A stretch of DNA of 51,739 bases from Candidatus Scatosoma sp. (GTDB lineage: Bacteria; Bacillota; Clostridia; Christensenellales; Borkfalkiaceae). Under the pieces are notes generated by a model. The model was not told the DNA's origin. It did no database searches and saw nothing but the letters and a program-made list of their open reading frames with translations. Of this stretch, positions 1 to 51,739 are shown one piece after another. The DNA lies in the NCBI GenBank assembly GCA_045534315.1, contig JAZSJN010000179.1, positions 1 to 51,739 of the forward strand. The letters are read 5' to 3'. Within the stretch, counting starts at the first letter, position 1, and each line of letters begins with the position of its first letter. A program made the position numbers and the translations under genes.

Positions 1-99
1 ATGCCCGCGTGCCTGTTGAACAGAGAGAACAAGGATTTGTCGGTATATCCGAAAGGGGATTTCGACGACCTGCTTGCCTTTGTGGACGGGTTAGAATAA
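1..99 (+). CDS. 3' end of an upstream gene (partial, runs off the window start); product unknown
   Basis: Frame +1 is open from nt 1 to TAA at 97-99 (...NKDLSVYPKGDFDDLLAFVDGLE*). A strong hairpin terminator follows 15 nt later. Too short to name. Confidence 0.3.
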   Translation: MPACLLNRENKDLSVYPKGDFDDLLAFVDGLE

Positions 100-114
100 A
101 TAAGGGAATACACA

Positions 115-147
115 AAAACGGCGACCGATTTGTTCGGCCGCCGTTTT
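115..147. terminator. bidirectional intrinsic terminator between convergent genes
   Basis: AAAACGGCGACCG / atttgtt / CGGCCGCCGTTTT forms a GC-rich stem (one mismatch) flanked by an A-run and a T-run. It can therefore serve both the partial + gene and the minus-strand operon ending at 165. Confidence 0.6.
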
Positions 148-164
148 CGTATGCAAAAATTCGG

Positions 165-2105
165 TTATACGTAAGGACAAATATCTTGCAACTCGTACAA
201 AAGGGCAAGGGGGATCATGCCCATCGTCCAGCCCGCCATAATGCAGTAGCTGCTCCATAAAACGTCCGCGTCCAACCCGTAGTATTCTTCTTCCGTGATA
301 CTGTACGAGCGCATCCAACCGCCGTTGAACCGTTTGTCGTCGTCTACAATTTGGATTTTTACTACGTAATCGAGCAGCTTGCGGAATACTTGCAAGCCCT
401 TTTCCTTTTGAATTTTGCCGTCGTCGGGCAAGTTTTTCAACAGCGACAACGCCACCAAAATATTGTTCACGCAATACAGCTGATCGGAAATTTTATCGGG
501 ATCCCAAGGGGTGGTGATACCGCATTCCGTATCCTTGTTCGTGCGTTTTGCAAAGGACAAATTGTCTTCCGAATAGATACCGCCGCAAGGCAGACTGATA
601 TTTGCAAGATAGTCGATCAATTCGTTGATGAGCGCCGAATAATCCCCTTCGCCCGCGATTTGTACGGGCAAAAGCACCATCAAAAGGCGCGCCATGCGCG
701 AACTTGTCGTGTGACCGTAATAGGTGTAATTGGGATAAGCGTTTGCCAAAGTGTCGGCAAGGGTTTTGGCTTTGCGTACGTATTTTTTATCCCCTAAAAT
801 TTTGGACGCCATCTGCATAAAAATACCCAATTCGCCGCACGTAGCGGGGGTAAGACTGCTGTCGGGGATATGTTCTTTCGTGCCGTTGATCCCGTAGGAT
901 ATATGGATACTGATCAATCTACCGCCGTCAATCCAACCGTCGATCGCGTTTGCGAGCCGTTTGATTGCGTTCAAAATTCGCTTTTCGCCCGTCAGAGCGT
1001 ACATATTGCAAAGGGCGATACCGTCCCGCCCTAAATCGATACTGTACACTTCGTTGGGGGTAGTGTATTTGTTGTAATACCAATCGAACATACCGTCGAT
1101 AATACCTTCCGAGAGTTGCGCGTGTTCTAAGAAATAATCGAAGATGTTTTTTCCGCTAAGCATCCAATCTTCGTTGCCGAAATACTTGCCCGCGGCATAC
1201 AGCAGCCAACCCGTGTAAAAACCTGCGTCTACACGGCGGTTGTTGTACAGTTTTTGTCCGTTGTTGGACGTGATCATCTCAACCGAACCGCTTTCCCCGT
1301 GCGCGCCGAGTACGATCCCGCTGTCAAAATGCCATTGAACCGCGTCTTTTACCGCCCGTTCGCGCAACGCTTTTCTATCCCCTTCGGGCAGAGTTGCGTG
1401 GACGGAAAATCGGGTCTGCAAGGGTGGATAGCACGCTGCAAACGCTTTTTCGACTTCGTCGGTGGTCACGCCGAGAATAAACGAGAAAATATAGGCGAAC
1501 AGTTTTTTAAAACGCGCGTTCGGGCGCATATTCACGCAGTCGAAATTCGTCAAAGAGAACAGCGAGCTGATGATACTACCGGTGCGAAGGAGCATAGGGT
1601 AGGTTTGGCCCACTTCCGTCTTTTCGGGGTGCGTCGTCCCCACGTAATAGCCAAGCGAAAGTAAAATGGCTTTTACGCTCGGTTTATGATCGCGGAAGGA
1701 CACGCGCGCGGGCAAAAATTTAACGTTTGCCGCTTGTAAAATTTCCGCGCCGTCCAAATGGTCTTGCAATCCGTTTTGCGCCAACATCGTTTCGTTTTGG
1801 GTATGGCAGATACCGCCCAAAGTTTCGTAACCGAAAACGGACGTGTTGTAAAAATTGTTTCCGTAATAATTTTCGGCGTAAACACGAAATTCTTCGGGCT
1901 TTCTCTTGGCTAAAATTTCCAAGGCGTCCAAGGAAAGTTCGTTTAAGTAATCTTTGCCGTTTTCGTAATCGGGTAAAAAGATCATGCCGTCAAAACTGCG
2001 GTCGGCAACGGCGTTATCGACCGTCGTTTCCAAAACGTTTTCGGTGATTAAGGATAAAAATCGGCGAAATTTCTTCGTTCCGCCTATCAAGGCTATTTTA
2101 TGCAT
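165..2105 (-). CDS. hypothetical protein, possibly a six-hairpin (alpha/alpha)6-type glycan-active enzyme
   Basis: 646-aa ORF with RBS CAGGAGAACGT directly upstream of the ATG. It starts 13 nt after the nanE-murQ fusion stop, so it is in the same operon. The C-terminal ~400 aa show repeated helix-hairpin segments with conserved G/W (GGIYSED, NGGWMRSY, AGWTMG). I recognise no family with certainty. Confidence 0.55.
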   Translation of the reverse strand: MHKIALIGGTKKFRRFLSLITENVLETTVDNAVADRSFDGMIFLPDYENGKDYLNELSLDALEILAKRKPEEFRVYAENYYGNNFYNTSVFGYETLGGICHTQNETMLAQNGLQDHLDGAEILQAANVKFLPARVSFRDHKPSVKAILLSLGYYVGTTHPEKTEVGQTYPMLLRTGSIISSLFSLTNFDCVNMRPNARFKKLFAYIFSFILGVTTDEVEKAFAACYPPLQTRFSVHATLPEGDRKALRERAVKDAVQWHFDSGIVLGAHGESGSVEMITSNNGQKLYNNRRVDAGFYTGWLLYAAGKYFGNEDWMLSGKNIFDYFLEHAQLSEGIIDGMFDWYYNKYTTPNEVYSIDLGRDGIALCNMYALTGEKRILNAIKRLANAIDGWIDGGRLISIHISYGINGTKEHIPDSSLTPATCGELGIFMQMASKILGDKKYVRKAKTLADTLANAYPNYTYYGHTTSSRMARLLMVLLPVQIAGEGDYSALINELIDYLANISLPCGGIYSEDNLSFAKRTNKDTECGITTPWDPDKISDQLYCVNNILVALSLLKNLPDDGKIQKEKGLQVFRKLLDYVVKIQIVDDDKRFNGGWMRSYSITEEEYYGLDADVLWSSYCIMAGWTMGMIPLALLYELQDICPYV

Positions 2106-2118
2106 ACGTTCTCCTGTT

Positions 2119-3624
2119 TTACGCGTTCAAAGAGGCGCGGATCGACCAACCGTTTTTTTCTAAAATTTCTCTACATTCCGCTTCGTCTTTCCCCGTCAAG
2201 ATCGCCAGCATGGAAACTGCGCGTTTTTTTAATTTGATATTGTTGGGGTTGATGTTTACCATAAGATTGCTGATTACGCAGCCGCTCTTTACAAAGAGCG
2301 CCGTCGAAATCATATTAAGCGCCATTTTTTGCGCTGTTCCCGCTTTCATGCGCGTCGAGCCTTTTACGACTTCCGCGCCCGTTAAAATCTCTATCGCGTA
2401 ATCCGCATTTGCCGCCATTTTCGTATGTAAATTATTGGTGAGCGCAACCGTTTTTGCCCCGCAATTTTTTGCGTGCGCCATAAAACCAAGACAGAATTGC
2501 GCGTTACCGTTTGCGGAAACGCCGATCACCGTATCTTTTGCCGTTATCGCCAAGGTTTTTGCCGCAAGAATACCGTCTTCATAGCTATCTTCCATGTTTT
2601 CCGATGGCGTGAAAACGGCGTCTTTACCGCCTGCCATCGTTGCAACGACGCGATCTTTGGGTACGCCGTAGGTAGGGGAACATTCCGCTGCGTCGGCAAC
2701 CGAAAGACGACCGCTTGTTCCCGCGCCACAGTATAACAATTTGCCGCCGTTTGCAAAGTTGTCGTAAATGCCGTCTATCATGTTTGCGATTGCGGGTAAA
2801 GCCATTTTAACTTTGGCGGCAACCGTACCGTCTTCGCGGTTGATTTTCTTTAAAATATCATAGGTGGAAAGGGTGTCGATATCTTTCGTGCCTTCGTTTC
2901 TATCTTCCGTCTTTGCCGCCTGTTCACGATTTTCGATGCCCGTTTTTACCGCTTTACAGAAATATTCGGTGATTGCCATCGGGTTGGTGATTGCCTTACC
3001 GATAACGATGCCGTAACAACCCATTTGCATCGCTTGAATAAGGTCGCTCGGCGCCCAAAACCGCCCTTCTGCAATAACGGGGATTTCGATGCCGCTGTTT
3101 AAAATCTTTTCAATAACTTCAAAATCGGGCAGATATTTCTCTTCCGGCGCGTACGGTTTGTCTTTCGTATATCCCGCAAGTGTCGTCGATACGTAGTCCG
3201 CGCCTACCTGTTCGGCATAAACCGCTTCTTCTACCGTGCTTATATCCGCTAGTACGGGCAAGTGCAATTCATTGTGGATACGCTCGATCAACGTCTTGAC
3301 GTCTTCTTTGATTTCGCTCTTTCTAAACGTAGCGTCCAAGGCGATAATATCCGAGCCCGCTTTCGCAATCTCTTTCGCGCTTTCAAAGTTGGGCGTAATG
3401 ATCGTCGTGCCCGATTGGTCTTGGAATTTATTCAAACCGATCACGGGTACGGTTACTCTCTTTTTCATGGCGACGATATTGTCATAGCCGTTTGCGCGAA
3501 TGGCAACCGCGCCGCCCTTTTCCGCTGCCTGTGCCATCACCGACAAATAATCGGGGTGTTTTAAAGGATTGCCGTCCAACGCTTGGCTCGATACGATCAA
3601 ACCTTTTTTTAATAACAGTTCCAT
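2119..3624 (-). CDS. fusion protein: N-acetylmannosamine-6-phosphate 2-epimerase (NanE-like, aa 1-~230) + N-acetylmuramic acid-6-phosphate etherase (MurQ-like SIS domain, aa ~240-501)
   Basis: The N-terminal half has NanE hallmarks (LIVSSQAL..NPL, GGAVAIRANG, VPVIGLNK, IIALDAT, VLADIST.EEA, GADYVSTTLAGYT, PVIAEGR, VIGKAITNP). The C-terminal half has MurQ hallmarks (TEDRN..T.DID, GGKLLYCGAGTSGRL, ADAAECSPTYGV, GSTRMKAGTAQK, NLMVN..P.N.KL..RA). Confidence 0.8.
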   Translation of the reverse strand: MELLLKKGLIVSSQALDGNPLKHPDYLSVMAQAAEKGGAVAIRANGYDNIVAMKKRVTVPVIGLNKFQDQSGTTIITPNFESAKEIAKAGSDIIALDATFRKSEIKEDVKTLIERIHNELHLPVLADISTVEEAVYAEQVGADYVSTTLAGYTKDKPYAPEEKYLPDFEVIEKILNSGIEIPVIAEGRFWAPSDLIQAMQMGCYGIVIGKAITNPMAITEYFCKAVKTGIENREQAAKTEDRNEGTKDIDTLSTYDILKKINREDGTVAAKVKMALPAIANMIDGIYDNFANGGKLLYCGAGTSGRLSVADAAECSPTYGVPKDRVVATMAGGKDAVFTPSENMEDSYEDGILAAKTLAITAKDTVIGVSANGNAQFCLGFMAHAKNCGAKTVALTNNLHTKMAANADYAIEILTGAEVVKGSTRMKAGTAQKMALNMISTALFVKSGCVISNLMVNINPNNIKLKKRAVSMLAILTGKDEAECREILEKNGWSIRASLNA

Positions 3625-3628
3625 TGTT

Positions 3629-4531
3629 TTATAGCTCCTTTACGATTTCTTGTAATGCTTTGTCGATTCCGTCGTTGATACAAATTACGCGCGCCGTTTT
3701 CCCGCTCGTTTTTAGCGTGGCGTCAAACGCGTCTTGCCATAACGGATAAAAGTTGGTTACGCCGCCGTTGATAACGACGGACGGGGCGTGGATTTCACTT
3801 GCCGATACCGCTCGCAAGAGTAAATCGGCGAGATATTCGCCCATTTCATTTAACACCTGTTGCGCTAAGGGGCAACCTTGCTTTGCGCAGGCAACGACGG
3901 TTTTGGTTAGAGCCGCAATGCCTTCGCGAGTCTTTGGGATTTTATCCCGCGCGGCGTCGCGCGCTGCGGCATAGTCGCTGATATTATGGAAATGAAAGGG
4001 GACGTCCACGCCAAACAGCGTTTTTGTGAGCAGCGAAGTTTCTCGTTTTCCACTATCCAAATCTTTTAAGCCGTAACGCACGGCTTTGATCCCTACCGAA
4101 TACCCCGATCCGTCGTCGCCGTAATCTTTCCCCCAACCGCCGAGCACCCGACTGCCCCGTTCCGTTTGCGTGAATACGATACAACCCGTACCCGCCATAA
4201 TCAAAACGTTTGCGTTATACGTTTGCATAATACGACGGGCGAGAACTCCTTCCGATTCTCTATGCGCAAAGACGCGCGTGTTGGGGAAAAGGGCAGATAC
4301 GGTGTAAACGATTTGCCGTTTGTTTTTGCCGCCCAAATTAACGGCAACGGCAGTGATCTGTCCGCATGCGTTTCCAAGCTTTTCTTTTAAAGCGTCAAAA
4401 AGTTCTGTTTCGATGGCATCCGAGTCTTCGGCTTTTCCAAATCCGCCGCAAATCTCAAATTTTTCAATCGTATCTTCTGCGTATAAAAATGCCCGCGTTT
4501 TACTGCCGCCGATATCTAACGTCAATTTCAT
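3629..4531 (-). CDS. BadF/BadG/BcrA/BcrD-type ATPase family sugar kinase (GlcNAc/MurNAc-kinase-like)
   Basis: The N-terminal phosphate-1 motif LTLDIGGSKTR, GTG (MAGTGCIV) and GGWG..(Y)GDDGSGY are typical of the BadF-type N-acetylglucosamine kinase family. First gene of the minus-strand operon; 4-nt gap to the fusion gene. Confidence 0.75.
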   Translation of the reverse strand: MKLTLDIGGSKTRAFLYAEDTIEKFEICGGFGKAEDSDAIETELFDALKEKLGNACGQITAVAVNLGGKNKRQIVYTVSALFPNTRVFAHRESEGVLARRIMQTYNANVLIMAGTGCIVFTQTERGSRVLGGWGKDYGDDGSGYSVGIKAVRYGLKDLDSGKRETSLLTKTLFGVDVPFHFHNISDYAAARDAARDKIPKTREGIAALTKTVVACAKQGCPLAQQVLNEMGEYLADLLLRAVSASEIHAPSVVINGGVTNFYPLWQDAFDATLKTSGKTARVICINDGIDKALQEIVKEL

Positions 4532-4628
4532 ATAATAAAAAATCTTCCTTTCGTGTTACAATGGTCGTTTGACTTAATCAAAGTATACCATTTCAGAGAA
4601 TACGAAAGAAAGATATTATTCAAGTAAA

Positions 4629-4642
4629 AATAAGGTAATTTT
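4629..4642 (-). promoter_or_regulatory. 14-bp motif AAAATTACCTTATT (minus-strand sense), copy 1, upstream of the kinase/nanE-murQ operon
   Basis: Exact 14/14 match to 5487-5500. On the minus strand it is followed 5 nt later by TTGAAT, the same spacing to a -35-like hexamer as copy 2. It lies in the 123-bp gap between the AraC stop codon and the kinase start codon. Confidence 0.5.
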
Positions 4643-4654
4643 CTCTAAATGCGG

Positions 4655-5422
4655 TTAGAAACCGAGAATTTGTCCGTCACCGTTTTTACGGATTTGCGAC
4701 GGGGTTTTCTTATAGATACTATACAATTTTTTTCGAAAATACGACGACGAGCTAAAAGCGCAAAGATCGCTGATTTCTTCGATCGGGATATCGGTAGAAA
4801 TCAGATAATTGACGGCGCGTTCCAGCTTGACGTGCAGCTTAAAATGGGCAGGGGTGATATGCGCCCGCTCGTTAAAGAGCGCGTAAAGCCCCGATTCGCT
4901 GATATGACAATGGATAGCCACTTCGCTTATTTTACAATCGGGTTTGCGTATGATAAAATTCATGGCGCGCTCTAATAAGTTTTGTTTTCCGTCGTTGGCG
5001 GCAGGAGTTAAAAGTTTATAAAGCTCGTGCAAAAAAAGGTAAAAATATCCAATACTTTCACAGTTTACATCGTCGATCGCGCTCACTTTTGCGATAAGAT
5101 CTAACATGTACGGCGAGCAGGAAACTTTTTGGATTCGGTAGGAGTTATCGCCGCCTTTCGGGGAATTAAGGTAAGCATAAGAGCCGAATAAAATGTTCGG
5201 TTCGCCGAAAAGTTTCACCGAATATTTTGATCCGCGGGGGATATGCAAAACGTCGCCTTCGTTTAAAACGATCGTTTTATTTTCGGTGATAATATGCGCG
5301 ACGCCCTTTTGTAGATACATGATAAAATTGTATCTTGTCGGCAGGGGAAAGGACGATTCGTGATAGGTGTCGTATCGGACTTCGTGAAAGGAAAAATGGT
5401 TGAGATAGGTTAAATCGTGCAT
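4655..5422 (-). CDS. AraC-family transcriptional regulator (cupin sensor + HTH)
   Basis: C-terminal AraC HTH (ISEVAIHCHISESGLYALF ... ISDLCAFSSSSYFRKKLYSIYKKTPSQIRK) and an N-terminal cupin-like region (GDVLHIPRGSKY). I place the start at the internal ATG at 5422 (MHDLTYL) because GGAGAAAAGC precedes it and a TTGAAA-17-TATAAT promoter lies inside the longer ORF-track version (to 5593). Confidence 0.8.
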   Translation of the reverse strand: MHDLTYLNHFSFHEVRYDTYHESSFPLPTRYNFIMYLQKGVAHIITENKTIVLNEGDVLHIPRGSKYSVKLFGEPNILFGSYAYLNSPKGGDNSYRIQKVSCSPYMLDLIAKVSAIDDVNCESIGYFYLFLHELYKLLTPAANDGKQNLLERAMNFIIRKPDCKISEVAIHCHISESGLYALFNERAHITPAHFKLHVKLERAVNYLISTDIPIEEISDLCAFSSSSYFRKKLYSIYKKTPSQIRKNGDGQILGF

Positions 5423-5452
5423 GCTTTTCTCCGCGTGGGTAGATTTAAATTT

Positions 5453-5481
5453 ATTATAACACAAGTGAAAAGGTTTTTCAA
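5453..5481 (-). promoter_or_regulatory. sigma-70/SigA-type promoter of the AraC gene
   Basis: Minus strand: TTGAAA (5481-5476), a 17-nt spacer, then TATAAT (5458-5453) preceded by TGT (extended -10). Confidence 0.55.
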
Positions 5482-5486
5482 GGGGG

Positions 5487-5500
5487 AATAAGGTAATTTT
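5487..5500 (-). promoter_or_regulatory. 14-bp motif AAAATTACCTTATT, copy 2, 5 nt upstream of the AraC -35
   Basis: Exact repeat of 4629-4642, in the position of an activator or autoregulatory site. Confidence 0.5.
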
Positions 5501-5670
5501 TTGCAGAGAAGAGAATTTTGACAAAGCCAAAGCGTCGCGCCCCGCTCGGCAATTATCAATTGCCGACTTTGCCGAAGATATTCGCATAATCATAGTGCGT
5601 AAGGCAAAGCGTTTTGCTCCCGCAAAACGGCTCCCACCCTCGAATCCTCTTCAACGTTCTAAGTCAAACA

Positions 5671-5705
5671 AAAAAGAGATATGCCCAAGGACATATCTCT
5701 TTTTT
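5671..5705. terminator. intrinsic terminator downstream of tRNA-Ser (symmetrical, bidirectional)
   Basis: AAAAAGAGATATG / cccaagga / CATATCTCTTTTT: a 13-bp perfect stem with A/T runs on both sides. Confidence 0.7.
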
Positions 5706-5706
5706 G

Positions 5707-5797
5707 TGGCGCAGAGAAGAGGATTCGAACCTCCGGTACGTTTCAGGCGCACACACGATTTCCAATCGTGCTCCTTAAACCACTCAGACATCTCTGC
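5707..5797 (-). tRNA. tRNA-Ser (anticodon GGA), class II with long variable arm, CCA encoded
   Basis: The reverse complement reads GCAGAGA-TG-TCTGAGTGGTTTAAGGAGC-A-CGA TTGGAAA TCG...GGAGGTTCGAATCCTCT-TCTCTGC-G-CCA. The acceptor stem is GCAGAGA/TCTCTGC, the T-loop is GGTTCGAATCC, and the anticodon loop TTGGAAA gives GGA. Confidence 0.9.
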
Positions 5798-5827
5798 GTA
5801 TAGTGCGCTTTCGTCAAGCGCCTATTT

Positions 5828-5856
5828 ATATTACTGTATTTTTTGAAAAAATGCAA
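5828..5856 (-). promoter_or_regulatory. putative promoter of tRNA-Ser
   Basis: Minus strand: TTGCAT, a 17-nt spacer, then TAATAT, ending about 30 nt upstream of the tRNA 5' end. Confidence 0.4.
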
Positions 5857-5902
5857 GCGTTTTTGATTGACTTTATAAAAAATCTTCAAAAATCTTGCTT
5901 TT

Positions 5903-7651
5903 TTATCTCTCGGATTTATAGCAAGTACAAAGCGCGCCGTTTTTCGTGTACCCCGTGTCACCGCACTTTTTGCACGTCGCTTGGGGGATAAGGTCGCTTT
6001 CTTTAATACCAAGTTCGTCTAAAATTGTCTTGCGCTCGGTTAAAAGTCCGCTCTTTTGTTCTTCTAAAACGGGCAGTTTTTGCGGCTCGAATACTTCCGC
6101 TTTTGCTAAGGAAAGTTCCATTTTCGAAAGCTCGACGTTGATCGCTTTAAACCGCGCGTTGGTGTTTGCTTTCGCCAAATATTTATCTGCGCGCGATTGC
6201 GCTTTTTCGCGCAACAACGCATAGTACCGTTCGCGGTCGGACTTGGCGTTGACTGCCTCGATCGCAGGGTTGACAAACCCCGATTTTGCGCTTGAACGCG
6301 TACCTGCCCCCCTCGTTTCGCCTAAAACGCCGCTGGGAATCTCCTGCATAGAAAAGATTCCGTTCTGTTTCCAATCGGACAAAATTTTGTTCATGTAGGG
6401 GATAGGGCTGGAAGATGAACAGCTCCGTTTTGCTGCTTCCAAAATCATCTCGTCGTTAAAATTCCATGCCCGCCACGTCGCGATCAAGGCAAGGTTGCTT
6501 TCGCTTTTTCTGATTCCGCCGCAAACGGATTGAATCTTGGCAAATAGTTTCAATTCGTCGTTTTTGGTTTTTAAGAACGCTTTCACGCCGTCAACGCTTA
6601 CCATGCCGTCCTTGAAAAGAGATTTTACGACACCGTTCATACCGTCAAAATCGTTGCGCCCGATCTTCAAACAAAGGAGCGCAATATCCAAAAGCGAGCT
6701 TTCTTCAAAACCGTAATTATACCATTTTTCGACGTATTCGTCGATATACGGTGTGGGGTTCTGCACCTTTACGCCCAGTTTCCTGCTGACGCGGAAGGTC
6801 AAATTTACCAACTTTTCGCGATCGGTGAGATACTCGTCGATTGCTTGCGCGTCCAATTTTCCCTTTTGCGCCAATTCTTCCAACGTAATATCGAGCGAGT
6901 TCATATTGCCGCGTTTGAGTTTTTTTGCAGCCGCCAAAATACTCTCTTGTGAAAAACCGAGTTTTTCCGTCCACTTTGCGTACAGCGTGTAATCGCTTTC
7001 GTCGGGGGTGCGTTGAAAGATGGACAAAGCCCCCATGATCGCGTTCACATCCCGCTCGTGTGCGTTATAATTGGACAATTCTTTTTCTACCTGCTCGTAG
7101 GTCGTCAAGCCGTTGCGGATCAGCTTTTTGGCTTTGTTAAAAATATAAGCGGGAGTGACGCCTTCGCCCTGCTTGTTGATGCAATACTCGGTTACGAGCA
7201 AAAAGGCGTGGGGTTGCATGGAGTTCTCGTCCAAAAAGCGCATGTATTTGATATATTCGTTTGCTGAGATAAATTTGCCAACCCGCTGCATTTTGCGTTG
7301 CAATTCTTTGTTGAAATCGGCGTATTGTTCATAGTGGATTTTCTTGGGCTTGCCAACCGCCGCTTTGACAGGCAGGTATTGCACGGTAAAGGGATCTTGC
7401 GCCAAAATTTCCACCAAATCGTAATCTTCCCAAAAGGCAAAGGCTTGTTTTACTTGTTCTTCGCTGATTTTCAATACTTCCGCCATAGAGCGCACGCTAA
7501 AATCCGCGTCGGTATTTTGACAGAGAAAAAGCCCGTAAAGGTAGACCTTTACGGCAAGTCCGTCCGCTTCGGGCAAGTACTTGGTGATGAACTTGTTTTC
7601 GATCAGCGTATAGGTGTTGTCAACGTCTTTGGAAAAAGAGCAAAAAGCCAT
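5903..7651 (-). CDS. DnaD-domain replication initiation / membrane attachment protein (Firmicutes DnaB/DnaD type) with C-terminal coiled-coil and Cys-rich tail
   Basis: 582 aa. The N-terminus (FITKYLP.A.G.AVKVYLYGLF) and two internal repeats (...W..LGF...I...A......N...LD..L..L...G / ...W...NF....I.EA.......SP..YMNKIL..W) match DnaD/DnaB_2 architecture. The C-terminus ends in CKKCGDTGYTKNGALCTCY. RBS GGAGTGG. Confidence 0.7.
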   Translation of the reverse strand: MAFCSFSKDVDNTYTLIENKFITKYLPEADGLAVKVYLYGLFLCQNTDADFSVRSMAEVLKISEEQVKQAFAFWEDYDLVEILAQDPFTVQYLPVKAAVGKPKKIHYEQYADFNKELQRKMQRVGKFISANEYIKYMRFLDENSMQPHAFLLVTEYCINKQGEGVTPAYIFNKAKKLIRNGLTTYEQVEKELSNYNAHERDVNAIMGALSIFQRTPDESDYTLYAKWTEKLGFSQESILAAAKKLKRGNMNSLDITLEELAQKGKLDAQAIDEYLTDREKLVNLTFRVSRKLGVKVQNPTPYIDEYVEKWYNYGFEESSLLDIALLCLKIGRNDFDGMNGVVKSLFKDGMVSVDGVKAFLKTKNDELKLFAKIQSVCGGIRKSESNLALIATWRAWNFNDEMILEAAKRSCSSSSPIPYMNKILSDWKQNGIFSMQEIPSGVLGETRGAGTRSSAKSGFVNPAIEAVNAKSDRERYYALLREKAQSRADKYLAKANTNARFKAINVELSKMELSLAKAEVFEPQKLPVLEEQKSGLLTERKTILDELGIKESDLIPQATCKKCGDTGYTKNGALCTCYKSER

Positions 7652-7763
7652 ATTGCCACTCCGATTGTAAGATTTCTGTGACGGCTACGCCGTCAAAACC
7701 CGTTCTTTTGTGAGTTCCTATGTGTAAATTAGGAAAAAATTTGCGCTTTCCGCGAAAGTTTTC

Positions 7764-7798
7764 TTGATTTCTTGGAATAAATAGTGTATAATACACTA
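7764..7798 (+). promoter_or_regulatory. putative sbcDC promoter with a 17-bp perfect palindrome centred on the -10
   Basis: TTGATT (7764-7769), a 17-nt spacer, then TATAAT (7787-7792) preceded by TG. TAGTGTAT-A-ATACACTA (7782-7798) is a perfect inverted repeat overlapping the -10. Confidence 0.45.
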
Positions 7799-7958
7799 GT
7801 ATAGGTTTCGTCGCATGAAAGGCGAGAGTAGATCTATTATACAGTTTTTCAAACACAAAAGCAAGGTGTTTTGAATTGTTTTTTGCAAAAATTTTAAAAA
7901 AGCTTCGTGGGGTTTTGTTTCCGCACGATAGAGATCGCAAACGATAGGAGGTCGGGCG

Positions 7959-9119
7959 ATGAAAATTCTGCATACGTCCGATTGGCATATCGGAAAACGT
8001 TTAATAAACCGCGAACGTCTGGACGAGCAGACGGAAGTTTTGGATGAGATCGTCGAAATTTGTGACCGCGAAGGGGTGGAACTCGTCATTATTGCGGGCG
8101 ACGTGTTTGATACGTATACGCCTTCGGCGGAAGCGGAACGGCTGTTTTACAGCAAGATCAAGCTGGTTGCGGGGGAAAACCGCGCTGTGGTGATTGTCAG
8201 CGGCAATCACGACGACGGCGTGCGTTTATCTGCTGCCGCTCCCCTTTCGCAGGAGCAAGGGATTTATATTATCGGCAACGAACGGAGAATGTTTGCTTTT
8301 GGCGACACCGTCCGTCCCGTACGTCCGATTGCGAGCGGTAAGGGCTATGCGACGTTCGTAAACGAAAAAGGGGAAAAGGTATTTTTGTCCTTTCTGCCCT
8401 ATCCCAACGAAGCGAGATTTAAGGAAGAAAAATCCGAACTGCCTTACGTGGAGCAAATGCAAAAATGGATCGAAGAAGGGGAGAGCGGCAACGTAGACAA
8501 ACTCCCGTCCGTTTTCGTGGGACATTTGTTCGTGGCGGGCGGCGCGGTATCGGACAGCGAACGGGAAATCGATCTTGGCGGTGCGCGCGCGATTCCCGTG
8601 GACGCTCTGCCAAAGAGCGATTATATCGCGCTGGGGCATTTGCATAAAAAGCAGCACATGGGCAAAGGGCATTGTTATTACAGCGGCTCGCCCCTGCAAT
8701 ACGCTTTTGACGAGCGCGCGGATAAGGGCGTAAAGGTGTTTGATTTGACATCGGACGGGGTACAAGATTTGCATGACGTACCGCTGACGAAGGGCAAAAA
8801 GCTCGTGCGATTGCAAGCGGACGACGTGGAGAGCGCGTTGACGTTATTGCAGGCTTATCCTGACGAACTGGTGGAGATGAAGTTGATTTTGACTGCGCCT
8901 TTGGTGGCGAGCGACGCGCAGGCGCTTTCAGCCAACAAAAATCTCGTATCGTTGATTGCGGAAGTGCGTACGGAAGAAAACTTGGCGTTTGAAAGCCGCA
9001 AAGGGCTGTCAAGTGAAACCCTGTTCGACCTTTTTTATAAAACGCATTACGGCGCAGAGCCGAAAGAAGAATTAAAGACGCTGTTTTTGCAGACGTTGAC
9101 GGAACTGGACGAAACATAA
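7959..9119 (+). CDS. sbcD: exonuclease SbcD (Mre11-type nuclease subunit)
   Basis: Calcineurin-like phosphoesterase motifs in order: HTSDWHIG, AGDVFD, GNHD, GHL, GHLH. RBS GGAGG. Followed 9 nt later by sbcC. Confidence 0.9.
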   Translation: MKILHTSDWHIGKRLINRERLDEQTEVLDEIVEICDREGVELVIIAGDVFDTYTPSAEAERLFYSKIKLVAGENRAVVIVSGNHDDGVRLSAAAPLSQEQGIYIIGNERRMFAFGDTVRPVRPIASGKGYATFVNEKGEKVFLSFLPYPNEARFKEEKSELPYVEQMQKWIEEGESGNVDKLPSVFVGHLFVAGGAVSDSEREIDLGGARAIPVDALPKSDYIALGHLHKKQHMGKGHCYYSGSPLQYAFDERADKGVKVFDLTSDGVQDLHDVPLTKGKKLVRLQADDVESALTLLQAYPDELVEMKLILTAPLVASDAQALSANKNLVSLIAEVRTEENLAFESRKGLSSETLFDLFYKTHYGAEPKEELKTLFLQTLTELDET

Positions 9120-9128
9120 GGAGCAAAT

Positions 9129-11705
9129 ATGAAACCGATTTACCTTGAATTTTGCGGAATCAACAGTTTTTCCGAAAAGACGGAAATTGATTTCCGCGCC
9201 CTTTTGTCGGGCGGGGTATTCGGTATTTTCGGGGACACCGGGAGTGGGAAAAGCACGATTTTGGACTGTATCCACTTGGCTCTTTACGGACAGATTGAAC
9301 GGAGCAGCGGCGGGGATTTTATTCACTACGGCGCGGATAGCGCATACGTGACCTTTGATTTTGAAATCGTAATGGACGGTGTTCGGCGGACTTTTCGGGT
9401 ACATAGAGAGCGTCGCCGTAAAAACAACGTGGGCAAAGCGCAGTTGTACGAATTTAAAGACGGCGGGTGGTTTGCGCTTGCCGACGGCACGCGCGACGTA
9501 AACGACGCCTTGGAAAAAATTATCGGATTGACCTTTGCCGATTTTAAAATGTGTATTGCCCTGCCGCAAGGGGATTTTGCGGCGCTTGTCAAATCCACGC
9601 CGTCAGAGCGGATAAGACTCGTTTCTCGGCTTTTCGATTTGGAAAAGTACGGGGAACGGCTGTTTAAGGCGGTCAGCGAAAAATATTACGCCGCGGAATC
9701 GGAAGTGAAAGTCATCCAAGGTCAGATGGGACAAAACGAAAGTGGAAACGACGAAAATATCGAACTGAAAAAGAGTGAGATTGAACAGACGAAGACGGCG
9801 TTAAAGGAAAGGGCGGCTGCGTTGGAAAAGGCGGAAATCGCCTACCAAACGGCGCGGGAATTACAAAAGGAAAAATCGGCGTTTGACGAGTTGAAAAAGA
9901 CTTTGGAACAATTAACCGCGCAGTTGCCGCAAATGGAAACGTTGCGCGTACGGACGGAGCGGTTACCTTATGCCAAGGCGGTAAAACGGGAATACGACGG
10001 TTTGCAAGCTAACCGTGACGAGCGGATACGCGCGCAACAGAAAGGGATGAGAGCCGAGCAAAATGCAAAATCGGCGGAGTGCGACTATACGCAGGCGCAA
10101 GAGCGCTTTACGGCAGCCGATTACGACGGCAACGCTGTGAAATTGTCGGTGTCGTTGGAACGGGTAAAAAGCGCAGACGCGGACATCAAAGCAGAAAAAG
10201 ATGCCTATAAAAAATGGCAGGACTGCGTTGCAGAATATAAAAAATTGGGGAAAGAAAATCCCTACGTGGATTTTGACGGACTAAAAGCGGAAAAAGAAAC
10301 GGAATTGGAAGCGTTAGGCCAGGACGGATCTTTGCTTGATTATATCAAACGCAACGCAAAGGACGTGTTGCTTGTGGACGCGTACGGGGAATTTCGCACC
10401 GATCTTCGCGAGCTTTCCCAAAAGCACCCGTCCACGGCGGAAGACGTCGCGTTGCTGATTGAAAAATATACCCTGACGGAAAGCGACAAGACGTTGGACG
10501 TAGGGTTGCTGAACGCAGAGTTTAAGTCAATTGAACAAAAACGCAAGCTTTTGCAAGAAGAACTGCGGAAATTAGACGTGCAAAAATCAGCGTATGAGAT
10601 CAGCGAAACTCGCCGCGCCGCTTTAATAGAACAGGGCACGCGTTATCACGAACAGTACGACGCGCTGGCGGCAAAAAACGCGGAAGTGAATGCGTTGGGT
10701 ACGCAAGCGGAAATAGAAAAACGCTTGCAAGTTTTGCAGGCGGACAAAACAACGGCGCAAGGAAAGCTGGACGACGCGTTAAAGGCGTGGAACGGGTATT
10801 TGGCGGAAAAACAAGCGCAAGAGACCTTGGCGCAGCGTTGTAAAGATGCGGAAAAGGGCTTGCTAGACGCGTTGGAAAGGGCGGTACAAGAGAGCGGTTT
10901 TGCTACGGCGACGGACGCGATCGCGCTTATTGAAACTTTAGACGATGAACAGATAGAAAATTGCAGAGCGTTTTTTGAAAAATACGCTGTGGTCAAGGGT
11001 AAATACGACGAAACGGACAAGACGAAATTCGACGGTTTTGACGAAACTGCGGCGGCGCGGGCTTTGGCGCAAAAGCAGGAAATTACAAGCGCGCATACGG
11101 AGCTTACCAAGCGTTTGGCGACGCTTGAAACGGAGTTGAATAATTTGCTCGCCTTGCGGGAACGCAATCGTGCTCTTGCCGAAAAGTTGCAGGAAAAACA
11201 AAAGCGTATGGACCTTTGCGAAGAACTGCGTAATTTACTGAAATCCAATCGTTTTTTGGGCTTTATCGCTTCCGAATACTTACAAGAAATTTGCATATCG
11301 GCAAGCGGACAACTTCGAAAATTGACGGCGGGAAGATATTTTTTACATTACGACGAAGAGTTCAAGGTCGGGGACAATTTGGACGGTGGAAACTTCCGTG
11401 CGGTAAAGACCCTTTCGGGGGGTGAAACCTTTTTGGTTTCTTTGTCGCTAGCATTGTCGCTTTCGCAGGCAATCTGTCAAAAATCCATGCGGCCGATTGA
11501 ATTTTTCTTCTTGGACGAAGGGTTTGGTACGTTGGATGATAAGCTGGTCAACGTCGTCATGGACGTATTGGGACGGCTGAGTAAAGATTTTGCGGTGGGA
11601 TTGATTTCGCACGTGGAAGAATTGAAACACCGCATAGACAATAAAATATTGGTGAGCGGCGCAACGGAAACCCACGGTTCAAGAGTGCGTATGGAGCGGT
11701 TTTAA
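9129..11705 (+). CDS. sbcC: SbcC/Rad50-family ATPase (short, 858 aa; no CxxC hook seen)
   Basis: Walker A GDTGSGKST, Q-loop ALPQGDF, long heptad-rich central region, signature LSGGETFLVSLSLALS, Walker B FFFLDEGFGTLD, H-loop ISHV. Confidence 0.85.
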   Translation: MKPIYLEFCGINSFSEKTEIDFRALLSGGVFGIFGDTGSGKSTILDCIHLALYGQIERSSGGDFIHYGADSAYVTFDFEIVMDGVRRTFRVHRERRRKNNVGKAQLYEFKDGGWFALADGTRDVNDALEKIIGLTFADFKMCIALPQGDFAALVKSTPSERIRLVSRLFDLEKYGERLFKAVSEKYYAAESEVKVIQGQMGQNESGNDENIELKKSEIEQTKTALKERAAALEKAEIAYQTARELQKEKSAFDELKKTLEQLTAQLPQMETLRVRTERLPYAKAVKREYDGLQANRDERIRAQQKGMRAEQNAKSAECDYTQAQERFTAADYDGNAVKLSVSLERVKSADADIKAEKDAYKKWQDCVAEYKKLGKENPYVDFDGLKAEKETELEALGQDGSLLDYIKRNAKDVLLVDAYGEFRTDLRELSQKHPSTAEDVALLIEKYTLTESDKTLDVGLLNAEFKSIEQKRKLLQEELRKLDVQKSAYEISETRRAALIEQGTRYHEQYDALAAKNAEVNALGTQAEIEKRLQVLQADKTTAQGKLDDALKAWNGYLAEKQAQETLAQRCKDAEKGLLDALERAVQESGFATATDAIALIETLDDEQIENCRAFFEKYAVVKGKYDETDKTKFDGFDETAAARALAQKQEITSAHTELTKRLATLETELNNLLALRERNRALAEKLQEKQKRMDLCEELRNLLKSNRFLGFIASEYLQEICISASGQLRKLTAGRYFLHYDEEFKVGDNLDGGNFRAVKTLSGGETFLVSLSLALSLSQAICQKSMRPIEFFFLDEGFGTLDDKLVNVVMDVLGRLSKDFAVGLISHVEELKHRIDNKILVSGATETHGSRVRMERF

Positions 11706-11779
11706 ACCATACGCAGGGCAATCCTAACCGCCGCAACGAAATAGAGATGTAAAAATAACCATAGGTCGGGAAAAGAACG

Positions 11780-13477
11780 ATGATCGTAAGCGCAATAGCT
11801 TTATGGAAAAAATTTAACTTAAAAAATCCTTTGGATATAAGCGAGTGGGATATTGAAGAACGTGACGGCGTAAGACGTAGCAACGTGTCTTATTCGGGGC
11901 ATAAAGTCGGTGATGACAGCGTGCGTATTTATGCGCGATATGTCCGTTCGATCAAACCGGGTAAGCAACCTGCGATACTGCTGCTCAACGATATCGGCGT
12001 AACGCCCGACGAAGAGCTGGCGAATTATTTTCTTCAAAAAGGCTATGCGGTTCTGATGCCCGATTATACGGGGGAAATGAGTTCGGACGGCGAAGGGGTG
12101 ATGCGGACGGTGTACCCGCCCGCGCTTTCCTACGGGAATTACGAACAGCAACAAGGCTTTACCCATACGGACGATTTGCCTGCCGATGAAACGACGTGGT
12201 TCGAGTGGACGTACGTGGCATTATATTCGATTGAGTTTTTACGGGCGCAGGAAGAGATTGGCAATATCGGTATCGTGGGGATTAGAACGGGCGGCGAAGT
12301 TGCTTGGCATGCCATGCTTTCTCCGCACGTAAAATGCGGTGTACCGATCAATGCGGCGGGTTGGCATTCCGTACAAAATATCGGGAAGTTCAGCGACGAT
12401 ATTGCGCACAATCTCAGCGATAATCGGCACAAATATATTGCCGCAACGGAAGCGCAATCTTACGCGCCTTACGTCAATTGTCCGGTATTGATGCTCTGCG
12501 CGTTGCGTGATCAGGGATTTGATTGCGACCGTGCGTATGATACCTATTCCCGTATTGGAAATACGGACGGAAACGCCTTGGCGTATTCGCCAGAAAGCGG
12601 CGCGTGCATCGGTCAGTACGCTTTGGCGAATATGGATTTGTTCTTGGAAAAGAATTTAAAGGGCAGGGAAATTTATATTCCCGACACGTTGAACGTTGCC
12701 CTTCAAGAAACGGCTGATGGGCTTGAAATCACGGTCGGCAGCGATAAGGAAGGTTTGTTGGAAGAAATCGGGATCTTTTACGCGGAAGCGGATGCCAACA
12801 AAAAATCGACCTGCCGCGAATGGAGACATATCTATAAAATCGACGGGGGAGCGGTGAAAAACGGCACGGTGGTGCACACGGTAAAACCTTTTGCGGGCAC
12901 GCCTGCCGTGTTCGTGTTTGCCTATGCAAAATATTTCAACGGGTTCCGCGTTATGTCCAAGATCGCCTGTAAACGGTTGACGAACCCGAATACCAGCGCG
13001 GTCAAGAGCAGAATGCTCTTTTCCGGCAAGGAAATGGATTCGTTTAGTATTGCGCGACACGAAGATTATTCGATCGGGAATATCTTTTTGTGGCGGGAAG
13101 CCGTACCTAAAATTACGACGGGTTACGGCGGTATTCAGGGTGCATATTCGGTAGGCGGTATTAAGACCTACAAAATCAGCTCGCCCATGTATTTGCCTGA
13201 AGAGAACGCCATGCTGGAATTTGACGTGTACACAGCGGAATCGCAGACGTTGCAGGTCGAGATTGAAGTGGCGGAAATGGAAGAGCAAGAACGTTATCTT
13301 TGCCAAGTGGACGTCAAAGGCGGCGGCAAGTGGAAGCGTATCATTTTAAAGGCTGCGGATTTTAAAGCGGTAACGAACGGGAGATCTTTAAGAAGTTTTG
13401 CGGACGGCAGCGGCTTGTCTTTTGATTGCGCGGGCGAAGAAAAGGAATACGCCGTTACAAATATTTTGTGGCTGTAA
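11780..13477 (+). CDS. alpha/beta-hydrolase-fold protein (acetyl-xylan-esterase/dienelactone-hydrolase-like N-terminal half) with beta-rich C-terminal domain; nucleophile motif not evident
   Basis: The N-terminal pattern (VSYSG...VRIYARY..........PAILLLNDIG....E..ANYF...GYAVLMPDY.G) resembles AXE1/DLH-type esterases. At the expected nucleophile elbow the sequence is GIRTGG, not GxSxG. Confidence 0.5.
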   Translation: MIVSAIALWKKFNLKNPLDISEWDIEERDGVRRSNVSYSGHKVGDDSVRIYARYVRSIKPGKQPAILLLNDIGVTPDEELANYFLQKGYAVLMPDYTGEMSSDGEGVMRTVYPPALSYGNYEQQQGFTHTDDLPADETTWFEWTYVALYSIEFLRAQEEIGNIGIVGIRTGGEVAWHAMLSPHVKCGVPINAAGWHSVQNIGKFSDDIAHNLSDNRHKYIAATEAQSYAPYVNCPVLMLCALRDQGFDCDRAYDTYSRIGNTDGNALAYSPESGACIGQYALANMDLFLEKNLKGREIYIPDTLNVALQETADGLEITVGSDKEGLLEEIGIFYAEADANKKSTCREWRHIYKIDGGAVKNGTVVHTVKPFAGTPAVFVFAYAKYFNGFRVMSKIACKRLTNPNTSAVKSRMLFSGKEMDSFSIARHEDYSIGNIFLWREAVPKITTGYGGIQGAYSVGGIKTYKISSPMYLPEENAMLEFDVYTAESQTLQVEIEVAEMEEQERYLCQVDVKGGGKWKRIILKAADFKAVTNGRSLRSFADGSGLSFDCAGEEKEYAVTNILWL

Positions 13478-13504
13478 CGTGCTACAAGGTAATAGGTGCG
13501 GAAT

Positions 13505-13687
13505 ATGTTGGAAACGGGTACGGTTATCATCATGAAAAAGGCGCATCCTTGCGGCGGTACGGCGTGGGAGATCGTGCGCGTTGGCGTGGATATAAAATTG
13601 CAATGTAAAACTTGCGGGAAATATATCAATTTAACGCGGGACGAGTTGAAAAAACGGGCGAAAGCACAGCCTAAGGATAAAGAGTAG
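13505..13687 (+). CDS. DUF951-family small protein
   Basis: MLETGTVIIMKKAHPCGGTAWEIVRVGVDIKLQCKTCGKYINLTRDELKKR matches the conserved DUF951 pattern (KK.HPCG...W.I.R.G.DI...C..C......R). The start is set at ATG 13505, 6 nt after AGGTG. Confidence 0.75.
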   Translation: MLETGTVIIMKKAHPCGGTAWEIVRVGVDIKLQCKTCGKYINLTRDELKKRAKAQPKDKE

Positions 13688-13692
13688 AGCGT

Positions 13693-14484
13693 ATGTTTGG
13701 AAAGAGTAGAAAAACGGAAAATCAGGAAGAACAGGTATACAACGAAGAAGAGCGTCGTTCCAACGCGCGCTTTTTCGCGGTTTTGCTTTCTGTTTTGGCG
13801 GTGATAATGCTCTTCCTTAATTTTTGGACGACCAATTTCAGTTTTGTATTGGTATCGGGCAGTTCGATGGACAAGACTTTATACAGCGGCGAATATCTTT
13901 TGTCTTATAAGGTGGTAAATCCCGAATACGAATTGGAGCGTGGCGACATTATCGTCGTAAACGTCAGCCATATCCCCGAATGGCAAAAAGAAAACGAAGG
14001 AAAGCCCACCCATAGACAAACGCATTTTATTATCAAGCGGTTGATCGGTTTGGAAGGGGATATTGTCCGTTGCGAAAACGGGGAGATGGAGATCTGTTAC
14101 GCGGGGACTTGGAATGAAACGATGGCGTACGAGGATTATCCTTTTGTGGCGTTGGACGAGCCCTATGCGTATTACGACGAAAACAAAGGGGGTAAAAACG
14201 CCGTTTGCAACACGTTTGAATATACGGTGGGCGACGGGGAAATATTCTTCCTTGGGGATAATCGAAACACCAGCTCGGACAGCCGTTACGGCATTAAAAA
14301 CCAAGACGGAACAGACGCGGGATATTCGCAATTGGACGGACGGTTGTATAAGATCGCAGACGTTACGGCAACTGTGCCGAATTGGGCGTTAAAACGGCAA
14401 AAGGGATTGCAAAAATATTTGGTAGAGATCCCCGAAAAGATTAAAAAAGTCCTGTTAAAACCTTTTCGGGAATTAAAAAAATAA
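13693..14484 (+). CDS. lepB: signal peptidase I
   Basis: N-terminal TM segment, catalytic Ser box VSGSSMDKTL, Lys box IKRLIGLEGD, and FFLGDNRNTSSDSRY. Confidence 0.9.
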   Translation: MFGKSRKTENQEEQVYNEEERRSNARFFAVLLSVLAVIMLFLNFWTTNFSFVLVSGSSMDKTLYSGEYLLSYKVVNPEYELERGDIIVVNVSHIPEWQKENEGKPTHRQTHFIIKRLIGLEGDIVRCENGEMEICYAGTWNETMAYEDYPFVALDEPYAYYDENKGGKNAVCNTFEYTVGDGEIFFLGDNRNTSSDSRYGIKNQDGTDAGYSQLDGRLYKIADVTATVPNWALKRQKGLQKYLVEIPEKIKKVLLKPFRELKK

Positions 14485-14525
14485 AAACATAGTCATAAAA
14501 ATTTTTAGCACAAGGAGAATGAATT

Positions 14526-15371
14526 ATGAGTATACGTATTACTTCGGATAGCACTTGCGATTTGGGACATTTGGTAGCGGAAAGAAATATCGGTATTTTA
14601 CCGTTGCAGGTCAATTTAGATGCCGATTCTTTTTACGACGGCGTGGATATTACGCCCGAAGACATTTTCAAATTTGTGGAAGAGAAGAAGATTTTGCCCA
14701 AAACCAGTGCGCCCAGCATCGGGGATTATGAAGAATTTTTTGCAAAGGAGCTTGAAAACTACGACGAAGTAATCCACTTTAATATTTCAGCAAAAAGCTC
14801 TGGTTCGCACAACATGGCAAAGCAGGCGGCAGAGAGTTTTAACGGTAAAGTGCGCGTTGTCGATTCGATGGCACTTTCCTCCGGTCAGGGTTTGCTCGTA
14901 TTAAAGGCGGCGGATATGCGTGATGCAGGCAATAGCGCGGACGAGATCGTGGCGGCGGTAGAAGAACTCCGTACCCGCGTCAATACGTCCTTTATTCCCG
15001 ACAGCTTGGATTATCTGCACAAGGGCGGCAGAGTTTCGGGTATGGTAAAGCTTGCGGCGGGCTTGTTTAAAATTCATCCGCTTATCATGATGGACAACGG
15101 TCAGCTCGTGCCTGGCAAGAAATACAAGGGTAAAATGTCTGTGATCATTAAACAGTACATCGACGATCTTTACAACATGTATCCCAACTACGACAAAACG
15201 CGCTGCTTTATTACCCATTCGACGGCTGATCCCGAACTGGTGGCGGCGGCAAAAGAAAAAGTGCAAGAATTGTTTAAGTTTGACGAAGTGATCGAAACGG
15301 TAGCCGGTTCGATCGTTACCAGCCATTGCGGTAAAAATACGCTGGGCGTTCTGTTCGTTTACAACAAATAA
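14526..15371 (+). CDS. DegV-family fatty-acid-binding protein
   Basis: IRITSDSTCDL at the N-terminus, PKTSAPS, ISAKSSGS, and YLHKGGR are classical DegV motifs. RBS AAGGAG. Confidence 0.85.
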   Translation: MSIRITSDSTCDLGHLVAERNIGILPLQVNLDADSFYDGVDITPEDIFKFVEEKKILPKTSAPSIGDYEEFFAKELENYDEVIHFNISAKSSGSHNMAKQAAESFNGKVRVVDSMALSSGQGLLVLKAADMRDAGNSADEIVAAVEELRTRVNTSFIPDSLDYLHKGGRVSGMVKLAAGLFKIHPLIMMDNGQLVPGKKYKGKMSVIIKQYIDDLYNMYPNYDKTRCFITHSTADPELVAAAKEKVQELFKFDEVIETVAGSIVTSHCGKNTLGVLFVYNK

Positions 15372-15397
15372 ACCCGAAGAATTTGGAGAAAAATAGA

Positions 15398-16006
15398 ATG
15401 GTAACCGTTTACAAAGACGCCGATTATGTATCGGTGTGCAAACAAAGGAATCGCACGTTAGGCGTATTTTGGGCGGCAACGTTGACGTATTTGGCGTTTT
15501 GCGGCGCGTGGCTTGCTTATCACGTATCTTTACCCTACAAAGATCCGATGCTGAAATTGCCCAAGATATTCGTAATCAGCGCAACCGTCGTATATATGAC
15601 GCTTATTTTCCCGTTTATGGCAATCAAATTTGGCAGAGTTAACCGCTATTATAAATTGCTTGGATATTTATCCGAAGGGTTGAAAAGGGAAGAAAAAAAT
15701 TATTTTTACTGTTTTGAAGAAAAAGCGTTGCAAAAGGACAACGTAGACGTCATGGGTTGCGTGTTTGAAACGTGGAGCAAAAAACGCAGCGAATGGATGG
15801 AGCGCGAAGCCTTTTGGGACAAGGAAAAGCCTTTGCCTGATCTGGATAGCGGCGACTACGTGCAATATATCGTGCAGAGTAATTTTATCGTGCAATATGA
15901 AATTTTGCAAAAGCAGGCGTTGGAATTTCAGGAAGAGGACGACGAGAGTGCCGTGCAAGAACGGATAACGGAAAAAACCGCGGAGCAAACGCCGCAGGCA
16001 GAATAA
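15398..16006 (+). CDS. hypothetical membrane protein (2 predicted TM segments, acidic C-terminus)
   Basis: ORF with GGAG 9 nt upstream of ATG 15398; the TTG at 15383 in the ORF track is part of the RBS region. Hydrophobic stretches LGVFWAATLTYLAFCGAWLAY and IFVISATVVYMTLIFPFMAI. No family recognised. Confidence 0.6.
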   Translation: MVTVYKDADYVSVCKQRNRTLGVFWAATLTYLAFCGAWLAYHVSLPYKDPMLKLPKIFVISATVVYMTLIFPFMAIKFGRVNRYYKLLGYLSEGLKREEKNYFYCFEEKALQKDNVDVMGCVFETWSKKRSEWMEREAFWDKEKPLPDLDSGDYVQYIVQSNFIVQYEILQKQALEFQEEDDESAVQERITEKTAEQTPQAE

Positions 16007-16048
16007 ATAAAAAGAGAGAATAAAAAAAGAAAAAAAGGAGAAATACGT

Positions 16049-16318
16049 ATGAAAGCAGTTGTAACCGTAACAGGTAAAGACCAAAAAGGTATTATTGCAA
16101 AGGTAAGCTCGTTTTTGGCAGACAAGGGTGTCAATATTGAAGATATTTCGCAGACCGTTCTCGGTGAATATTTTGCCATGATTATGATCGCGGATCTCGC
16201 CGAAGCAAAGCAAGAACTTTCCGCTTTGGCGAAAGAGTGCGCGGAACTGGGGAAACAAATTGGCATGGCGATCTATATGCAGCACGAAGACATCTTCAAC
16301 GCTATGCACAACATTTGA
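16049..16318 (+). CDS. ACT-domain protein (UPF0237 family)
   Basis: The 89-aa protein MKAVVTVTGKDQKGIIAKVS..LA...VNIEDISQT....YF.M is the typical ACT-domain partner encoded upstream of UPF0210 genes. Confidence 0.8.
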   Translation: MKAVVTVTGKDQKGIIAKVSSFLADKGVNIEDISQTVLGEYFAMIMIADLAEAKQELSALAKECAELGKQIGMAIYMQHEDIFNAMHNI

Positions 16319-16333
16319 TCGGAGGAGTATGGT

Positions 16334-17689
16334 ATGTTCAGTAATAACGACGTTCTCGAAACGATCGCCATGGTGCAGGAAGAACACTTAGATATTCGTA
16401 CGATCACCATGGGCTTGTCCCTGTTTAGTTGTATCCGCGATACGGCGGAAGAAACGGCAAAAAAAGTATATGATCTCGTCTGTTCAAAGGCGGAAAATAT
16501 CGTTAAGACGGCGGCTGACCTTTCGGGTGAATACGGTATTCCCATCGTCAATAAACGCGTATCGGTAACCCCCGTCAGCTTGCTCTGCGCGGCGTTTCCT
16601 GAAAAAGCCCCTTTGATCGGTAAGGCGCTCGACGATGCGGCGGCGACGTTGGGTATCGACTTTTTAGGCGGATATTCCGCGCTCGTGCATAAATCAATGG
16701 CGGAATATGAAAGGATTTTTATCCGTACCATTCCCGAAGTTTTGGCGACGACCAAACGGCTTTGTTCGTCCGTCAACGTCGGTTCGACGAAATCGGGTAT
16801 CAATATGGAAGCGGTCAAAATGCTGGGTGAGGTGTTTAAGGAAGCGGCATTTTTGACAAAAGAACAGGACGGTATCGGCGCGGCGAAGCTGGTGGCGTTC
16901 TGTAACGCGGTGGAAGACAATCCGTTTATGGCGGGTGCGTTCCACGGCGTAGGCGAAGCGGACGTAGTCGTCAACGTCGGCGTTTCCGGACCTGGTGTTG
17001 TAAAACACGCTTTGGAAAAAATTCCCGACGCCAATTTGACGGACGCGGCGGAAATGATCAAGCGTACGGCGTTTAAGATTACCCGCGCGGGACAGCTTGT
17101 CGCAAAAGAAGCGGCAAAGCGTTTGAACGCGCAGTTCGGTATCGTTGATTTATCCCTTGCGCCCACGCCCGCTGTGGGGGATTCGGTGGCGCAGATTTTG
17201 GAAGAACTCGGTATTGAAACGGTAGGCGGTCACGGTACGACGGCGGCGCTTGCCATGCTCAACGACGCGGTAAAGAAGGGGGGCGTTATGGCGTCTTCGC
17301 GTGTTGGGGGGTTGTCGGGCGCGTTTATTCCCGTGTCGGAAGATATCGGTATGATCAAGGCTGCGGAAGCGGGCAAGATCACGCTGGATAAATTGGAAGC
17401 AATGACCTGCGTATGTAGCGTTGGTTTGGATATGATTGCAATCCCCGGCGATACGCCTGCGACGACGATCGCTGCAATGATAGCAGACGAAGCGGCGATC
17501 GGTATGATCAACAACAAGACGACGGCGGTGCGCATTATCCCTGCGCCCGATAAAAAAGTGGGCGATCAGGTCAGCTTTGGCGGATTACTTGGGCGCGCGC
17601 CGATTATGCCCGTGCATAACTGTGACAGCTCTCGTTTGATCAATCGCGGGGGAAATATACCTGCCCCGATCCACAGCTTTAAAAATTAA
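16334..17689 (+). CDS. UPF0210/DUF711-family protein
   Basis: 451 aa. The N-terminus ([20 protein letters not shown]) and the C-terminus ([13 protein letters not shown] ... [17 protein letters not shown] ... IPAP.HSFKN) match UPF0210. It is 15 nt downstream of the ACT gene. Confidence 0.8.
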
Positions 17690-17850
17690 AACGACGTATA
17701 TGCGTCGCATTTCAGCGTTGTATCTGCGCACCCCTTGGTCACGTACGTCTATGTACGCTCCCGTCGGGGTGCTCGATACGCCTTGAACTGCTCGTATCTC
17801 CGCCGTTTTAACTCGACCAAAGTCCAAAATCAAGGAAAGAATAATCAGAG

Positions 17851-19632
17851 ATGTTGGAAAGAAAAGAAATACCCCAAAATTTAAAATGGAATTTGACCGA
17901 CCTTTTCCCTTCGGACGAGGCGTGGGAAACGGAATACAAAGACATTGAAAAAGAATACGGTGAATACGATTTTTACGTATTTGAAGGTAAGCTTGCGGAC
18001 AAGGAAACGCTACTTGCTTGTTTGCGATTTAACGACACCGTTTCTCGGCGATTAGAAAAACTGTATATCTACGCAAACGTGCGCCACGACGAAGACGTGC
18101 GTATTGCAAAAAACACGTCCAATCTCGCCATGGTTGGCGCAATGTTTTCGAAAATCTTCGCGAAATTGTCTTTTATCGAACCGGAACTCACCACCCTTTC
18201 GGACGACGTTTTACACGGCTTTATCGCCGATCCCGATTTCGCGCCGTACGAATATATGCTCCGTAAGATAGAAAAGTCTAAGGCGCACGTATTGAGCGCA
18301 AAGGAAGAAAAGCTCCTTGCGCTCGGCAGCGACGTCATGGGCGGTTTTCAAGACGTTTTCTCGATGTTGAACAACGCCAACCTGAACTTACCAAAGGCAA
18401 GCTTTAACGGGGAAGAAACGCAGATGAGCCACGGATTGTACGGCGTAGTACTCCGCTCGGGTACGGCGGCAGAGCGCAAAGAGTGGTTTGAAAAATATTA
18501 CGGCGCGTATATCAATTTGATCGACGCGATTGCGCAGTCCTACTACGGTAACGTAAAAAAGGACGTATTTTACAAGACGGTGCGCGGGTATGAAAGTTGT
18601 ATTGCGATGGCAATGAGCGGGGAAGACGTAGATCCGATTGTATATAACAATCTGATCCAATCGGTGCATGACGGTTTGCCCGCCTTGCACGAATATATTT
18701 CTTTGCGCAAAGACGTAACGGGCATGCAAGAACAGCACGCGTACGACGTGTTCGTTCCCCTTGTGGATAATGCGGAAATTAAATTGCCGTTTGATAAAGC
18801 GTACGAACTCGTGATTGAAGGGCTTGCGCCCCTTGGTAAAGATTATCAAGCACTTTTGCGCAAGGGCAAAAACGAGGGCTGGATTGACGTTTGCGAAAAC
18901 GAAGGTAAGCGATGCGGCGCGTATTCGGCGGGAATTTACGATTGCCACCCGTACGTAATGCTCAACTACCAAGAAACGACCAACGATATTTTTACGATTG
19001 CGCACGAAATGGGGCACGCCCTTCACAGCTATAAATCTTCGGCGGCGCAGCCGTATGCGAAATCGGGTTATACGATTTTCCTTGCGGAGATCGCCAGCAC
19101 GGTCAACGAAGTCCTTTTGCTCAAGCATTTGTATAAAAACAGCACGGATAAGAATTTGAAAAAATTCTTGCTGAACTATTATATGGACACTTTCCGCGCG
19201 ACATTGTTCCGTCAAACGCAGTTTGCGGAATTTGAACAGTTGGCGCATGCAAAGGCGGAAGACGGTGAGGCGCTCACCAAAGAAAATCTCAGCGAACTGT
19301 ATTATGGCTTGAACAAGCAATATTACGGCGACGGCATTATCCACGACGACGAGATTCGCTACGAATGGGCGCGCATACCGCATTTTTACAATTCGTTCTA
19401 CGTGTACAAATACGCGACGGGGATCATCTCGGCGGTGTCGATCGTAAAGCGCATTTTGACCGAAGGGGAAAGCGCGGTGCGCGATTATTTCGAATTCCTT
19501 TCGTCGGGCGGGTGCGACGATCCCGTTTCTATTTTGAAAAAAGCGGGCGTGGATTTGACGAGCAAAGCGCCTTTCCAAGCGGCTATGGACGAATTTAAGA
19601 CGACTTTGGAAGAATTTAAAACTTTACTGTAA
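17851..19632 (+). CDS. pepF: oligoendopeptidase F (M3B family)
   Basis: HEMGHALH zinc motif with a downstream E (FLAEIAST). N-terminus W.L.DL.......W typical of PepF. 593 aa. Confidence 0.9.
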   Translation: MLERKEIPQNLKWNLTDLFPSDEAWETEYKDIEKEYGEYDFYVFEGKLADKETLLACLRFNDTVSRRLEKLYIYANVRHDEDVRIAKNTSNLAMVGAMFSKIFAKLSFIEPELTTLSDDVLHGFIADPDFAPYEYMLRKIEKSKAHVLSAKEEKLLALGSDVMGGFQDVFSMLNNANLNLPKASFNGEETQMSHGLYGVVLRSGTAAERKEWFEKYYGAYINLIDAIAQSYYGNVKKDVFYKTVRGYESCIAMAMSGEDVDPIVYNNLIQSVHDGLPALHEYISLRKDVTGMQEQHAYDVFVPLVDNAEIKLPFDKAYELVIEGLAPLGKDYQALLRKGKNEGWIDVCENEGKRCGAYSAGIYDCHPYVMLNYQETTNDIFTIAHEMGHALHSYKSSAAQPYAKSGYTIFLAEIASTVNEVLLLKHLYKNSTDKNLKKFLLNYYMDTFRATLFRQTQFAEFEQLAHAKAEDGEALTKENLSELYYGLNKQYYGDGIIHDDEIRYEWARIPHFYNSFYVYKYATGIISAVSIVKRILTEGESAVRDYFEFLSSGGCDDPVSILKKAGVDLTSKAPFQAAMDEFKTTLEEFKTLL

Positions 19633-19697
19633 AATACAAAAACAACGGGCAGATACGCGTTGAATAAAAAACGTCCTACCCGAAAGGAAGAATTATT

Positions 19698-21206
19698 ATG
19701 GCAAACGAAATGAACACGATGCCCTATAACCGCGACGCGGAAATGGCGCTGCTTGGCTGCCTTTTGATTGATAATGAAATTGCGGCGGATATTGTGGACG
19801 GCCTGACGGAAGACGATTTCTATCAGGAAGGACACAAATATATTTTGCGCGCAATGAAACGGGTGTATAACGACCGAAAACCCATCGATCTCGTTACCGT
19901 TACGGACGAGTTGGAAAAGGAAGGCAGTATCGAAAAGGCGGGCGGTATCGCGTATATTACCGAACTGACGCAAATTACGCCGTCCGCAGCAAATTATAAG
20001 TCCTATCAAGAGATCGTTGCGCGCGACAGCGTGAACAGAAAGCTTATCCGCGCGTCTAGAAAGATCATTGAAACGTCCATGAAAGGTACGGACGACAAAA
20101 CGTCGCTGGCATACGCCGAAAAGTGTATCTACGATATTTCCAAACAGACCGAACGCTCTGCGCTGATGGGTATGGATGATGGGGATATCGTGGGCGAAGT
20201 GTTGCAAAAATTCGAACAGCTGCAATCCGATCCCAATACCTTTAAGGGGATTCCTACGGGGTATAAACGTTTTGACAAGATCACGAACGGTTTGCAAGCG
20301 GGTGCTCTGATCGTCTTGGCAGCCCGTCCCGGTATGGGTAAAACGTCGCTTGCCATGAACATCGTGGAACACGCAGCGATCAACGCAGGTAAGACCTGTG
20401 CCGTGTTCTCGTTGGAAATGCCGCGTAGCGAAATCGTGCAAAGATTGATATGCTCGTATGCGAACGTGAGCATGAAAAACGCGCTGTCGGGTACGCTGTC
20501 TAAAAACGAGTGGAAAAAATTGATGCTTGCGGCAGATCGATTGAAAAAGAGCAATATTTATATCGACGATTCGTCCCGCGTAACCCCTGCGGAAATTCAG
20601 TCCAAATGTCGCCGTTTAAAGACGGCAAAAGGCGGGGTGGATTTGATCATGATCGACTATATCCAGCTGATGTCCAGCGGGGATTCCAAAATGGCGGGCT
20701 CGGAAAACAGACAACAGGAAGTCGCGTCTATCACCCGTGATCTCAAAATCATGGCAAAAGAATTGGGCGTGCCCGTTATTGCGCTGTCACAGCTTAGACG
20801 TATCACGTCCAACGAACCGCAGCTTTCCGACCTTCGTGAATCGGGGGCGATCGAGCAAGACGCCGATATCGTTATGTTTATTTCTCGTCCTGAAATGTTT
20901 GCGAGCAAGGAAGATTTGGAAAGCGGAAAAATTGTTAAGGGCGCGGCGGAATTGATTTTGGCAAAACACCGTGCCGGCGAACAGGGCAGAGTGTCCTTGA
21001 AATTTATCGGCGAATATACGAAGTTTGTGGACGTGGACGATCAAAACCGCGAAGACGAGCCGCCGCAGTACGGCACGCAACCTGCGCAATATGACGACGA
21101 CGTGGAATACGAAGCGCCTGAGGACGATTACGGGTATCCCGAACCGCCTGCGCCTAGAAAGAGTGATTTGAAGAGTGCGTCCGACGACGAGCTTCCCTTT
21201 GAGTAA
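19698..21206 (+). CDS. dnaB: replicative DNA helicase (DnaB family) with ~56-aa acidic C-terminal extension
   Basis: N-terminal P.N.DAE.A.LG.LL, Walker A AARPGMGKTS, IDYIQLM, ALSQL.R, LSDLRESGAIEQDAD, and AKHR.G. The extension DDQNREDEPPQY...SDDELPFE follows the canonical end. Confidence 0.9.
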   Translation: MANEMNTMPYNRDAEMALLGCLLIDNEIAADIVDGLTEDDFYQEGHKYILRAMKRVYNDRKPIDLVTVTDELEKEGSIEKAGGIAYITELTQITPSAANYKSYQEIVARDSVNRKLIRASRKIIETSMKGTDDKTSLAYAEKCIYDISKQTERSALMGMDDGDIVGEVLQKFEQLQSDPNTFKGIPTGYKRFDKITNGLQAGALIVLAARPGMGKTSLAMNIVEHAAINAGKTCAVFSLEMPRSEIVQRLICSYANVSMKNALSGTLSKNEWKKLMLAADRLKKSNIYIDDSSRVTPAEIQSKCRRLKTAKGGVDLIMIDYIQLMSSGDSKMAGSENRQQEVASITRDLKIMAKELGVPVIALSQLRRITSNEPQLSDLRESGAIEQDADIVMFISRPEMFASKEDLESGKIVKGAAELILAKHRAGEQGRVSLKFIGEYTKFVDVDDQNREDEPPQYGTQPAQYDDDVEYEAPEDDYGYPEPPAPRKSDLKSASDDELPFE

Positions 21207-21287
21207 GCAAGATGATCTTGCAGCCAAATTTACTATCTTACTCTACCGGTAGACAACCGCGGGCAGGTTTATAAATCTAACAAAATT

Positions 21288-22295
21288 ATGAAAACAAACA
21301 TCAAAACCATCACGCCCGAAAGCTTAGAAGAGGCGAAAAATTTAATATTTGACGGCGAAGTGCTGGCGATGCCCACGGAAACGGTGTATGGCTTGGGTGG
21401 AAACGCCTTTGACGATGGCGCGGTACGGCGCATTTTTGCGGTCAAGGGCAGACCTGCCGACAATCCGCTGATCGCGCACGTGCATACGGACTACGATCTT
21501 TCTAAAATTATCGACCACGATCCGCCGTACGCTGAAAAATTACGCAAAGCTTTTTTGCCGGGACCGTTGACGCTCGTTTATCCGTCCACGGGCAAAGTGA
21601 GCCCATACGTGTCGTGTGGATTGAATACTTTGGCGGTGCGCGTACCGTCGCACAAGGGCGCGCAAGCGTTTTTGCGGACGGTGGATATTCCCATTGTTGC
21701 GCCCAGCGCAAATTTGTCCAAACACGTTTCACCGACGTCGGCGCAGCACGTTTACGAAGATTTTAACGGGAAAATCCCGTTGATTTTGGACGGTGGCATT
21801 TGCGAAGGGGGCATTGAAAGTACGGTGTGCGACGTGACGGGGGAAATCCCCGTGATCTTGCGCCCCGGGTTGATTACGGCGGAAATGATCGCCGCGATCG
21901 TCGGCGATTGCGACGAATATAATCCCGAACTTACCGTCGGGGAAAAGGTAAAAAGCCCTGGGGTGTTGTACAAGCATTATTCTCCGCGTTGTAAAACGTT
22001 GCTGTTTGAAAATGCCGCGGACGGTTTGGCGGCTTGCAAGGGCGTGCACGAGGAACGTGTGGCGGTTCTTTGCGAAGACGCACTCGTTTCGGCGTTTACG
22101 GAAGCGGGGGCGACCGTGTTAAATTTGGGAAAAACGGAAACGGAAATGGCGGCACGATTATACGAGCTTCTGCGCGAAGCGGAAAAAATCTGCGACGTGC
22201 TAATCACGATCGAGCCGAAGAAAAAAGACGGCGTCATGGTAGGAGTTTTAAACCGACTTCGCAAGGCGTGTACGTCCGTCGATATAAAACACTAA
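21288..22295 (+). CDS. tsaC: L-threonylcarbamoyladenylate synthase (TsaC/Sua5/YwlC type, with Sua5 C-terminal domain)
   Basis: G.V.A.PTETVYGLG.NA, IF..KGRP..NPLI.H, PGP.T, VR.P.H, APSAN.S....PT.A.HV. Confidence 0.85.
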   Translation: MKTNIKTITPESLEEAKNLIFDGEVLAMPTETVYGLGGNAFDDGAVRRIFAVKGRPADNPLIAHVHTDYDLSKIIDHDPPYAEKLRKAFLPGPLTLVYPSTGKVSPYVSCGLNTLAVRVPSHKGAQAFLRTVDIPIVAPSANLSKHVSPTSAQHVYEDFNGKIPLILDGGICEGGIESTVCDVTGEIPVILRPGLITAEMIAAIVGDCDEYNPELTVGEKVKSPGVLYKHYSPRCKTLLFENAADGLAACKGVHEERVAVLCEDALVSAFTEAGATVLNLGKTETEMAARLYELLREAEKICDVLITIEPKKKDGVMVGVLNRLRKACTSVDIKH

Positions 22296-22322
22296 CGACA
22301 AAACAAGGGGGGACGGTACGCA

Positions 22323-22979
22323 ATGGCGACGCGAAAGAAGAAAAAAATCGTATTCGTTTGTACGGGTAATACTTGCCGTTCTCCAATGGCGCAATTATTG
22401 TTGGACAATCGCTTAAAAGGGCTGAAATTAAAAGGCTTTGACGTGCGTTCTGCGGGCATAGCGGCGAAGAAAGGGGACGTTATCAATCCAAAATCTGCGC
22501 AGGTGTTGCAGGAAAACGGTATCGCTTGCGAAACGTTTTTAGCGACGAAACTTACCGAAAAATTGCTTTTGGACGCGTTTGCTGTCGTTTGCATGACCGA
22601 GCGTCAGCGCGAATATTTAATGGATATGCGCTGGAACGCGCTCAAAAAGGCGGGAAAGAGTTTGGACGAGGCGGAAAATAACGTGTATTCCTTTGCGGAG
22701 ATTACGGGGTATGAAATTCTCGATCCGTACGGCAAAGATCTCAATTGCTATCGGTACGTGTTCGGGTTACTCGCGGCGGGTATGTCGCAGCTGACGGAAA
22801 AGCTTGATCTAAAAGGCAACGCTTGGGAAACGAAACCCAAAGCCCCGAAAAAGGCGAAGACGGAAAAGACGAATGTCACTGAAAGAAAAACTTCGTCAAA
22901 AACAAAGAAAAAAACGTCCGAAAAAGTAGGCGAAACGCCTAAACAAAAGGACGAGAATCAACAATTATCAATTTTTTAA
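22323..22979 (+). CDS. low-molecular-weight protein phosphatase (YwlE-like Tyr/Arg phosphatase) with Lys-rich C-terminal tail
   Basis: P-loop VCTGNTCRSPMA (CX5R-S), general-acid DPYG. About 55 extra C-terminal residues rich in K/T/E (KPKAPKKAKTEKT...KTKKKTSEK). The position between tsaC and rpiB mirrors B. subtilis ywlC-ywlE-ywlF. Confidence 0.8.
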   Translation: MATRKKKKIVFVCTGNTCRSPMAQLLLDNRLKGLKLKGFDVRSAGIAAKKGDVINPKSAQVLQENGIACETFLATKLTEKLLLDAFAVVCMTERQREYLMDMRWNALKKAGKSLDEAENNVYSFAEITGYEILDPYGKDLNCYRYVFGLLAAGMSQLTEKLDLKGNAWETKPKAPKKAKTEKTNVTERKTSSKTKKKTSEKVGETPKQKDENQQLSIF

Positions 22980-22991
22980 GGAGCAGAAATT

Positions 22992-23444
22992 ATGAAAATT
23001 GCAGTAGCTTGCGACCATGGCGGTCTGAATCTCAAAAACGCGTTGATCGCATACCTTCAAAAGAACGGTCATGAAGTAAAAGACTTCGGTACGTACACGA
23101 AAGACTCGTGTGATTATCCCGATTTTGCAGTTTTGGCGGCAGAATCGGTTGCCTGCGGGGAAAGTGACCGCGGTATCGTGGTATGTTCGTCTGGTATCGG
23201 CGTTTCAATCGTTGCAAACAAAGTGCCTGGGGTGCGTTGTGCGCATTGTCACGATTGGTATTGCGCGAAGTTTACTCGTTTGCACAACGACGCGAATATG
23301 CTCGCGTTTGGAGAAAAAGTGGTAGGTGAAGGCATGATGCAAGAAATGGTGGACGTGTTCTTGAATACCGACTACGAAGGGGGCGAACGTCACGATCGCC
23401 GTTTGGCAAAGATCAAAGCCATTGAAGAGAAATATTGCAAATAA
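22992..23444 (+). CDS. rpiB: ribose-5-phosphate isomerase B
   Basis: MKIAVACDHGG, DYPDFA, GIVVCSSGIGVSIVANK..GVRCA, and NMLAFGE are RpiB/LacAB signatures. Confidence 0.9.
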   Translation: MKIAVACDHGGLNLKNALIAYLQKNGHEVKDFGTYTKDSCDYPDFAVLAAESVACGESDRGIVVCSSGIGVSIVANKVPGVRCAHCHDWYCAKFTRLHNDANMLAFGEKVVGEGMMQEMVDVFLNTDYEGGERHDRRLAKIKAIEEKYCK

Positions 23445-23468
23445 ATTTTGGAAGGCGAAAAATAAAAA

Positions 23469-24335
23469 ATGAAGAATTTGCTGATGACAGGGTCTTTTAG
23501 CGAGATTTGGAATCAAGCCAAAGCATGGACCAAAAATTTTCTCGGCGGTTACGGATTGGTCATCGCGAAAGCGCTCGTCGTTTTCGTGTTGGGATTGCTT
23601 ATCATTTCCGTAATCAAAAAATTAGTAAAAAAGAACTCGACGAAAAGTCGTAGAATTGACAATTCAGCGGCGTCTTTTATCACTTCAATCGTAGCGTTAA
23701 TTGCGTATTTTACGCTAATCATTATCTTTATTGCGTCGCTCGGTTTTTCGACGACGGGGATTATTACGGCGCTCTCGTCCGTGATGCTTGCCGTTGCATT
23801 GGGCTTACAAAATACCCTCGCCAGCTTGGCAAACGGTATTCTGCTCATTTTCACGAAACCGTTCAAGGCGGGGGATTTTGTAGATATTGGCGGAACGAGC
23901 GGTACGGTAAAAGAGATTAAACTATTCAGCGTGAAGCTGATTACGTTGGACAATTTGACGGTTGTGATCCCGAACAATACGGTGTTTGGATCGACGATTA
24001 TCAATTACAGCAAAATGCCCGTGCGCCGTTTGGATCTTGTGCTTTCCGTGTCGTACGATTCGGACGTGGACAAGGTAAAAACGGTCGTAAATGAATATAT
24101 CGCTAAAGACGAGCGTATCAAAAAAGACCCCGCGCCTTTTTTCCGTTTGACGGAATACGGCGCAAGTTCGTTAAATTTCACGCTCCGCGTATGGGTGGAC
24201 GCGTCGGAATATTGGAGCGTCAAATTCGACCTTATGGAGGGTATATTGAAGTTGTTTGAAGAAAACGCTATCGAAATTCCTTTCGATCAGTTGGACGTAC
24301 ACGTGCGTAAAGCGGACGGGGAGGTACAAGCATGA
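23469..24335 (+). CDS. small-conductance mechanosensitive channel (MscS family)
   Basis: Three N-terminal TM helices, then the pore/beta domain motif LIFTKPFKAGDFVDIGGTSGTVKEI.LFS..L.T.DN..V.IPNN.V....I.NYS. Confidence 0.85.
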   Translation: MKNLLMTGSFSEIWNQAKAWTKNFLGGYGLVIAKALVVFVLGLLIISVIKKLVKKNSTKSRRIDNSAASFITSIVALIAYFTLIIIFIASLGFSTTGIITALSSVMLAVALGLQNTLASLANGILLIFTKPFKAGDFVDIGGTSGTVKEIKLFSVKLITLDNLTVVIPNNTVFGSTIINYSKMPVRRLDLVLSVSYDSDVDKVKTVVNEYIAKDERIKKDPAPFFRLTEYGASSLNFTLRVWVDASEYWSVKFDLMEGILKLFEENAIEIPFDQLDVHVRKADGEVQA

Positions 24336-24808
24336 TAAACGGATTATTATTGGGGCTTTCGGCAAAGGGGGCTAAACTTTTATTGGCTTACGGCACGTGC
24401 GCGGTAATTATTTTAGTTGCGTTGATCGTTATGGGCTTTATGAAACGGAATACAAAACGTCAAATGCGCCCTGAATCGGTGAAGAAAGCTTGCTTAAAAG
24501 CGAAACAATACGCGGAAAAGGCTCTTGCACAAAATTCGGGCGCACAGAAGTTTCTTGGTGCGACCAAATTGCATAAACTTAGCGTTTTGGTGGCGGAAGC
24601 GGCGTGGCTTTCCTATCAAATCGTAGAAAACAAAAAGGATATTCTTTTTGATGGGATTGCGAGTAATTTAGACGATTTAGCTACAGTTCTTTCCAAAGAA
24701 TCCGAACAGGGATATTTGCCTGAAGAGGAATATGAAAAGAGTATCAAAGACGTGATTACAAGCTTGGATGACACGATTAAGCATTTAGATAAAATAATCG
24801 GGTTATAA
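24332..24808 (+). CDS. hypothetical protein with one N-terminal TM helix
   Basis: ATGA start/stop overlap with the mscS-like gene suggests translational coupling. TM segment LLLAYGTCAVIILVALIVMGF. No family recognised. Confidence 0.55.
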   Translation: MINGLLLGLSAKGAKLLLAYGTCAVIILVALIVMGFMKRNTKRQMRPESVKKACLKAKQYAEKALAQNSGAQKFLGATKLHKLSVLVAEAAWLSYQIVENKKDILFDGIASNLDDLATVLSKESEQGYLPEEEYEKSIKDVITSLDDTIKHLDKIIGL

Positions 24809-24843
24809 TTAGGAATACAAAAGCTGGAAAAGGAAAAGAAAAA

Positions 24844-25545
24844 ATGAAACGGATCATAGCGATTGGCGGTGGGGAACTCCGCGAACGTACGACGATGAAA
24901 ATCGACGAATATATTGCAACGCTTGCAAAGGAGCACGCAGGGGAAAACAGAGCCAACGCTCTGTTTATTCCCACAGCCAGCCATGATTACATGCCTTATT
25001 ATAACACCTTCCACAAAGTGTATACGGGGACGTTTAATATCAAGACGGACGTTGCGTTGACGGTGTTTAAAGAGCCGGACATGGAGAAGATGCGCGCTAA
25101 GTTTGAAAAGGCGGACATGATCTACGTGGGCGGCGGCGACACCGTGTTTATGATCAAGCATTGGAAACAGTCGGGCTTGCTGCCGCTTATTCAAGACGCG
25201 TACGAGCGCGGCGTGGTAATCGCGGGGCTTTCAGCGGGCGCGATTTGTTGGTTTTCGGATATTTATACCGATTCGGCGGCGGCGCTTGGGGAAGGGGATA
25301 AGTACGCAATGTTCCAAGGTTTAAATTGGATAAACGGAAAAATTTCTCCCCATTACGGCGCGAGAATGCTTGACTTTGATAAAATAGTGTGTTATAATTT
25401 GGGCTGTGCTTACGGGATAGAAGACGACGCCGCGCTTGTTATAGAGAATGGCGAAATCGTCGGAAGCGTATCGAGTGGCGGAAAAGCCTGGCTGATAGAG
25501 CGAGTGAACGGAGCAATACAAAAGAAGGAAATTGCGTTGATTTAA
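24844..25545 (+). CDS. S51-family peptidase (peptidase E / dipeptidase-E-like)
   Basis: IYVGGGDT, a nucleophile elbow GLSAGA, and PHY (His) are typical of type-1-glutamine-amidotransferase-like S51 peptidases. Confidence 0.75.
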   Translation: MKRIIAIGGGELRERTTMKIDEYIATLAKEHAGENRANALFIPTASHDYMPYYNTFHKVYTGTFNIKTDVALTVFKEPDMEKMRAKFEKADMIYVGGGDTVFMIKHWKQSGLLPLIQDAYERGVVIAGLSAGAICWFSDIYTDSAAALGEGDKYAMFQGLNWINGKISPHYGARMLDFDKIVCYNLGCAYGIEDDAALVIENGEIVGSVSSGGKAWLIERVNGAIQKKEIALI

Positions 25546-25563
25546 CGTAATTTTCCATAGAAC

Positions 25564-25648
25564 GCGGACGTGGCGAAATTGGCAGACGCGCAGGTTTCAG
25601 GTTCCTGTGGGTAACTCCGTATGGGTTCAAGTCCCTTCGTCCGCACCA
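25564..25648 (+). tRNA. tRNA-Leu (anticodon CAG), class II, CCA encoded
   Basis: GCGGACG-TG-GCGAAATTGGCAGACGC-G-CAGGT TTCAGGT TCCTG-variable arm-GGGTTCAAGTCCC-TT?CGTCCGC-A-CCA. The acceptor stem is GCGGACG/CGTCCGC, the T-loop is GGTTCAAGTCC, and the anticodon-loop centre is CAG. Confidence 0.88.
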
Positions 25649-25650
25649 AA

Positions 25651-25682
25651 AAAGAGAACACCGATAGGGTGTTCTCTTTTTT
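25651..25682 (+). terminator. intrinsic terminator after tRNA-Leu
   Basis: AAGAGAACACC / gata / GGGTGTTCTCTT followed by TTTTTT. Confidence 0.8.
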
Positions 25683-25809
25683 GGTATGAAACGCACGAAA
25701 ACGAAGGGAATACGCAGAAAACATTGGTCCACGCGACGAGCGAAAAACGGTGCTTAGGGGGCGTGCGTAGACCTGCAAGTACCGCTTGACAGCCGCAAGA
25801 AAAAAATGC

Positions 25810-25838
25810 TTTACAATTTTTGCGGTATATGTTACAAT
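25810..25838 (+). promoter_or_regulatory. putative promoter of the membrane XRE regulator gene
   Basis: TTTACA, a 17-nt spacer, then TACAAT with TG at -15/-14. Confidence 0.4.
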
Positions 25839-25881
25839 AAAATCGCCAAAAGCAAACAAAAAATTACCTTTGGGAGCGATT

Positions 25882-26871
25882 ATGACAGTTGGCGAAAAAA
25901 TACAATATTATCGAAAGAAATGCGGTTTTTCACAAGAGGAGCTGGGACAGCGGCTTTTGGTCAGTCGACAAACTATCAGCCTTTGGGAAATGGACAAAAC
26001 ACTGCCAACAGTTGATAATTTGGTGCGGTTGAAAGAGATTTTCGGAGTGTCCATTGACGAGATGTTAGACGCGGCGCAAATCCCCACAGAAACGAATTTG
26101 TCACAATGTACGGCAGATCAAGCCCCGCAAAATCTGCAAAATCAGCAAGATCCCGACAAGAAAACTCTTGTTTGTTCGTTCAAAAAGGAATGGAAAGTAG
26201 GTTCTATACTTTTATTTGTCTTTTCCATTTTTTCCGTTCCGCTTGCGTTTGTAACGCTTGGCTTTGTGGCGAAAAATACGGATTTTCCCGAGGAATACTA
26301 CTGGATATTTTTCCTCTACGTACTTATTCCGCTCGGCTCGATCGTCTATGGTATGCTGTTAAAGAGAAAGGGATATGGCGGTAAAAAGAACGTTATTATA
26401 GGCGGGCTTATGGCGGGGATGTTAAGTGTTTTTGGGTTGCTGTTTGGGGCAATCTCATTAACCTATTCGCACAGCGACGAGCTTTTAATAAAAGCGGAAG
26501 AAACAATCGGGATCGATATTCCTGTATACAGGTTAATTCAGTCAGAAGACGAGGCGTACGATGACGGAGCTGGGAACAAAAAAACGAAAGCGCGTTGTTA
26601 CGTTTATTTTGACGATGACAAAGTCGAAACTTTTGAACGAGAAATGGCGGCAGACGATAAATGGATGACGACTCTTCCAACTTATTTTGTCGGAATTGTC
26701 GCGGATGATTACGGCAGTGAACACGAATACTTTCTCATTTGTAATGTGGACACGAAAGAAATCAATCGGCTTCCCAAAGAGAGTGGCGAATACTATTTTA
26801 TCTGTTTGTTGTACGATGTCGAGAATAATCAATTGGAAATTATCGAATACGTAGTAGAATACGTGGCGTAA
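25882..26871 (+). CDS. membrane-anchored XRE-family HTH regulator with C-terminal extracytoplasmic domain
   Basis: N-terminal HTH_3 motif (IQYYRKKCGFSQEELGQRLLVSRQTISLWEMDKTLPTVDNLVRLKEIFGVSIDEML), a Q-rich linker, 3-4 hydrophobic helices (aa ~110-210), and a ~130-aa C-terminal domain. The start is set at ATG 25882 (GGGAG RBS), not 25786. Confidence 0.7.
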   Translation: MTVGEKIQYYRKKCGFSQEELGQRLLVSRQTISLWEMDKTLPTVDNLVRLKEIFGVSIDEMLDAAQIPTETNLSQCTADQAPQNLQNQQDPDKKTLVCSFKKEWKVGSILLFVFSIFSVPLAFVTLGFVAKNTDFPEEYYWIFFLYVLIPLGSIVYGMLLKRKGYGGKKNVIIGGLMAGMLSVFGLLFGAISLTYSHSDELLIKAEETIGIDIPVYRLIQSEDEAYDDGAGNKKTKARCYVYFDDDKVETFEREMAADDKWMTTLPTYFVGIVADDYGSEHEYFLICNVDTKEINRLPKESGEYYFICLLYDVENNQLEIIEYVVEYVA

Positions 26872-26890
26872 TATGCGTGAACAACACAAC

Positions 26891-26918
26891 AAAACGCACC
26901 CGCTGGGGTGCGTTTTTT
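26891..26918 (+). terminator. intrinsic terminator
   Basis: AAACGCACCC / gctg / GGGTGCGTTT followed by TTTT. Confidence 0.8.
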
Positions 26919-26941
26919 ACGCGGACGACAAAAATATTTCG

Positions 26942-26958
26942 TACAACCCACGGTTGTA
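26942..26958. promoter_or_regulatory. perfect inverted repeat TACAACC-cac-GGTTGTA upstream of the HTH-ARH promoter (candidate operator)
   Basis: 7-bp arms with a 3-bp spacer, ending 21 nt upstream of the -35 hexamer at 26980. Confidence 0.35.
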
Positions 26959-26979
26959 TATAAAACAAATTAAAAGTGC

Positions 26980-27008
26980 TTGATTTTTTACCGTCGCGCC
27001 CTTATAAT
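26980..27008 (+). promoter_or_regulatory. promoter of the HTH-ADP-ribosylglycohydrolase / ribokinase operon
   Basis: TTGATT, a 17-nt spacer, then TATAAT, 30 nt upstream of ATG 27038. Confidence 0.55.
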
Positions 27009-27037
27009 AGGTATAAAGAACTCTATGGGGTGTGATT

Positions 27038-28615
27038 ATGGAAATAGGACGTATTATCAACAAACTGAGAAACGAGGCAAAATTAACACAGGCGCAATTT
27101 GCCGAAATATTCGGCGTTTCCCAACAATCCGTTCAAAAATGGGAGAGCGGGATTTCCACACCCGATTTGGAAAAAATCATCTCTATATCGAAATATTTTG
27201 ACGTGTCGCTCGACGCTCTTATCTTGGGTAACGACAACCGCGTCGTGGAAGAAATGGGCAAAAACCGTCCGCTGAAACCGCAATATCAAAATATTCACGA
27301 TTGGGAATTTTATCCCGCTGACTTAACGATCGAATACGAACAATCGCTTGCCGAAGGGTTGGACGTGGAAAGATATAAGGACGTTTTTTACGCCGTTTCT
27401 AGGCTTTCCAAAGGTGAAATTAAGAAAAAATTTGGCGACGTTTTGTTCGAAGTCGTGCGTTCGGCAAAGCAAAAAGAAGGATACTCGTACGTAGAGCCGT
27501 CCGAATTGGACAAAATTAAGGCTTTGCGAAAAAACGCCCAGCGGGTGTATAATTGTGATAAAAATGCCCTGCCCGATAAAATCTACGGGGCTTGGATGGG
27601 CAGAATTTGCGGATGTATGCTGGGAAAATCGGTCGAGGCCGCCCGCACGAACGAACTAATTCCCGTGCTGAAAAATAGTGGAAATTACCCGATGCATCGC
27701 TATATTTACAGAACGGATTTAGACGGACAAGACGTCGATAAATATACTTTCAATTTCAAGAGCAGACCGTACGCGGACGAAATCGACGGTATGCCCGCGG
27801 ATGACGATATGAATTACGTCGTGCTTGCGCAGGAAATTATCCAAGCTTGCGGAAAGGACTTTACGTCGCACGACGTTGCGGCGGCATGGTTAAAATATCA
27901 ACCGAAAGACGCCTATTGCACGGCGGAACGGGTGGCGTTTTGCAATTTTATAAAGGGGTTTGCTCCGCCCGAATCGGCAGTTTATAAAAACCCGTATCGG
28001 GAATGGATCGGCGCGCAGATCCGCGGGGATTATTTCGGATATATCAACCCTGGCAACCCCGAATTGGCGGCGGAAATGGCGTTTAGGGACGCTTCCATAT
28101 CTCATATCAAAAACGGTATTTATGGCGAAATGTTCGTATCGGCGATGCTTGCGGTGGCGGCAACGACGAACGATATCGAGCAAATTATTTTGGGCGGACT
28201 TGCGGAAATTCCCTATACGTCCAGATTGTATGAAGAAGTGATGCGCGTATTGGACGCTTACCGTGGCGGTGTTTCACAAGAAAACTGCTTTGCAATGATT
28301 CATGAAAGATACAACGAATACACCAACGATTGGTGTCATACGCACCCGAACGCAATGATTGTCGTAGCGTCGCTTTTATACGGCAAGGGGGACTATGGTA
28401 AGTCGATTTGTATGTCGGTAGAAACGGGTTTTGACACCGATTGCAACGGCGCGACGGTGGGGTCGGTTTTGGGTATGGCGAACGGGATTAAATCGATTCC
28501 CGATTATTGGACAAAACCTATTAACGATACGTTGTATACGAATATTTTCGGCCTTGACAAAGTCAAGATTTCAGAAAGAGTGCAATTGACGATGGCGCAT
28601 ATCAAAGGGAAATAA
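27038..28615 (+). CDS. XRE-type HTH domain fused to an ADP-ribosylglycohydrolase-family domain
   Basis: aa 1-65 are HTH_3 (INKLRNEAKLTQAQFAEIFGVSQQSVQKWESGISTPDLEKIISISKYFDVSLDALI). The remainder has ARH-family motifs: GAWMGRICGCMLGKSVE, PADDDMNY (the DD(D/T) metal site), and GFDTDCNGATVGSVLG (D.D(T/S) metal site). Start at ATG 27038 after GGGGTG. Confidence 0.75.
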   Translation: MEIGRIINKLRNEAKLTQAQFAEIFGVSQQSVQKWESGISTPDLEKIISISKYFDVSLDALILGNDNRVVEEMGKNRPLKPQYQNIHDWEFYPADLTIEYEQSLAEGLDVERYKDVFYAVSRLSKGEIKKKFGDVLFEVVRSAKQKEGYSYVEPSELDKIKALRKNAQRVYNCDKNALPDKIYGAWMGRICGCMLGKSVEAARTNELIPVLKNSGNYPMHRYIYRTDLDGQDVDKYTFNFKSRPYADEIDGMPADDDMNYVVLAQEIIQACGKDFTSHDVAAAWLKYQPKDAYCTAERVAFCNFIKGFAPPESAVYKNPYREWIGAQIRGDYFGYINPGNPELAAEMAFRDASISHIKNGIYGEMFVSAMLAVAATTNDIEQIILGGLAEIPYTSRLYEEVMRVLDAYRGGVSQENCFAMIHERYNEYTNDWCHTHPNAMIVVASLLYGKGDYGKSICMSVETGFDTDCNGATVGSVLGMANGIKSIPDYWTKPINDTLYTNIFGLDKVKISERVQLTMAHIKGK

Positions 28616-28648
28616 ATTTAGCGCGATAAAGCGCGTGATAGGTGAAAG

Positions 28649-29521
28649 ATGAAGAATATTTTTATTGTTGGCAGTATCAATACGGATTTTGTAATTTCCG
28701 CGCCGTATATGCCGTCGGGCGGTGAAACGGTTGCGGGCAACGGATTTTTCACGGCGCATGGGGGCAAGGGGGCAAACCAAACCGTTGCAGCGGCGCGCCT
28801 TGGCGGGAAGGTTAAAATGTGCGGATGTGTGGGTGACGATTCGTTTGGGAAAGAATCGTTGGTAGCTTTTCAAAAGGAAGGCATAGATGTTTCTGGCGTG
28901 CGGATGGTGGCGGGCGTGCCGACGGGTACGGCGGTTATCGTCGTAACGGGCGGCGAAAATAGAATTATAATCGACGCGGGAGCGAACGGCTGTTTAACCA
29001 AGGCGGATATAGACGGCTTTTTAAAGAATGCGTGCGCGGGGGATTTGTATTTGACGCAGCTAGAAAACCCGATCGACGTGATCGGTTACGGCTTGCAAAA
29101 GGCAAAGGAAAAAGGCATGTTTGTCGTGCTCAATCCTGCGCCTGCAAACGTGGGGATTATGCCGTACTTGGAATATTGTGATTGGGTTATCCCCAACGAA
29201 ACGGAGTTAGAAATCCTTGGCGGCGCGGAAAAAATTTTAGCGGAAACGTGCGCAAAACTGATTGTAACCCTTGGTGCAAAAGGGTATAAAATTGTGACGA
29301 AAGGGGACGAAAGGGTATACCCGTGTATGCAAATAACCGCCGTAGATACCACGGCGGCGGGGGATACGTTTTGCGGCGGTTTGGTGGCGCGTCTTGCTGA
29401 TGGTGATACTTTGGAAGACGCGGCGAGATTCGGCAGCAAAGCAGCGTCGATTGCTTGCACGAAAAAGGGAGCGCAACCGTCTATTCCCACCCTGCAAGAA
29501 GCGAACGATTATATAGAATAA
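28649..29521 (+). CDS. rbsK: ribokinase (PfkB family)
   Basis: VVGSIN.D, GGKGANQ, and the anion-hole/catalytic motif DTTAAGDTFCGG. 33 nt downstream of the ARH fusion gene with no terminator between. Confidence 0.85.
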   Translation: MKNIFIVGSINTDFVISAPYMPSGGETVAGNGFFTAHGGKGANQTVAAARLGGKVKMCGCVGDDSFGKESLVAFQKEGIDVSGVRMVAGVPTGTAVIVVTGGENRIIIDAGANGCLTKADIDGFLKNACAGDLYLTQLENPIDVIGYGLQKAKEKGMFVVLNPAPANVGIMPYLEYCDWVIPNETELEILGGAEKILAETCAKLIVTLGAKGYKIVTKGDERVYPCMQITAVDTTAAGDTFCGGLVARLADGDTLEDAARFGSKAASIACTKKGAQPSIPTLQEANDYIE

Positions 29522-29570
29522 ACGGAAACGTACCCCTTTGTGGTGCGTTCACTTTAGTTTCTATATTCTA

Positions 29571-29599
29571 TTGACAAGTTGTATAAGATATGATAAACT
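29571..29599 (+). promoter_or_regulatory. putative promoter of the GH78 gene
   Basis: TTGACA, a 17-nt spacer, then TAAACT with TG at -15/-14. It lacks the TGCAAT module found at the three downstream operons. Confidence 0.45.
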
Positions 29600-29636
29600 G
29601 AGTGCGTTATAATATCCTAGGAAAAGGAGAAAGGTG

Positions 29637-31736
29637 ATGTTTGATAAAAATGCAAAATGGCTTGGTTGCGGAAAAGAATTTTCCGCGCCGATCATAATTA
29701 AAACGTTCACGGCAAACAACGTTCAAAACGCCGTCATCGATATTTGCGGCTTGGGCTATTACGAGCTGTTTATCAACGGGCAAAGGGTGGGAAACGAGTT
29801 TTTTAAACCCGCCGTTTCCGATTATTCCGCACGTGATTTTACGCATTTTGCCTATCCGCTTCCCGACCGTACTTCGCACACGATTTATTATAATACGCAC
29901 GATTTGACGGCGTATTTGAAGGACGGCGAAAACGTCTTGGCGGTGCTCCTTGGAAACGGCTTTTACCGCCAAACGAAACGTTGTTGCGAGGGGAACACGT
30001 GGTTCGGCGACGAGCTATTGCTCCGTTATGAAATACGCCTGCAAGAAAACGGAAAGACGCGCAGGATTTATTCCGATGGAACGGAAACCGTCGCGCAAAG
30101 CTTTATCACGGAGAATAATCTCTTTTATGGGGAAACGCACGATTACGCGGCGTTTGATTTTGATATTTTACAAAATGGCAAGGTCGAGAAAAAGGGATTG
30201 CCCGTGCGCGTAGTCGCTGCGCCCAAAGCGAAACTGTTAAAGCAGCGTTGTAAAAACGATACCGTCCGTAAAAAGATACAACCCAAACTGATAGGGAAAA
30301 CCGCCGAAAGCGCTATTTACGACGTGGGAGAAAATATATCGGGCTTTGTCTGTTTAAAGGCGCTTTCCGCGACGGTGCGCGTACGCCACGCGGAAGAGCT
30401 CAGCGAGCAGGGCGAGTTGGATTTTTCCACGGCAGGCGGCACGTATCAAATTTCCGAAAACGTGTATAAAAACGCGCAAGGTCGTACCGTTCATCCGTGG
30501 TTTTCGTACAGCGGTTTCCGCTATTTTGAAATTTTCGGCGACGTGGAAAGCTTGGAAGTTTGGTTTATTTGCGCGGACGTAAAAGTTACGGCGGAATTTA
30601 CCTGCGGTGACGAAAATATCAATTGGCTGTTCGACGCTTTTTTGCGTACGCAGCTTGCTAATATGCATAGCGGCGTACCGTCCGATTGTCCGCACAGAGA
30701 GCGGCTGGGATATACGGGCGATGGGCAACTTGGCGCAGAAACCACGATGCTTTTGACGGATAGCCGTTCTTTTTATCAAAAATGGATACGGGACATAGCG
30801 GATTGCCAAGACGTCGACAGCGGGCACGTACAGCACACCGCGCCATTTTTTGGCGGTGGCGGCGGTCCGGGCGGTTGGGGCGGCGCAATCGTGCTCGTAC
30901 CGTACGCCTATTATCAGATGTACGGTGATAAGCGTATTTTGAAAAAGTATTATCAAAATATGTTGGCATATCTGCGTTGCATGCAAGGTTTTTGCGAAGA
31001 CGGCTTGGTGGTGAAAGAACGGAGCGGCGGTTGGTGCTTGGGGGATTGGTGTACGGTGGACAAAGTCGTGATTCCCGAACCGTTCGTTAATACTTTTTAC
31101 TACGTTCGTTGTATGGAGATCGTGCAAGAAATCGGTGGTTTGCTCGACGAGCATGATGATTTTAGTAAAGAGATTGCAAGGGCGAAATCGGCGATTGAGC
31201 GGGCGTATTTTGAACATGCTACGGGGGATTTTTGTGGCGGCGTGCAAGGCGCGAACGCATTTGCTCTGCTTATCGGGTTGGGCGACGCAAGAACGAAAGA
31301 AAATCTTGTAAAAAAATACGAAGAGTTGGGGCATTTCGATACGGGCATTTTCGGTACGGATATATTGACGGAATATCTAGCGAAAATCGGCGAAGCGCAA
31401 CTCCTTTATAACCTGCTCTCACGGGAAGAATACCCGTCCTACGGATATATGCGCGCGCAAGGCGCAACGACGCTTTGGGAAGCGTGGAATGGGGAGGGAT
31501 CGCACAATCATCCCATGTTCGGCGCTTGCATAAAACAATTGTTTTACGGGCTGCTTGGACTTAAAGCGGACGTGGGTTTCCGCAACGTTGAGATAAAGCC
31601 TAAATACGTCGACGGGATTGGGTTTATCCGCGCGAAATTAAAATTCCCGCACGGAACGTTACGGATTGAATGTCGTTATAAGGACGGAAAAGTGCAATCT
31701 GAAATCAAAGCGAGCGGCAAGATTACCGCGCAATAA
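29637..31736 (+). CDS. alpha-L-rhamnosidase (glycoside hydrolase family 78)
   Basis: N-terminus ...A.WI......AP.....F.........A...I...G.YEL.INGQRVG. Core signature SDCPHRERLGYTGDGQ, and a C-terminus with TLWE.W......S.NH..FG. Start is ATG 29637, or GTG 29634 as in the ORF track. Confidence 0.85.
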   Translation: MFDKNAKWLGCGKEFSAPIIIKTFTANNVQNAVIDICGLGYYELFINGQRVGNEFFKPAVSDYSARDFTHFAYPLPDRTSHTIYYNTHDLTAYLKDGENVLAVLLGNGFYRQTKRCCEGNTWFGDELLLRYEIRLQENGKTRRIYSDGTETVAQSFITENNLFYGETHDYAAFDFDILQNGKVEKKGLPVRVVAAPKAKLLKQRCKNDTVRKKIQPKLIGKTAESAIYDVGENISGFVCLKALSATVRVRHAEELSEQGELDFSTAGGTYQISENVYKNAQGRTVHPWFSYSGFRYFEIFGDVESLEVWFICADVKVTAEFTCGDENINWLFDAFLRTQLANMHSGVPSDCPHRERLGYTGDGQLGAETTMLLTDSRSFYQKWIRDIADCQDVDSGHVQHTAPFFGGGGGPGGWGGAIVLVPYAYYQMYGDKRILKKYYQNMLAYLRCMQGFCEDGLVVKERSGGWCLGDWCTVDKVVIPEPFVNTFYYVRCMEIVQEIGGLLDEHDDFSKEIARAKSAIERAYFEHATGDFCGGVQGANAFALLIGLGDARTKENLVKKYEELGHFDTGIFGTDILTEYLAKIGEAQLLYNLLSREEYPSYGYMRAQGATTLWEAWNGEGSHNHPMFGACIKQLFYGLLGLKADVGFRNVEIKPKYVDGIGFIRAKLKFPHGTLRIECRYKDGKVQSEIKASGKITAQ

Positions 31737-31740
31737 ACGG

Positions 31741-31804
31741 TGCAATATTACAGCATATTTTTGCAATTTTAGCGTAGTGACAAAAATGTATTTTGTGATA
31801 AAAT
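31741..31804 (+). promoter_or_regulatory. shared promoter/operator module, copy A (two TGCAAT direct repeats 21 bp apart + -35 GTGACA + -10 TAAAAT)
   Basis: TGCAATATTACAGCATATTTTTGCAATTTTAGCGTAGTGACA-16 nt-TAAAAT. It aligns position for position with 39261-39325 and 43128-43192. The first TGCAAT is 36 nt upstream of the -35 start in all three copies. Confidence 0.7.
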
Positions 31805-31838
31805 ATATGCAAAGCAAAAAGAAAATAGGTGGCAGACT

Positions 31839-32870
31839 ATGAAAAACGATTTTGGATATAAAGCGGGTAAAGTGACGAAAGCTTTTCAGCTGGACGGATA
31901 TTATCTTTGGGATTGTTCGGTGATCAAGGTTGGCGACAAATATCACATGTTCTCTTCGCGTTGGGAAGAAAAACGTGGATTTGGTTGGAACTGGGTTTTC
32001 AACAGCGAAGTCATTCATGCGGTCGCAGACAAGCCCGAAGGTCCGTACGAGTTTAAAAACGTCGTTTTGCCTCGTCGCGGTCGCGAATATTTCGATGGTA
32101 TGAACACGCACAATACCTGCATTAAGGAATACAACGGAAAATATTATCTGTATTACATGGGCACGACTTACCACGTCGATCCACCCGAGCGGGATATTGA
32201 TATTAGCGAATATTTGGCGATTGAAACGTGGAATCGAAAGCGTATTGGCTTGGCGGTTGCCGACGATATCAACGGCGAGTTTGTTCGTCGCGACACTCCG
32301 CTTTTAGAACCGCGCGATTGCAGATACTGGGATTGCACGATTACGACCAACCCATCCGTGGCGATTATGCCCGACGGTAAATCCTATATGATTTATAAAT
32401 CGCGTAGAGCGATCGGGAAACCGTTGCAGATCGGCGTTGCCGTTGCGGACAGTCCCGATGGGAAATTTGAACGGACTTCGGACGAGCCGATTTTTGATTT
32501 TAAAGACGACAATATGGCGTTGGAAGACCCGTTTATTTGGTACGACGATAAAAAGAAAAAATTCTGCGCGGTCATGAAAGACGACGTGGAAAACGGCGGC
32601 TATGGCGTGACGGGCGAATGGGGCAGCGGTTTTTATGCGGAAAGTGACGACTGCAAGACGTTCAAGGTCGGTGACACCCCCAAGGTGTATTCCCGCACGG
32701 TCGAGTGGACGGACGGCAGAGTGACGACGCAGGGGAATTTGGAGCGTCCGTGCGTCTTGTTCGACGAAAACGGCGAGCCTACGCATATCTTCTGCGCAAC
32801 GGGTGACGGCGGCAAATACCGTTTTGAAGGTACGACGTATATCGTTTGTATCAAGCTGGAAAAGAAGTAA
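31839..32870 (+). CDS. five-bladed beta-propeller glycoside hydrolase (GH43-like)
   Basis: LWDCSVIKVGDKYHMF (W-D-x-S general-base region), YYLYY.G, NPSV....DG.Y...YK, and LEDPF.W..D...Y are typical of GH43-type propellers. The subfamily cannot be assigned by eye. Confidence 0.6.
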   Translation: MKNDFGYKAGKVTKAFQLDGYYLWDCSVIKVGDKYHMFSSRWEEKRGFGWNWVFNSEVIHAVADKPEGPYEFKNVVLPRRGREYFDGMNTHNTCIKEYNGKYYLYYMGTTYHVDPPERDIDISEYLAIETWNRKRIGLAVADDINGEFVRRDTPLLEPRDCRYWDCTITTNPSVAIMPDGKSYMIYKSRRAIGKPLQIGVAVADSPDGKFERTSDEPIFDFKDDNMALEDPFIWYDDKKKKFCAVMKDDVENGGYGVTGEWGSGFYAESDDCKTFKVGDTPKVYSRTVEWTDGRVTTQGNLERPCVLFDENGEPTHIFCATGDGGKYRFEGTTYIVCIKLEKK

Positions 32871-32895
32871 AAGCGCATAAAAAGTAAAAAATAAA

Positions 32896-32935
32896 GGAGC
32901 GGCGGTTGCAAAAGCAACCGCCGCGCTCCGTTTTT
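32896..32935. terminator. bidirectional intrinsic terminator between convergent operons
   Basis: GGAGCGGCGGTTGC / aaaa / GCAACCGCCGCGCTCC followed by GTTTTT, with an A-run upstream. Confidence 0.8.
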
Positions 32936-32949
32936 ATAGAGTTTTGCTT

Positions 32950-34980
32950 TTAATAGACGATTTCAAACATAACGAAATCGTTGACCGACAAGGTCGTTGA
33001 ACATACGCCCTTTTTAAAATGGAAACGCAACTTTTTATTCTCGCCGATATTTCTAATGTATTTGGGCTTTCTCGCCGTTTTAAACGAGAATGGAATAACG
33101 TCGCTGGTCTTAGTTTCGTCGTATTGCAGATCGCACAAGGAAACGAGAGAAAGGTCGGTATCTTCAAACACCACGCATTCGATCGCCGCGCCTGCCTGGC
33201 AATCGTACTTTTTCACGATATTGTCGTTTACGATCTTCTTGAACAAAGTCTTAAATGCGTCGCGTTCGTCGTATTCGATCTCCGCCGCGCACCAAATCAC
33301 TTTGCCCTTGCCGTAAGACTGTTCGATAAACGCAGGGTAATCGGTGTTCTGCCAAGGGGGGCAGGAATGTATGGACGCAAATAAATCGTTGTTATCGGGC
33401 GGGGCATAGGGCAGAGCAACCGTTGCTTTCACGTCGCCTTTCGCGCCAGCCAAAAGGGGCAAATAATAGGTTAAGGGCAGGGGATATTCCGCGTTGAATT
33501 CGCCAAATAAATCGCCTGCGCTTTCCGTGGGGGACATATACACTCTTGCGCCGAGCTGTACCCCTGTATACGGTTCGTTTTCATACGTTTCGCCAACGAC
33601 TTTGCCGCCGAAAAATTCTTGGATTAAACGACTGTCCGATCTGCCCGAAAGATACAGCGTACCGCCGTTTTTCACGTAGTCGATTAGTTTTAACGGTTCG
33701 TCGTTGTCAAAATCTTGCAGGCAGGGCGCGATAATCATTTGATATTGAGTCAAATCGCGCATGCTGCCGTTAGAAATGACTGCCGTGGGGATATGCGCTT
33801 CAACGAGCTTTCGCACTGCGCCGATCGCGCAGGTTTTATTGTATTTATCGCCGCCTTTTTTGTCGTACATGGTCTTGCTGTCAAAGTACACAGCGACTTC
33901 CGCATACAAATTGCCCTTGGACATATAAGGTTCAAAGGGGATTTGGCGGGCAAAGGCGTTGCCGACGCGTTCGTAGACACGCTGATCCAGAGTGCCTACG
34001 GGGTCTACGGCGTCGATAATCAGCGACGCGCCGTGGTGCGCCGCGGTAAGCAAAATTTCCCGTTCCAATGTCTTTTGTGGTTTGGTAATGGTATGTTCGC
34101 GCAGGGTTTTGTCGCAACGGCAAGTCATGTATTCAAAGGGCTGGTTGTTCGTTACGCCGTAGTAATATTTTGCCGCGAAAGAATGGGAATACAAATCGCC
34201 GTAGAGATCGCCGCCCGTAAATTCACACTCGGCATTGATGCCTTCGGTCGAGCCGCCCAACCAATCACAACCGATCACGGCGGCGTAGTTAAATTCCACC
34301 GTTACTTCGGGCATTTTTTCGTTGGTATAGGCGCGCACGAAACGCACGAAATCGACCATCCAATCTTGGCGCGCTTTTACGTAACGCAGCCATACGGGGT
34401 CGTTCCAATCGGTTTTTTCGGGTAAATCATAGCCCGTTTCCGCCTTGAAATTTTTACGGCAGGCGTCGCAATGGCAAGCCACTTCCCAATAGGGCATATC
34501 AAAGAATAACCCGTCGAGATTTTTAAACTCGCGCGCCAATTCGTCGATTTGCACCTTAACGAAATCGCGATAGGTAAGGTTATTTGGACAGCAAAGCCCA
34601 TACCGCTGACCGTGATCTCGCCACGTCGTACCGTCCGCGTACAGCATTTCCCATTCGGGGTGGTTTTCGATTGCCCAATTGTTGAAGATCAAGCTGTAAT
34701 ACCCGACGACTTTCATACCGCCGTCCTTGCATTTTTTAATCAGCTTTTTGATCTCGTTTTCGCCTTCCAAAAAACGTTTGTGCGTGCGCGCAGTTTCGGT
34801 GGGATAATTGCAAAGTCCTACGTGCGATTGCAGATAAATCATCGGGCTTTGGATTTTTGCGCGTAACAAATTTTCGTAATATTCGTCCGCGTTAAACTTC
34901 GACAAAAACCGATCGTCGCAATCGTGAATATGCATATCCGTCAATTGCCGACGATATACGCCTTCATACCATTTTTTCAT
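32950..34980 (-). CDS. distant GH42-like TIM-barrel glycoside hydrolase with C-terminal trimerisation-like domain
   Basis: 676 aa. Contains DMPYWEVACHCDACRKNF..ETGYDLP, a Cys cluster and F..W..Y-type context as in GH42 beta-galactosidases, then a Rossmann-like block (AVYFD......YQMIIAP......E...L..YV.NGG.L). ATGA overlap with the upstream gene. Confidence 0.5.
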   Translation of the reverse strand: MKKWYEGVYRRQLTDMHIHDCDDRFLSKFNADEYYENLLRAKIQSPMIYLQSHVGLCNYPTETARTHKRFLEGENEIKKLIKKCKDGGMKVVGYYSLIFNNWAIENHPEWEMLYADGTTWRDHGQRYGLCCPNNLTYRDFVKVQIDELAREFKNLDGLFFDMPYWEVACHCDACRKNFKAETGYDLPEKTDWNDPVWLRYVKARQDWMVDFVRFVRAYTNEKMPEVTVEFNYAAVIGCDWLGGSTEGINAECEFTGGDLYGDLYSHSFAAKYYYGVTNNQPFEYMTCRCDKTLREHTITKPQKTLEREILLTAAHHGASLIIDAVDPVGTLDQRVYERVGNAFARQIPFEPYMSKGNLYAEVAVYFDSKTMYDKKGGDKYNKTCAIGAVRKLVEAHIPTAVISNGSMRDLTQYQMIIAPCLQDFDNDEPLKLIDYVKNGGTLYLSGRSDSRLIQEFFGGKVVGETYENEPYTGVQLGARVYMSPTESAGDLFGEFNAEYPLPLTYYLPLLAGAKGDVKATVALPYAPPDNNDLFASIHSCPPWQNTDYPAFIEQSYGKGKVIWCAAEIEYDERDAFKTLFKKIVNDNIVKKYDCQAGAAIECVVFEDTDLSLVSLCDLQYDETKTSDVIPFSFKTARKPKYIRNIGENKKLRFHFKKGVCSTTLSVNDFVMFEIVY

Positions 34981-36170
34981 TTGTTCAGTTTCTCCAAATC
35001 GGGATTTTCTGCAAAATGTTTCAGCATGACGATAGGATCGCTTTCGCTAAGGTTTTCAATGACAACGCCTTTCTTTGCCGCGTCTGCGCTGACAAAATAT
35101 TCGTCGTGGGTGAGCTGACCGTAGCGGATCAGCGCAGGCGTTTCGATCACGTGCCCGCCGAACGTGCCGTGACCTTGCAACATGATCATACCGTATGCCG
35201 CGCCGTCCTTGATCGTAACTTTCTGACCGGGATATACGGTAAGGCGTTTTGCGCAAGCCAGCTTGCTCTTATAGCACACCCATTCTTCCTTGTGCGCGCT
35301 GTCTTCGTGATCGACAATCGGGCGCATGAAACGGTTTTTCTTGAAGTCGGGGTCGACGTTTAAATCCCAATCGATTACGTCCATCAGATAATCGAAGTTG
35401 CCCTTTTCTTCTTCGGGACAGTTCTTCCAAAGCAGGTCTTCCGAAACGCATTGACCGCCGTAAAGAACCGATTGATACATTGCGTATACGTCGGACGCAA
35501 ATTGCGGTTCGTACGTACAAAGGCTAGCGGGTGCGTGCAAAACTCCGGGGGGGACGTCCCAACCCGTGTCGAGTTCGATCTTGTACGCCTGCGAATAATC
35601 GAGTAAATGATTGTCGCCTTTATGGAAGTTTTCAAGGCATTTTTTGATTTCTTCTTTCGTACATTCGGGATTAAGACCGAAGAACGTGAAAGGGAATTCG
35701 CCGCCGTGGTTATTCACCTGTGCGGGGAAGAAATACATTTCGGGTTTACCTTCCGCGCCCACGCGTTTTGCGTGTTCGTCGCGGTGGTGGATATGGTGGG
35801 GCAAAGGACCTGCGTTGTCGAAGAATTTCGAGAACATAGGCCACTTGTGATATTTATCCCACAGGTCGCCGATCACCTGTTCTTTTAATTCGTCCACGAC
35901 GTCGCGAAGCAGCATCTGCTCGCTGCCGTCTTTAGAAACGACGTAGGAAAGCCCTTCGTCATCGGGGGTTGCAGGACCGTTCTCTGCCCAAGTGGTGGAG
36001 GCGAACCATCTTTCGTCGATGCCCCCTCTTTCCAAGCCCAACACGTAATAATCGTCGGGGTGCAGCTTGATACGCTTGCCGGGGCGGCAGAACGATCTGG
36101 GTACCCACGTGGGTTTCAAACGCAAAATGCCGTTGCCTTCTTTAAACAATTTTTCGCTGAGTTTCATCAT
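34977..36170 (-). CDS. cupin-fold sugar isomerase-like protein (type I phosphomannose-isomerase-like)
   Basis: 397 aa. The N-terminus ...L.PTWVPR.F..PG.R..L......LG..RGGI.ERW..ST and HHIHHRDEHA (a His-rich metal site) are typical of PMI-like cupins. The exact family is not verified. Confidence 0.5.
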   Translation of the reverse strand: MMKLSEKLFKEGNGILRLKPTWVPRSFCRPGKRIKLHPDDYYVLGLERGGIDERWFASTTWAENGPATPDDEGLSYVVSKDGSEQMLLRDVVDELKEQVIGDLWDKYHKWPMFSKFFDNAGPLPHHIHHRDEHAKRVGAEGKPEMYFFPAQVNNHGGEFPFTFFGLNPECTKEEIKKCLENFHKGDNHLLDYSQAYKIELDTGWDVPPGVLHAPASLCTYEPQFASDVYAMYQSVLYGGQCVSEDLLWKNCPEEEKGNFDYLMDVIDWDLNVDPDFKKNRFMRPIVDHEDSAHKEEWVCYKSKLACAKRLTVYPGQKVTIKDGAAYGMIMLQGHGTFGGHVIETPALIRYGQLTHDEYFVSADAAKKGVVIENLSESDPIVMLKHFAENPDLEKLNK

Positions 36171-36178
36171 TGTTCTCC

Positions 36179-37063
36179 TTATTGAAAATGAATTTTTATT
36201 TGATAAGTTTTACTTGTTTTTGCTTTGATTTTTTGCATTTCAAAACGGTCGAAACGGGTGAGCGCGGGCTCGATCCCCAACGCGTAATCTCCGCTTTTCA
36301 TACTCTTCCATTGTAAGGTGACGGGGAAATCGGCTACGTCGTATTCCATGCCGATTGCGATGCCAAGATCGGGGTTGCAAAGACGGACGTTGCCTTGTGA
36401 AAGCGTGTGATAGTACACGTCTTCGTTGTTGCCGTCGATCGGCGGGGTGATCTTTAACATGTCCGCCTGACGCTTTTTGGCAATCTCGGTGAGGGGATCG
36501 CTCGCCGTTGCGGGAATATCCAATTGCAAACACTCGTCCAAAAACGGATAGCCGTAGTTGATATGGTACAACAGGACGTATTCGCTGTCTTGAAAGTCGG
36601 CGTTTTCTATGGTGTCGTTGATCTCTAACCCATTCGCCGTGATTTTATACGAGCGGTGCAAAACAAGATTTTTGCCAAACAGCGCGCTTTCTTTAATATC
36701 GCCGCAAACGTAGATTGCGCCGTCCTTTTCGTAATGGTAAGCATTTTCCGCTTTCGTGTAATGCAAACTGCCATGGACGGGCTTATCCGCCACGCATCCC
36801 GATACGTTGTCCATGCCGCACGTATATAAAAATCCGCCTTCGAAATTGCCCGTAAAGTCCCGTTTGCCGTCGTTTAAGCCGTTCTTACTTAAAAAGGACA
36901 GGTTTACTCCCTTGAAATTCGCCCAAACGATATCCAGAGCGTTGTCCTTGTTAAAAAGCAGTTCTAATCCGCCATGACGCACCAAAATGCAACGCTTATC
37001 CGCAATTTTGACGTCTTGCGCAAAGCAAATCTGTGCCTTATTTCCTATCTTTCTTTCGTCCAT
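36179..37063 (-). CDS. DUF4432 / aldose-1-epimerase-like (galactose-mutarotase fold) protein
   Basis: FEGGFLYTCGMDNVS......PVHGSLH and LLYHINYGYPFL match the DUF4432 mutarotase-like pattern. Start at ATG 37063 (AAAGGAAAACT upstream) rather than 37105. Confidence 0.6.
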   Translation of the reverse strand: MDERKIGNKAQICFAQDVKIADKRCILVRHGGLELLFNKDNALDIVWANFKGVNLSFLSKNGLNDGKRDFTGNFEGGFLYTCGMDNVSGCVADKPVHGSLHYTKAENAYHYEKDGAIYVCGDIKESALFGKNLVLHRSYKITANGLEINDTIENADFQDSEYVLLYHINYGYPFLDECLQLDIPATASDPLTEIAKKRQADMLKITPPIDGNNEDVYYHTLSQGNVRLCNPDLGIAIGMEYDVADFPVTLQWKSMKSGDYALGIEPALTRFDRFEMQKIKAKTSKTYQIKIHFQ

Positions 37064-37127
37064 AGTTTTCCTTTGTTGGCTCTCCCGCAGTGCGAAATGC
37101 CACACTTTTTTGTCAGTATAGCATGCT

Positions 37128-37148
37128 TTATCTATAAATAATAGATAA
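37128..37148. promoter_or_regulatory. inverted repeat TTATCTAT-n5-ATAGATAA in the divergent control region (candidate operator)
   Basis: Perfect 8-bp arms. The repeat overlaps the -35 region of the minus-strand extended -10 promoter (TGCTATACT, 37115-37123 reverse) that drives the DUF4432-isomerase-GH operon. Confidence 0.4.
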
Positions 37149-37165
37149 AAATATACGCAAAAACA

Positions 37166-37194
37166 TTGTTTTTGTATAAAAAATATGATAAAAT
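37166..37194 (+). promoter_or_regulatory. promoter of the PocR-AraC gene; the predicted TSS coincides with the ATG (leaderless?)
   Basis: TTGTTT, a 17-nt spacer, then TAAAAT with TG at -15/-14. The -10 ends 6 nt before ATG 37201. Confidence 0.4.
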
Positions 37195-37200
37195 AGGATT

Positions 37201-38031
37201 ATGGATATAAAATATAACAAAGAAAAGCTTGCGACGATTTTGGAAAACGTATACGAGTTGTTGCAAACGCCGATCAGCATTTTTGACAAGGATTTTCAAT
37301 TTTTAACGTCCTATCCACCCGAAGGGTATTTGACGGAATTTTGCCGAATGATCCGCCTTTCGCCCGAACGCATGGAAAAATGCCGACAATCGGATGAAGA
37401 GTCGTGCGCGCTTTGCAAAAAGACAAACCGTACCTTTTCCTATCTTTGCCATGCGGGCATACGGGAAACGATTACGCCCATTCGCTTTGAAAAGACGATT
37501 ATAGGATACATTTTGTTTGGGGAATACCGTATTGTAGGGACGGAAAAGGACGTCCGCGCCTATGCGGTGAAAAATGGTATTGACCCTGAAAAATTGCAAA
37601 ATGCCTATGAAAAATTGATTTTGCTTACCGAAAAGCAAGTAACGGCAACCTGTGAAATCTTACAATCGTGTATTTTGCAATTTTGGCTTTCCGAGGCAAT
37701 TTTACTCAAAGAAAACGACCTTGCGGAAAGGTTGAAAAAATTTATTGAAGAAAACCTAAACGAACCGTTAACGGCAGAAGATCTGTGCAAAAATTTCTTT
37801 TTAAACCGTCAGCAATTATATGCGATTTTTCGCGAGAGCTTTGCTGTGCCCGTTAAACAATACGTTTTAGAGCGGAAAATTGCGCGCGCAAAACACCTTT
37901 TGACCGCGACCAATCTTTCAGTAACGGCGGTTGCCGAGCAAACGGGTTTTGCCGATTACAATAATTTTATTCAACGTTTTAAAAAAATAACGGGGCTCAC
38001 CCCCCTGCAATATCGAAAGCGTAAACAGTAA
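37201..38031 (+). CDS. AraC-family regulator with N-terminal PocR sensory domain
   Basis: N-terminal PocR-like region with a Cys cluster (FCRMIR......C..SDE..C..C.......Y.CHAG). C-terminal AraC HTH (LSVTAVAEQTGFADYNNFIQRFKKITGLTPLQYRK). Confidence 0.75.
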   Translation: MDIKYNKEKLATILENVYELLQTPISIFDKDFQFLTSYPPEGYLTEFCRMIRLSPERMEKCRQSDEESCALCKKTNRTFSYLCHAGIRETITPIRFEKTIIGYILFGEYRIVGTEKDVRAYAVKNGIDPEKLQNAYEKLILLTEKQVTATCEILQSCILQFWLSEAILLKENDLAERLKKFIEENLNEPLTAEDLCKNFFLNRQQLYAIFRESFAVPVKQYVLERKIARAKHLLTATNLSVTAVAEQTGFADYNNFIQRFKKITGLTPLQYRKRKQ

Positions 38032-38068
38032 AACGCCGTCAAACCCGTGTGGGGCTTGACGGCGTTTG
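38032..38068. terminator. bidirectional terminator between the two convergent AraC genes
   Basis: AAACGCCGTCAA-ACCC-gtgt-GGGG-c-TTGACGGCGTTT: a long hairpin of about 16 bp. Confidence 0.7.
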
Positions 38069-38083
38069 CCGTGTTGCTAATTT

Positions 38084-39004
38084 TTATTCGCCGTCGTGAT
38101 GCAGAACGGAGTTATTCTTTCTGTACTCGGCGGGGGTGATATTGAAATATTTTTTAAACAGGCTGTGGAAATGGCTGGGGGATTCGAAATTGAGTTCGTT
38201 TGTAATCTCCATCAAGGTCATATCCGTAAGCGAGAGCAAGTCTTTTGCGTATTGCAGCTTGGTGCGGTTGACATACTGCGTAATCGTACAATGCATGTGT
38301 TTTTTAAAGATACGCGTCAATTGCGGATAACTGTACGGCAGATCCTGCTGCGCCGCCTTGATCTGTTCGCTGGTGATCAGCGGATTGTTCAATTGCTGGA
38401 TCAGCGGCTTTAATATGGACGGAATACTCTGTCCCTTTTGCCATTGTTCGATAAATTTTAATAAAATCGTCGAGAAAATAATATTACATTGTTGTTCGGT
38501 GTACGGCGTGCTTTGGTCTTTCAAGGTTTGAATATCCAAAAACATATTTGTAAATTTTTCCAATGAGTTGGGGGAAAGAGAAAAGTACAAGGGCTGCGGC
38601 GTATTGCAGATTTCGTCGTACAACGTGGGCGAATACATATTAAGCAGCTCGCGTACGTAATGGTCTTGCGCGGCAATACAGATGGCTTGGTACTGATTTT
38701 TCACGCGGTTTGGATAGAAAAACGCGTGCTTATCTTTCGGACCGATAATGCATGCCATACCAGCCGTCATCATCTTTTCTTCGCCGTTGATGCGGTGTAA
38801 AATATGATCGCTGAGCACGATGGCAACTTCCCAATGTGTTTGTCCGTGGTACAGGGGGTATTCAAAGTTTACCCAATAAAAGGACGTGTTTGCATTTTTC
38901 CAAGGAGAACATTGCTCGAAGGTGCTGATCGAAGGACCTTCCGTTTCGGAAATGTGTCCGACGTAAGGATAAATTTTACTGTTCTTTTTTTCGTCCATAG
39001 TCAC
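38084..39004 (-). CDS. AraC-family transcriptional regulator (cupin-like N-terminal domain)
   Basis: C-terminal double HTH (YSYPQLTRIFKKHMHCTITQYVN ... MTLMEITNELNFESPSHFHSLFKKYFNITPAEYRK). Divergent from module B and the GH42-like/murQ/murK operon. Confidence 0.8.
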   Translation of the reverse strand: MTMDEKKNSKIYPYVGHISETEGPSISTFEQCSPWKNANTSFYWVNFEYPLYHGQTHWEVAIVLSDHILHRINGEEKMMTAGMACIIGPKDKHAFFYPNRVKNQYQAICIAAQDHYVRELLNMYSPTLYDEICNTPQPLYFSLSPNSLEKFTNMFLDIQTLKDQSTPYTEQQCNIIFSTILLKFIEQWQKGQSIPSILKPLIQQLNNPLITSEQIKAAQQDLPYSYPQLTRIFKKHMHCTITQYVNRTKLQYAKDLLSLTDMTLMEITNELNFESPSHFHSLFKKYFNITPAEYRKNNSVLHHDGE

Positions 39005-39260
39005 ATTATAACACTACAATCTTAAAATGTCAATACTATTTTTTGAGATTTTTGAGAACTGAATTTTTGATTTCCGATTGTAAAAAAAAAGTAAAAAACG
39101 CAAAAATATTTTTTTTGGTCGCAAAAAAACAACCCAAAAAAACGCCAAAAACCTTGAAAAGTCAAGCATTTTTGCATTTTTTTAATTTTATTTTTTTTGT
39201 AATTTTGGTAAAAAAGCAATTTTAATTTTTATGTAAAGAATAGCAACTTTTCCAAAAAAA

Positions 39261-39325
39261 TGCAATTTTAGAGCATATATTTGCAATTTAACAGTAATGA
39301 CAAAGGTAAAAATGTGTGTTAAAAT
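39261..39325 (+). promoter_or_regulatory. shared promoter/operator module, copy B
   Basis: TGCAATTTTAGAGCATATATTTGCAATTTAACAGTAATGACA-17 nt-TAAAAT. The first 30 nt are 29/30 identical to copy C. Confidence 0.7.
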
Positions 39326-39389
39326 GGATAATGTGGAAGTGTGCGCATTTTCCAAAAAATGGTAATTTTTATAAAAAATAGCAAAAATC

Positions 39390-41177
39390 ATGAAAGCAAA
39401 AGTTGTAAAATCGCAAGACAATTTAATGATTGAAGCGGACGGGGAACGGGTAGCCCCTGCGGCGTATATGTCTTATTTGGAAAACAACGCGGATTATAAG
39501 GGGTTTCAGTTGGCGGGGTACGATTTGTTTTGCGCTTGCGTGTATATGGGCGATTGCCCGATCAACGAATTTTCGGGGATTCGTCCGTTTAACGATCATA
39601 TTTGGAAAGCGCGGGATATTTACGATTTTTCCCCTTTGTATAACAGTGTAAAGAAGATTGTGGAAAGCGGCAGGCAAAAAACGTACGTCATGCTCCGCGT
39701 TAATCTCAATACGCCCCAATGGTGGCGCAGGGAAAATCCTGACGAGCTCACCGAAAACAGCGACGGTAACGTGTATATGCAGTCGGTATTTTCCGAAAAA
39801 TGGAAAGCGGACGCTAAGTTGTTTTTAGAAAAATTATATGCATATTTGCGCACGTTTACTTTCCAAGAAAACGTGATTGCAATACAGATTGCGGCGATGC
39901 AAACGGAAGAGTGGCTTGCTATGTGTACGGGGACGGGGGCTCTCGATTATTCTTTGCCAGCCAGAAAAGCGTTCGGACTTTGGCTGCAAGAAAAATACGG
40001 AAAGGCGTTTGATGAGATGCCCATGCCCGATAGAGAATACGCTTGCGCGCATGACCGCGCGCCCCTACAAGACGAAAGCAAGCGGCGGTATTTTGGCGAC
40101 TATATGCGGTTTTACGGCGAAGGTTTTGCGCGCGCGATTCAAGAATTTGCCGCGCATGCGAAAGGGTTAAACGGTGATCTGCTGGTCGGTACGTTTTACG
40201 GCTACGTAGGACAAACGTCGTGCGATCGCGGGCATCATGCAATTTCCACGTTGCTACGTGATCCTAATATCGATTTTTTTGCCTCGCCTTTTGCGTATGC
40301 GGACGCGCGTCAAACGGCAAAGGATTGGTATTATCACGGACCGATGGAAAGCGCGGCTTCGGCGGGGAAATTATGGTTTTTAGAAGCGGACGTACGCACT
40401 TATAAAACGAAATATCTCGCCGATACCAATCCCGAATTGATGTCGGACGAGCAGACGGTGCAATATCACCGCGCGCCCGTTTTTAAAGGGCCTGATACCG
40501 AAAAGGAAAGCCTTTGGGTAATGCTCCGTTCTTTTGCAAAAGTGCTTTGTTCCAAAAATGCGTTTTGGTGGTTTGATATGTGGGGCGGTAGGTATGACTC
40601 GCCTGCCATGATGGACCTTGTGAAACGGGTGTTAGATACGTACCGTGTCGCGTTCAATGCAAAAATGGCGAATGTGTGTAAGCTTGCGGTAGTGCTGGAC
40701 GAACGGGCGTATGAGGAACGTTCTAACTTGTATCACTACGATACGACGGTAAAACAGTTGGAAGAGCTTGGTTATCTCGGCGCGCCGTATGATTTGTACT
40801 TGGCGGGGGGTATAAACGACGAGCAAAAGAAAAAATACGCAGCGATTTTATATATTGCCGATCAAAATTCGCCCAGCAAGGGGAATACGTTGATTTTGCA
40901 AAACGGTGGGCGTGTGGAAACAGAAAACATGTTTGCGGCGGCGGAGATCGGCAACTATTTGCAAGGCGTGGGCGTGCATATTTACAGCGGCGGAAATATT
41001 GTATATGCCAACTCTAAATTTGTTGCAGTTACGGCAAAGGTGGGGGGACGTGTCGAGATGAAACTGCCTTTCTCGTGTAAAATCAAGGCGTTTACGGACG
41101 GAAAAGAATATCAAGGCAAGGACTTTGTTTTCGATATGGAAAGCAACCAGACGGAATTATTTGAAGTTATGGGGTAG
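39390..41177 (+). CDS. distant GH42-like / clan GH-A TIM-barrel protein, function unknown
   Basis: 595 aa. LRVNLNTPQWW...NPDEL, IQIAAMQTEEW at the position of the NEx acid/base strand, and LPARKAFGLWLQEKYG (the F..WL...Y motif of GH42). No convincing RBS, so the start is uncertain. Confidence 0.5.
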   Translation: MKAKVVKSQDNLMIEADGERVAPAAYMSYLENNADYKGFQLAGYDLFCACVYMGDCPINEFSGIRPFNDHIWKARDIYDFSPLYNSVKKIVESGRQKTYVMLRVNLNTPQWWRRENPDELTENSDGNVYMQSVFSEKWKADAKLFLEKLYAYLRTFTFQENVIAIQIAAMQTEEWLAMCTGTGALDYSLPARKAFGLWLQEKYGKAFDEMPMPDREYACAHDRAPLQDESKRRYFGDYMRFYGEGFARAIQEFAAHAKGLNGDLLVGTFYGYVGQTSCDRGHHAISTLLRDPNIDFFASPFAYADARQTAKDWYYHGPMESAASAGKLWFLEADVRTYKTKYLADTNPELMSDEQTVQYHRAPVFKGPDTEKESLWVMLRSFAKVLCSKNAFWWFDMWGGRYDSPAMMDLVKRVLDTYRVAFNAKMANVCKLAVVLDERAYEERSNLYHYDTTVKQLEELGYLGAPYDLYLAGGINDEQKKKYAAILYIADQNSPSKGNTLILQNGGRVETENMFAAAEIGNYLQGVGVHIYSGGNIVYANSKFVAVTAKVGGRVEMKLPFSCKIKAFTDGKEYQGKDFVFDMESNQTELFEVMG

Positions 41178-41181
41178 AATT

Positions 41182-41988
41182 ATGAAAAATACCGAACAGA
41201 GAAATCCAAATACGATGGATTTAGATAAGATGACGGCGTTGGAAGCTGTAACCGCAATGAATAATGAAGATAAAACGGTGGCGTATGCCGTGGAAAGGGC
41301 TTTGCCTGAGATTGCGCAGGCGGTGGAACTTGTGGTGGACAGTTTTCAAAAGGGCGGCCGCTTGATCTACGTCGGCGCGGGTACGTCCGGTCGTTTAGGG
41401 GTGTTGGACGCAAGTGAATGTCCTCCGACGTTCGGCGTTCCGTACGAACAGGTGATCGGCGTGATTGCAGGGGGGCGTGACGCGGTGTTCAAGGCGGCGG
41501 AAGGAGCGGAAGACAGCGGTGAGTACGGTGTTCGCGATATGAAAAACGTCGCGGTGTCGGAGAAAGACACGGTGGTAGGGATCTCTGTTTCGGGCGACGC
41601 GTCGTACATTTACGAATCTCTGAAATATGCGCGGGAGCTTGGCGCGCACACGGTTGCGCTGTCGGGAAATCCTATAAATCGCATTTCTCAGCAAGCGGAA
41701 ATCACGATTGTAACGGACACGGGTGCGGAAGCGTTGACGGGTTCTACCCGTTTAAAGGCGGGCACAGCGCACAAAATGGTACTGAATATGCTCTCGACGG
41801 TGGCAATGGTACGTACGGGCAAAGTTATTGAAAATCTGATGGTGAACGTCGCGCCGACAAATATCAAGCTGTTCGACCGCGCGGCGCGTATTTGCGATAC
41901 GTTGACGGGTATGGGCGTAGATGCGGCGAAAGCGGAACTTTCCAAAGGTCGTACGATCGTGGAGATTGTAGGAGATTACGAAAAATGA
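41182..41988 (+). CDS. murQ: N-acetylmuramic acid-6-phosphate etherase
   Basis: TEQRNPNTMDLD, GGRLIYVGAGTSGRLGVLDASECPPTFGV, GAEDS, GSTRLKAGTAHK..LNM.ST, and ENLMVNV.PTNIKL.DRA. Start at ATG 41182, 5 nt after the upstream stop. Confidence 0.88.
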   Translation: MKNTEQRNPNTMDLDKMTALEAVTAMNNEDKTVAYAVERALPEIAQAVELVVDSFQKGGRLIYVGAGTSGRLGVLDASECPPTFGVPYEQVIGVIAGGRDAVFKAAEGAEDSGEYGVRDMKNVAVSEKDTVVGISVSGDASYIYESLKYARELGAHTVALSGNPINRISQQAEITIVTDTGAEALTGSTRLKAGTAHKMVLNMLSTVAMVRTGKVIENLMVNVAPTNIKLFDRAARICDTLTGMGVDAAKAELSKGRTIVEIVGDYEK

Positions 41989-42902
41989 GATATTATCTGG
42001 GCGTGGACGGCGGCGGCACGAAAACGGAAGGGGTCGTCGTTACCGAAACGGGCGAAGTCGTACAAAGAGCGCTGGTGGGGAGTTCTAATCCAAACGACGT
42101 TGGCAGGGAAAACATGATTGAACTGCTCTGCGCGTTTGTGCGGGATTTAACGCCTGTGGATGCGAATCGGATGGACGTGTGTATGGGCTTGTCGGGCCTG
42201 GGATTTGCTGGGTGCAAAGACGAGCTGATTGCCGCGCTGAAAACTGTGGATAAGGTCGGGAACGTCAGCGTTTGCAGCGACGTGCAAATCGCTTTGGACT
42301 CCGCTTACGACGGGGATGGTTGTATTGCGATTACGGGCACGGGTAGCGTAGGGTATCTGCGTAAAAACGGCGAGCATATCTTGGTCGGTGGCGGCGGATA
42401 TATGATCGATTCGTCTTTTAGCGGGTACGATTTAGGCAGCGAAGCGTTGAACGCGGCGCTTTCGGAGACGGACGGCAGGGGCGAAGAAACGCAAATTACG
42501 GCGTTGGTTTTGAACCGTGCGGGCGCGTCTATGAACGAAATTGTGAAAACGGTGTACCTAAAAGGCAAGGCGTACGTGGCGTCCTTTGCGCCCGTTCTTT
42601 TCGAAGCTTACGAACGGGGGGATGTGGTTGCCGAAGAAATTTTAAAACGTCGCATGGCGGAATTGGAAACGTTGCTTTTAGGGGTTTATAAAAGATACGG
42701 TCAGCGGCAATGTGAAATTACGTTGTTTGGCGGGTTAAACCGTCGCGTGATAGAATTTTCGCGTTTTCTCAGCGCGAAATTGCACGAAAAAATAACGATT
42801 GGCTTGCCGAAATATCCCGTCGTGTACGGGGCTTTGAAAGGGGCGCGCGGTGGTGGCGACGAGAAATTTTTGACGGCATTTTTGGAAAGCTACTGTGTGT
42901 AA
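41985..42902 (+). CDS. BadF-type sugar kinase (MurNAc/GlcNAc kinase, MurK-like)
   Basis: YYLGVDGGGTKTE phosphate-1 motif, ITGTGS, GGGG.MIDSSFSGYDLG. ATGA overlap with the murQ stop indicates coupling. Start at ATG 41985, not 41892. Confidence 0.75.
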   Translation: MRYYLGVDGGGTKTEGVVVTETGEVVQRALVGSSNPNDVGRENMIELLCAFVRDLTPVDANRMDVCMGLSGLGFAGCKDELIAALKTVDKVGNVSVCSDVQIALDSAYDGDGCIAITGTGSVGYLRKNGEHILVGGGGYMIDSSFSGYDLGSEALNAALSETDGRGEETQITALVLNRAGASMNEIVKTVYLKGKAYVASFAPVLFEAYERGDVVAEEILKRRMAELETLLLGVYKRYGQRQCEITLFGGLNRRVIEFSRFLSAKLHEKITIGLPKYPVVYGALKGARGGGDEKFLTAFLESYCV

Positions 42903-42955
42903 AATTGCCGCAAAATAAACGATAACCGTTTAAGACGGTTTAAAAAAGATGAAAA

Positions 42956-42994
42956 ATCGGTGCGTTAGGAAACGTGCCGATTTTTTGTTGTTTT
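42956..42994 (+). terminator. intrinsic terminator after the murQ-kinase operon
   Basis: ATCGGTGCGT / taggaa / ACGTGCCGAT (10 bp including two G-U pairs) followed by TTTTTTGTTGTTTT. Confidence 0.65.
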
Positions 42995-43127
42995 AAGGCG
43001 GTCGGTAAGGGCGAGAAAAAACTCCTTTTTATCTATTGATAAAAAAGTCGAGCCTTTTTTGATGATAAATGATCCTTTCAAAAAGTTTGTTGATTTTTTC
43101 CAAAACTTGTAAAAAGCGCGTCGAAAA

Positions 43128-43192
43128 TGCAATTTTAGAGCATATTTTTGCAATTTATATATAATGACAAGGGGGCAATTCCGTGATATAAT
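43128..43192 (+). promoter_or_regulatory. shared promoter/operator module, copy C
   Basis: TGCAATTTTAGAGCATATTTTTGCAATTTATATATAATGACA-17 nt-TATAAT, preceded by TG. Confidence 0.7.
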
Positions 43193-43270
43193 GTAACCAC
43201 TAAGCGGAAATACGTTCACAAAATAAAGTGAAACGCCGCTATTTTGGCGTTTATTTAGCGCGCATGTAAT

Positions 43271-43306
43271 GCGTGCGGGTGCGCATAAGCGTGCGGGTGC
43301 GCATAA
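43271..43306 (+). repeat. perfect 18-bp tandem duplication (GCGTGCGGGTGCGCATAA x2) inside the ~235-nt leader of the DUF4434/ABC operon
   Basis: Units 43271-43288 and 43289-43306 are identical. Each contains the self-complementary TGCGCA. Confidence 0.9.
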
Positions 43307-43430
43307 AGAGTTGCTCGCTAACAGAAGAACGCGTAATTTTACCAAGAAAACAATGTTTTCGCGCATGTTTGCCCTATTCATAGTGTGAAAGGCGTGATCA
43401 CATAAATAATATAATAGGAGTTCGAAAGAA

Positions 43431-44339
43431 ATGATAGTGAAGTACCCGATAACGGGCACGTTTATCGATGAAATCACGTATGACATTCCGGCGTCCAACT
43501 GGACGAACGAGCAATGGGCTGCCGATCTCGACCATATGAAAGCGGTGGGGATTGATACGGTGGTAATCATGCGCGGTGTTTTCTACGATAAATGTGTCTA
43601 TCCTTCTAAAATTTTTCCGACCTTAAAGGAAGAAGGGGAAGATTTTGCGGGATTTATCATGGAAGAGGCTGCCAAACGGGACATGCAGGTATTTTTGGGA
43701 ATGTACATAAAAGACCTGACTTGGAACTACGGCGATTACCTGTACGAGCTGAAACAAAACAAGCTGTATATGGACGAAGTGTTGGCTCGGTACAAAGACA
43801 TGCCTGCGTTTAAAGGGTGGTACATACCCCACGAAACGGGCAGTAACATTTACAACGTCAAAGAAACGATGGGTGGGCTTGCCGCTATGTGCAAGGACAG
43901 GACACCCGACAAGAAAGTGTTTATCAGTCCGTTCTTCCGTGGGCAGAATCAGCATCCCGATCCGATGTCGCCCGAACTGACGGCGGACGTGTGGAACAAC
44001 ATTTGGAAAGACTGCGGCAAAGATATTGACATCTGCGCTTTCCAGGACGGCACGGTGCGGCTGTGCAATTACGGCGAATATTTGAAAGCGATTAAGGAAG
44101 TAACGGACGCGCATAAGATCAGCCTTTGGGCAAACGTAGAAACTTTTGAACGCGACGTTCGTTCCATGTTCTATCCGATCTCGTTCGATATTTTGCGCAG
44201 AAAGATACAGATTGCGCAGCAATACGTAGAAAAGTGTATAACCTTTGAGTTTTCACATTTCTTAAGTCCGCAATCGATATTCCCTTCCGCTCGGAATTTG
44301 AACACGCTGTATCGTAATTATTACGAAAATAAAAAATAA
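43431..44339 (+). CDS. DUF4434-family protein (glycoside-hydrolase-like TIM barrel)
   Basis: ITGTFID.I..DI...NW....W..D...M...GIDTV.I......D..VYPS and F.GWYIPHE match my memory of the DUF4434 N-terminal pattern. RBS AGGAG. Confidence 0.6.
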   Translation: MIVKYPITGTFIDEITYDIPASNWTNEQWAADLDHMKAVGIDTVVIMRGVFYDKCVYPSKIFPTLKEEGEDFAGFIMEEAAKRDMQVFLGMYIKDLTWNYGDYLYELKQNKLYMDEVLARYKDMPAFKGWYIPHETGSNIYNVKETMGGLAAMCKDRTPDKKVFISPFFRGQNQHPDPMSPELTADVWNNIWKDCGKDIDICAFQDGTVRLCNYGEYLKAIKEVTDAHKISLWANVETFERDVRSMFYPISFDILRRKIQIAQQYVEKCITFEFSHFLSPQSIFPSARNLNTLYRNYYENKK

Positions 44340-44478
44340 AAGCTGCGATAAGCAGTAAAAGAAATTCGCGTAAAAAAACGGCGCGAAACAACCCCACGAG
44401 CGGGTGTTTATTGAGAAATAAAAAACAAAAAACTTTAAAAGAAAAACAAAAAAATTATATTATATGAGGAAAAATGCT

Positions 44479-46347
44479 ATGAAAAAAATCAAAAAGTTGT
44501 TGGTTAGCGCAATTGCACTGATGATGGCGTTCAGCACGGTAGCGTGCGGTGGTGGCGGCGGTGGTAACACCGGTGCGTCGAGTAGTTCGCAAGGCGGCGG
44601 CTCGTCCGTTGAAGAAAGCAGCTCGCAAGGCGGCGGTGCGTCTTCGGAAGAAGAAAGCAACTCGCAGGGTGGCGGTACTTCTTCGGGAGAGGAAGAAAAC
44701 GATTACGTACCGAAGAAACCCTATCAGTTGAACGTATTCAGTTTCAGCGGCGGTTACGGTAGAGCATGGTACGATGCATTGGCGAAGCGTTATGAAAAGG
44801 AACGCGCAGGCGACAAGATCGTAGTGAACGGAATCGAATACGACGGCGTAGACGTATCCACGAAATTTACGGGTACGAAAGACGTTATGTCGAGTATGAC
44901 GAATTCGGGCGCAAAATACGACGTGTGGTTCCAGGAACAGGTTTACTATAACCAAATTGTGAAGGCAAACAATATGTTCGCAGATATGACGGACGTTTTG
45001 ACCGAAACGAACCCTTACGAAACGGATAAGACGCTTGAAAGCAAGATGACGCCAGAACAGCAAGATTATTATCTGAGAGACGGTAAATATTATGGTATTC
45101 CTCACTATGCAGGTTACGTAGGTATCGTCTACAATAAGGCGTTGTTTGAAACGTTGAATCTGTACCTTGCAGACGGTTACGATAAAGAAGATTTAGCAAA
45201 CGATCCCGGGATGTGTTTTGTTTGGGACGCAACTGAAAAGCGTACGGCAGGTCCCGATGGTAAGTATGGCACGAACGACGACGGTTTGCCTACGACGTAC
45301 GCGGAATTCTACGCGCTTTGCGACGTAGTGAAACAGAGTAGTTTGAAACCCGTTGCTTGGGCAGGTAAATATAGACAGGAATATTTGAACTGGTTCATGA
45401 CGGCGCTGTCCGGAAACCACGAAGGGTTGGAACAGGCGTCCTTGAACTATTCGTTCGACGGTACGGCAACGAACTTGATCTCCGTAACGGAAGACGCAGA
45501 TGGTAACGTAACGGAAACGCCGATTGAAGACGTTGAACTCGACGCAAAGAATAACGGTTATAAATTGGCTAGTCAGCGCGGTAAATATTATGCACTTGCC
45601 TTCTTGGAAACGCTTGTAGATAGAGAATGGACGACGAAATCTTCCTTCTCCGGTACGCAGGAACAGACCAAGACGCAGCAGGAATTCGTTGAAGGTAACA
45701 TCAGTGATCCTACCGAACGTGCAGCGATGATGATTGAAGGTTGCTGGTGGGAAATGGAAGTTGCAAACTCCTTCTTGGCTCTTGAACAAGCAGGCGCTAA
45801 AAACCCCAAAGACAACTTCGCATGGATGCCGTTGCCTGCAATTGATGAAGAAGCGGCGGCTGTAAGAGCGGAAAAATTGCAAAACGGCGGCAAGGGTTAT
45901 ACCTTGACGGATACGCACAACTCGCTCTGCTTTATCGGTAAGCACCTTGAAAGCAACCCTGAAGTTTATGCGATTGCGAAGGATTTCGTACAGTTCGCAT
46001 ATACGGATGAATCCCTTGCTGAATTCTCGATCATTACCGACACGACGAAAGCGGTACAATACACAATGACGGACGCTCAAAAAGCGCAGATGTCCGCATA
46101 CGGTAGATCGCTTATGACGATGCAGGAACAGGCAGACATCGTATACACCTTCTCTAAAGGGCAGTTCTATCAAGATAACGAAGCAAAACTTGCCGAATAC
46201 AAAAAGGCGTTCAGTGCAAGATATACGGCGGATGGTAATGCGGTAGATATTGCTGTTGACGAATTTAGAAAGGGTGTAAGCGCGGTAACCTACTTCAACG
46301 TTTTGTACAACAATCAGAAATTTAAGTGGGATTATGAAATTATATAA
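44479..46347 (+). CDS. ABC-transporter extracellular solute-binding lipoprotein (large LplA-type SBP)
   Basis: Signal peptide plus lipobox (MKKIKKLLVSAIALMMAFSTVA-C), a G/S/E linker, and a ~560-aa SBP body. Start at ATG 44479 (GAGGA 8 nt upstream). Followed by two permease genes. Confidence 0.8.
   Translation: MKKIKKLLVSAIALMMAFSTVACGGGGGGNTGASSSSQGGGSSVEESSSQGGGASSEEESNSQGGGTSSGEEENDYVPKKPYQLNVFSFSGGYGRAWYDALAKRYEKERAGDKIVVNGIEYDGVDVSTKFTGTKDVMSSMTNSGAKYDVWFQEQVYYNQIVKANNMFADMTDVLTETNPYETDKTLESKMTPEQQDYYLRDGKYYGIPHYAGYVGIVYNKALFETLNLYLADGYDKEDLANDPGMCFVWDATEKRTAGPDGKYGTNDDGLPTTYAEFYALCDVVKQSSLKPVAWAGKYRQEYLNWFMTALSGNHEGLEQASLNYSFDGTATNLISVTEDADGNVTETPIEDVELDAKNNGYKLASQRGKYYALAFLETLVDREWTTKSSFSGTQEQTKTQQEFVEGNISDPTERAAMMIEGCWWEMEVANSFLALEQAGAKNPKDNFAWMPLPAIDEEAAAVRAEKLQNGGKGYTLTDTHNSLCFIGKHLESNPEVYAIAKDFVQFAYTDESLAEFSIITDTTKAVQYTMTDAQKAQMSAYGRSLMTMQEQADIVYTFSKGQFYQDNEAKLAEYKKAFSARYTADGNAVDIAVDEFRKGVSAVTYFNVLYNNQKFKWDYEII
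44584..44700 (+). repeat. three in-frame imperfect tandem repeats (36/39/42 nt) encoding (S/N)SQGGG-x-SS-x-EEE linker units
   Basis: SSQGGGSSVEES / SSQGGGASSEEES / NSQGGGTSSGEEEN immediately after the lipobox Cys-Gly6 stretch. Confidence 0.85.
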
Positions 46348-46412
46348 GCCGCGTCACGCGAGTTATATATAAGGAAAGGTTTGTTTTTTAAATGAAATTC
46401 CAATAAAAACAT

Positions 46413-46445
46413 CTGCGGAACTCCGCATCAAGCGGAGTTCTGCGG
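46413..46445 (+). promoter_or_regulatory. intercistronic stem-loop between the SBP and permease genes
   Basis: CTGCGGAACTCCGC / atcaa / GCGGAGTTCTGCGG (14 bp including two G-U pairs). No T-tract follows; the RBS of the permease gene begins 4 nt later. Confidence 0.5.
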
Positions 46446-46459
46446 GATAAGGAAAAATT

Positions 46460-47398
46460 ATGAACGAAATAAAACAAAAAAGAATAAAACCGAAGATCGA
46501 TAAAGGGGATATGATCTTTTATTGCGTCTTTTTGGCTTGGCCGGTGTTGCAGTTCTGTGTTTATTACATTGGGGTAAACTTCAATTCGATTTTGATGTCT
46601 TTCAAATGGTTTGATACGGATACCCGTGAAATGTCTTACAGTTTCAAGCAATACGGCGAAATTTTTAAATGGATGGGAACGGACGAGTTTAAAAGCTTGC
46701 TTACGGTTTCGTTAAAATCCTTTTTAATTACTACTGTAATATCCGTACCGCTCGGCTTGCTTTTTGCGTATTACATATTCAAAAAATTGCCTGCTTGGGG
46801 CGCATTCCGAGTAATACTCTTCTTGCCGAAGATTATTTCGGGCGTTGTAATCGCTTTGATTTTCCGTTGGTTTTTGGAAGAATACGTACCGTTTATCCTT
46901 CCCAGCGTAGGGAATTTGTTGGATACGGGGGGAAAATTGGAAAAGAATATATTCCCCGTTTTGATGTTCTATAATATCTGGGTTGGCTTTGGTACGACCG
47001 TCTTGATGTATTCCAACAAAATGTCGAGTATTTCCGATGAAATTATTGAATCGGCGCATTTGGACGGTGCGACGGGCTTTAAAGAATTTTGGTATATCGT
47101 ATTGCCGCTTACCTATTCGACGCTCTCCGTATTCTTGATTACGGGCGTTGCGACGGTATTCGTCGGTCAGTTCGGTGCGTATGAATTCTATCCTTTCGGT
47201 ACGCCGGCTGAGATTAAGAGTATCGGTTATTACTTCTTCGTAAACGTAAAAGGTGCGTTCGCAAATATCGTAGACCCGCAAAACACGGCAGCGATTTACA
47301 AATATGCGGCGTTGGGTATCATTTTGACGTTTATTACGATTCCGGTTGCGTTTACCATTCGTTGGGCGTTGGAAAAATTTGGACCTAGTGAAGATTGA
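46460..47398 (+). CDS. ABC sugar-transporter permease (MalF/LplB-like)
   Basis: Six hydrophobic segments and an EAA loop, IESAHLDGATGFKEFWYIVLP. Confidence 0.85.
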   Translation: MNEIKQKRIKPKIDKGDMIFYCVFLAWPVLQFCVYYIGVNFNSILMSFKWFDTDTREMSYSFKQYGEIFKWMGTDEFKSLLTVSLKSFLITTVISVPLGLLFAYYIFKKLPAWGAFRVILFLPKIISGVVIALIFRWFLEEYVPFILPSVGNLLDTGGKLEKNIFPVLMFYNIWVGFGTTVLMYSNKMSSISDEIIESAHLDGATGFKEFWYIVLPLTYSTLSVFLITGVATVFVGQFGAYEFYPFGTPAEIKSIGYYFFVNVKGAFANIVDPQNTAAIYKYAALGIILTFITIPVAFTIRWALEKFGPSED

Positions 47399-47412
47399 GA
47401 AGGAGGAAAAAG

Positions 47413-48555
47413 ATGGCTAAAAAAATCAAAGAAAAGAAAGAATCCTTCTCGCCGCTCACGATCATTTTGTTGATCATCTTGATCTTGTATTGTATCTCGT
47501 TCTTCTATTTATTGTTGTGGGGCGTATCTGCATCCTTGAAGATCGACAGTAACTTTTTCGAATGGCAGCAGGATAAACTGTTCAGTAATTATGGGAAATT
47601 CGACAATCATTTGATGGGCATGAAAGCTGCGCGTGAAGCGGAATATCTCCAACTGAAAGAATTGTATGATACGCTTGGTAGAGATATGGGGCGCGATAAA
47701 TACAATCAGATGTTATTGTTAAAAGACGAGGTTTACGGCAAGTTCGACAGCAACGGAATATTGATAGATCCGTCGCCCTGGGATACCGCATTAACGAAGT
47801 ATAGTTCGCAAAAGCAAGAAATGAAAGTTTTCCTGCCCTTCTATGCGTATAAAAACGTTTTCCAAGAATACGAAATTATGATTACGAAAACGCGAGAAGT
47901 CGTCGGCATGTGGGAAATGTACGGAAACAGTATTATGTATGCAGGCGGTTGTGCGTTGGCGGCAACGTTCGTGCCTTGTATCACGGCGTACGCGTGCGCG
48001 CGTTTCAATTATAAATTCTCGCGCATTATACACACGACGGTTATCGTCGTCATGATGATCCCCATCGTCGGTAGTATGCCTTCGGAAATCAAGATTGCGC
48101 AAGCCACGGGGGTTTACGATAAATTCTACGGCTTATGGGTAATGAGAGCAAACTTCTTAGGGCTGTATTTCCTTGTGTTCTACGACATTTGCAAGGCGTT
48201 GCCGACGTCTTTCTCGGAGGCAGCGAAGATGGACGGCGCAAACAACTTCCAGATATTCTTTAAGATTGCAATGCCGTTGATCAAAAATACGTTCTTTACG
48301 ATATTGTTGATCCGCTTTATCGAATTCTGGAACGAATATCAGGCGCCTATGGTATACACCCCCAGTTTCCCCACGATTGCAATAGGCTTGAACAACATGA
48401 TGGGTAAAAACTCTGACTCGATCAAATTTGATACGACGATGATTCCTTCAAGAATGGCGGCGGCGGTACTGACGGCAGCGCCCGTATGCATACTGTTCGC
48501 ATGTTTCCAAAAACGACTGCTTGGCAATCTTACGATGGGCGGCGTGAAAGGTTAA
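47413..48555 (+). CDS. ABC sugar-transporter permease (MalG/LplC-like) with ~110-aa extracytoplasmic insertion after TM1
   Basis: EAA loop SEAAKMDGANNFQIFFKIAMP. Start at ATG 47413 after GGAGG. A long hydrophilic loop (aa ~45-160) lies between TM1 and TM2. Confidence 0.8.
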   Translation: MAKKIKEKKESFSPLTIILLIILILYCISFFYLLLWGVSASLKIDSNFFEWQQDKLFSNYGKFDNHLMGMKAAREAEYLQLKELYDTLGRDMGRDKYNQMLLLKDEVYGKFDSNGILIDPSPWDTALTKYSSQKQEMKVFLPFYAYKNVFQEYEIMITKTREVVGMWEMYGNSIMYAGGCALAATFVPCITAYACARFNYKFSRIIHTTVIVVMMIPIVGSMPSEIKIAQATGVYDKFYGLWVMRANFLGLYFLVFYDICKALPTSFSEAAKMDGANNFQIFFKIAMPLIKNTFFTILLIRFIEFWNEYQAPMVYTPSFPTIAIGLNNMMGKNSDSIKFDTTMIPSRMAAAVLTAAPVCILFACFQKRLLGNLTMGGVKG

Positions 48556-48600
48556 TAAAGGTTAATAAAATTTAGTAAATAAAATAAGGAGAAAAATAAG

Positions 48601-51570
48601 ATGAAAAGAATGAAAAAATTTCTTATCGCCTCCATGTGCGTAGCTGCAATAGGCGCGATCGCTGCACCTATTACGGGCGCAGTGTTATCCGGTAAAGCAG
48701 CGGATACGCCGACGTGGGAAGAGATCAATCTTGAAACGTCGTACGTACGTGACGATACGCTTAGCATTCCTGATCGTTCCATTTCGATCAACGGCAACGC
48801 GTATGACGCTACGATCAGATTGGTATATCCGGACGGTAAGAAGTCGATTGTGGAGAGCGGGGATATGGCGTTGACGCAACCCGGTCAGTACACGTTGATT
48901 TACGAGGCAAAAGACGATTCGTCCGTACTTTATACAGACGAAATCCCTTTCTTGGTTGCGGATAAGCTCTGGAGTACGAGTAACCCTAAGAGTTCGATCG
49001 AATACGGCAAAGTAGGTTCGACGAACGCGCTCATGGTAAAACTTGCTAAAAACGACGTATTGAGCTTTAATAGAATTATCGATTTGTCCGATTTGACTTT
49101 GGACGATACGTTGATCAGGGCGTTTATCAATCCCGAGATTGTTGGTACGTACGAATTCGATAAGCTCGTATTCACATTTACGGACGTTACCGATCCCACG
49201 CAGACGTTGACGATCCGCGGAAACAGAAGTTCCACCAACAACCAAAGATTTGCAAGTTATTGGACGAGCGCTGGCCCTGAACAGACGCTTGGCGGTTGGG
49301 ACCCGAACGCAGGATATTTCTCTAATTACGTAACCGACGGTATCCGCGGTAGACACGCAATGAACGCGTCGTTCTATTCGCAAGTTGGTGCGTACGGTTC
49401 GCAATATGTCGGCGGTTGTACGCATTGGGACGAGACGGCAGATAAATGCTCGTTTAAGATAACGTACGACACGAACGACGTAAAAACGTATATTAACGAT
49501 ACGTGGATCGCTGATCACGACAACGGCGAATATTATGAAAAAGAACCGTTGTGGCGTGGTTTCCCTAGCAATAAAGTGCTCTTGACGGTAGAAGCGGCAG
49601 ATTGCGTAGGTGAAGCGGCAAACTTCTGTATTTCCGAATTGTACGGCTATGATTTCACGCAGGAAAACGTTTTTGTGGAACAGGATGCTCCCGAGATCAA
49701 GGTAGACGTGGACGAAAAATACGTTTCGGTTCAAAACGGAAATAACGTTATGATCCCTACCGCAGTAAAGGGCGGTTATTATCCCGTACCTACGGCAAGC
49801 GCGTTCGACGCTTATTCGGGCGAAGTGAAAGTAGAAAGAAAGGTATACCATAACTATATCAGCGAAACGAACAGAAAGGAACGTCCGATCAAGAACGACA
49901 CGTTCTTGGTTAGAGAAACGGGGGACTATACGATCGTATATACCGCAACGGACGCTATGGGGAATACAAGCGAAGTCCTTTATAAGGTGACTGCGGTTAA
50001 AGAATTGAAAAATCCTTTGGCGATTACCGTTGATTCTGCAAATGCGAAAATCAGCGGCGTATGCGGCGAAAAGATTACCGTAGCAGATTACGAGGCTACG
50101 GGCGGTAGCGGAGACGTAAACGTAACCGTCACGGCAAGTTGTGGCGATACGACGTTGGACGTAACGAAGGGCTATTTCATTCCCGAACAGGCAGGCGAAT
50201 GGACGGTAACGTACGAAGCAAAGGACTACGCGGGTATTGAAGAAACTACTTCGTATACGGTAAACGTTGAATTTGGCACAGAGCCCATCTTCGTTGAAGA
50301 TCCTTTCCTTCCTAAATATATTATATCGGACATTCCATATACCGTTCCTGTTGTAAAGGCAAACGATTATTCGACGGGTACGAAAGTGGAATGCGTAGCG
50401 GATATGGTATTGAAAGACGCAAACGGTGAAACTTCCTATAAGGCAGGCGAATCGTTTACGCCCGTTGTCAATGAAGAAAACCCCGTAGTAACCTTAATCT
50501 TTAAGGTGGGCGAAGCGGAATACGTTAAAGAAATTCCCGCGATTATTGCGTTGAAGAAAAACGGCAGCAGAAGTTCGGTTTATATCGATAAGATGTTTAT
50601 CGGCGATAATTTTGAAGCGGAAAGAACGCAGAACGGGTTGAAGATGACGGCGCAAGAAGATGGCAACACCAATTGGATGTTCGCAAACGCTCTCGTTGCA
50701 AGAAATTCGTCGATAACGGTCAAAGGTATTAAAGGTAGCAGTATTTTCAGCGCAATGAAAGTAACGTTTACCGATTATATGGACGAAAAGATTGCAGTAA
50801 CGATGTATATCGAAAATCAGAAAAACGGCTTAGCAAGAGTAAACTTCGGCGATTTGAACCGTGAACTTAATAAAGGGTTTAATCTCGGTAGTGATGAAAG
50901 CGGTAACGCATTGGACGAATTTACGTTCAGCTATAAGCTTGACAAATTCTACGTAGACAGCTTGGCGGTTAACGTGACGACGGACGACAATGGTAACGCG
51001 TTTAACGGTTTCCCTTCGGGCAGAGTTTATATCAGCATGGAAACGGAAAACGTGACCAGCGGTTCTTGCTATTTCATCAAGCAATTTGATAATCACGTAA
51101 TGACGATGTCTACGGCGGATAGAACGCAACCCAGAGTTGCTATTACGGGCAACTACGGCGGTATGCATTTGATCAACAGTACGTATACGATTACGCCTGC
51201 GCTAGCAAGTGATACGATCGACGCAACCGTTTCCGCAACCGTTACGGTAAAGACGCCTACGGGCGAGATCGTATCGGACGTAAACGGCTTGGCGTTGGAA
51301 AACGTACCTGGTAACCAAAATTACCAAATCAAACTGACGCAATACGGTCAATATATCGTAGAATACGTGGCAGTTGACTGTACGTCCGCTAAGGGTACGG
51401 CTTCTTATGCAATCAACGTATTTGACAAAAAGTTGCCGCAGGCAACGTTGGAAACGACTTGGTCGAATACTGCAAAGGTAGGAGACACAGTTGTTCTTCC
51501 CGAAATCTACGTTTCCGATGACGCTTCGTCGATAGAAGAGATGAAGGTATTTAGATACGTACGTAATCCC
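48601..51570 (+). CDS. secreted multidomain surface protein with repeated Ig-like (HYR-like) and jelly-roll-like modules; 3' partial
   Basis: Signal peptide MKRMKKFLIASMCVAAIGAIAAP. Recurrent G.Y.(L/V/I).Y.A.D motifs (GQYTLIYEAKD, GDYTIVYTATDAMGN, GEWTVTYEAKDYAG, GQYIVEYVAVD) alternate with two ~250-aa beta-rich blocks. The ORF-track stop at 51594 lies inside adapter sequence, so the real gene continues beyond the contig. Confidence 0.7.
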
Positions 51571-51654
51571 AAGTCGGAGGCCAAGCGGTCTTAGGAAGAC
51601 AATACTAATGGCCAACTCCTTGGCTCACAGAACGACATGGCTACGATCCGACTT
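51571..51654. other. MGI/BGISEQ (DNBSEQ) library adapter: forward adapter + 10-nt barcode + reverse complement of the read-2 adapter
   Basis: 51571-51602 is AAGTCGGAGGCCAAGCGGTCTTAGGAAGACAA (exact). 51603-51612 is TACTAATGGC (index). 51613-51654 is CAACTCCTTGGCTCACAGAACGACATGGCTACGATCCGACTT, the exact reverse complement of AAGTCGGATCGTAGCCATGTCGTTCTGTGAGCCAAGGAGTTG. Confidence 0.95.
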
Positions 51655-51739
51655 CACAGTTGTTCTTCCCGAAATCTACGCTTCCGATGACGCTTCGTCG
51701 ATAGAAGAGATGAAGGTATTTAGATACGTACGTAATCCC
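51655..51739 (+). repeat. artefactual second copy of 51486-51570 (read-through around a circularised short insert)
   Basis: 84/85 identical to 51486-51570 (T at 51512 versus C at 51681), offset 169 nt = 85-nt insert + 84-nt adapter. Confidence 0.9.

Follow-up and report, generated by a model that had tools for sequence, protein, structure and literature searches.

In the MurP-MurQ pathway of E. coli, B. subtilis and S. aureus, MurNAc or MurNAc-GlcNAc is taken up by a PTS and then passed to an etherase, while the MurT-MurK-MurQ system of Tannerella forsythia uses a single-component permease. MurNAc or MurNAc-6-P is freed from a disaccharide or chain end, and then passed to MurQ, by the exo-muramidases NamZ (B. 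subtilis, T. forsythia) or the 6-phospho-muramidase MupG (S. aureus), which we take to be members of the CAZy families GH171 (DUF1343) and GH170 (DUF871), respectively. A further system, YejBEF-YepA, is reportedly a peptide/Opp-like transporter through which a Gram-negative bacterium recycles its own wall. In Agrobacterium tumefaciens it is an ABC importer for muropeptides (PMC9790009), and so provides a precedent for peptidoglycan fragments entering the cell by an ABC transporter.

The locus described here lies in a 51,739-nt stretch of DNA from Candidatus Scatosoma sp., an uncultured member of the gut Clostridia (the window), in which we found every element named by an earlier, sequence-only reading. 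A full-text literature search found no paper describing its architecture, in which MurQ, a kinase and a GH42-like protein are combined with an ABC importer. The features are as follows.

31737-31806, plus strand: operator/promoter module, copy 1, the most diverged, preceding the GH43/GH117-like gene (repeat family D1; 3 mismatches to the pattern)
31839-32870, plus strand: GH43/GH117-like five-bladed beta-propeller glycosidase, no signal peptide, accessory regulon member (Pfam GH43, 1e-10)
32950-34980, minus strand: GHL6-type, glycosidase-like TIM-barrel protein carrying a GH42M domain; final gene of the divergent operon (Pfam GHL6, Glyco_hydro_42M)
34977-36170, minus strand: 397-aa protein with a weak PMI-like cupin match (1ZX5, putative mannose-phosphate isomerase, E = 0.006)
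36179-37105, minus strand: DUF4432 protein (Pfam DUF4432, 167.6 bits), presumably of mutarotase-like fold
37201-38031, plus strand: PocR-sensor AraC-family regulator (Pfam PocR, HTH_18, HTH_AraC)
38084-39004, minus strand: 306-aa AraC-family regulator, read divergently to the GH42-like operon (Pfam HTH_18, HTH_AraC)
39257-39326, plus strand: operator/promoter module, copy 2: TGCAATTT-N13-TGCAATTT, ATGACA (-35), 17 nt, TG-n-TAAAAT
39390-41177, plus strand: GH42-like clan GH-A glycosidase-like protein, cytoplasmic, 595 aa (AlphaFold/Foldseek; PF02449 of relatives)
41182-41988, plus strand: MurQ, MurNAc-6-phosphate etherase, 268 aa, short C-terminal lid (TIGR00274, PDB identity)
41985-42902, plus strand: BadF/NagK-type sugar kinase, MurK-like (Pfam BcrAD_BadFG, 107 bits)
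42950-42990, plus strand: terminator-like hairpin and T-run between the two operons, read from the sequence
43124-43193, plus strand: operator/promoter module, copy 3: ATGACA, 17 nt, TG-n-TATAAT
43431-44339, plus strand: DUF4434 TIM-barrel GH-like protein, cytoplasmic (Pfam, 178 bits)
44464-46347, plus strand: lipoprotein SBP, 627 aa, Gly/Ser-rich tether (signal peptide, lipobox ...STVAC|GGGG)
46460-47398, plus strand: ABC permease 1 (Pfam BPD_transp_1; TM-like segments)
47395-48555, plus strand: ABC permease 2, MalG/UgpE-like (Pfam BPD_transp_1)
48601-51570, plus strand: secreted multi-domain beta-sandwich protein, truncated in the window (signal peptide, all-beta model)
51571-51739: assembly artefact (adapter-like 51571-51654, then a re-read of 51486-51570, 99% identical)

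The etherase is the same terminal enzyme as that of the MurP-MurQ pathway (55-56% identity), with GlcNAc-6-P and D-lactate likewise the expected products. As had been claimed, the window lacks a PTS component (a domain search detected no PTS domain in any main ORF of at least 150 aa), so that phosphorylation would fall to a separate kinase, and its regulator is AraC-type rather than MurR/RpiR. The window holds no MurT-like, NamZ, MupG or AmiE gene, and MurNAc-L-Ala amidase, NagZ, NagA and peptidase genes are also absent from the locus. As with MurT-MurK-MurQ and the MurK of Clostridium acetobutylicum, the route is non-PTS, with kinase and etherase genes side by side, but the proposed uptake is binding-protein-dependent and of the ABC type, and the operon includes a cytoplasmic GH42-like glycosidase; this implies import of glycosides, not of free MurNAc. 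Unlike YejBEF-YepA, the window's permeases are MalFG/UgpAE-like, that is of the carbohydrate type, are accompanied by a large lipoprotein SBP, and belong to a glycosidase-rich, presumably inducible locus in an organism of Gram-positive lineage.

The identification of MurQ proved sound. Against TIGR00274, whose cutoff is 302 bits, the protein reaches 341.5; it shares 55-56% identity with the solved structures 4S12 and 4LZJ, which are themselves 56% identical, and it retains acidic residues that are invariant across all MurQ copies compared and that we take to be the catalytic ones. For comparison, the experimentally validated MurQ of S. coelicolor is 54% identical to that of E. coli (PMC5061867). 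Judged by its sequence, the window MurQ is canonical. In the MurQs of these loci the C-terminal lid is short (total lengths of 266-270 aa, compared with 298-306 aa), and the window copy matches the GKRP-like_C model over positions 1-38 of 100 only. The ATGA overlap of its gene with that of a BadF-type kinase was also borne out, and the kinase carries the BcrAD_BadFG domain. The kinase has as its top PDB match 8ZO3, labelled 'MurNAc/GlcNAc kinase' (E = 1.6e-26, a moderate match), and scores 103 bits against the NagK equivalog, far under the cutoff of 370. The earlier reader overlooked a second MurQ cassette in the window (165-5593, minus strand); the window's second etherase is a NanE::MurQ fusion.

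The 595-aa ORF, which stops 4 nt short of the MurQ start, had been called a distant GH42-like TIM barrel, and its AlphaFold model (pLDDT 94.3) agrees. It has no Pfam match of its own, PF02449 included, while relatives at ~40% identity carry PF02449. Foldseek matches the overall architecture at TMq 0.56-0.63 to GH42 beta-galactosidases/alpha-L-arabinopyranosidases and to the GH35-related beta-1,2-glucosyltransferase of Ignavibacterium album, at only 9-12% identity. In common with these enzymes, it has an acid/base Glu after the fourth barrel strand (E174, aligned with that of GH42) and a Glu ending the seventh (E332, closing the predicted strand 328-333), but E173 sits in place of the Asn of the NE motif, changing it to EE, and the gene's partners are MurQ and a kinase instead of galactose/arabinose genes. 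We propose that this protein, which lacks a signal peptide, releases MurNAc from an imported glycoside. This is the step carried out by NamZ and MupG, to which the predicted clan GH-A TIM barrel, of GH42-type architecture, is unrelated in fold and family. It belongs to a large, uncharacterised family in which EE is invariant, including in clades that never associate with MurQ, and among related loci (given L numbers here) orthologs 62-66% identical to each other occur with MurQ in L016 and without it in L014 and L021. Thus the GH42-like protein is not demonstrably MurNAc-specific.

The second operon was also correctly described as encoding DUF4434, a lipoprotein SBP of about 620 aa and two permeases, one with a large extracytoplasmic insertion (a ~145-aa loop between TM segments 1 and 2 of permease 2). 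Family models gave no confirmation of the earlier label 'LplABC-type' for the transporter. The DUF4434 protein lacks a signal peptide and matches PDB 4H41 at 3e-54, an entry labelled 'putative alpha-L-fucosidase' for which we looked for activity data and found none. The SBP, whose gene contains three 39-nt repeats (44557-44670), weakly matches carbohydrate and chitobiose SBP models, and gave no ligand-informative match among family models. The last protein is, as had been stated, a secreted one of at least 990 aa, but its apparent end was wrong. The final 169 bases of the window look like sequencing adapter (51571-51654, which we take to be such) followed by a re-read, and the gene is therefore truncated in the window; the apparent stop at 51594 falls within the adapter-like stretch, hence is not the real end. 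Full length is 1048 aa, from P0121, which is 99% identical and whose sequence differs beyond residue 990. The model is all-beta (pLDDT 88.9), fold comparison recognised no catalytic fold, and the invariant residues are just G, D, F, P and Y; this giant probably serves at the surface, in glycan binding or as a scaffold.

The window stops within the giant gene, so what follows is seen only in a syntenic genome, where the operon runs on to a DUF4838 lipoprotein (β-GlcNAcase superfamily) directly 3' of the giant gene, a Big_2 lipoprotein and a GH2 under the operator. The DUF4838 protein has no NCBIfam match. Both characterised DUF4838 lineages, GH163 (BT1035) and GH185 (Sp_0475), are beta-GlcNAcases that cleave beta-GlcNAc linkages by substrate-assisted catalysis (PMC10570127). 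By analogy, such catalysis would also be appropriate for MurNAc, itself a 2-acetamido sugar.

That both operons and the GH43-like gene carry the same operator was upheld by a pattern search for the 70-bp module, which gave three matches in the window and 0 in 100 shuffles. The module precedes the same genes in L001, L004, L011, L012 and L013, at matching positions down to 55% GH42-like identity, and also the GH2 gene of L094. The etherase and kinase are, as suggested, wired to the ABC importer through this common, conserved operator. The 306-aa AraC regulator (top NCBIfam matches include AraC, RhaS and ChbR) likely binds the TGCAAT module; it is served by a promoter of its own (12/12, sigma-70-type, 39033-39005), and its orthologs are found at the equivalent place in L001, L004 and L090. 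Since the AraC/operator pair is present in L090, a locus without MurQ, the pair seems native to the DUF4434 side and the MurQ trio (GH42-like, MurQ, kinase) a later recruit. The hairpin between the operons gave sub-threshold Rfam matches only (sRNA/terminator-like), and a rule-based terminator scanner made no call. Among the neighbouring genes, the GH43/GH117-like protein has GH117 3,6-anhydro-alpha-L-galactosidases as its nearest solved relatives (weak, 4e-8), and its gene has a 94% identical counterpart in L012 and none in L001; the GHL6-type gene is conserved in L001, L004, L015 and L090; and the 397-aa protein, which matches neither Pfam nor NCBIfam, is the region's most conserved (91-98% identity where GH42-like is 51-77%).

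The proposal of a single MurQ-ABC locus fared less evenly. L001, L004 and L010-L013 keep the gene order, and the trio is adjacent in 10 distinct genome contexts, in two gene orders and at GH42-like identities from 37% to 77%, but the modules are separable. The trio stands alone in L005 and in L008 is followed by GlmM (501 bits, cutoff 448), a GlmU-C-like acetyltransferase and a NagB-family gene, while the DUF4434/GH127 block occurs without MurQ in L093 (with the transporter) and L090 (without it). Co-occurrence of murQ and kinase with DUF4434 holds for the closest relatives only; GH127 replaces DUF4434 in L004, and adjoins it in L090 and L093. The locus is modular, its trio and its DUF4434/GH127-transporter-giant block being linked, and placed under common regulation, in a narrow clade only.

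Our preferred explanation, which we hold with about even confidence, is an AraC-activated regulon for the uptake and catabolism of a MurNAc-containing amino-sugar glycan, most likely the wall debris of other bacteria. The polymer would be captured and trimmed at the surface by the giant protein, the DUF4838 beta-N-acetylhexosaminidase-type lipoprotein and the Big_2 lipoprotein; the SBP and two permeases, with an ATPase presumably encoded elsewhere, would bring in unphosphorylated oligosaccharides; and the DUF4434, GH42-like and GH43/GH117-like proteins, with GH2 in a relative, would dismantle them in the cytoplasm. MurNAc liberated by the GH42-like enzyme, whose gene accompanies those of MurQ and the kinase, would be converted by the MurK-like kinase to MurNAc-6-P (and GlcNAc probably to GlcNAc-6-P), and by MurQ to GlcNAc-6-P and D-lactate. 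The AraC regulator, on two TGCAAT direct repeats abutting the -35 hexamer, would turn all units on together. Of all this, the analysis shows the identities of the genes, the folds, the conservation of operator and gene order, and the modularity; the ligand, the activities of the glycosidase-like proteins, a binding role for the giant and the direction of regulation are inferred. In favour of this explanation we count the canonical MurQ, the kinase's top match, the 10 contexts of the trio and its L008 neighbours; the operator common to three units and conserved in L001, L004, L011-L013 and L094; the downstream DUF4838, an AGE-like epimerase in L093, NanE::MurQ and the lack of a PTS; and the absence of signal peptides from the GH42-like and DUF4434 proteins, whereas the SBP is a lipoprotein. 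As amino-sugar enzymes recur across the loci, the glycan targeted is probably bacterial and of the HexNAc/MurNAc kind. Against it we count the missing amidase, NagZ, NamZ, MupG, NagA and peptidase, the independent occurrence of transporter block and trio, the MurQ-free GH42-like orthologs and EE motif, the gene sets of L016 and L018, which misfit plain peptidoglycan, the uninformative SBP, and the position of DUF4838 and GH2 outside the window.

Separability also fits two independent functions under one regulator, with the block, DUF4838 and GH2 included, harvesting a MurNAc-free glycan (N-glycan-like, or plant HexNAc/mannose) and the trio salvaging MurNAc released as the cell turns over its own wall, or free MurNAc glycosides via another transporter. 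The L005 trio, the L093 and L090 blocks and the operator in L090 are consistent with this, as are the N-glycan substrate of the founding GH163 enzyme and the beta-mannosidase-type Ig domain of the L094 GH2; the AGE-like epimerase and PMI-like cupin would suit ManNAc/mannose metabolism. However, both units carry the same operator in at least five related genomes, which points to one inducer, the trio stays beside the transporter block from 77% down to 55% identity, and the cytoplasmic GH in the MurQ operon again argues for an imported glycoside. We regard this division as rather unlikely.

We consider it similarly unlikely that the substrate is some bacterial polysaccharide other than peptidoglycan, for example a capsule, EPS, O-antigen or wall polysaccharide, with lactyl-ether (carboxyethyl) sugars and rhamnose or uronic acid, and that MurQ acts on MurNAc-6-P or a related 3-O-lactyl hexos(amin)e-6-P released from it. 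The sequence-only reading had cited the neighbouring GH78 for this option, to which that gene lends weak support, being in a separate, operator-free unit and missing from L004 and L012. Rhamnosidase-like genes do recur beside MurQ (GH106-like and GH78-like in L016, a homolog of the latter in L019), and they belong to the MurQ-linked loci L016 and L018, where GH28, esterases and an enolase-superfamily sugar-acid dehydratase with an SDR share the operon of MurQ, so that the target may be peptidoglycan or another lactyl-ether glycan. The highly variable gene content of these loci is what variable surface glycans would predict, and the NanE::MurQ fusion suggests a lactyl amino sugar of manno configuration. 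On the other side, the window MurQ is as close to validated MurNAc-6-P etherases as these are among themselves, and our literature search found no tie between MurQ homologs and other carboxyethyl sugars. A new function for MurQ and kinase, applying the same elimination-hydration chemistry to another 3-O-substituted sugar phosphate (e.g. a 3-O-methyl or 3-O-glycosyl hexose-6-P of plant or algal glycans), would suit the short lid, the low NagK score and the plant-type CAZymes of these contexts (GH28, GH78, GH106-like, GH127, GH43/117-like), but is highly improbable given a MurQ above its curated equivalog threshold, within the ortholog range of solved MurQs and, in L008, adjoining GlmM, a GlmU-like gene and NagB.

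Returning to the preferred regulon, an AraC-type operator shared by MurQ, its kinase and a GH42-like protein with an ABC sugar importer suggests an undescribed feeding route for cell-wall-type amino-sugar glycans.

ORF listing and family scans confirm the gene map that the sequence-only reading had drawn for the two operons, and the ATGA overlap that it reported between murQ and the kinase gene is present in the sequence. The features are as follows.

39390-41177, + strand: GH42-like 595-aa ORF, first gene of the first operon
41182-41988, + strand: MurQ, beginning 4 nt past the end of the 595-aa ORF
41985-42902, + strand: BcrAD_BadFG kinase, its ATG overlapping the MurQ stop as ATGA
~42950-42990: terminator-like hairpin and T-run, after the first operon
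43431-44339, + strand: DUF4434, second operon
44464-46347, + strand: lipoprotein substrate-binding protein (SBP) of 627 aa, with weak similarity to sugar-binding proteins
46460-47398 and 47395-48555, + strand: two BPD_transp_1 permeases, second operon
from 48601, + strand: large secreted protein (the giant protein), second operon

Judged by hydropathy and N-terminal sequence, neither the 595-aa protein nor DUF4434 has a signal peptide, and family scans found no amidase, NagZ, NamZ, MupG or NagA domain in any main window ORF. The DUF4434 operon has a 5' leader of ~240 nt (43194-43430) that carries a tandem GCGTGCGGGTGCGCATAA repeat; a search of this leader for a riboswitch or other known RNA gave no Rfam match near the gathering score and a fold z of -1.35.

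The window MurQ scores 341.5 bits against the TIGR00274 equivalog (cutoff 302), 352.6 against NF003915 (cutoff 168) and 351.8 against NF009222 (cutoff 255). E79, E107, E110 and D111, which lie in DASEC and EGAED motifs, are invariant across this protein, six locus copies, the NanE::MurQ fusion found elsewhere in the window, and the two solved MurQs 4S12 and 4LZJ. The MurQ catalytic residues are presumed here, per Hadi et al. 2008, to lie among the DASEC Glu and the acidic residues of E-x-x-E-D. Identity to 4S12 and 4LZJ is 55-56%, against 56% between those two structures and 54% between the experimentally validated S. coelicolor MurQ and E. coli MurQ (PMC5061867); the window protein thus falls in the range found between validated orthologs. 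It does lack the full-length C-terminal lid, at 268 aa versus 298-306 aa: GKRP-like_C is matched at model positions 1-38 of 100 only, with a score under its cutoff, and the alignment to 4S12 stops at residue 260 of 298. All MurQ copies of these loci are of similar length (266-270 aa). On these comparisons, the substrate of the etherase is very probably MurNAc-6-P.

The kinase matches PF01869 (BcrAD_BadFG/ASKHA fold) with 107 bits over residues 5-283, and its N-terminus reads MRYYLGVDGGGTKTEG, with the DGGGT phosphate-binding motif present. Its best PDB match is 8ZO3, labelled 'MurNAc/GlcNAc kinase' (1.6e-26, full length), and its adjacency to murQ is kept in 10 distinct genome contexts. Against the NagK equivalog NF046058 it scores 103 bits, well under the cutoff of 370. 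Assignment as a MurNAc/GlcNAc kinase is plausible, not proven.

The 595-aa protein has no Pfam match at E <= 0.01, PF02449 included, and no NCBIfam match, and a single-sequence PDB search with it gave nothing useful; PF02449 is carried by relatives that are ~40% identical to it. It is through the family profile only that the protein is tied to GH42 by sequence, and this profile reaches GH42 structures at no better than ~2e-9 over roughly 150 residues. The family is a large one, with 2,622 cluster representatives at E <= 1e-30. In the profile alignment an invariant TEEW coincides with the GH42 NEYG motif, placing E174 at the acid/base Glu position and E173 where Asn stands, so that the NE motif of GH42 is not kept. 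No departure from T172-E173-E174 occurs among the 39 family members aligned. The AlphaFold model (pLDDT 94.3) agrees with the GH42 layout, in which a TIM barrel precedes a trimerisation-type domain and a beta domain and the clan GH-A catalytic Glu residues come after strands 4 and 7; the invariant E332 ends the predicted strand 328-333, where the clan GH-A nucleophile sits. All top Foldseek matches are GH42/GH35 structures (TMq 0.56-0.63, 9-12% identity), comprising GH42 beta-galactosidases, GH42 alpha-L-arabinopyranosidases and a GH35-related glucosyltransferase. The earlier description of a distant GH42-like TIM barrel is therefore correct as to fold, but we do not file the protein as GH42 proper, because it fails both the family sequence model and the NE motif. 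We considered the EE motif as a marker of MurNAc specificity, and rejected it because it is invariant family-wide, including in clades that are never MurQ-linked.

A shared operator/promoter module had been proposed for both operons and a third gene, and it is borne out: the 30-nt core ATGCAATTTTAGAGCATATWTTTGCAATTT has three matches in the window at <= 3 mismatches and none in 100 shuffles. The module has two direct copies of TGCAATTT, spaced 21 bp from start to start, which abut an ATGACA -35-like hexamer that is followed, after 17 nt, by an extended -10 of the form TG-n-TATAAT or TAAAAT. A separate rule-based promoter scan chose the same hexamers. Among loci from related genomes the module recurs 5' of orthologous genes in L001, L010, L004, L011, L012 and L013, upstream of a GH2 gene in L094, and upstream of DUF4434 in L090, where MurQ is absent. 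One further TGCAAT-N15-TGCAAT match, at 1323 of L012, is unlike the module in context, and we treated it as a chance match. A 306-aa AraC-family gene lies adjacent to the module in divergent orientation, and the arrangement is that of a candidate class II site, where an AraC-type activator would bind over the -35 region.

Gut metagenomes of chicken, ruminant, deer, horse and human (Hadza) hosts are the source of the closest relatives, which bear the names Candidatus Scatosoma sp. or 'Clostridia bacterium'. An exact query with the window's DUF4434 sequence had no match, so that the genome of the window is not itself among those compared. Full synteny is seen in L001, L010, L011 and L012. Among the fetched loci, the GH42-like gene, MurQ and kinase (the trio) are adjacent in 10 distinct genome contexts and two gene orders, with GH42-like identities from 37% to 77%. 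The surroundings of the trio vary. It stands alone in L005, while in L004 (GH42-like 55% identical) GH127 replaces DUF4434, so that DUF4434 is not a constant partner of MurQ, even though the locus itself is real, conserved and co-regulated. In L008 the trio is followed by HTH::GlmM (TIGR01455, 501 bits versus a cutoff of 448), a GlmU-C-like acetyltransferase and a NagB-family gene, a gene set like that of the E. coli-type conversion of MurNAc to UDP-GlcNAc. At 8045-13738 of this locus the BadF kinase and GlmM both bear N-terminal HTH_3 (Xre-type) DNA-binding domains, and MurQ and the GH42-like gene lie between these two enzyme-regulator fusions.

Other loci carry the surrounding genes with MurQ missing. 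In L093 an AraC gene diverges from a run of DUF4434, an AGE-like N-acylglucosamine 2-epimerase, GH127, an SBP, two permeases and a giant protein; in L090, which has a GHL6-unk396-DUF4432 operon, AraC is likewise divergent, from DUF4434 and GH127. Among GH42-like proteins with 62-66% mutual identity, that of L016 occurs with MurQ and those of L014 and L021 without it, and a clade at ~31% identity, mostly labelled Acutalibacteraceae, is never MurQ-linked. Gene content across these genomes argues that the locus is made up of modules which can occur apart and which one clade has brought together under common regulation.

Several observations from the same comparison concern individual genes. At 8069-9909 of L092, in a context unrelated to MurQ, a tandem DUF4434 pair lies near a SASA-family (sialate O-acetylesterase-like) gene, which shows that several different sugar pathways make use of DUF4434. 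The MR_MLE dehydratase and SDR of L016 (15447-17380) and L018 (14170-16103) are 95% and 92% identical between the two MAGs, as against 86% for MurQ and only 50% for the GH42-like protein, and this suggests that the MurQ-dehydratase-SDR segment is either strongly constrained or recently transferred. These genes after MurQ were considered as NagA/NagB, and that assignment was rejected in favour of an enolase-superfamily dehydratase and an SDR. In the window, 34977-36170 (- strand) encodes a 397-aa protein with no family match that is 91-98% identical where its neighbours are 51-90% identical, a level of conservation that is unusual for an unannotated protein; its sole lead is a weak match to the PMI-like cupin 1ZX5 (E = 0.006). 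Finally, 27032-31736 encodes an HTH_3::ADP-ribosylglycohydrolase (527 aa), then a PfkB kinase and a GH78 rhamnosidase, and in L006 and L007 an ADP-ribosylglycohydrolase-family gene lies directly 3' of the GH42-like gene.

Both permeases carry BPD_transp_1, with best NCBIfam matches to MalG, UgpE and GlcT/GlcU (CUT1-like, MalF/MalG-type), and the second has a ~145-aa loop after TM1. A lipobox in the SBP precedes a Gly/Ser-rich tether. Pfam offers no SBP model that matches the protein, and a PDB sequence search with it gave nothing useful; its N-terminus weakly matches TIGR03850 and the NgcE chitobiose SBP (1e-9 to 1e-10), and its L093 homolog has a weak SBP_bac_8 match. Three imperfect 39-nt tandem repeats at 44557-44670 encode the tether, which is also Glu-rich. 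No annotated window ORF contains an ABC ATPase (ABC_tran). We assume that a shared ATPase is encoded elsewhere, an arrangement common in Firmicutes. The view that the window is free of PTS components holds, since no PTS EIIBC or single-component MurNAc permease domain occurs in the window or the syntenic loci.

A confident model of the giant protein (pLDDT 88.9) shows beta-sandwich domains in a chain, and G, D, F, P and Y are the only residues that are invariant in the protein. A PDB sequence search with it gave nothing useful, and the fold search returned generic multi-Ig matches only (adhesins, S-layer and alpha-2-macroglobulin-like proteins, TM < 0.2), for which reason we make no catalytic assignment; we read it as a probable surface binding or scaffold protein. 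The end coordinate previously given, 51570, coincides exactly with the junction to an artefact. Past this point the window reads AAGTCGGAGGCCAAGCGGTCTTAGGAAGACAA ... CAACTCCTTGGCTCACAGAACGACATGGCTACGATCCGACTT (51571-51654), then a 99% identical copy of 51486-51570 running to 51739. We take AAGTCGGAGGCCAAGCGGTCTTAGGAAGACAA ... CAACTCCTTGGCTCACAGAACGACATGGCTACGATCCGACTT to be BGI/MGI sequencing adapters. The stretch 51571-51739 thus looks like an assembly artefact that makes a false stop codon at 51592-51594; given the adapter-like sequence and the re-read after 51570, the stop at 51594 appears non-genomic. P0121, a copy of the giant protein in public assemblies, is 99% identical, 1048 aa long, and differs in sequence after residue 990.

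What lies beyond the contig may be gauged from L094, where the giant gene is followed, at 13144-23132, by a DUF4838 lipoprotein (727 aa), a Big_2 lipoprotein (1692 aa) and a cytoplasmic GH2 behind its own TGCAAT operator copy. By this synteny, the window's genome probably has DUF4838, Big_2 and GH2 genes past the contig end too. DUF4838 or DUF4838-like genes also adjoin giant-like genes in L006/L007, L014, L016, L018 and L021. GH163 (BT1035, an endo-beta-GlcNAcase) and GH185 (Sp_0475, a 6-sulfo-beta-GlcNAcase) share DUF4838 as their catalytic domain, and both are GH20-like with substrate-assisted catalysis (PMC10570127).

A second etherase cassette lies at 165-5593 (- strand) of the window, with its own promoter, which is unlike the main one.

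4655-5593, - strand: AraC regulator
3629-4531, - strand: BadF-type kinase
2119-3624, - strand: NanE::MurQ fusion of 501 aa
165-2105, - strand: 646-aa protein

Within the fusion, the MurQ domain shares 48% identity with the main MurQ, and its TIGR00274 score of 273 bits is under the cutoff of 302. With a ManNAc-6-P epimerase joined to an etherase, the substrate may be a lactyl amino sugar of manno configuration; we know of no description of such a fusion. The 646-aa protein was considered as a GH42-like or GH127-like paralog and rejected (BLASTP E = 4 and E = 0.07, respectively), and a PDB sequence search with it gave nothing useful.

Enzymes with N-acetylhexosamine substrates recur over the loci: MurQ, the MurK/NagK-like kinase, DUF4838, the AGE-like epimerase, and GlmM with GlmU-like and NagB genes, to which may be added a GNAT inserted between kinase and MurQ in L018 and the window's NanE::MurQ fusion. 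Their recurrence suggests that the glycan contains HexNAc, MurNAc included, and hence that its source is bacterial. Two observations speak against plain peptidoglycan. There is no amidase or peptidase at the locus, and the MurQ operon of L016 and L018 also encodes GH106-like, GH78-like and GH28 proteins, esterases, and the enolase-superfamily dehydratase and SDR. A reading that would fit both gene sets, which we offer as speculation, is Gram-positive wall debris, with strands still bearing wall-polysaccharide linkage units. There are two further possible explanations. The first is that the substrates are capsule or EPS glycans with lactyl-ether sugars, while the second is that two unrelated functions sit under one regulator. 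The data do not separate either of these from the wall-debris reading.

On the boldest reading, the locus would be a Gram-positive-type PUL for eating the walls of other bacteria. The DUF4838 lipoprotein, giant and Big_2 surface proteins would capture and cut peptidoglycan strands, possibly taking along linkage units (ManNAc-GlcNAc-P-MurNAc or Rha-GlcNAc-P-MurNAc); unphosphorylated MurNAc oligosaccharides would enter by the carbohydrate-type ABC transporter; the GH42-like protein would found a new family of cytoplasmic exo-beta-N-acetylmuramidases; and the NanE::MurQ cassette at the window start would handle the ManNAc part. A MurNAc supply route would thereby be added beside MurP, MurT and AmpG/Yej. 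We consider it unlikely that this scheme, with the wall-eating PUL, the new muramidase family and the further ABC route taken together, is right. The observation first put forward is thus confirmed and its interpretation supported in part: the locus is real, conserved and co-regulated, but it is modular, and DUF4434 does not accompany MurQ throughout. We rate the locus as probable MurK-MurQ catabolism in which both the supply route and the glycosidase partner would be new.

Few routes are known to feed MurQ: the MurP PTS, MurT with MurK, and AnmK, which supplies it after AmpG import. YejBEF-YepA is a peptide-type transporter, in contrast to the carbohydrate-type permeases of the window (MalG/UgpE-like). 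MurP feeds MurQ in E. coli, B. subtilis and S. aureus (PMC5061867), MurT with MurK does so in T. forsythia (PMC5790795, PMC10465942), and ABC import of peptidoglycan fragments by YejBEF-YepA is described in Agrobacterium (PMC9790009). A carbohydrate-type ABC route is absent from a 2024 review of muropeptide transporters. The suggestion that the architecture is undescribed agrees with the literature searched, a scope that excluded subscription journals, in which we found neither a description of the locus nor a functional study of DUF4434 (4H41 and PF14488 gave irrelevant papers only).

MurNAc occurs in bacteria only, and the gut peptidoglycan pool is large and, as the source of NOD1 and NOD2 ligands, immunologically active. 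Should the regulon prove to import MurNAc glycans, the routes that feed MurQ would gain one for MurNAc that is of carbohydrate type and depends on a binding protein, and the GH42-like family, and perhaps DUF4434, would acquire a first function. The conserved operator and the adjacent AraC gene provide an experimental handle for finding the inducer by reporter. On the same condition, uncultured Clostridia of bird, ruminant and human guts would be consumers of bacterial cell-wall material.
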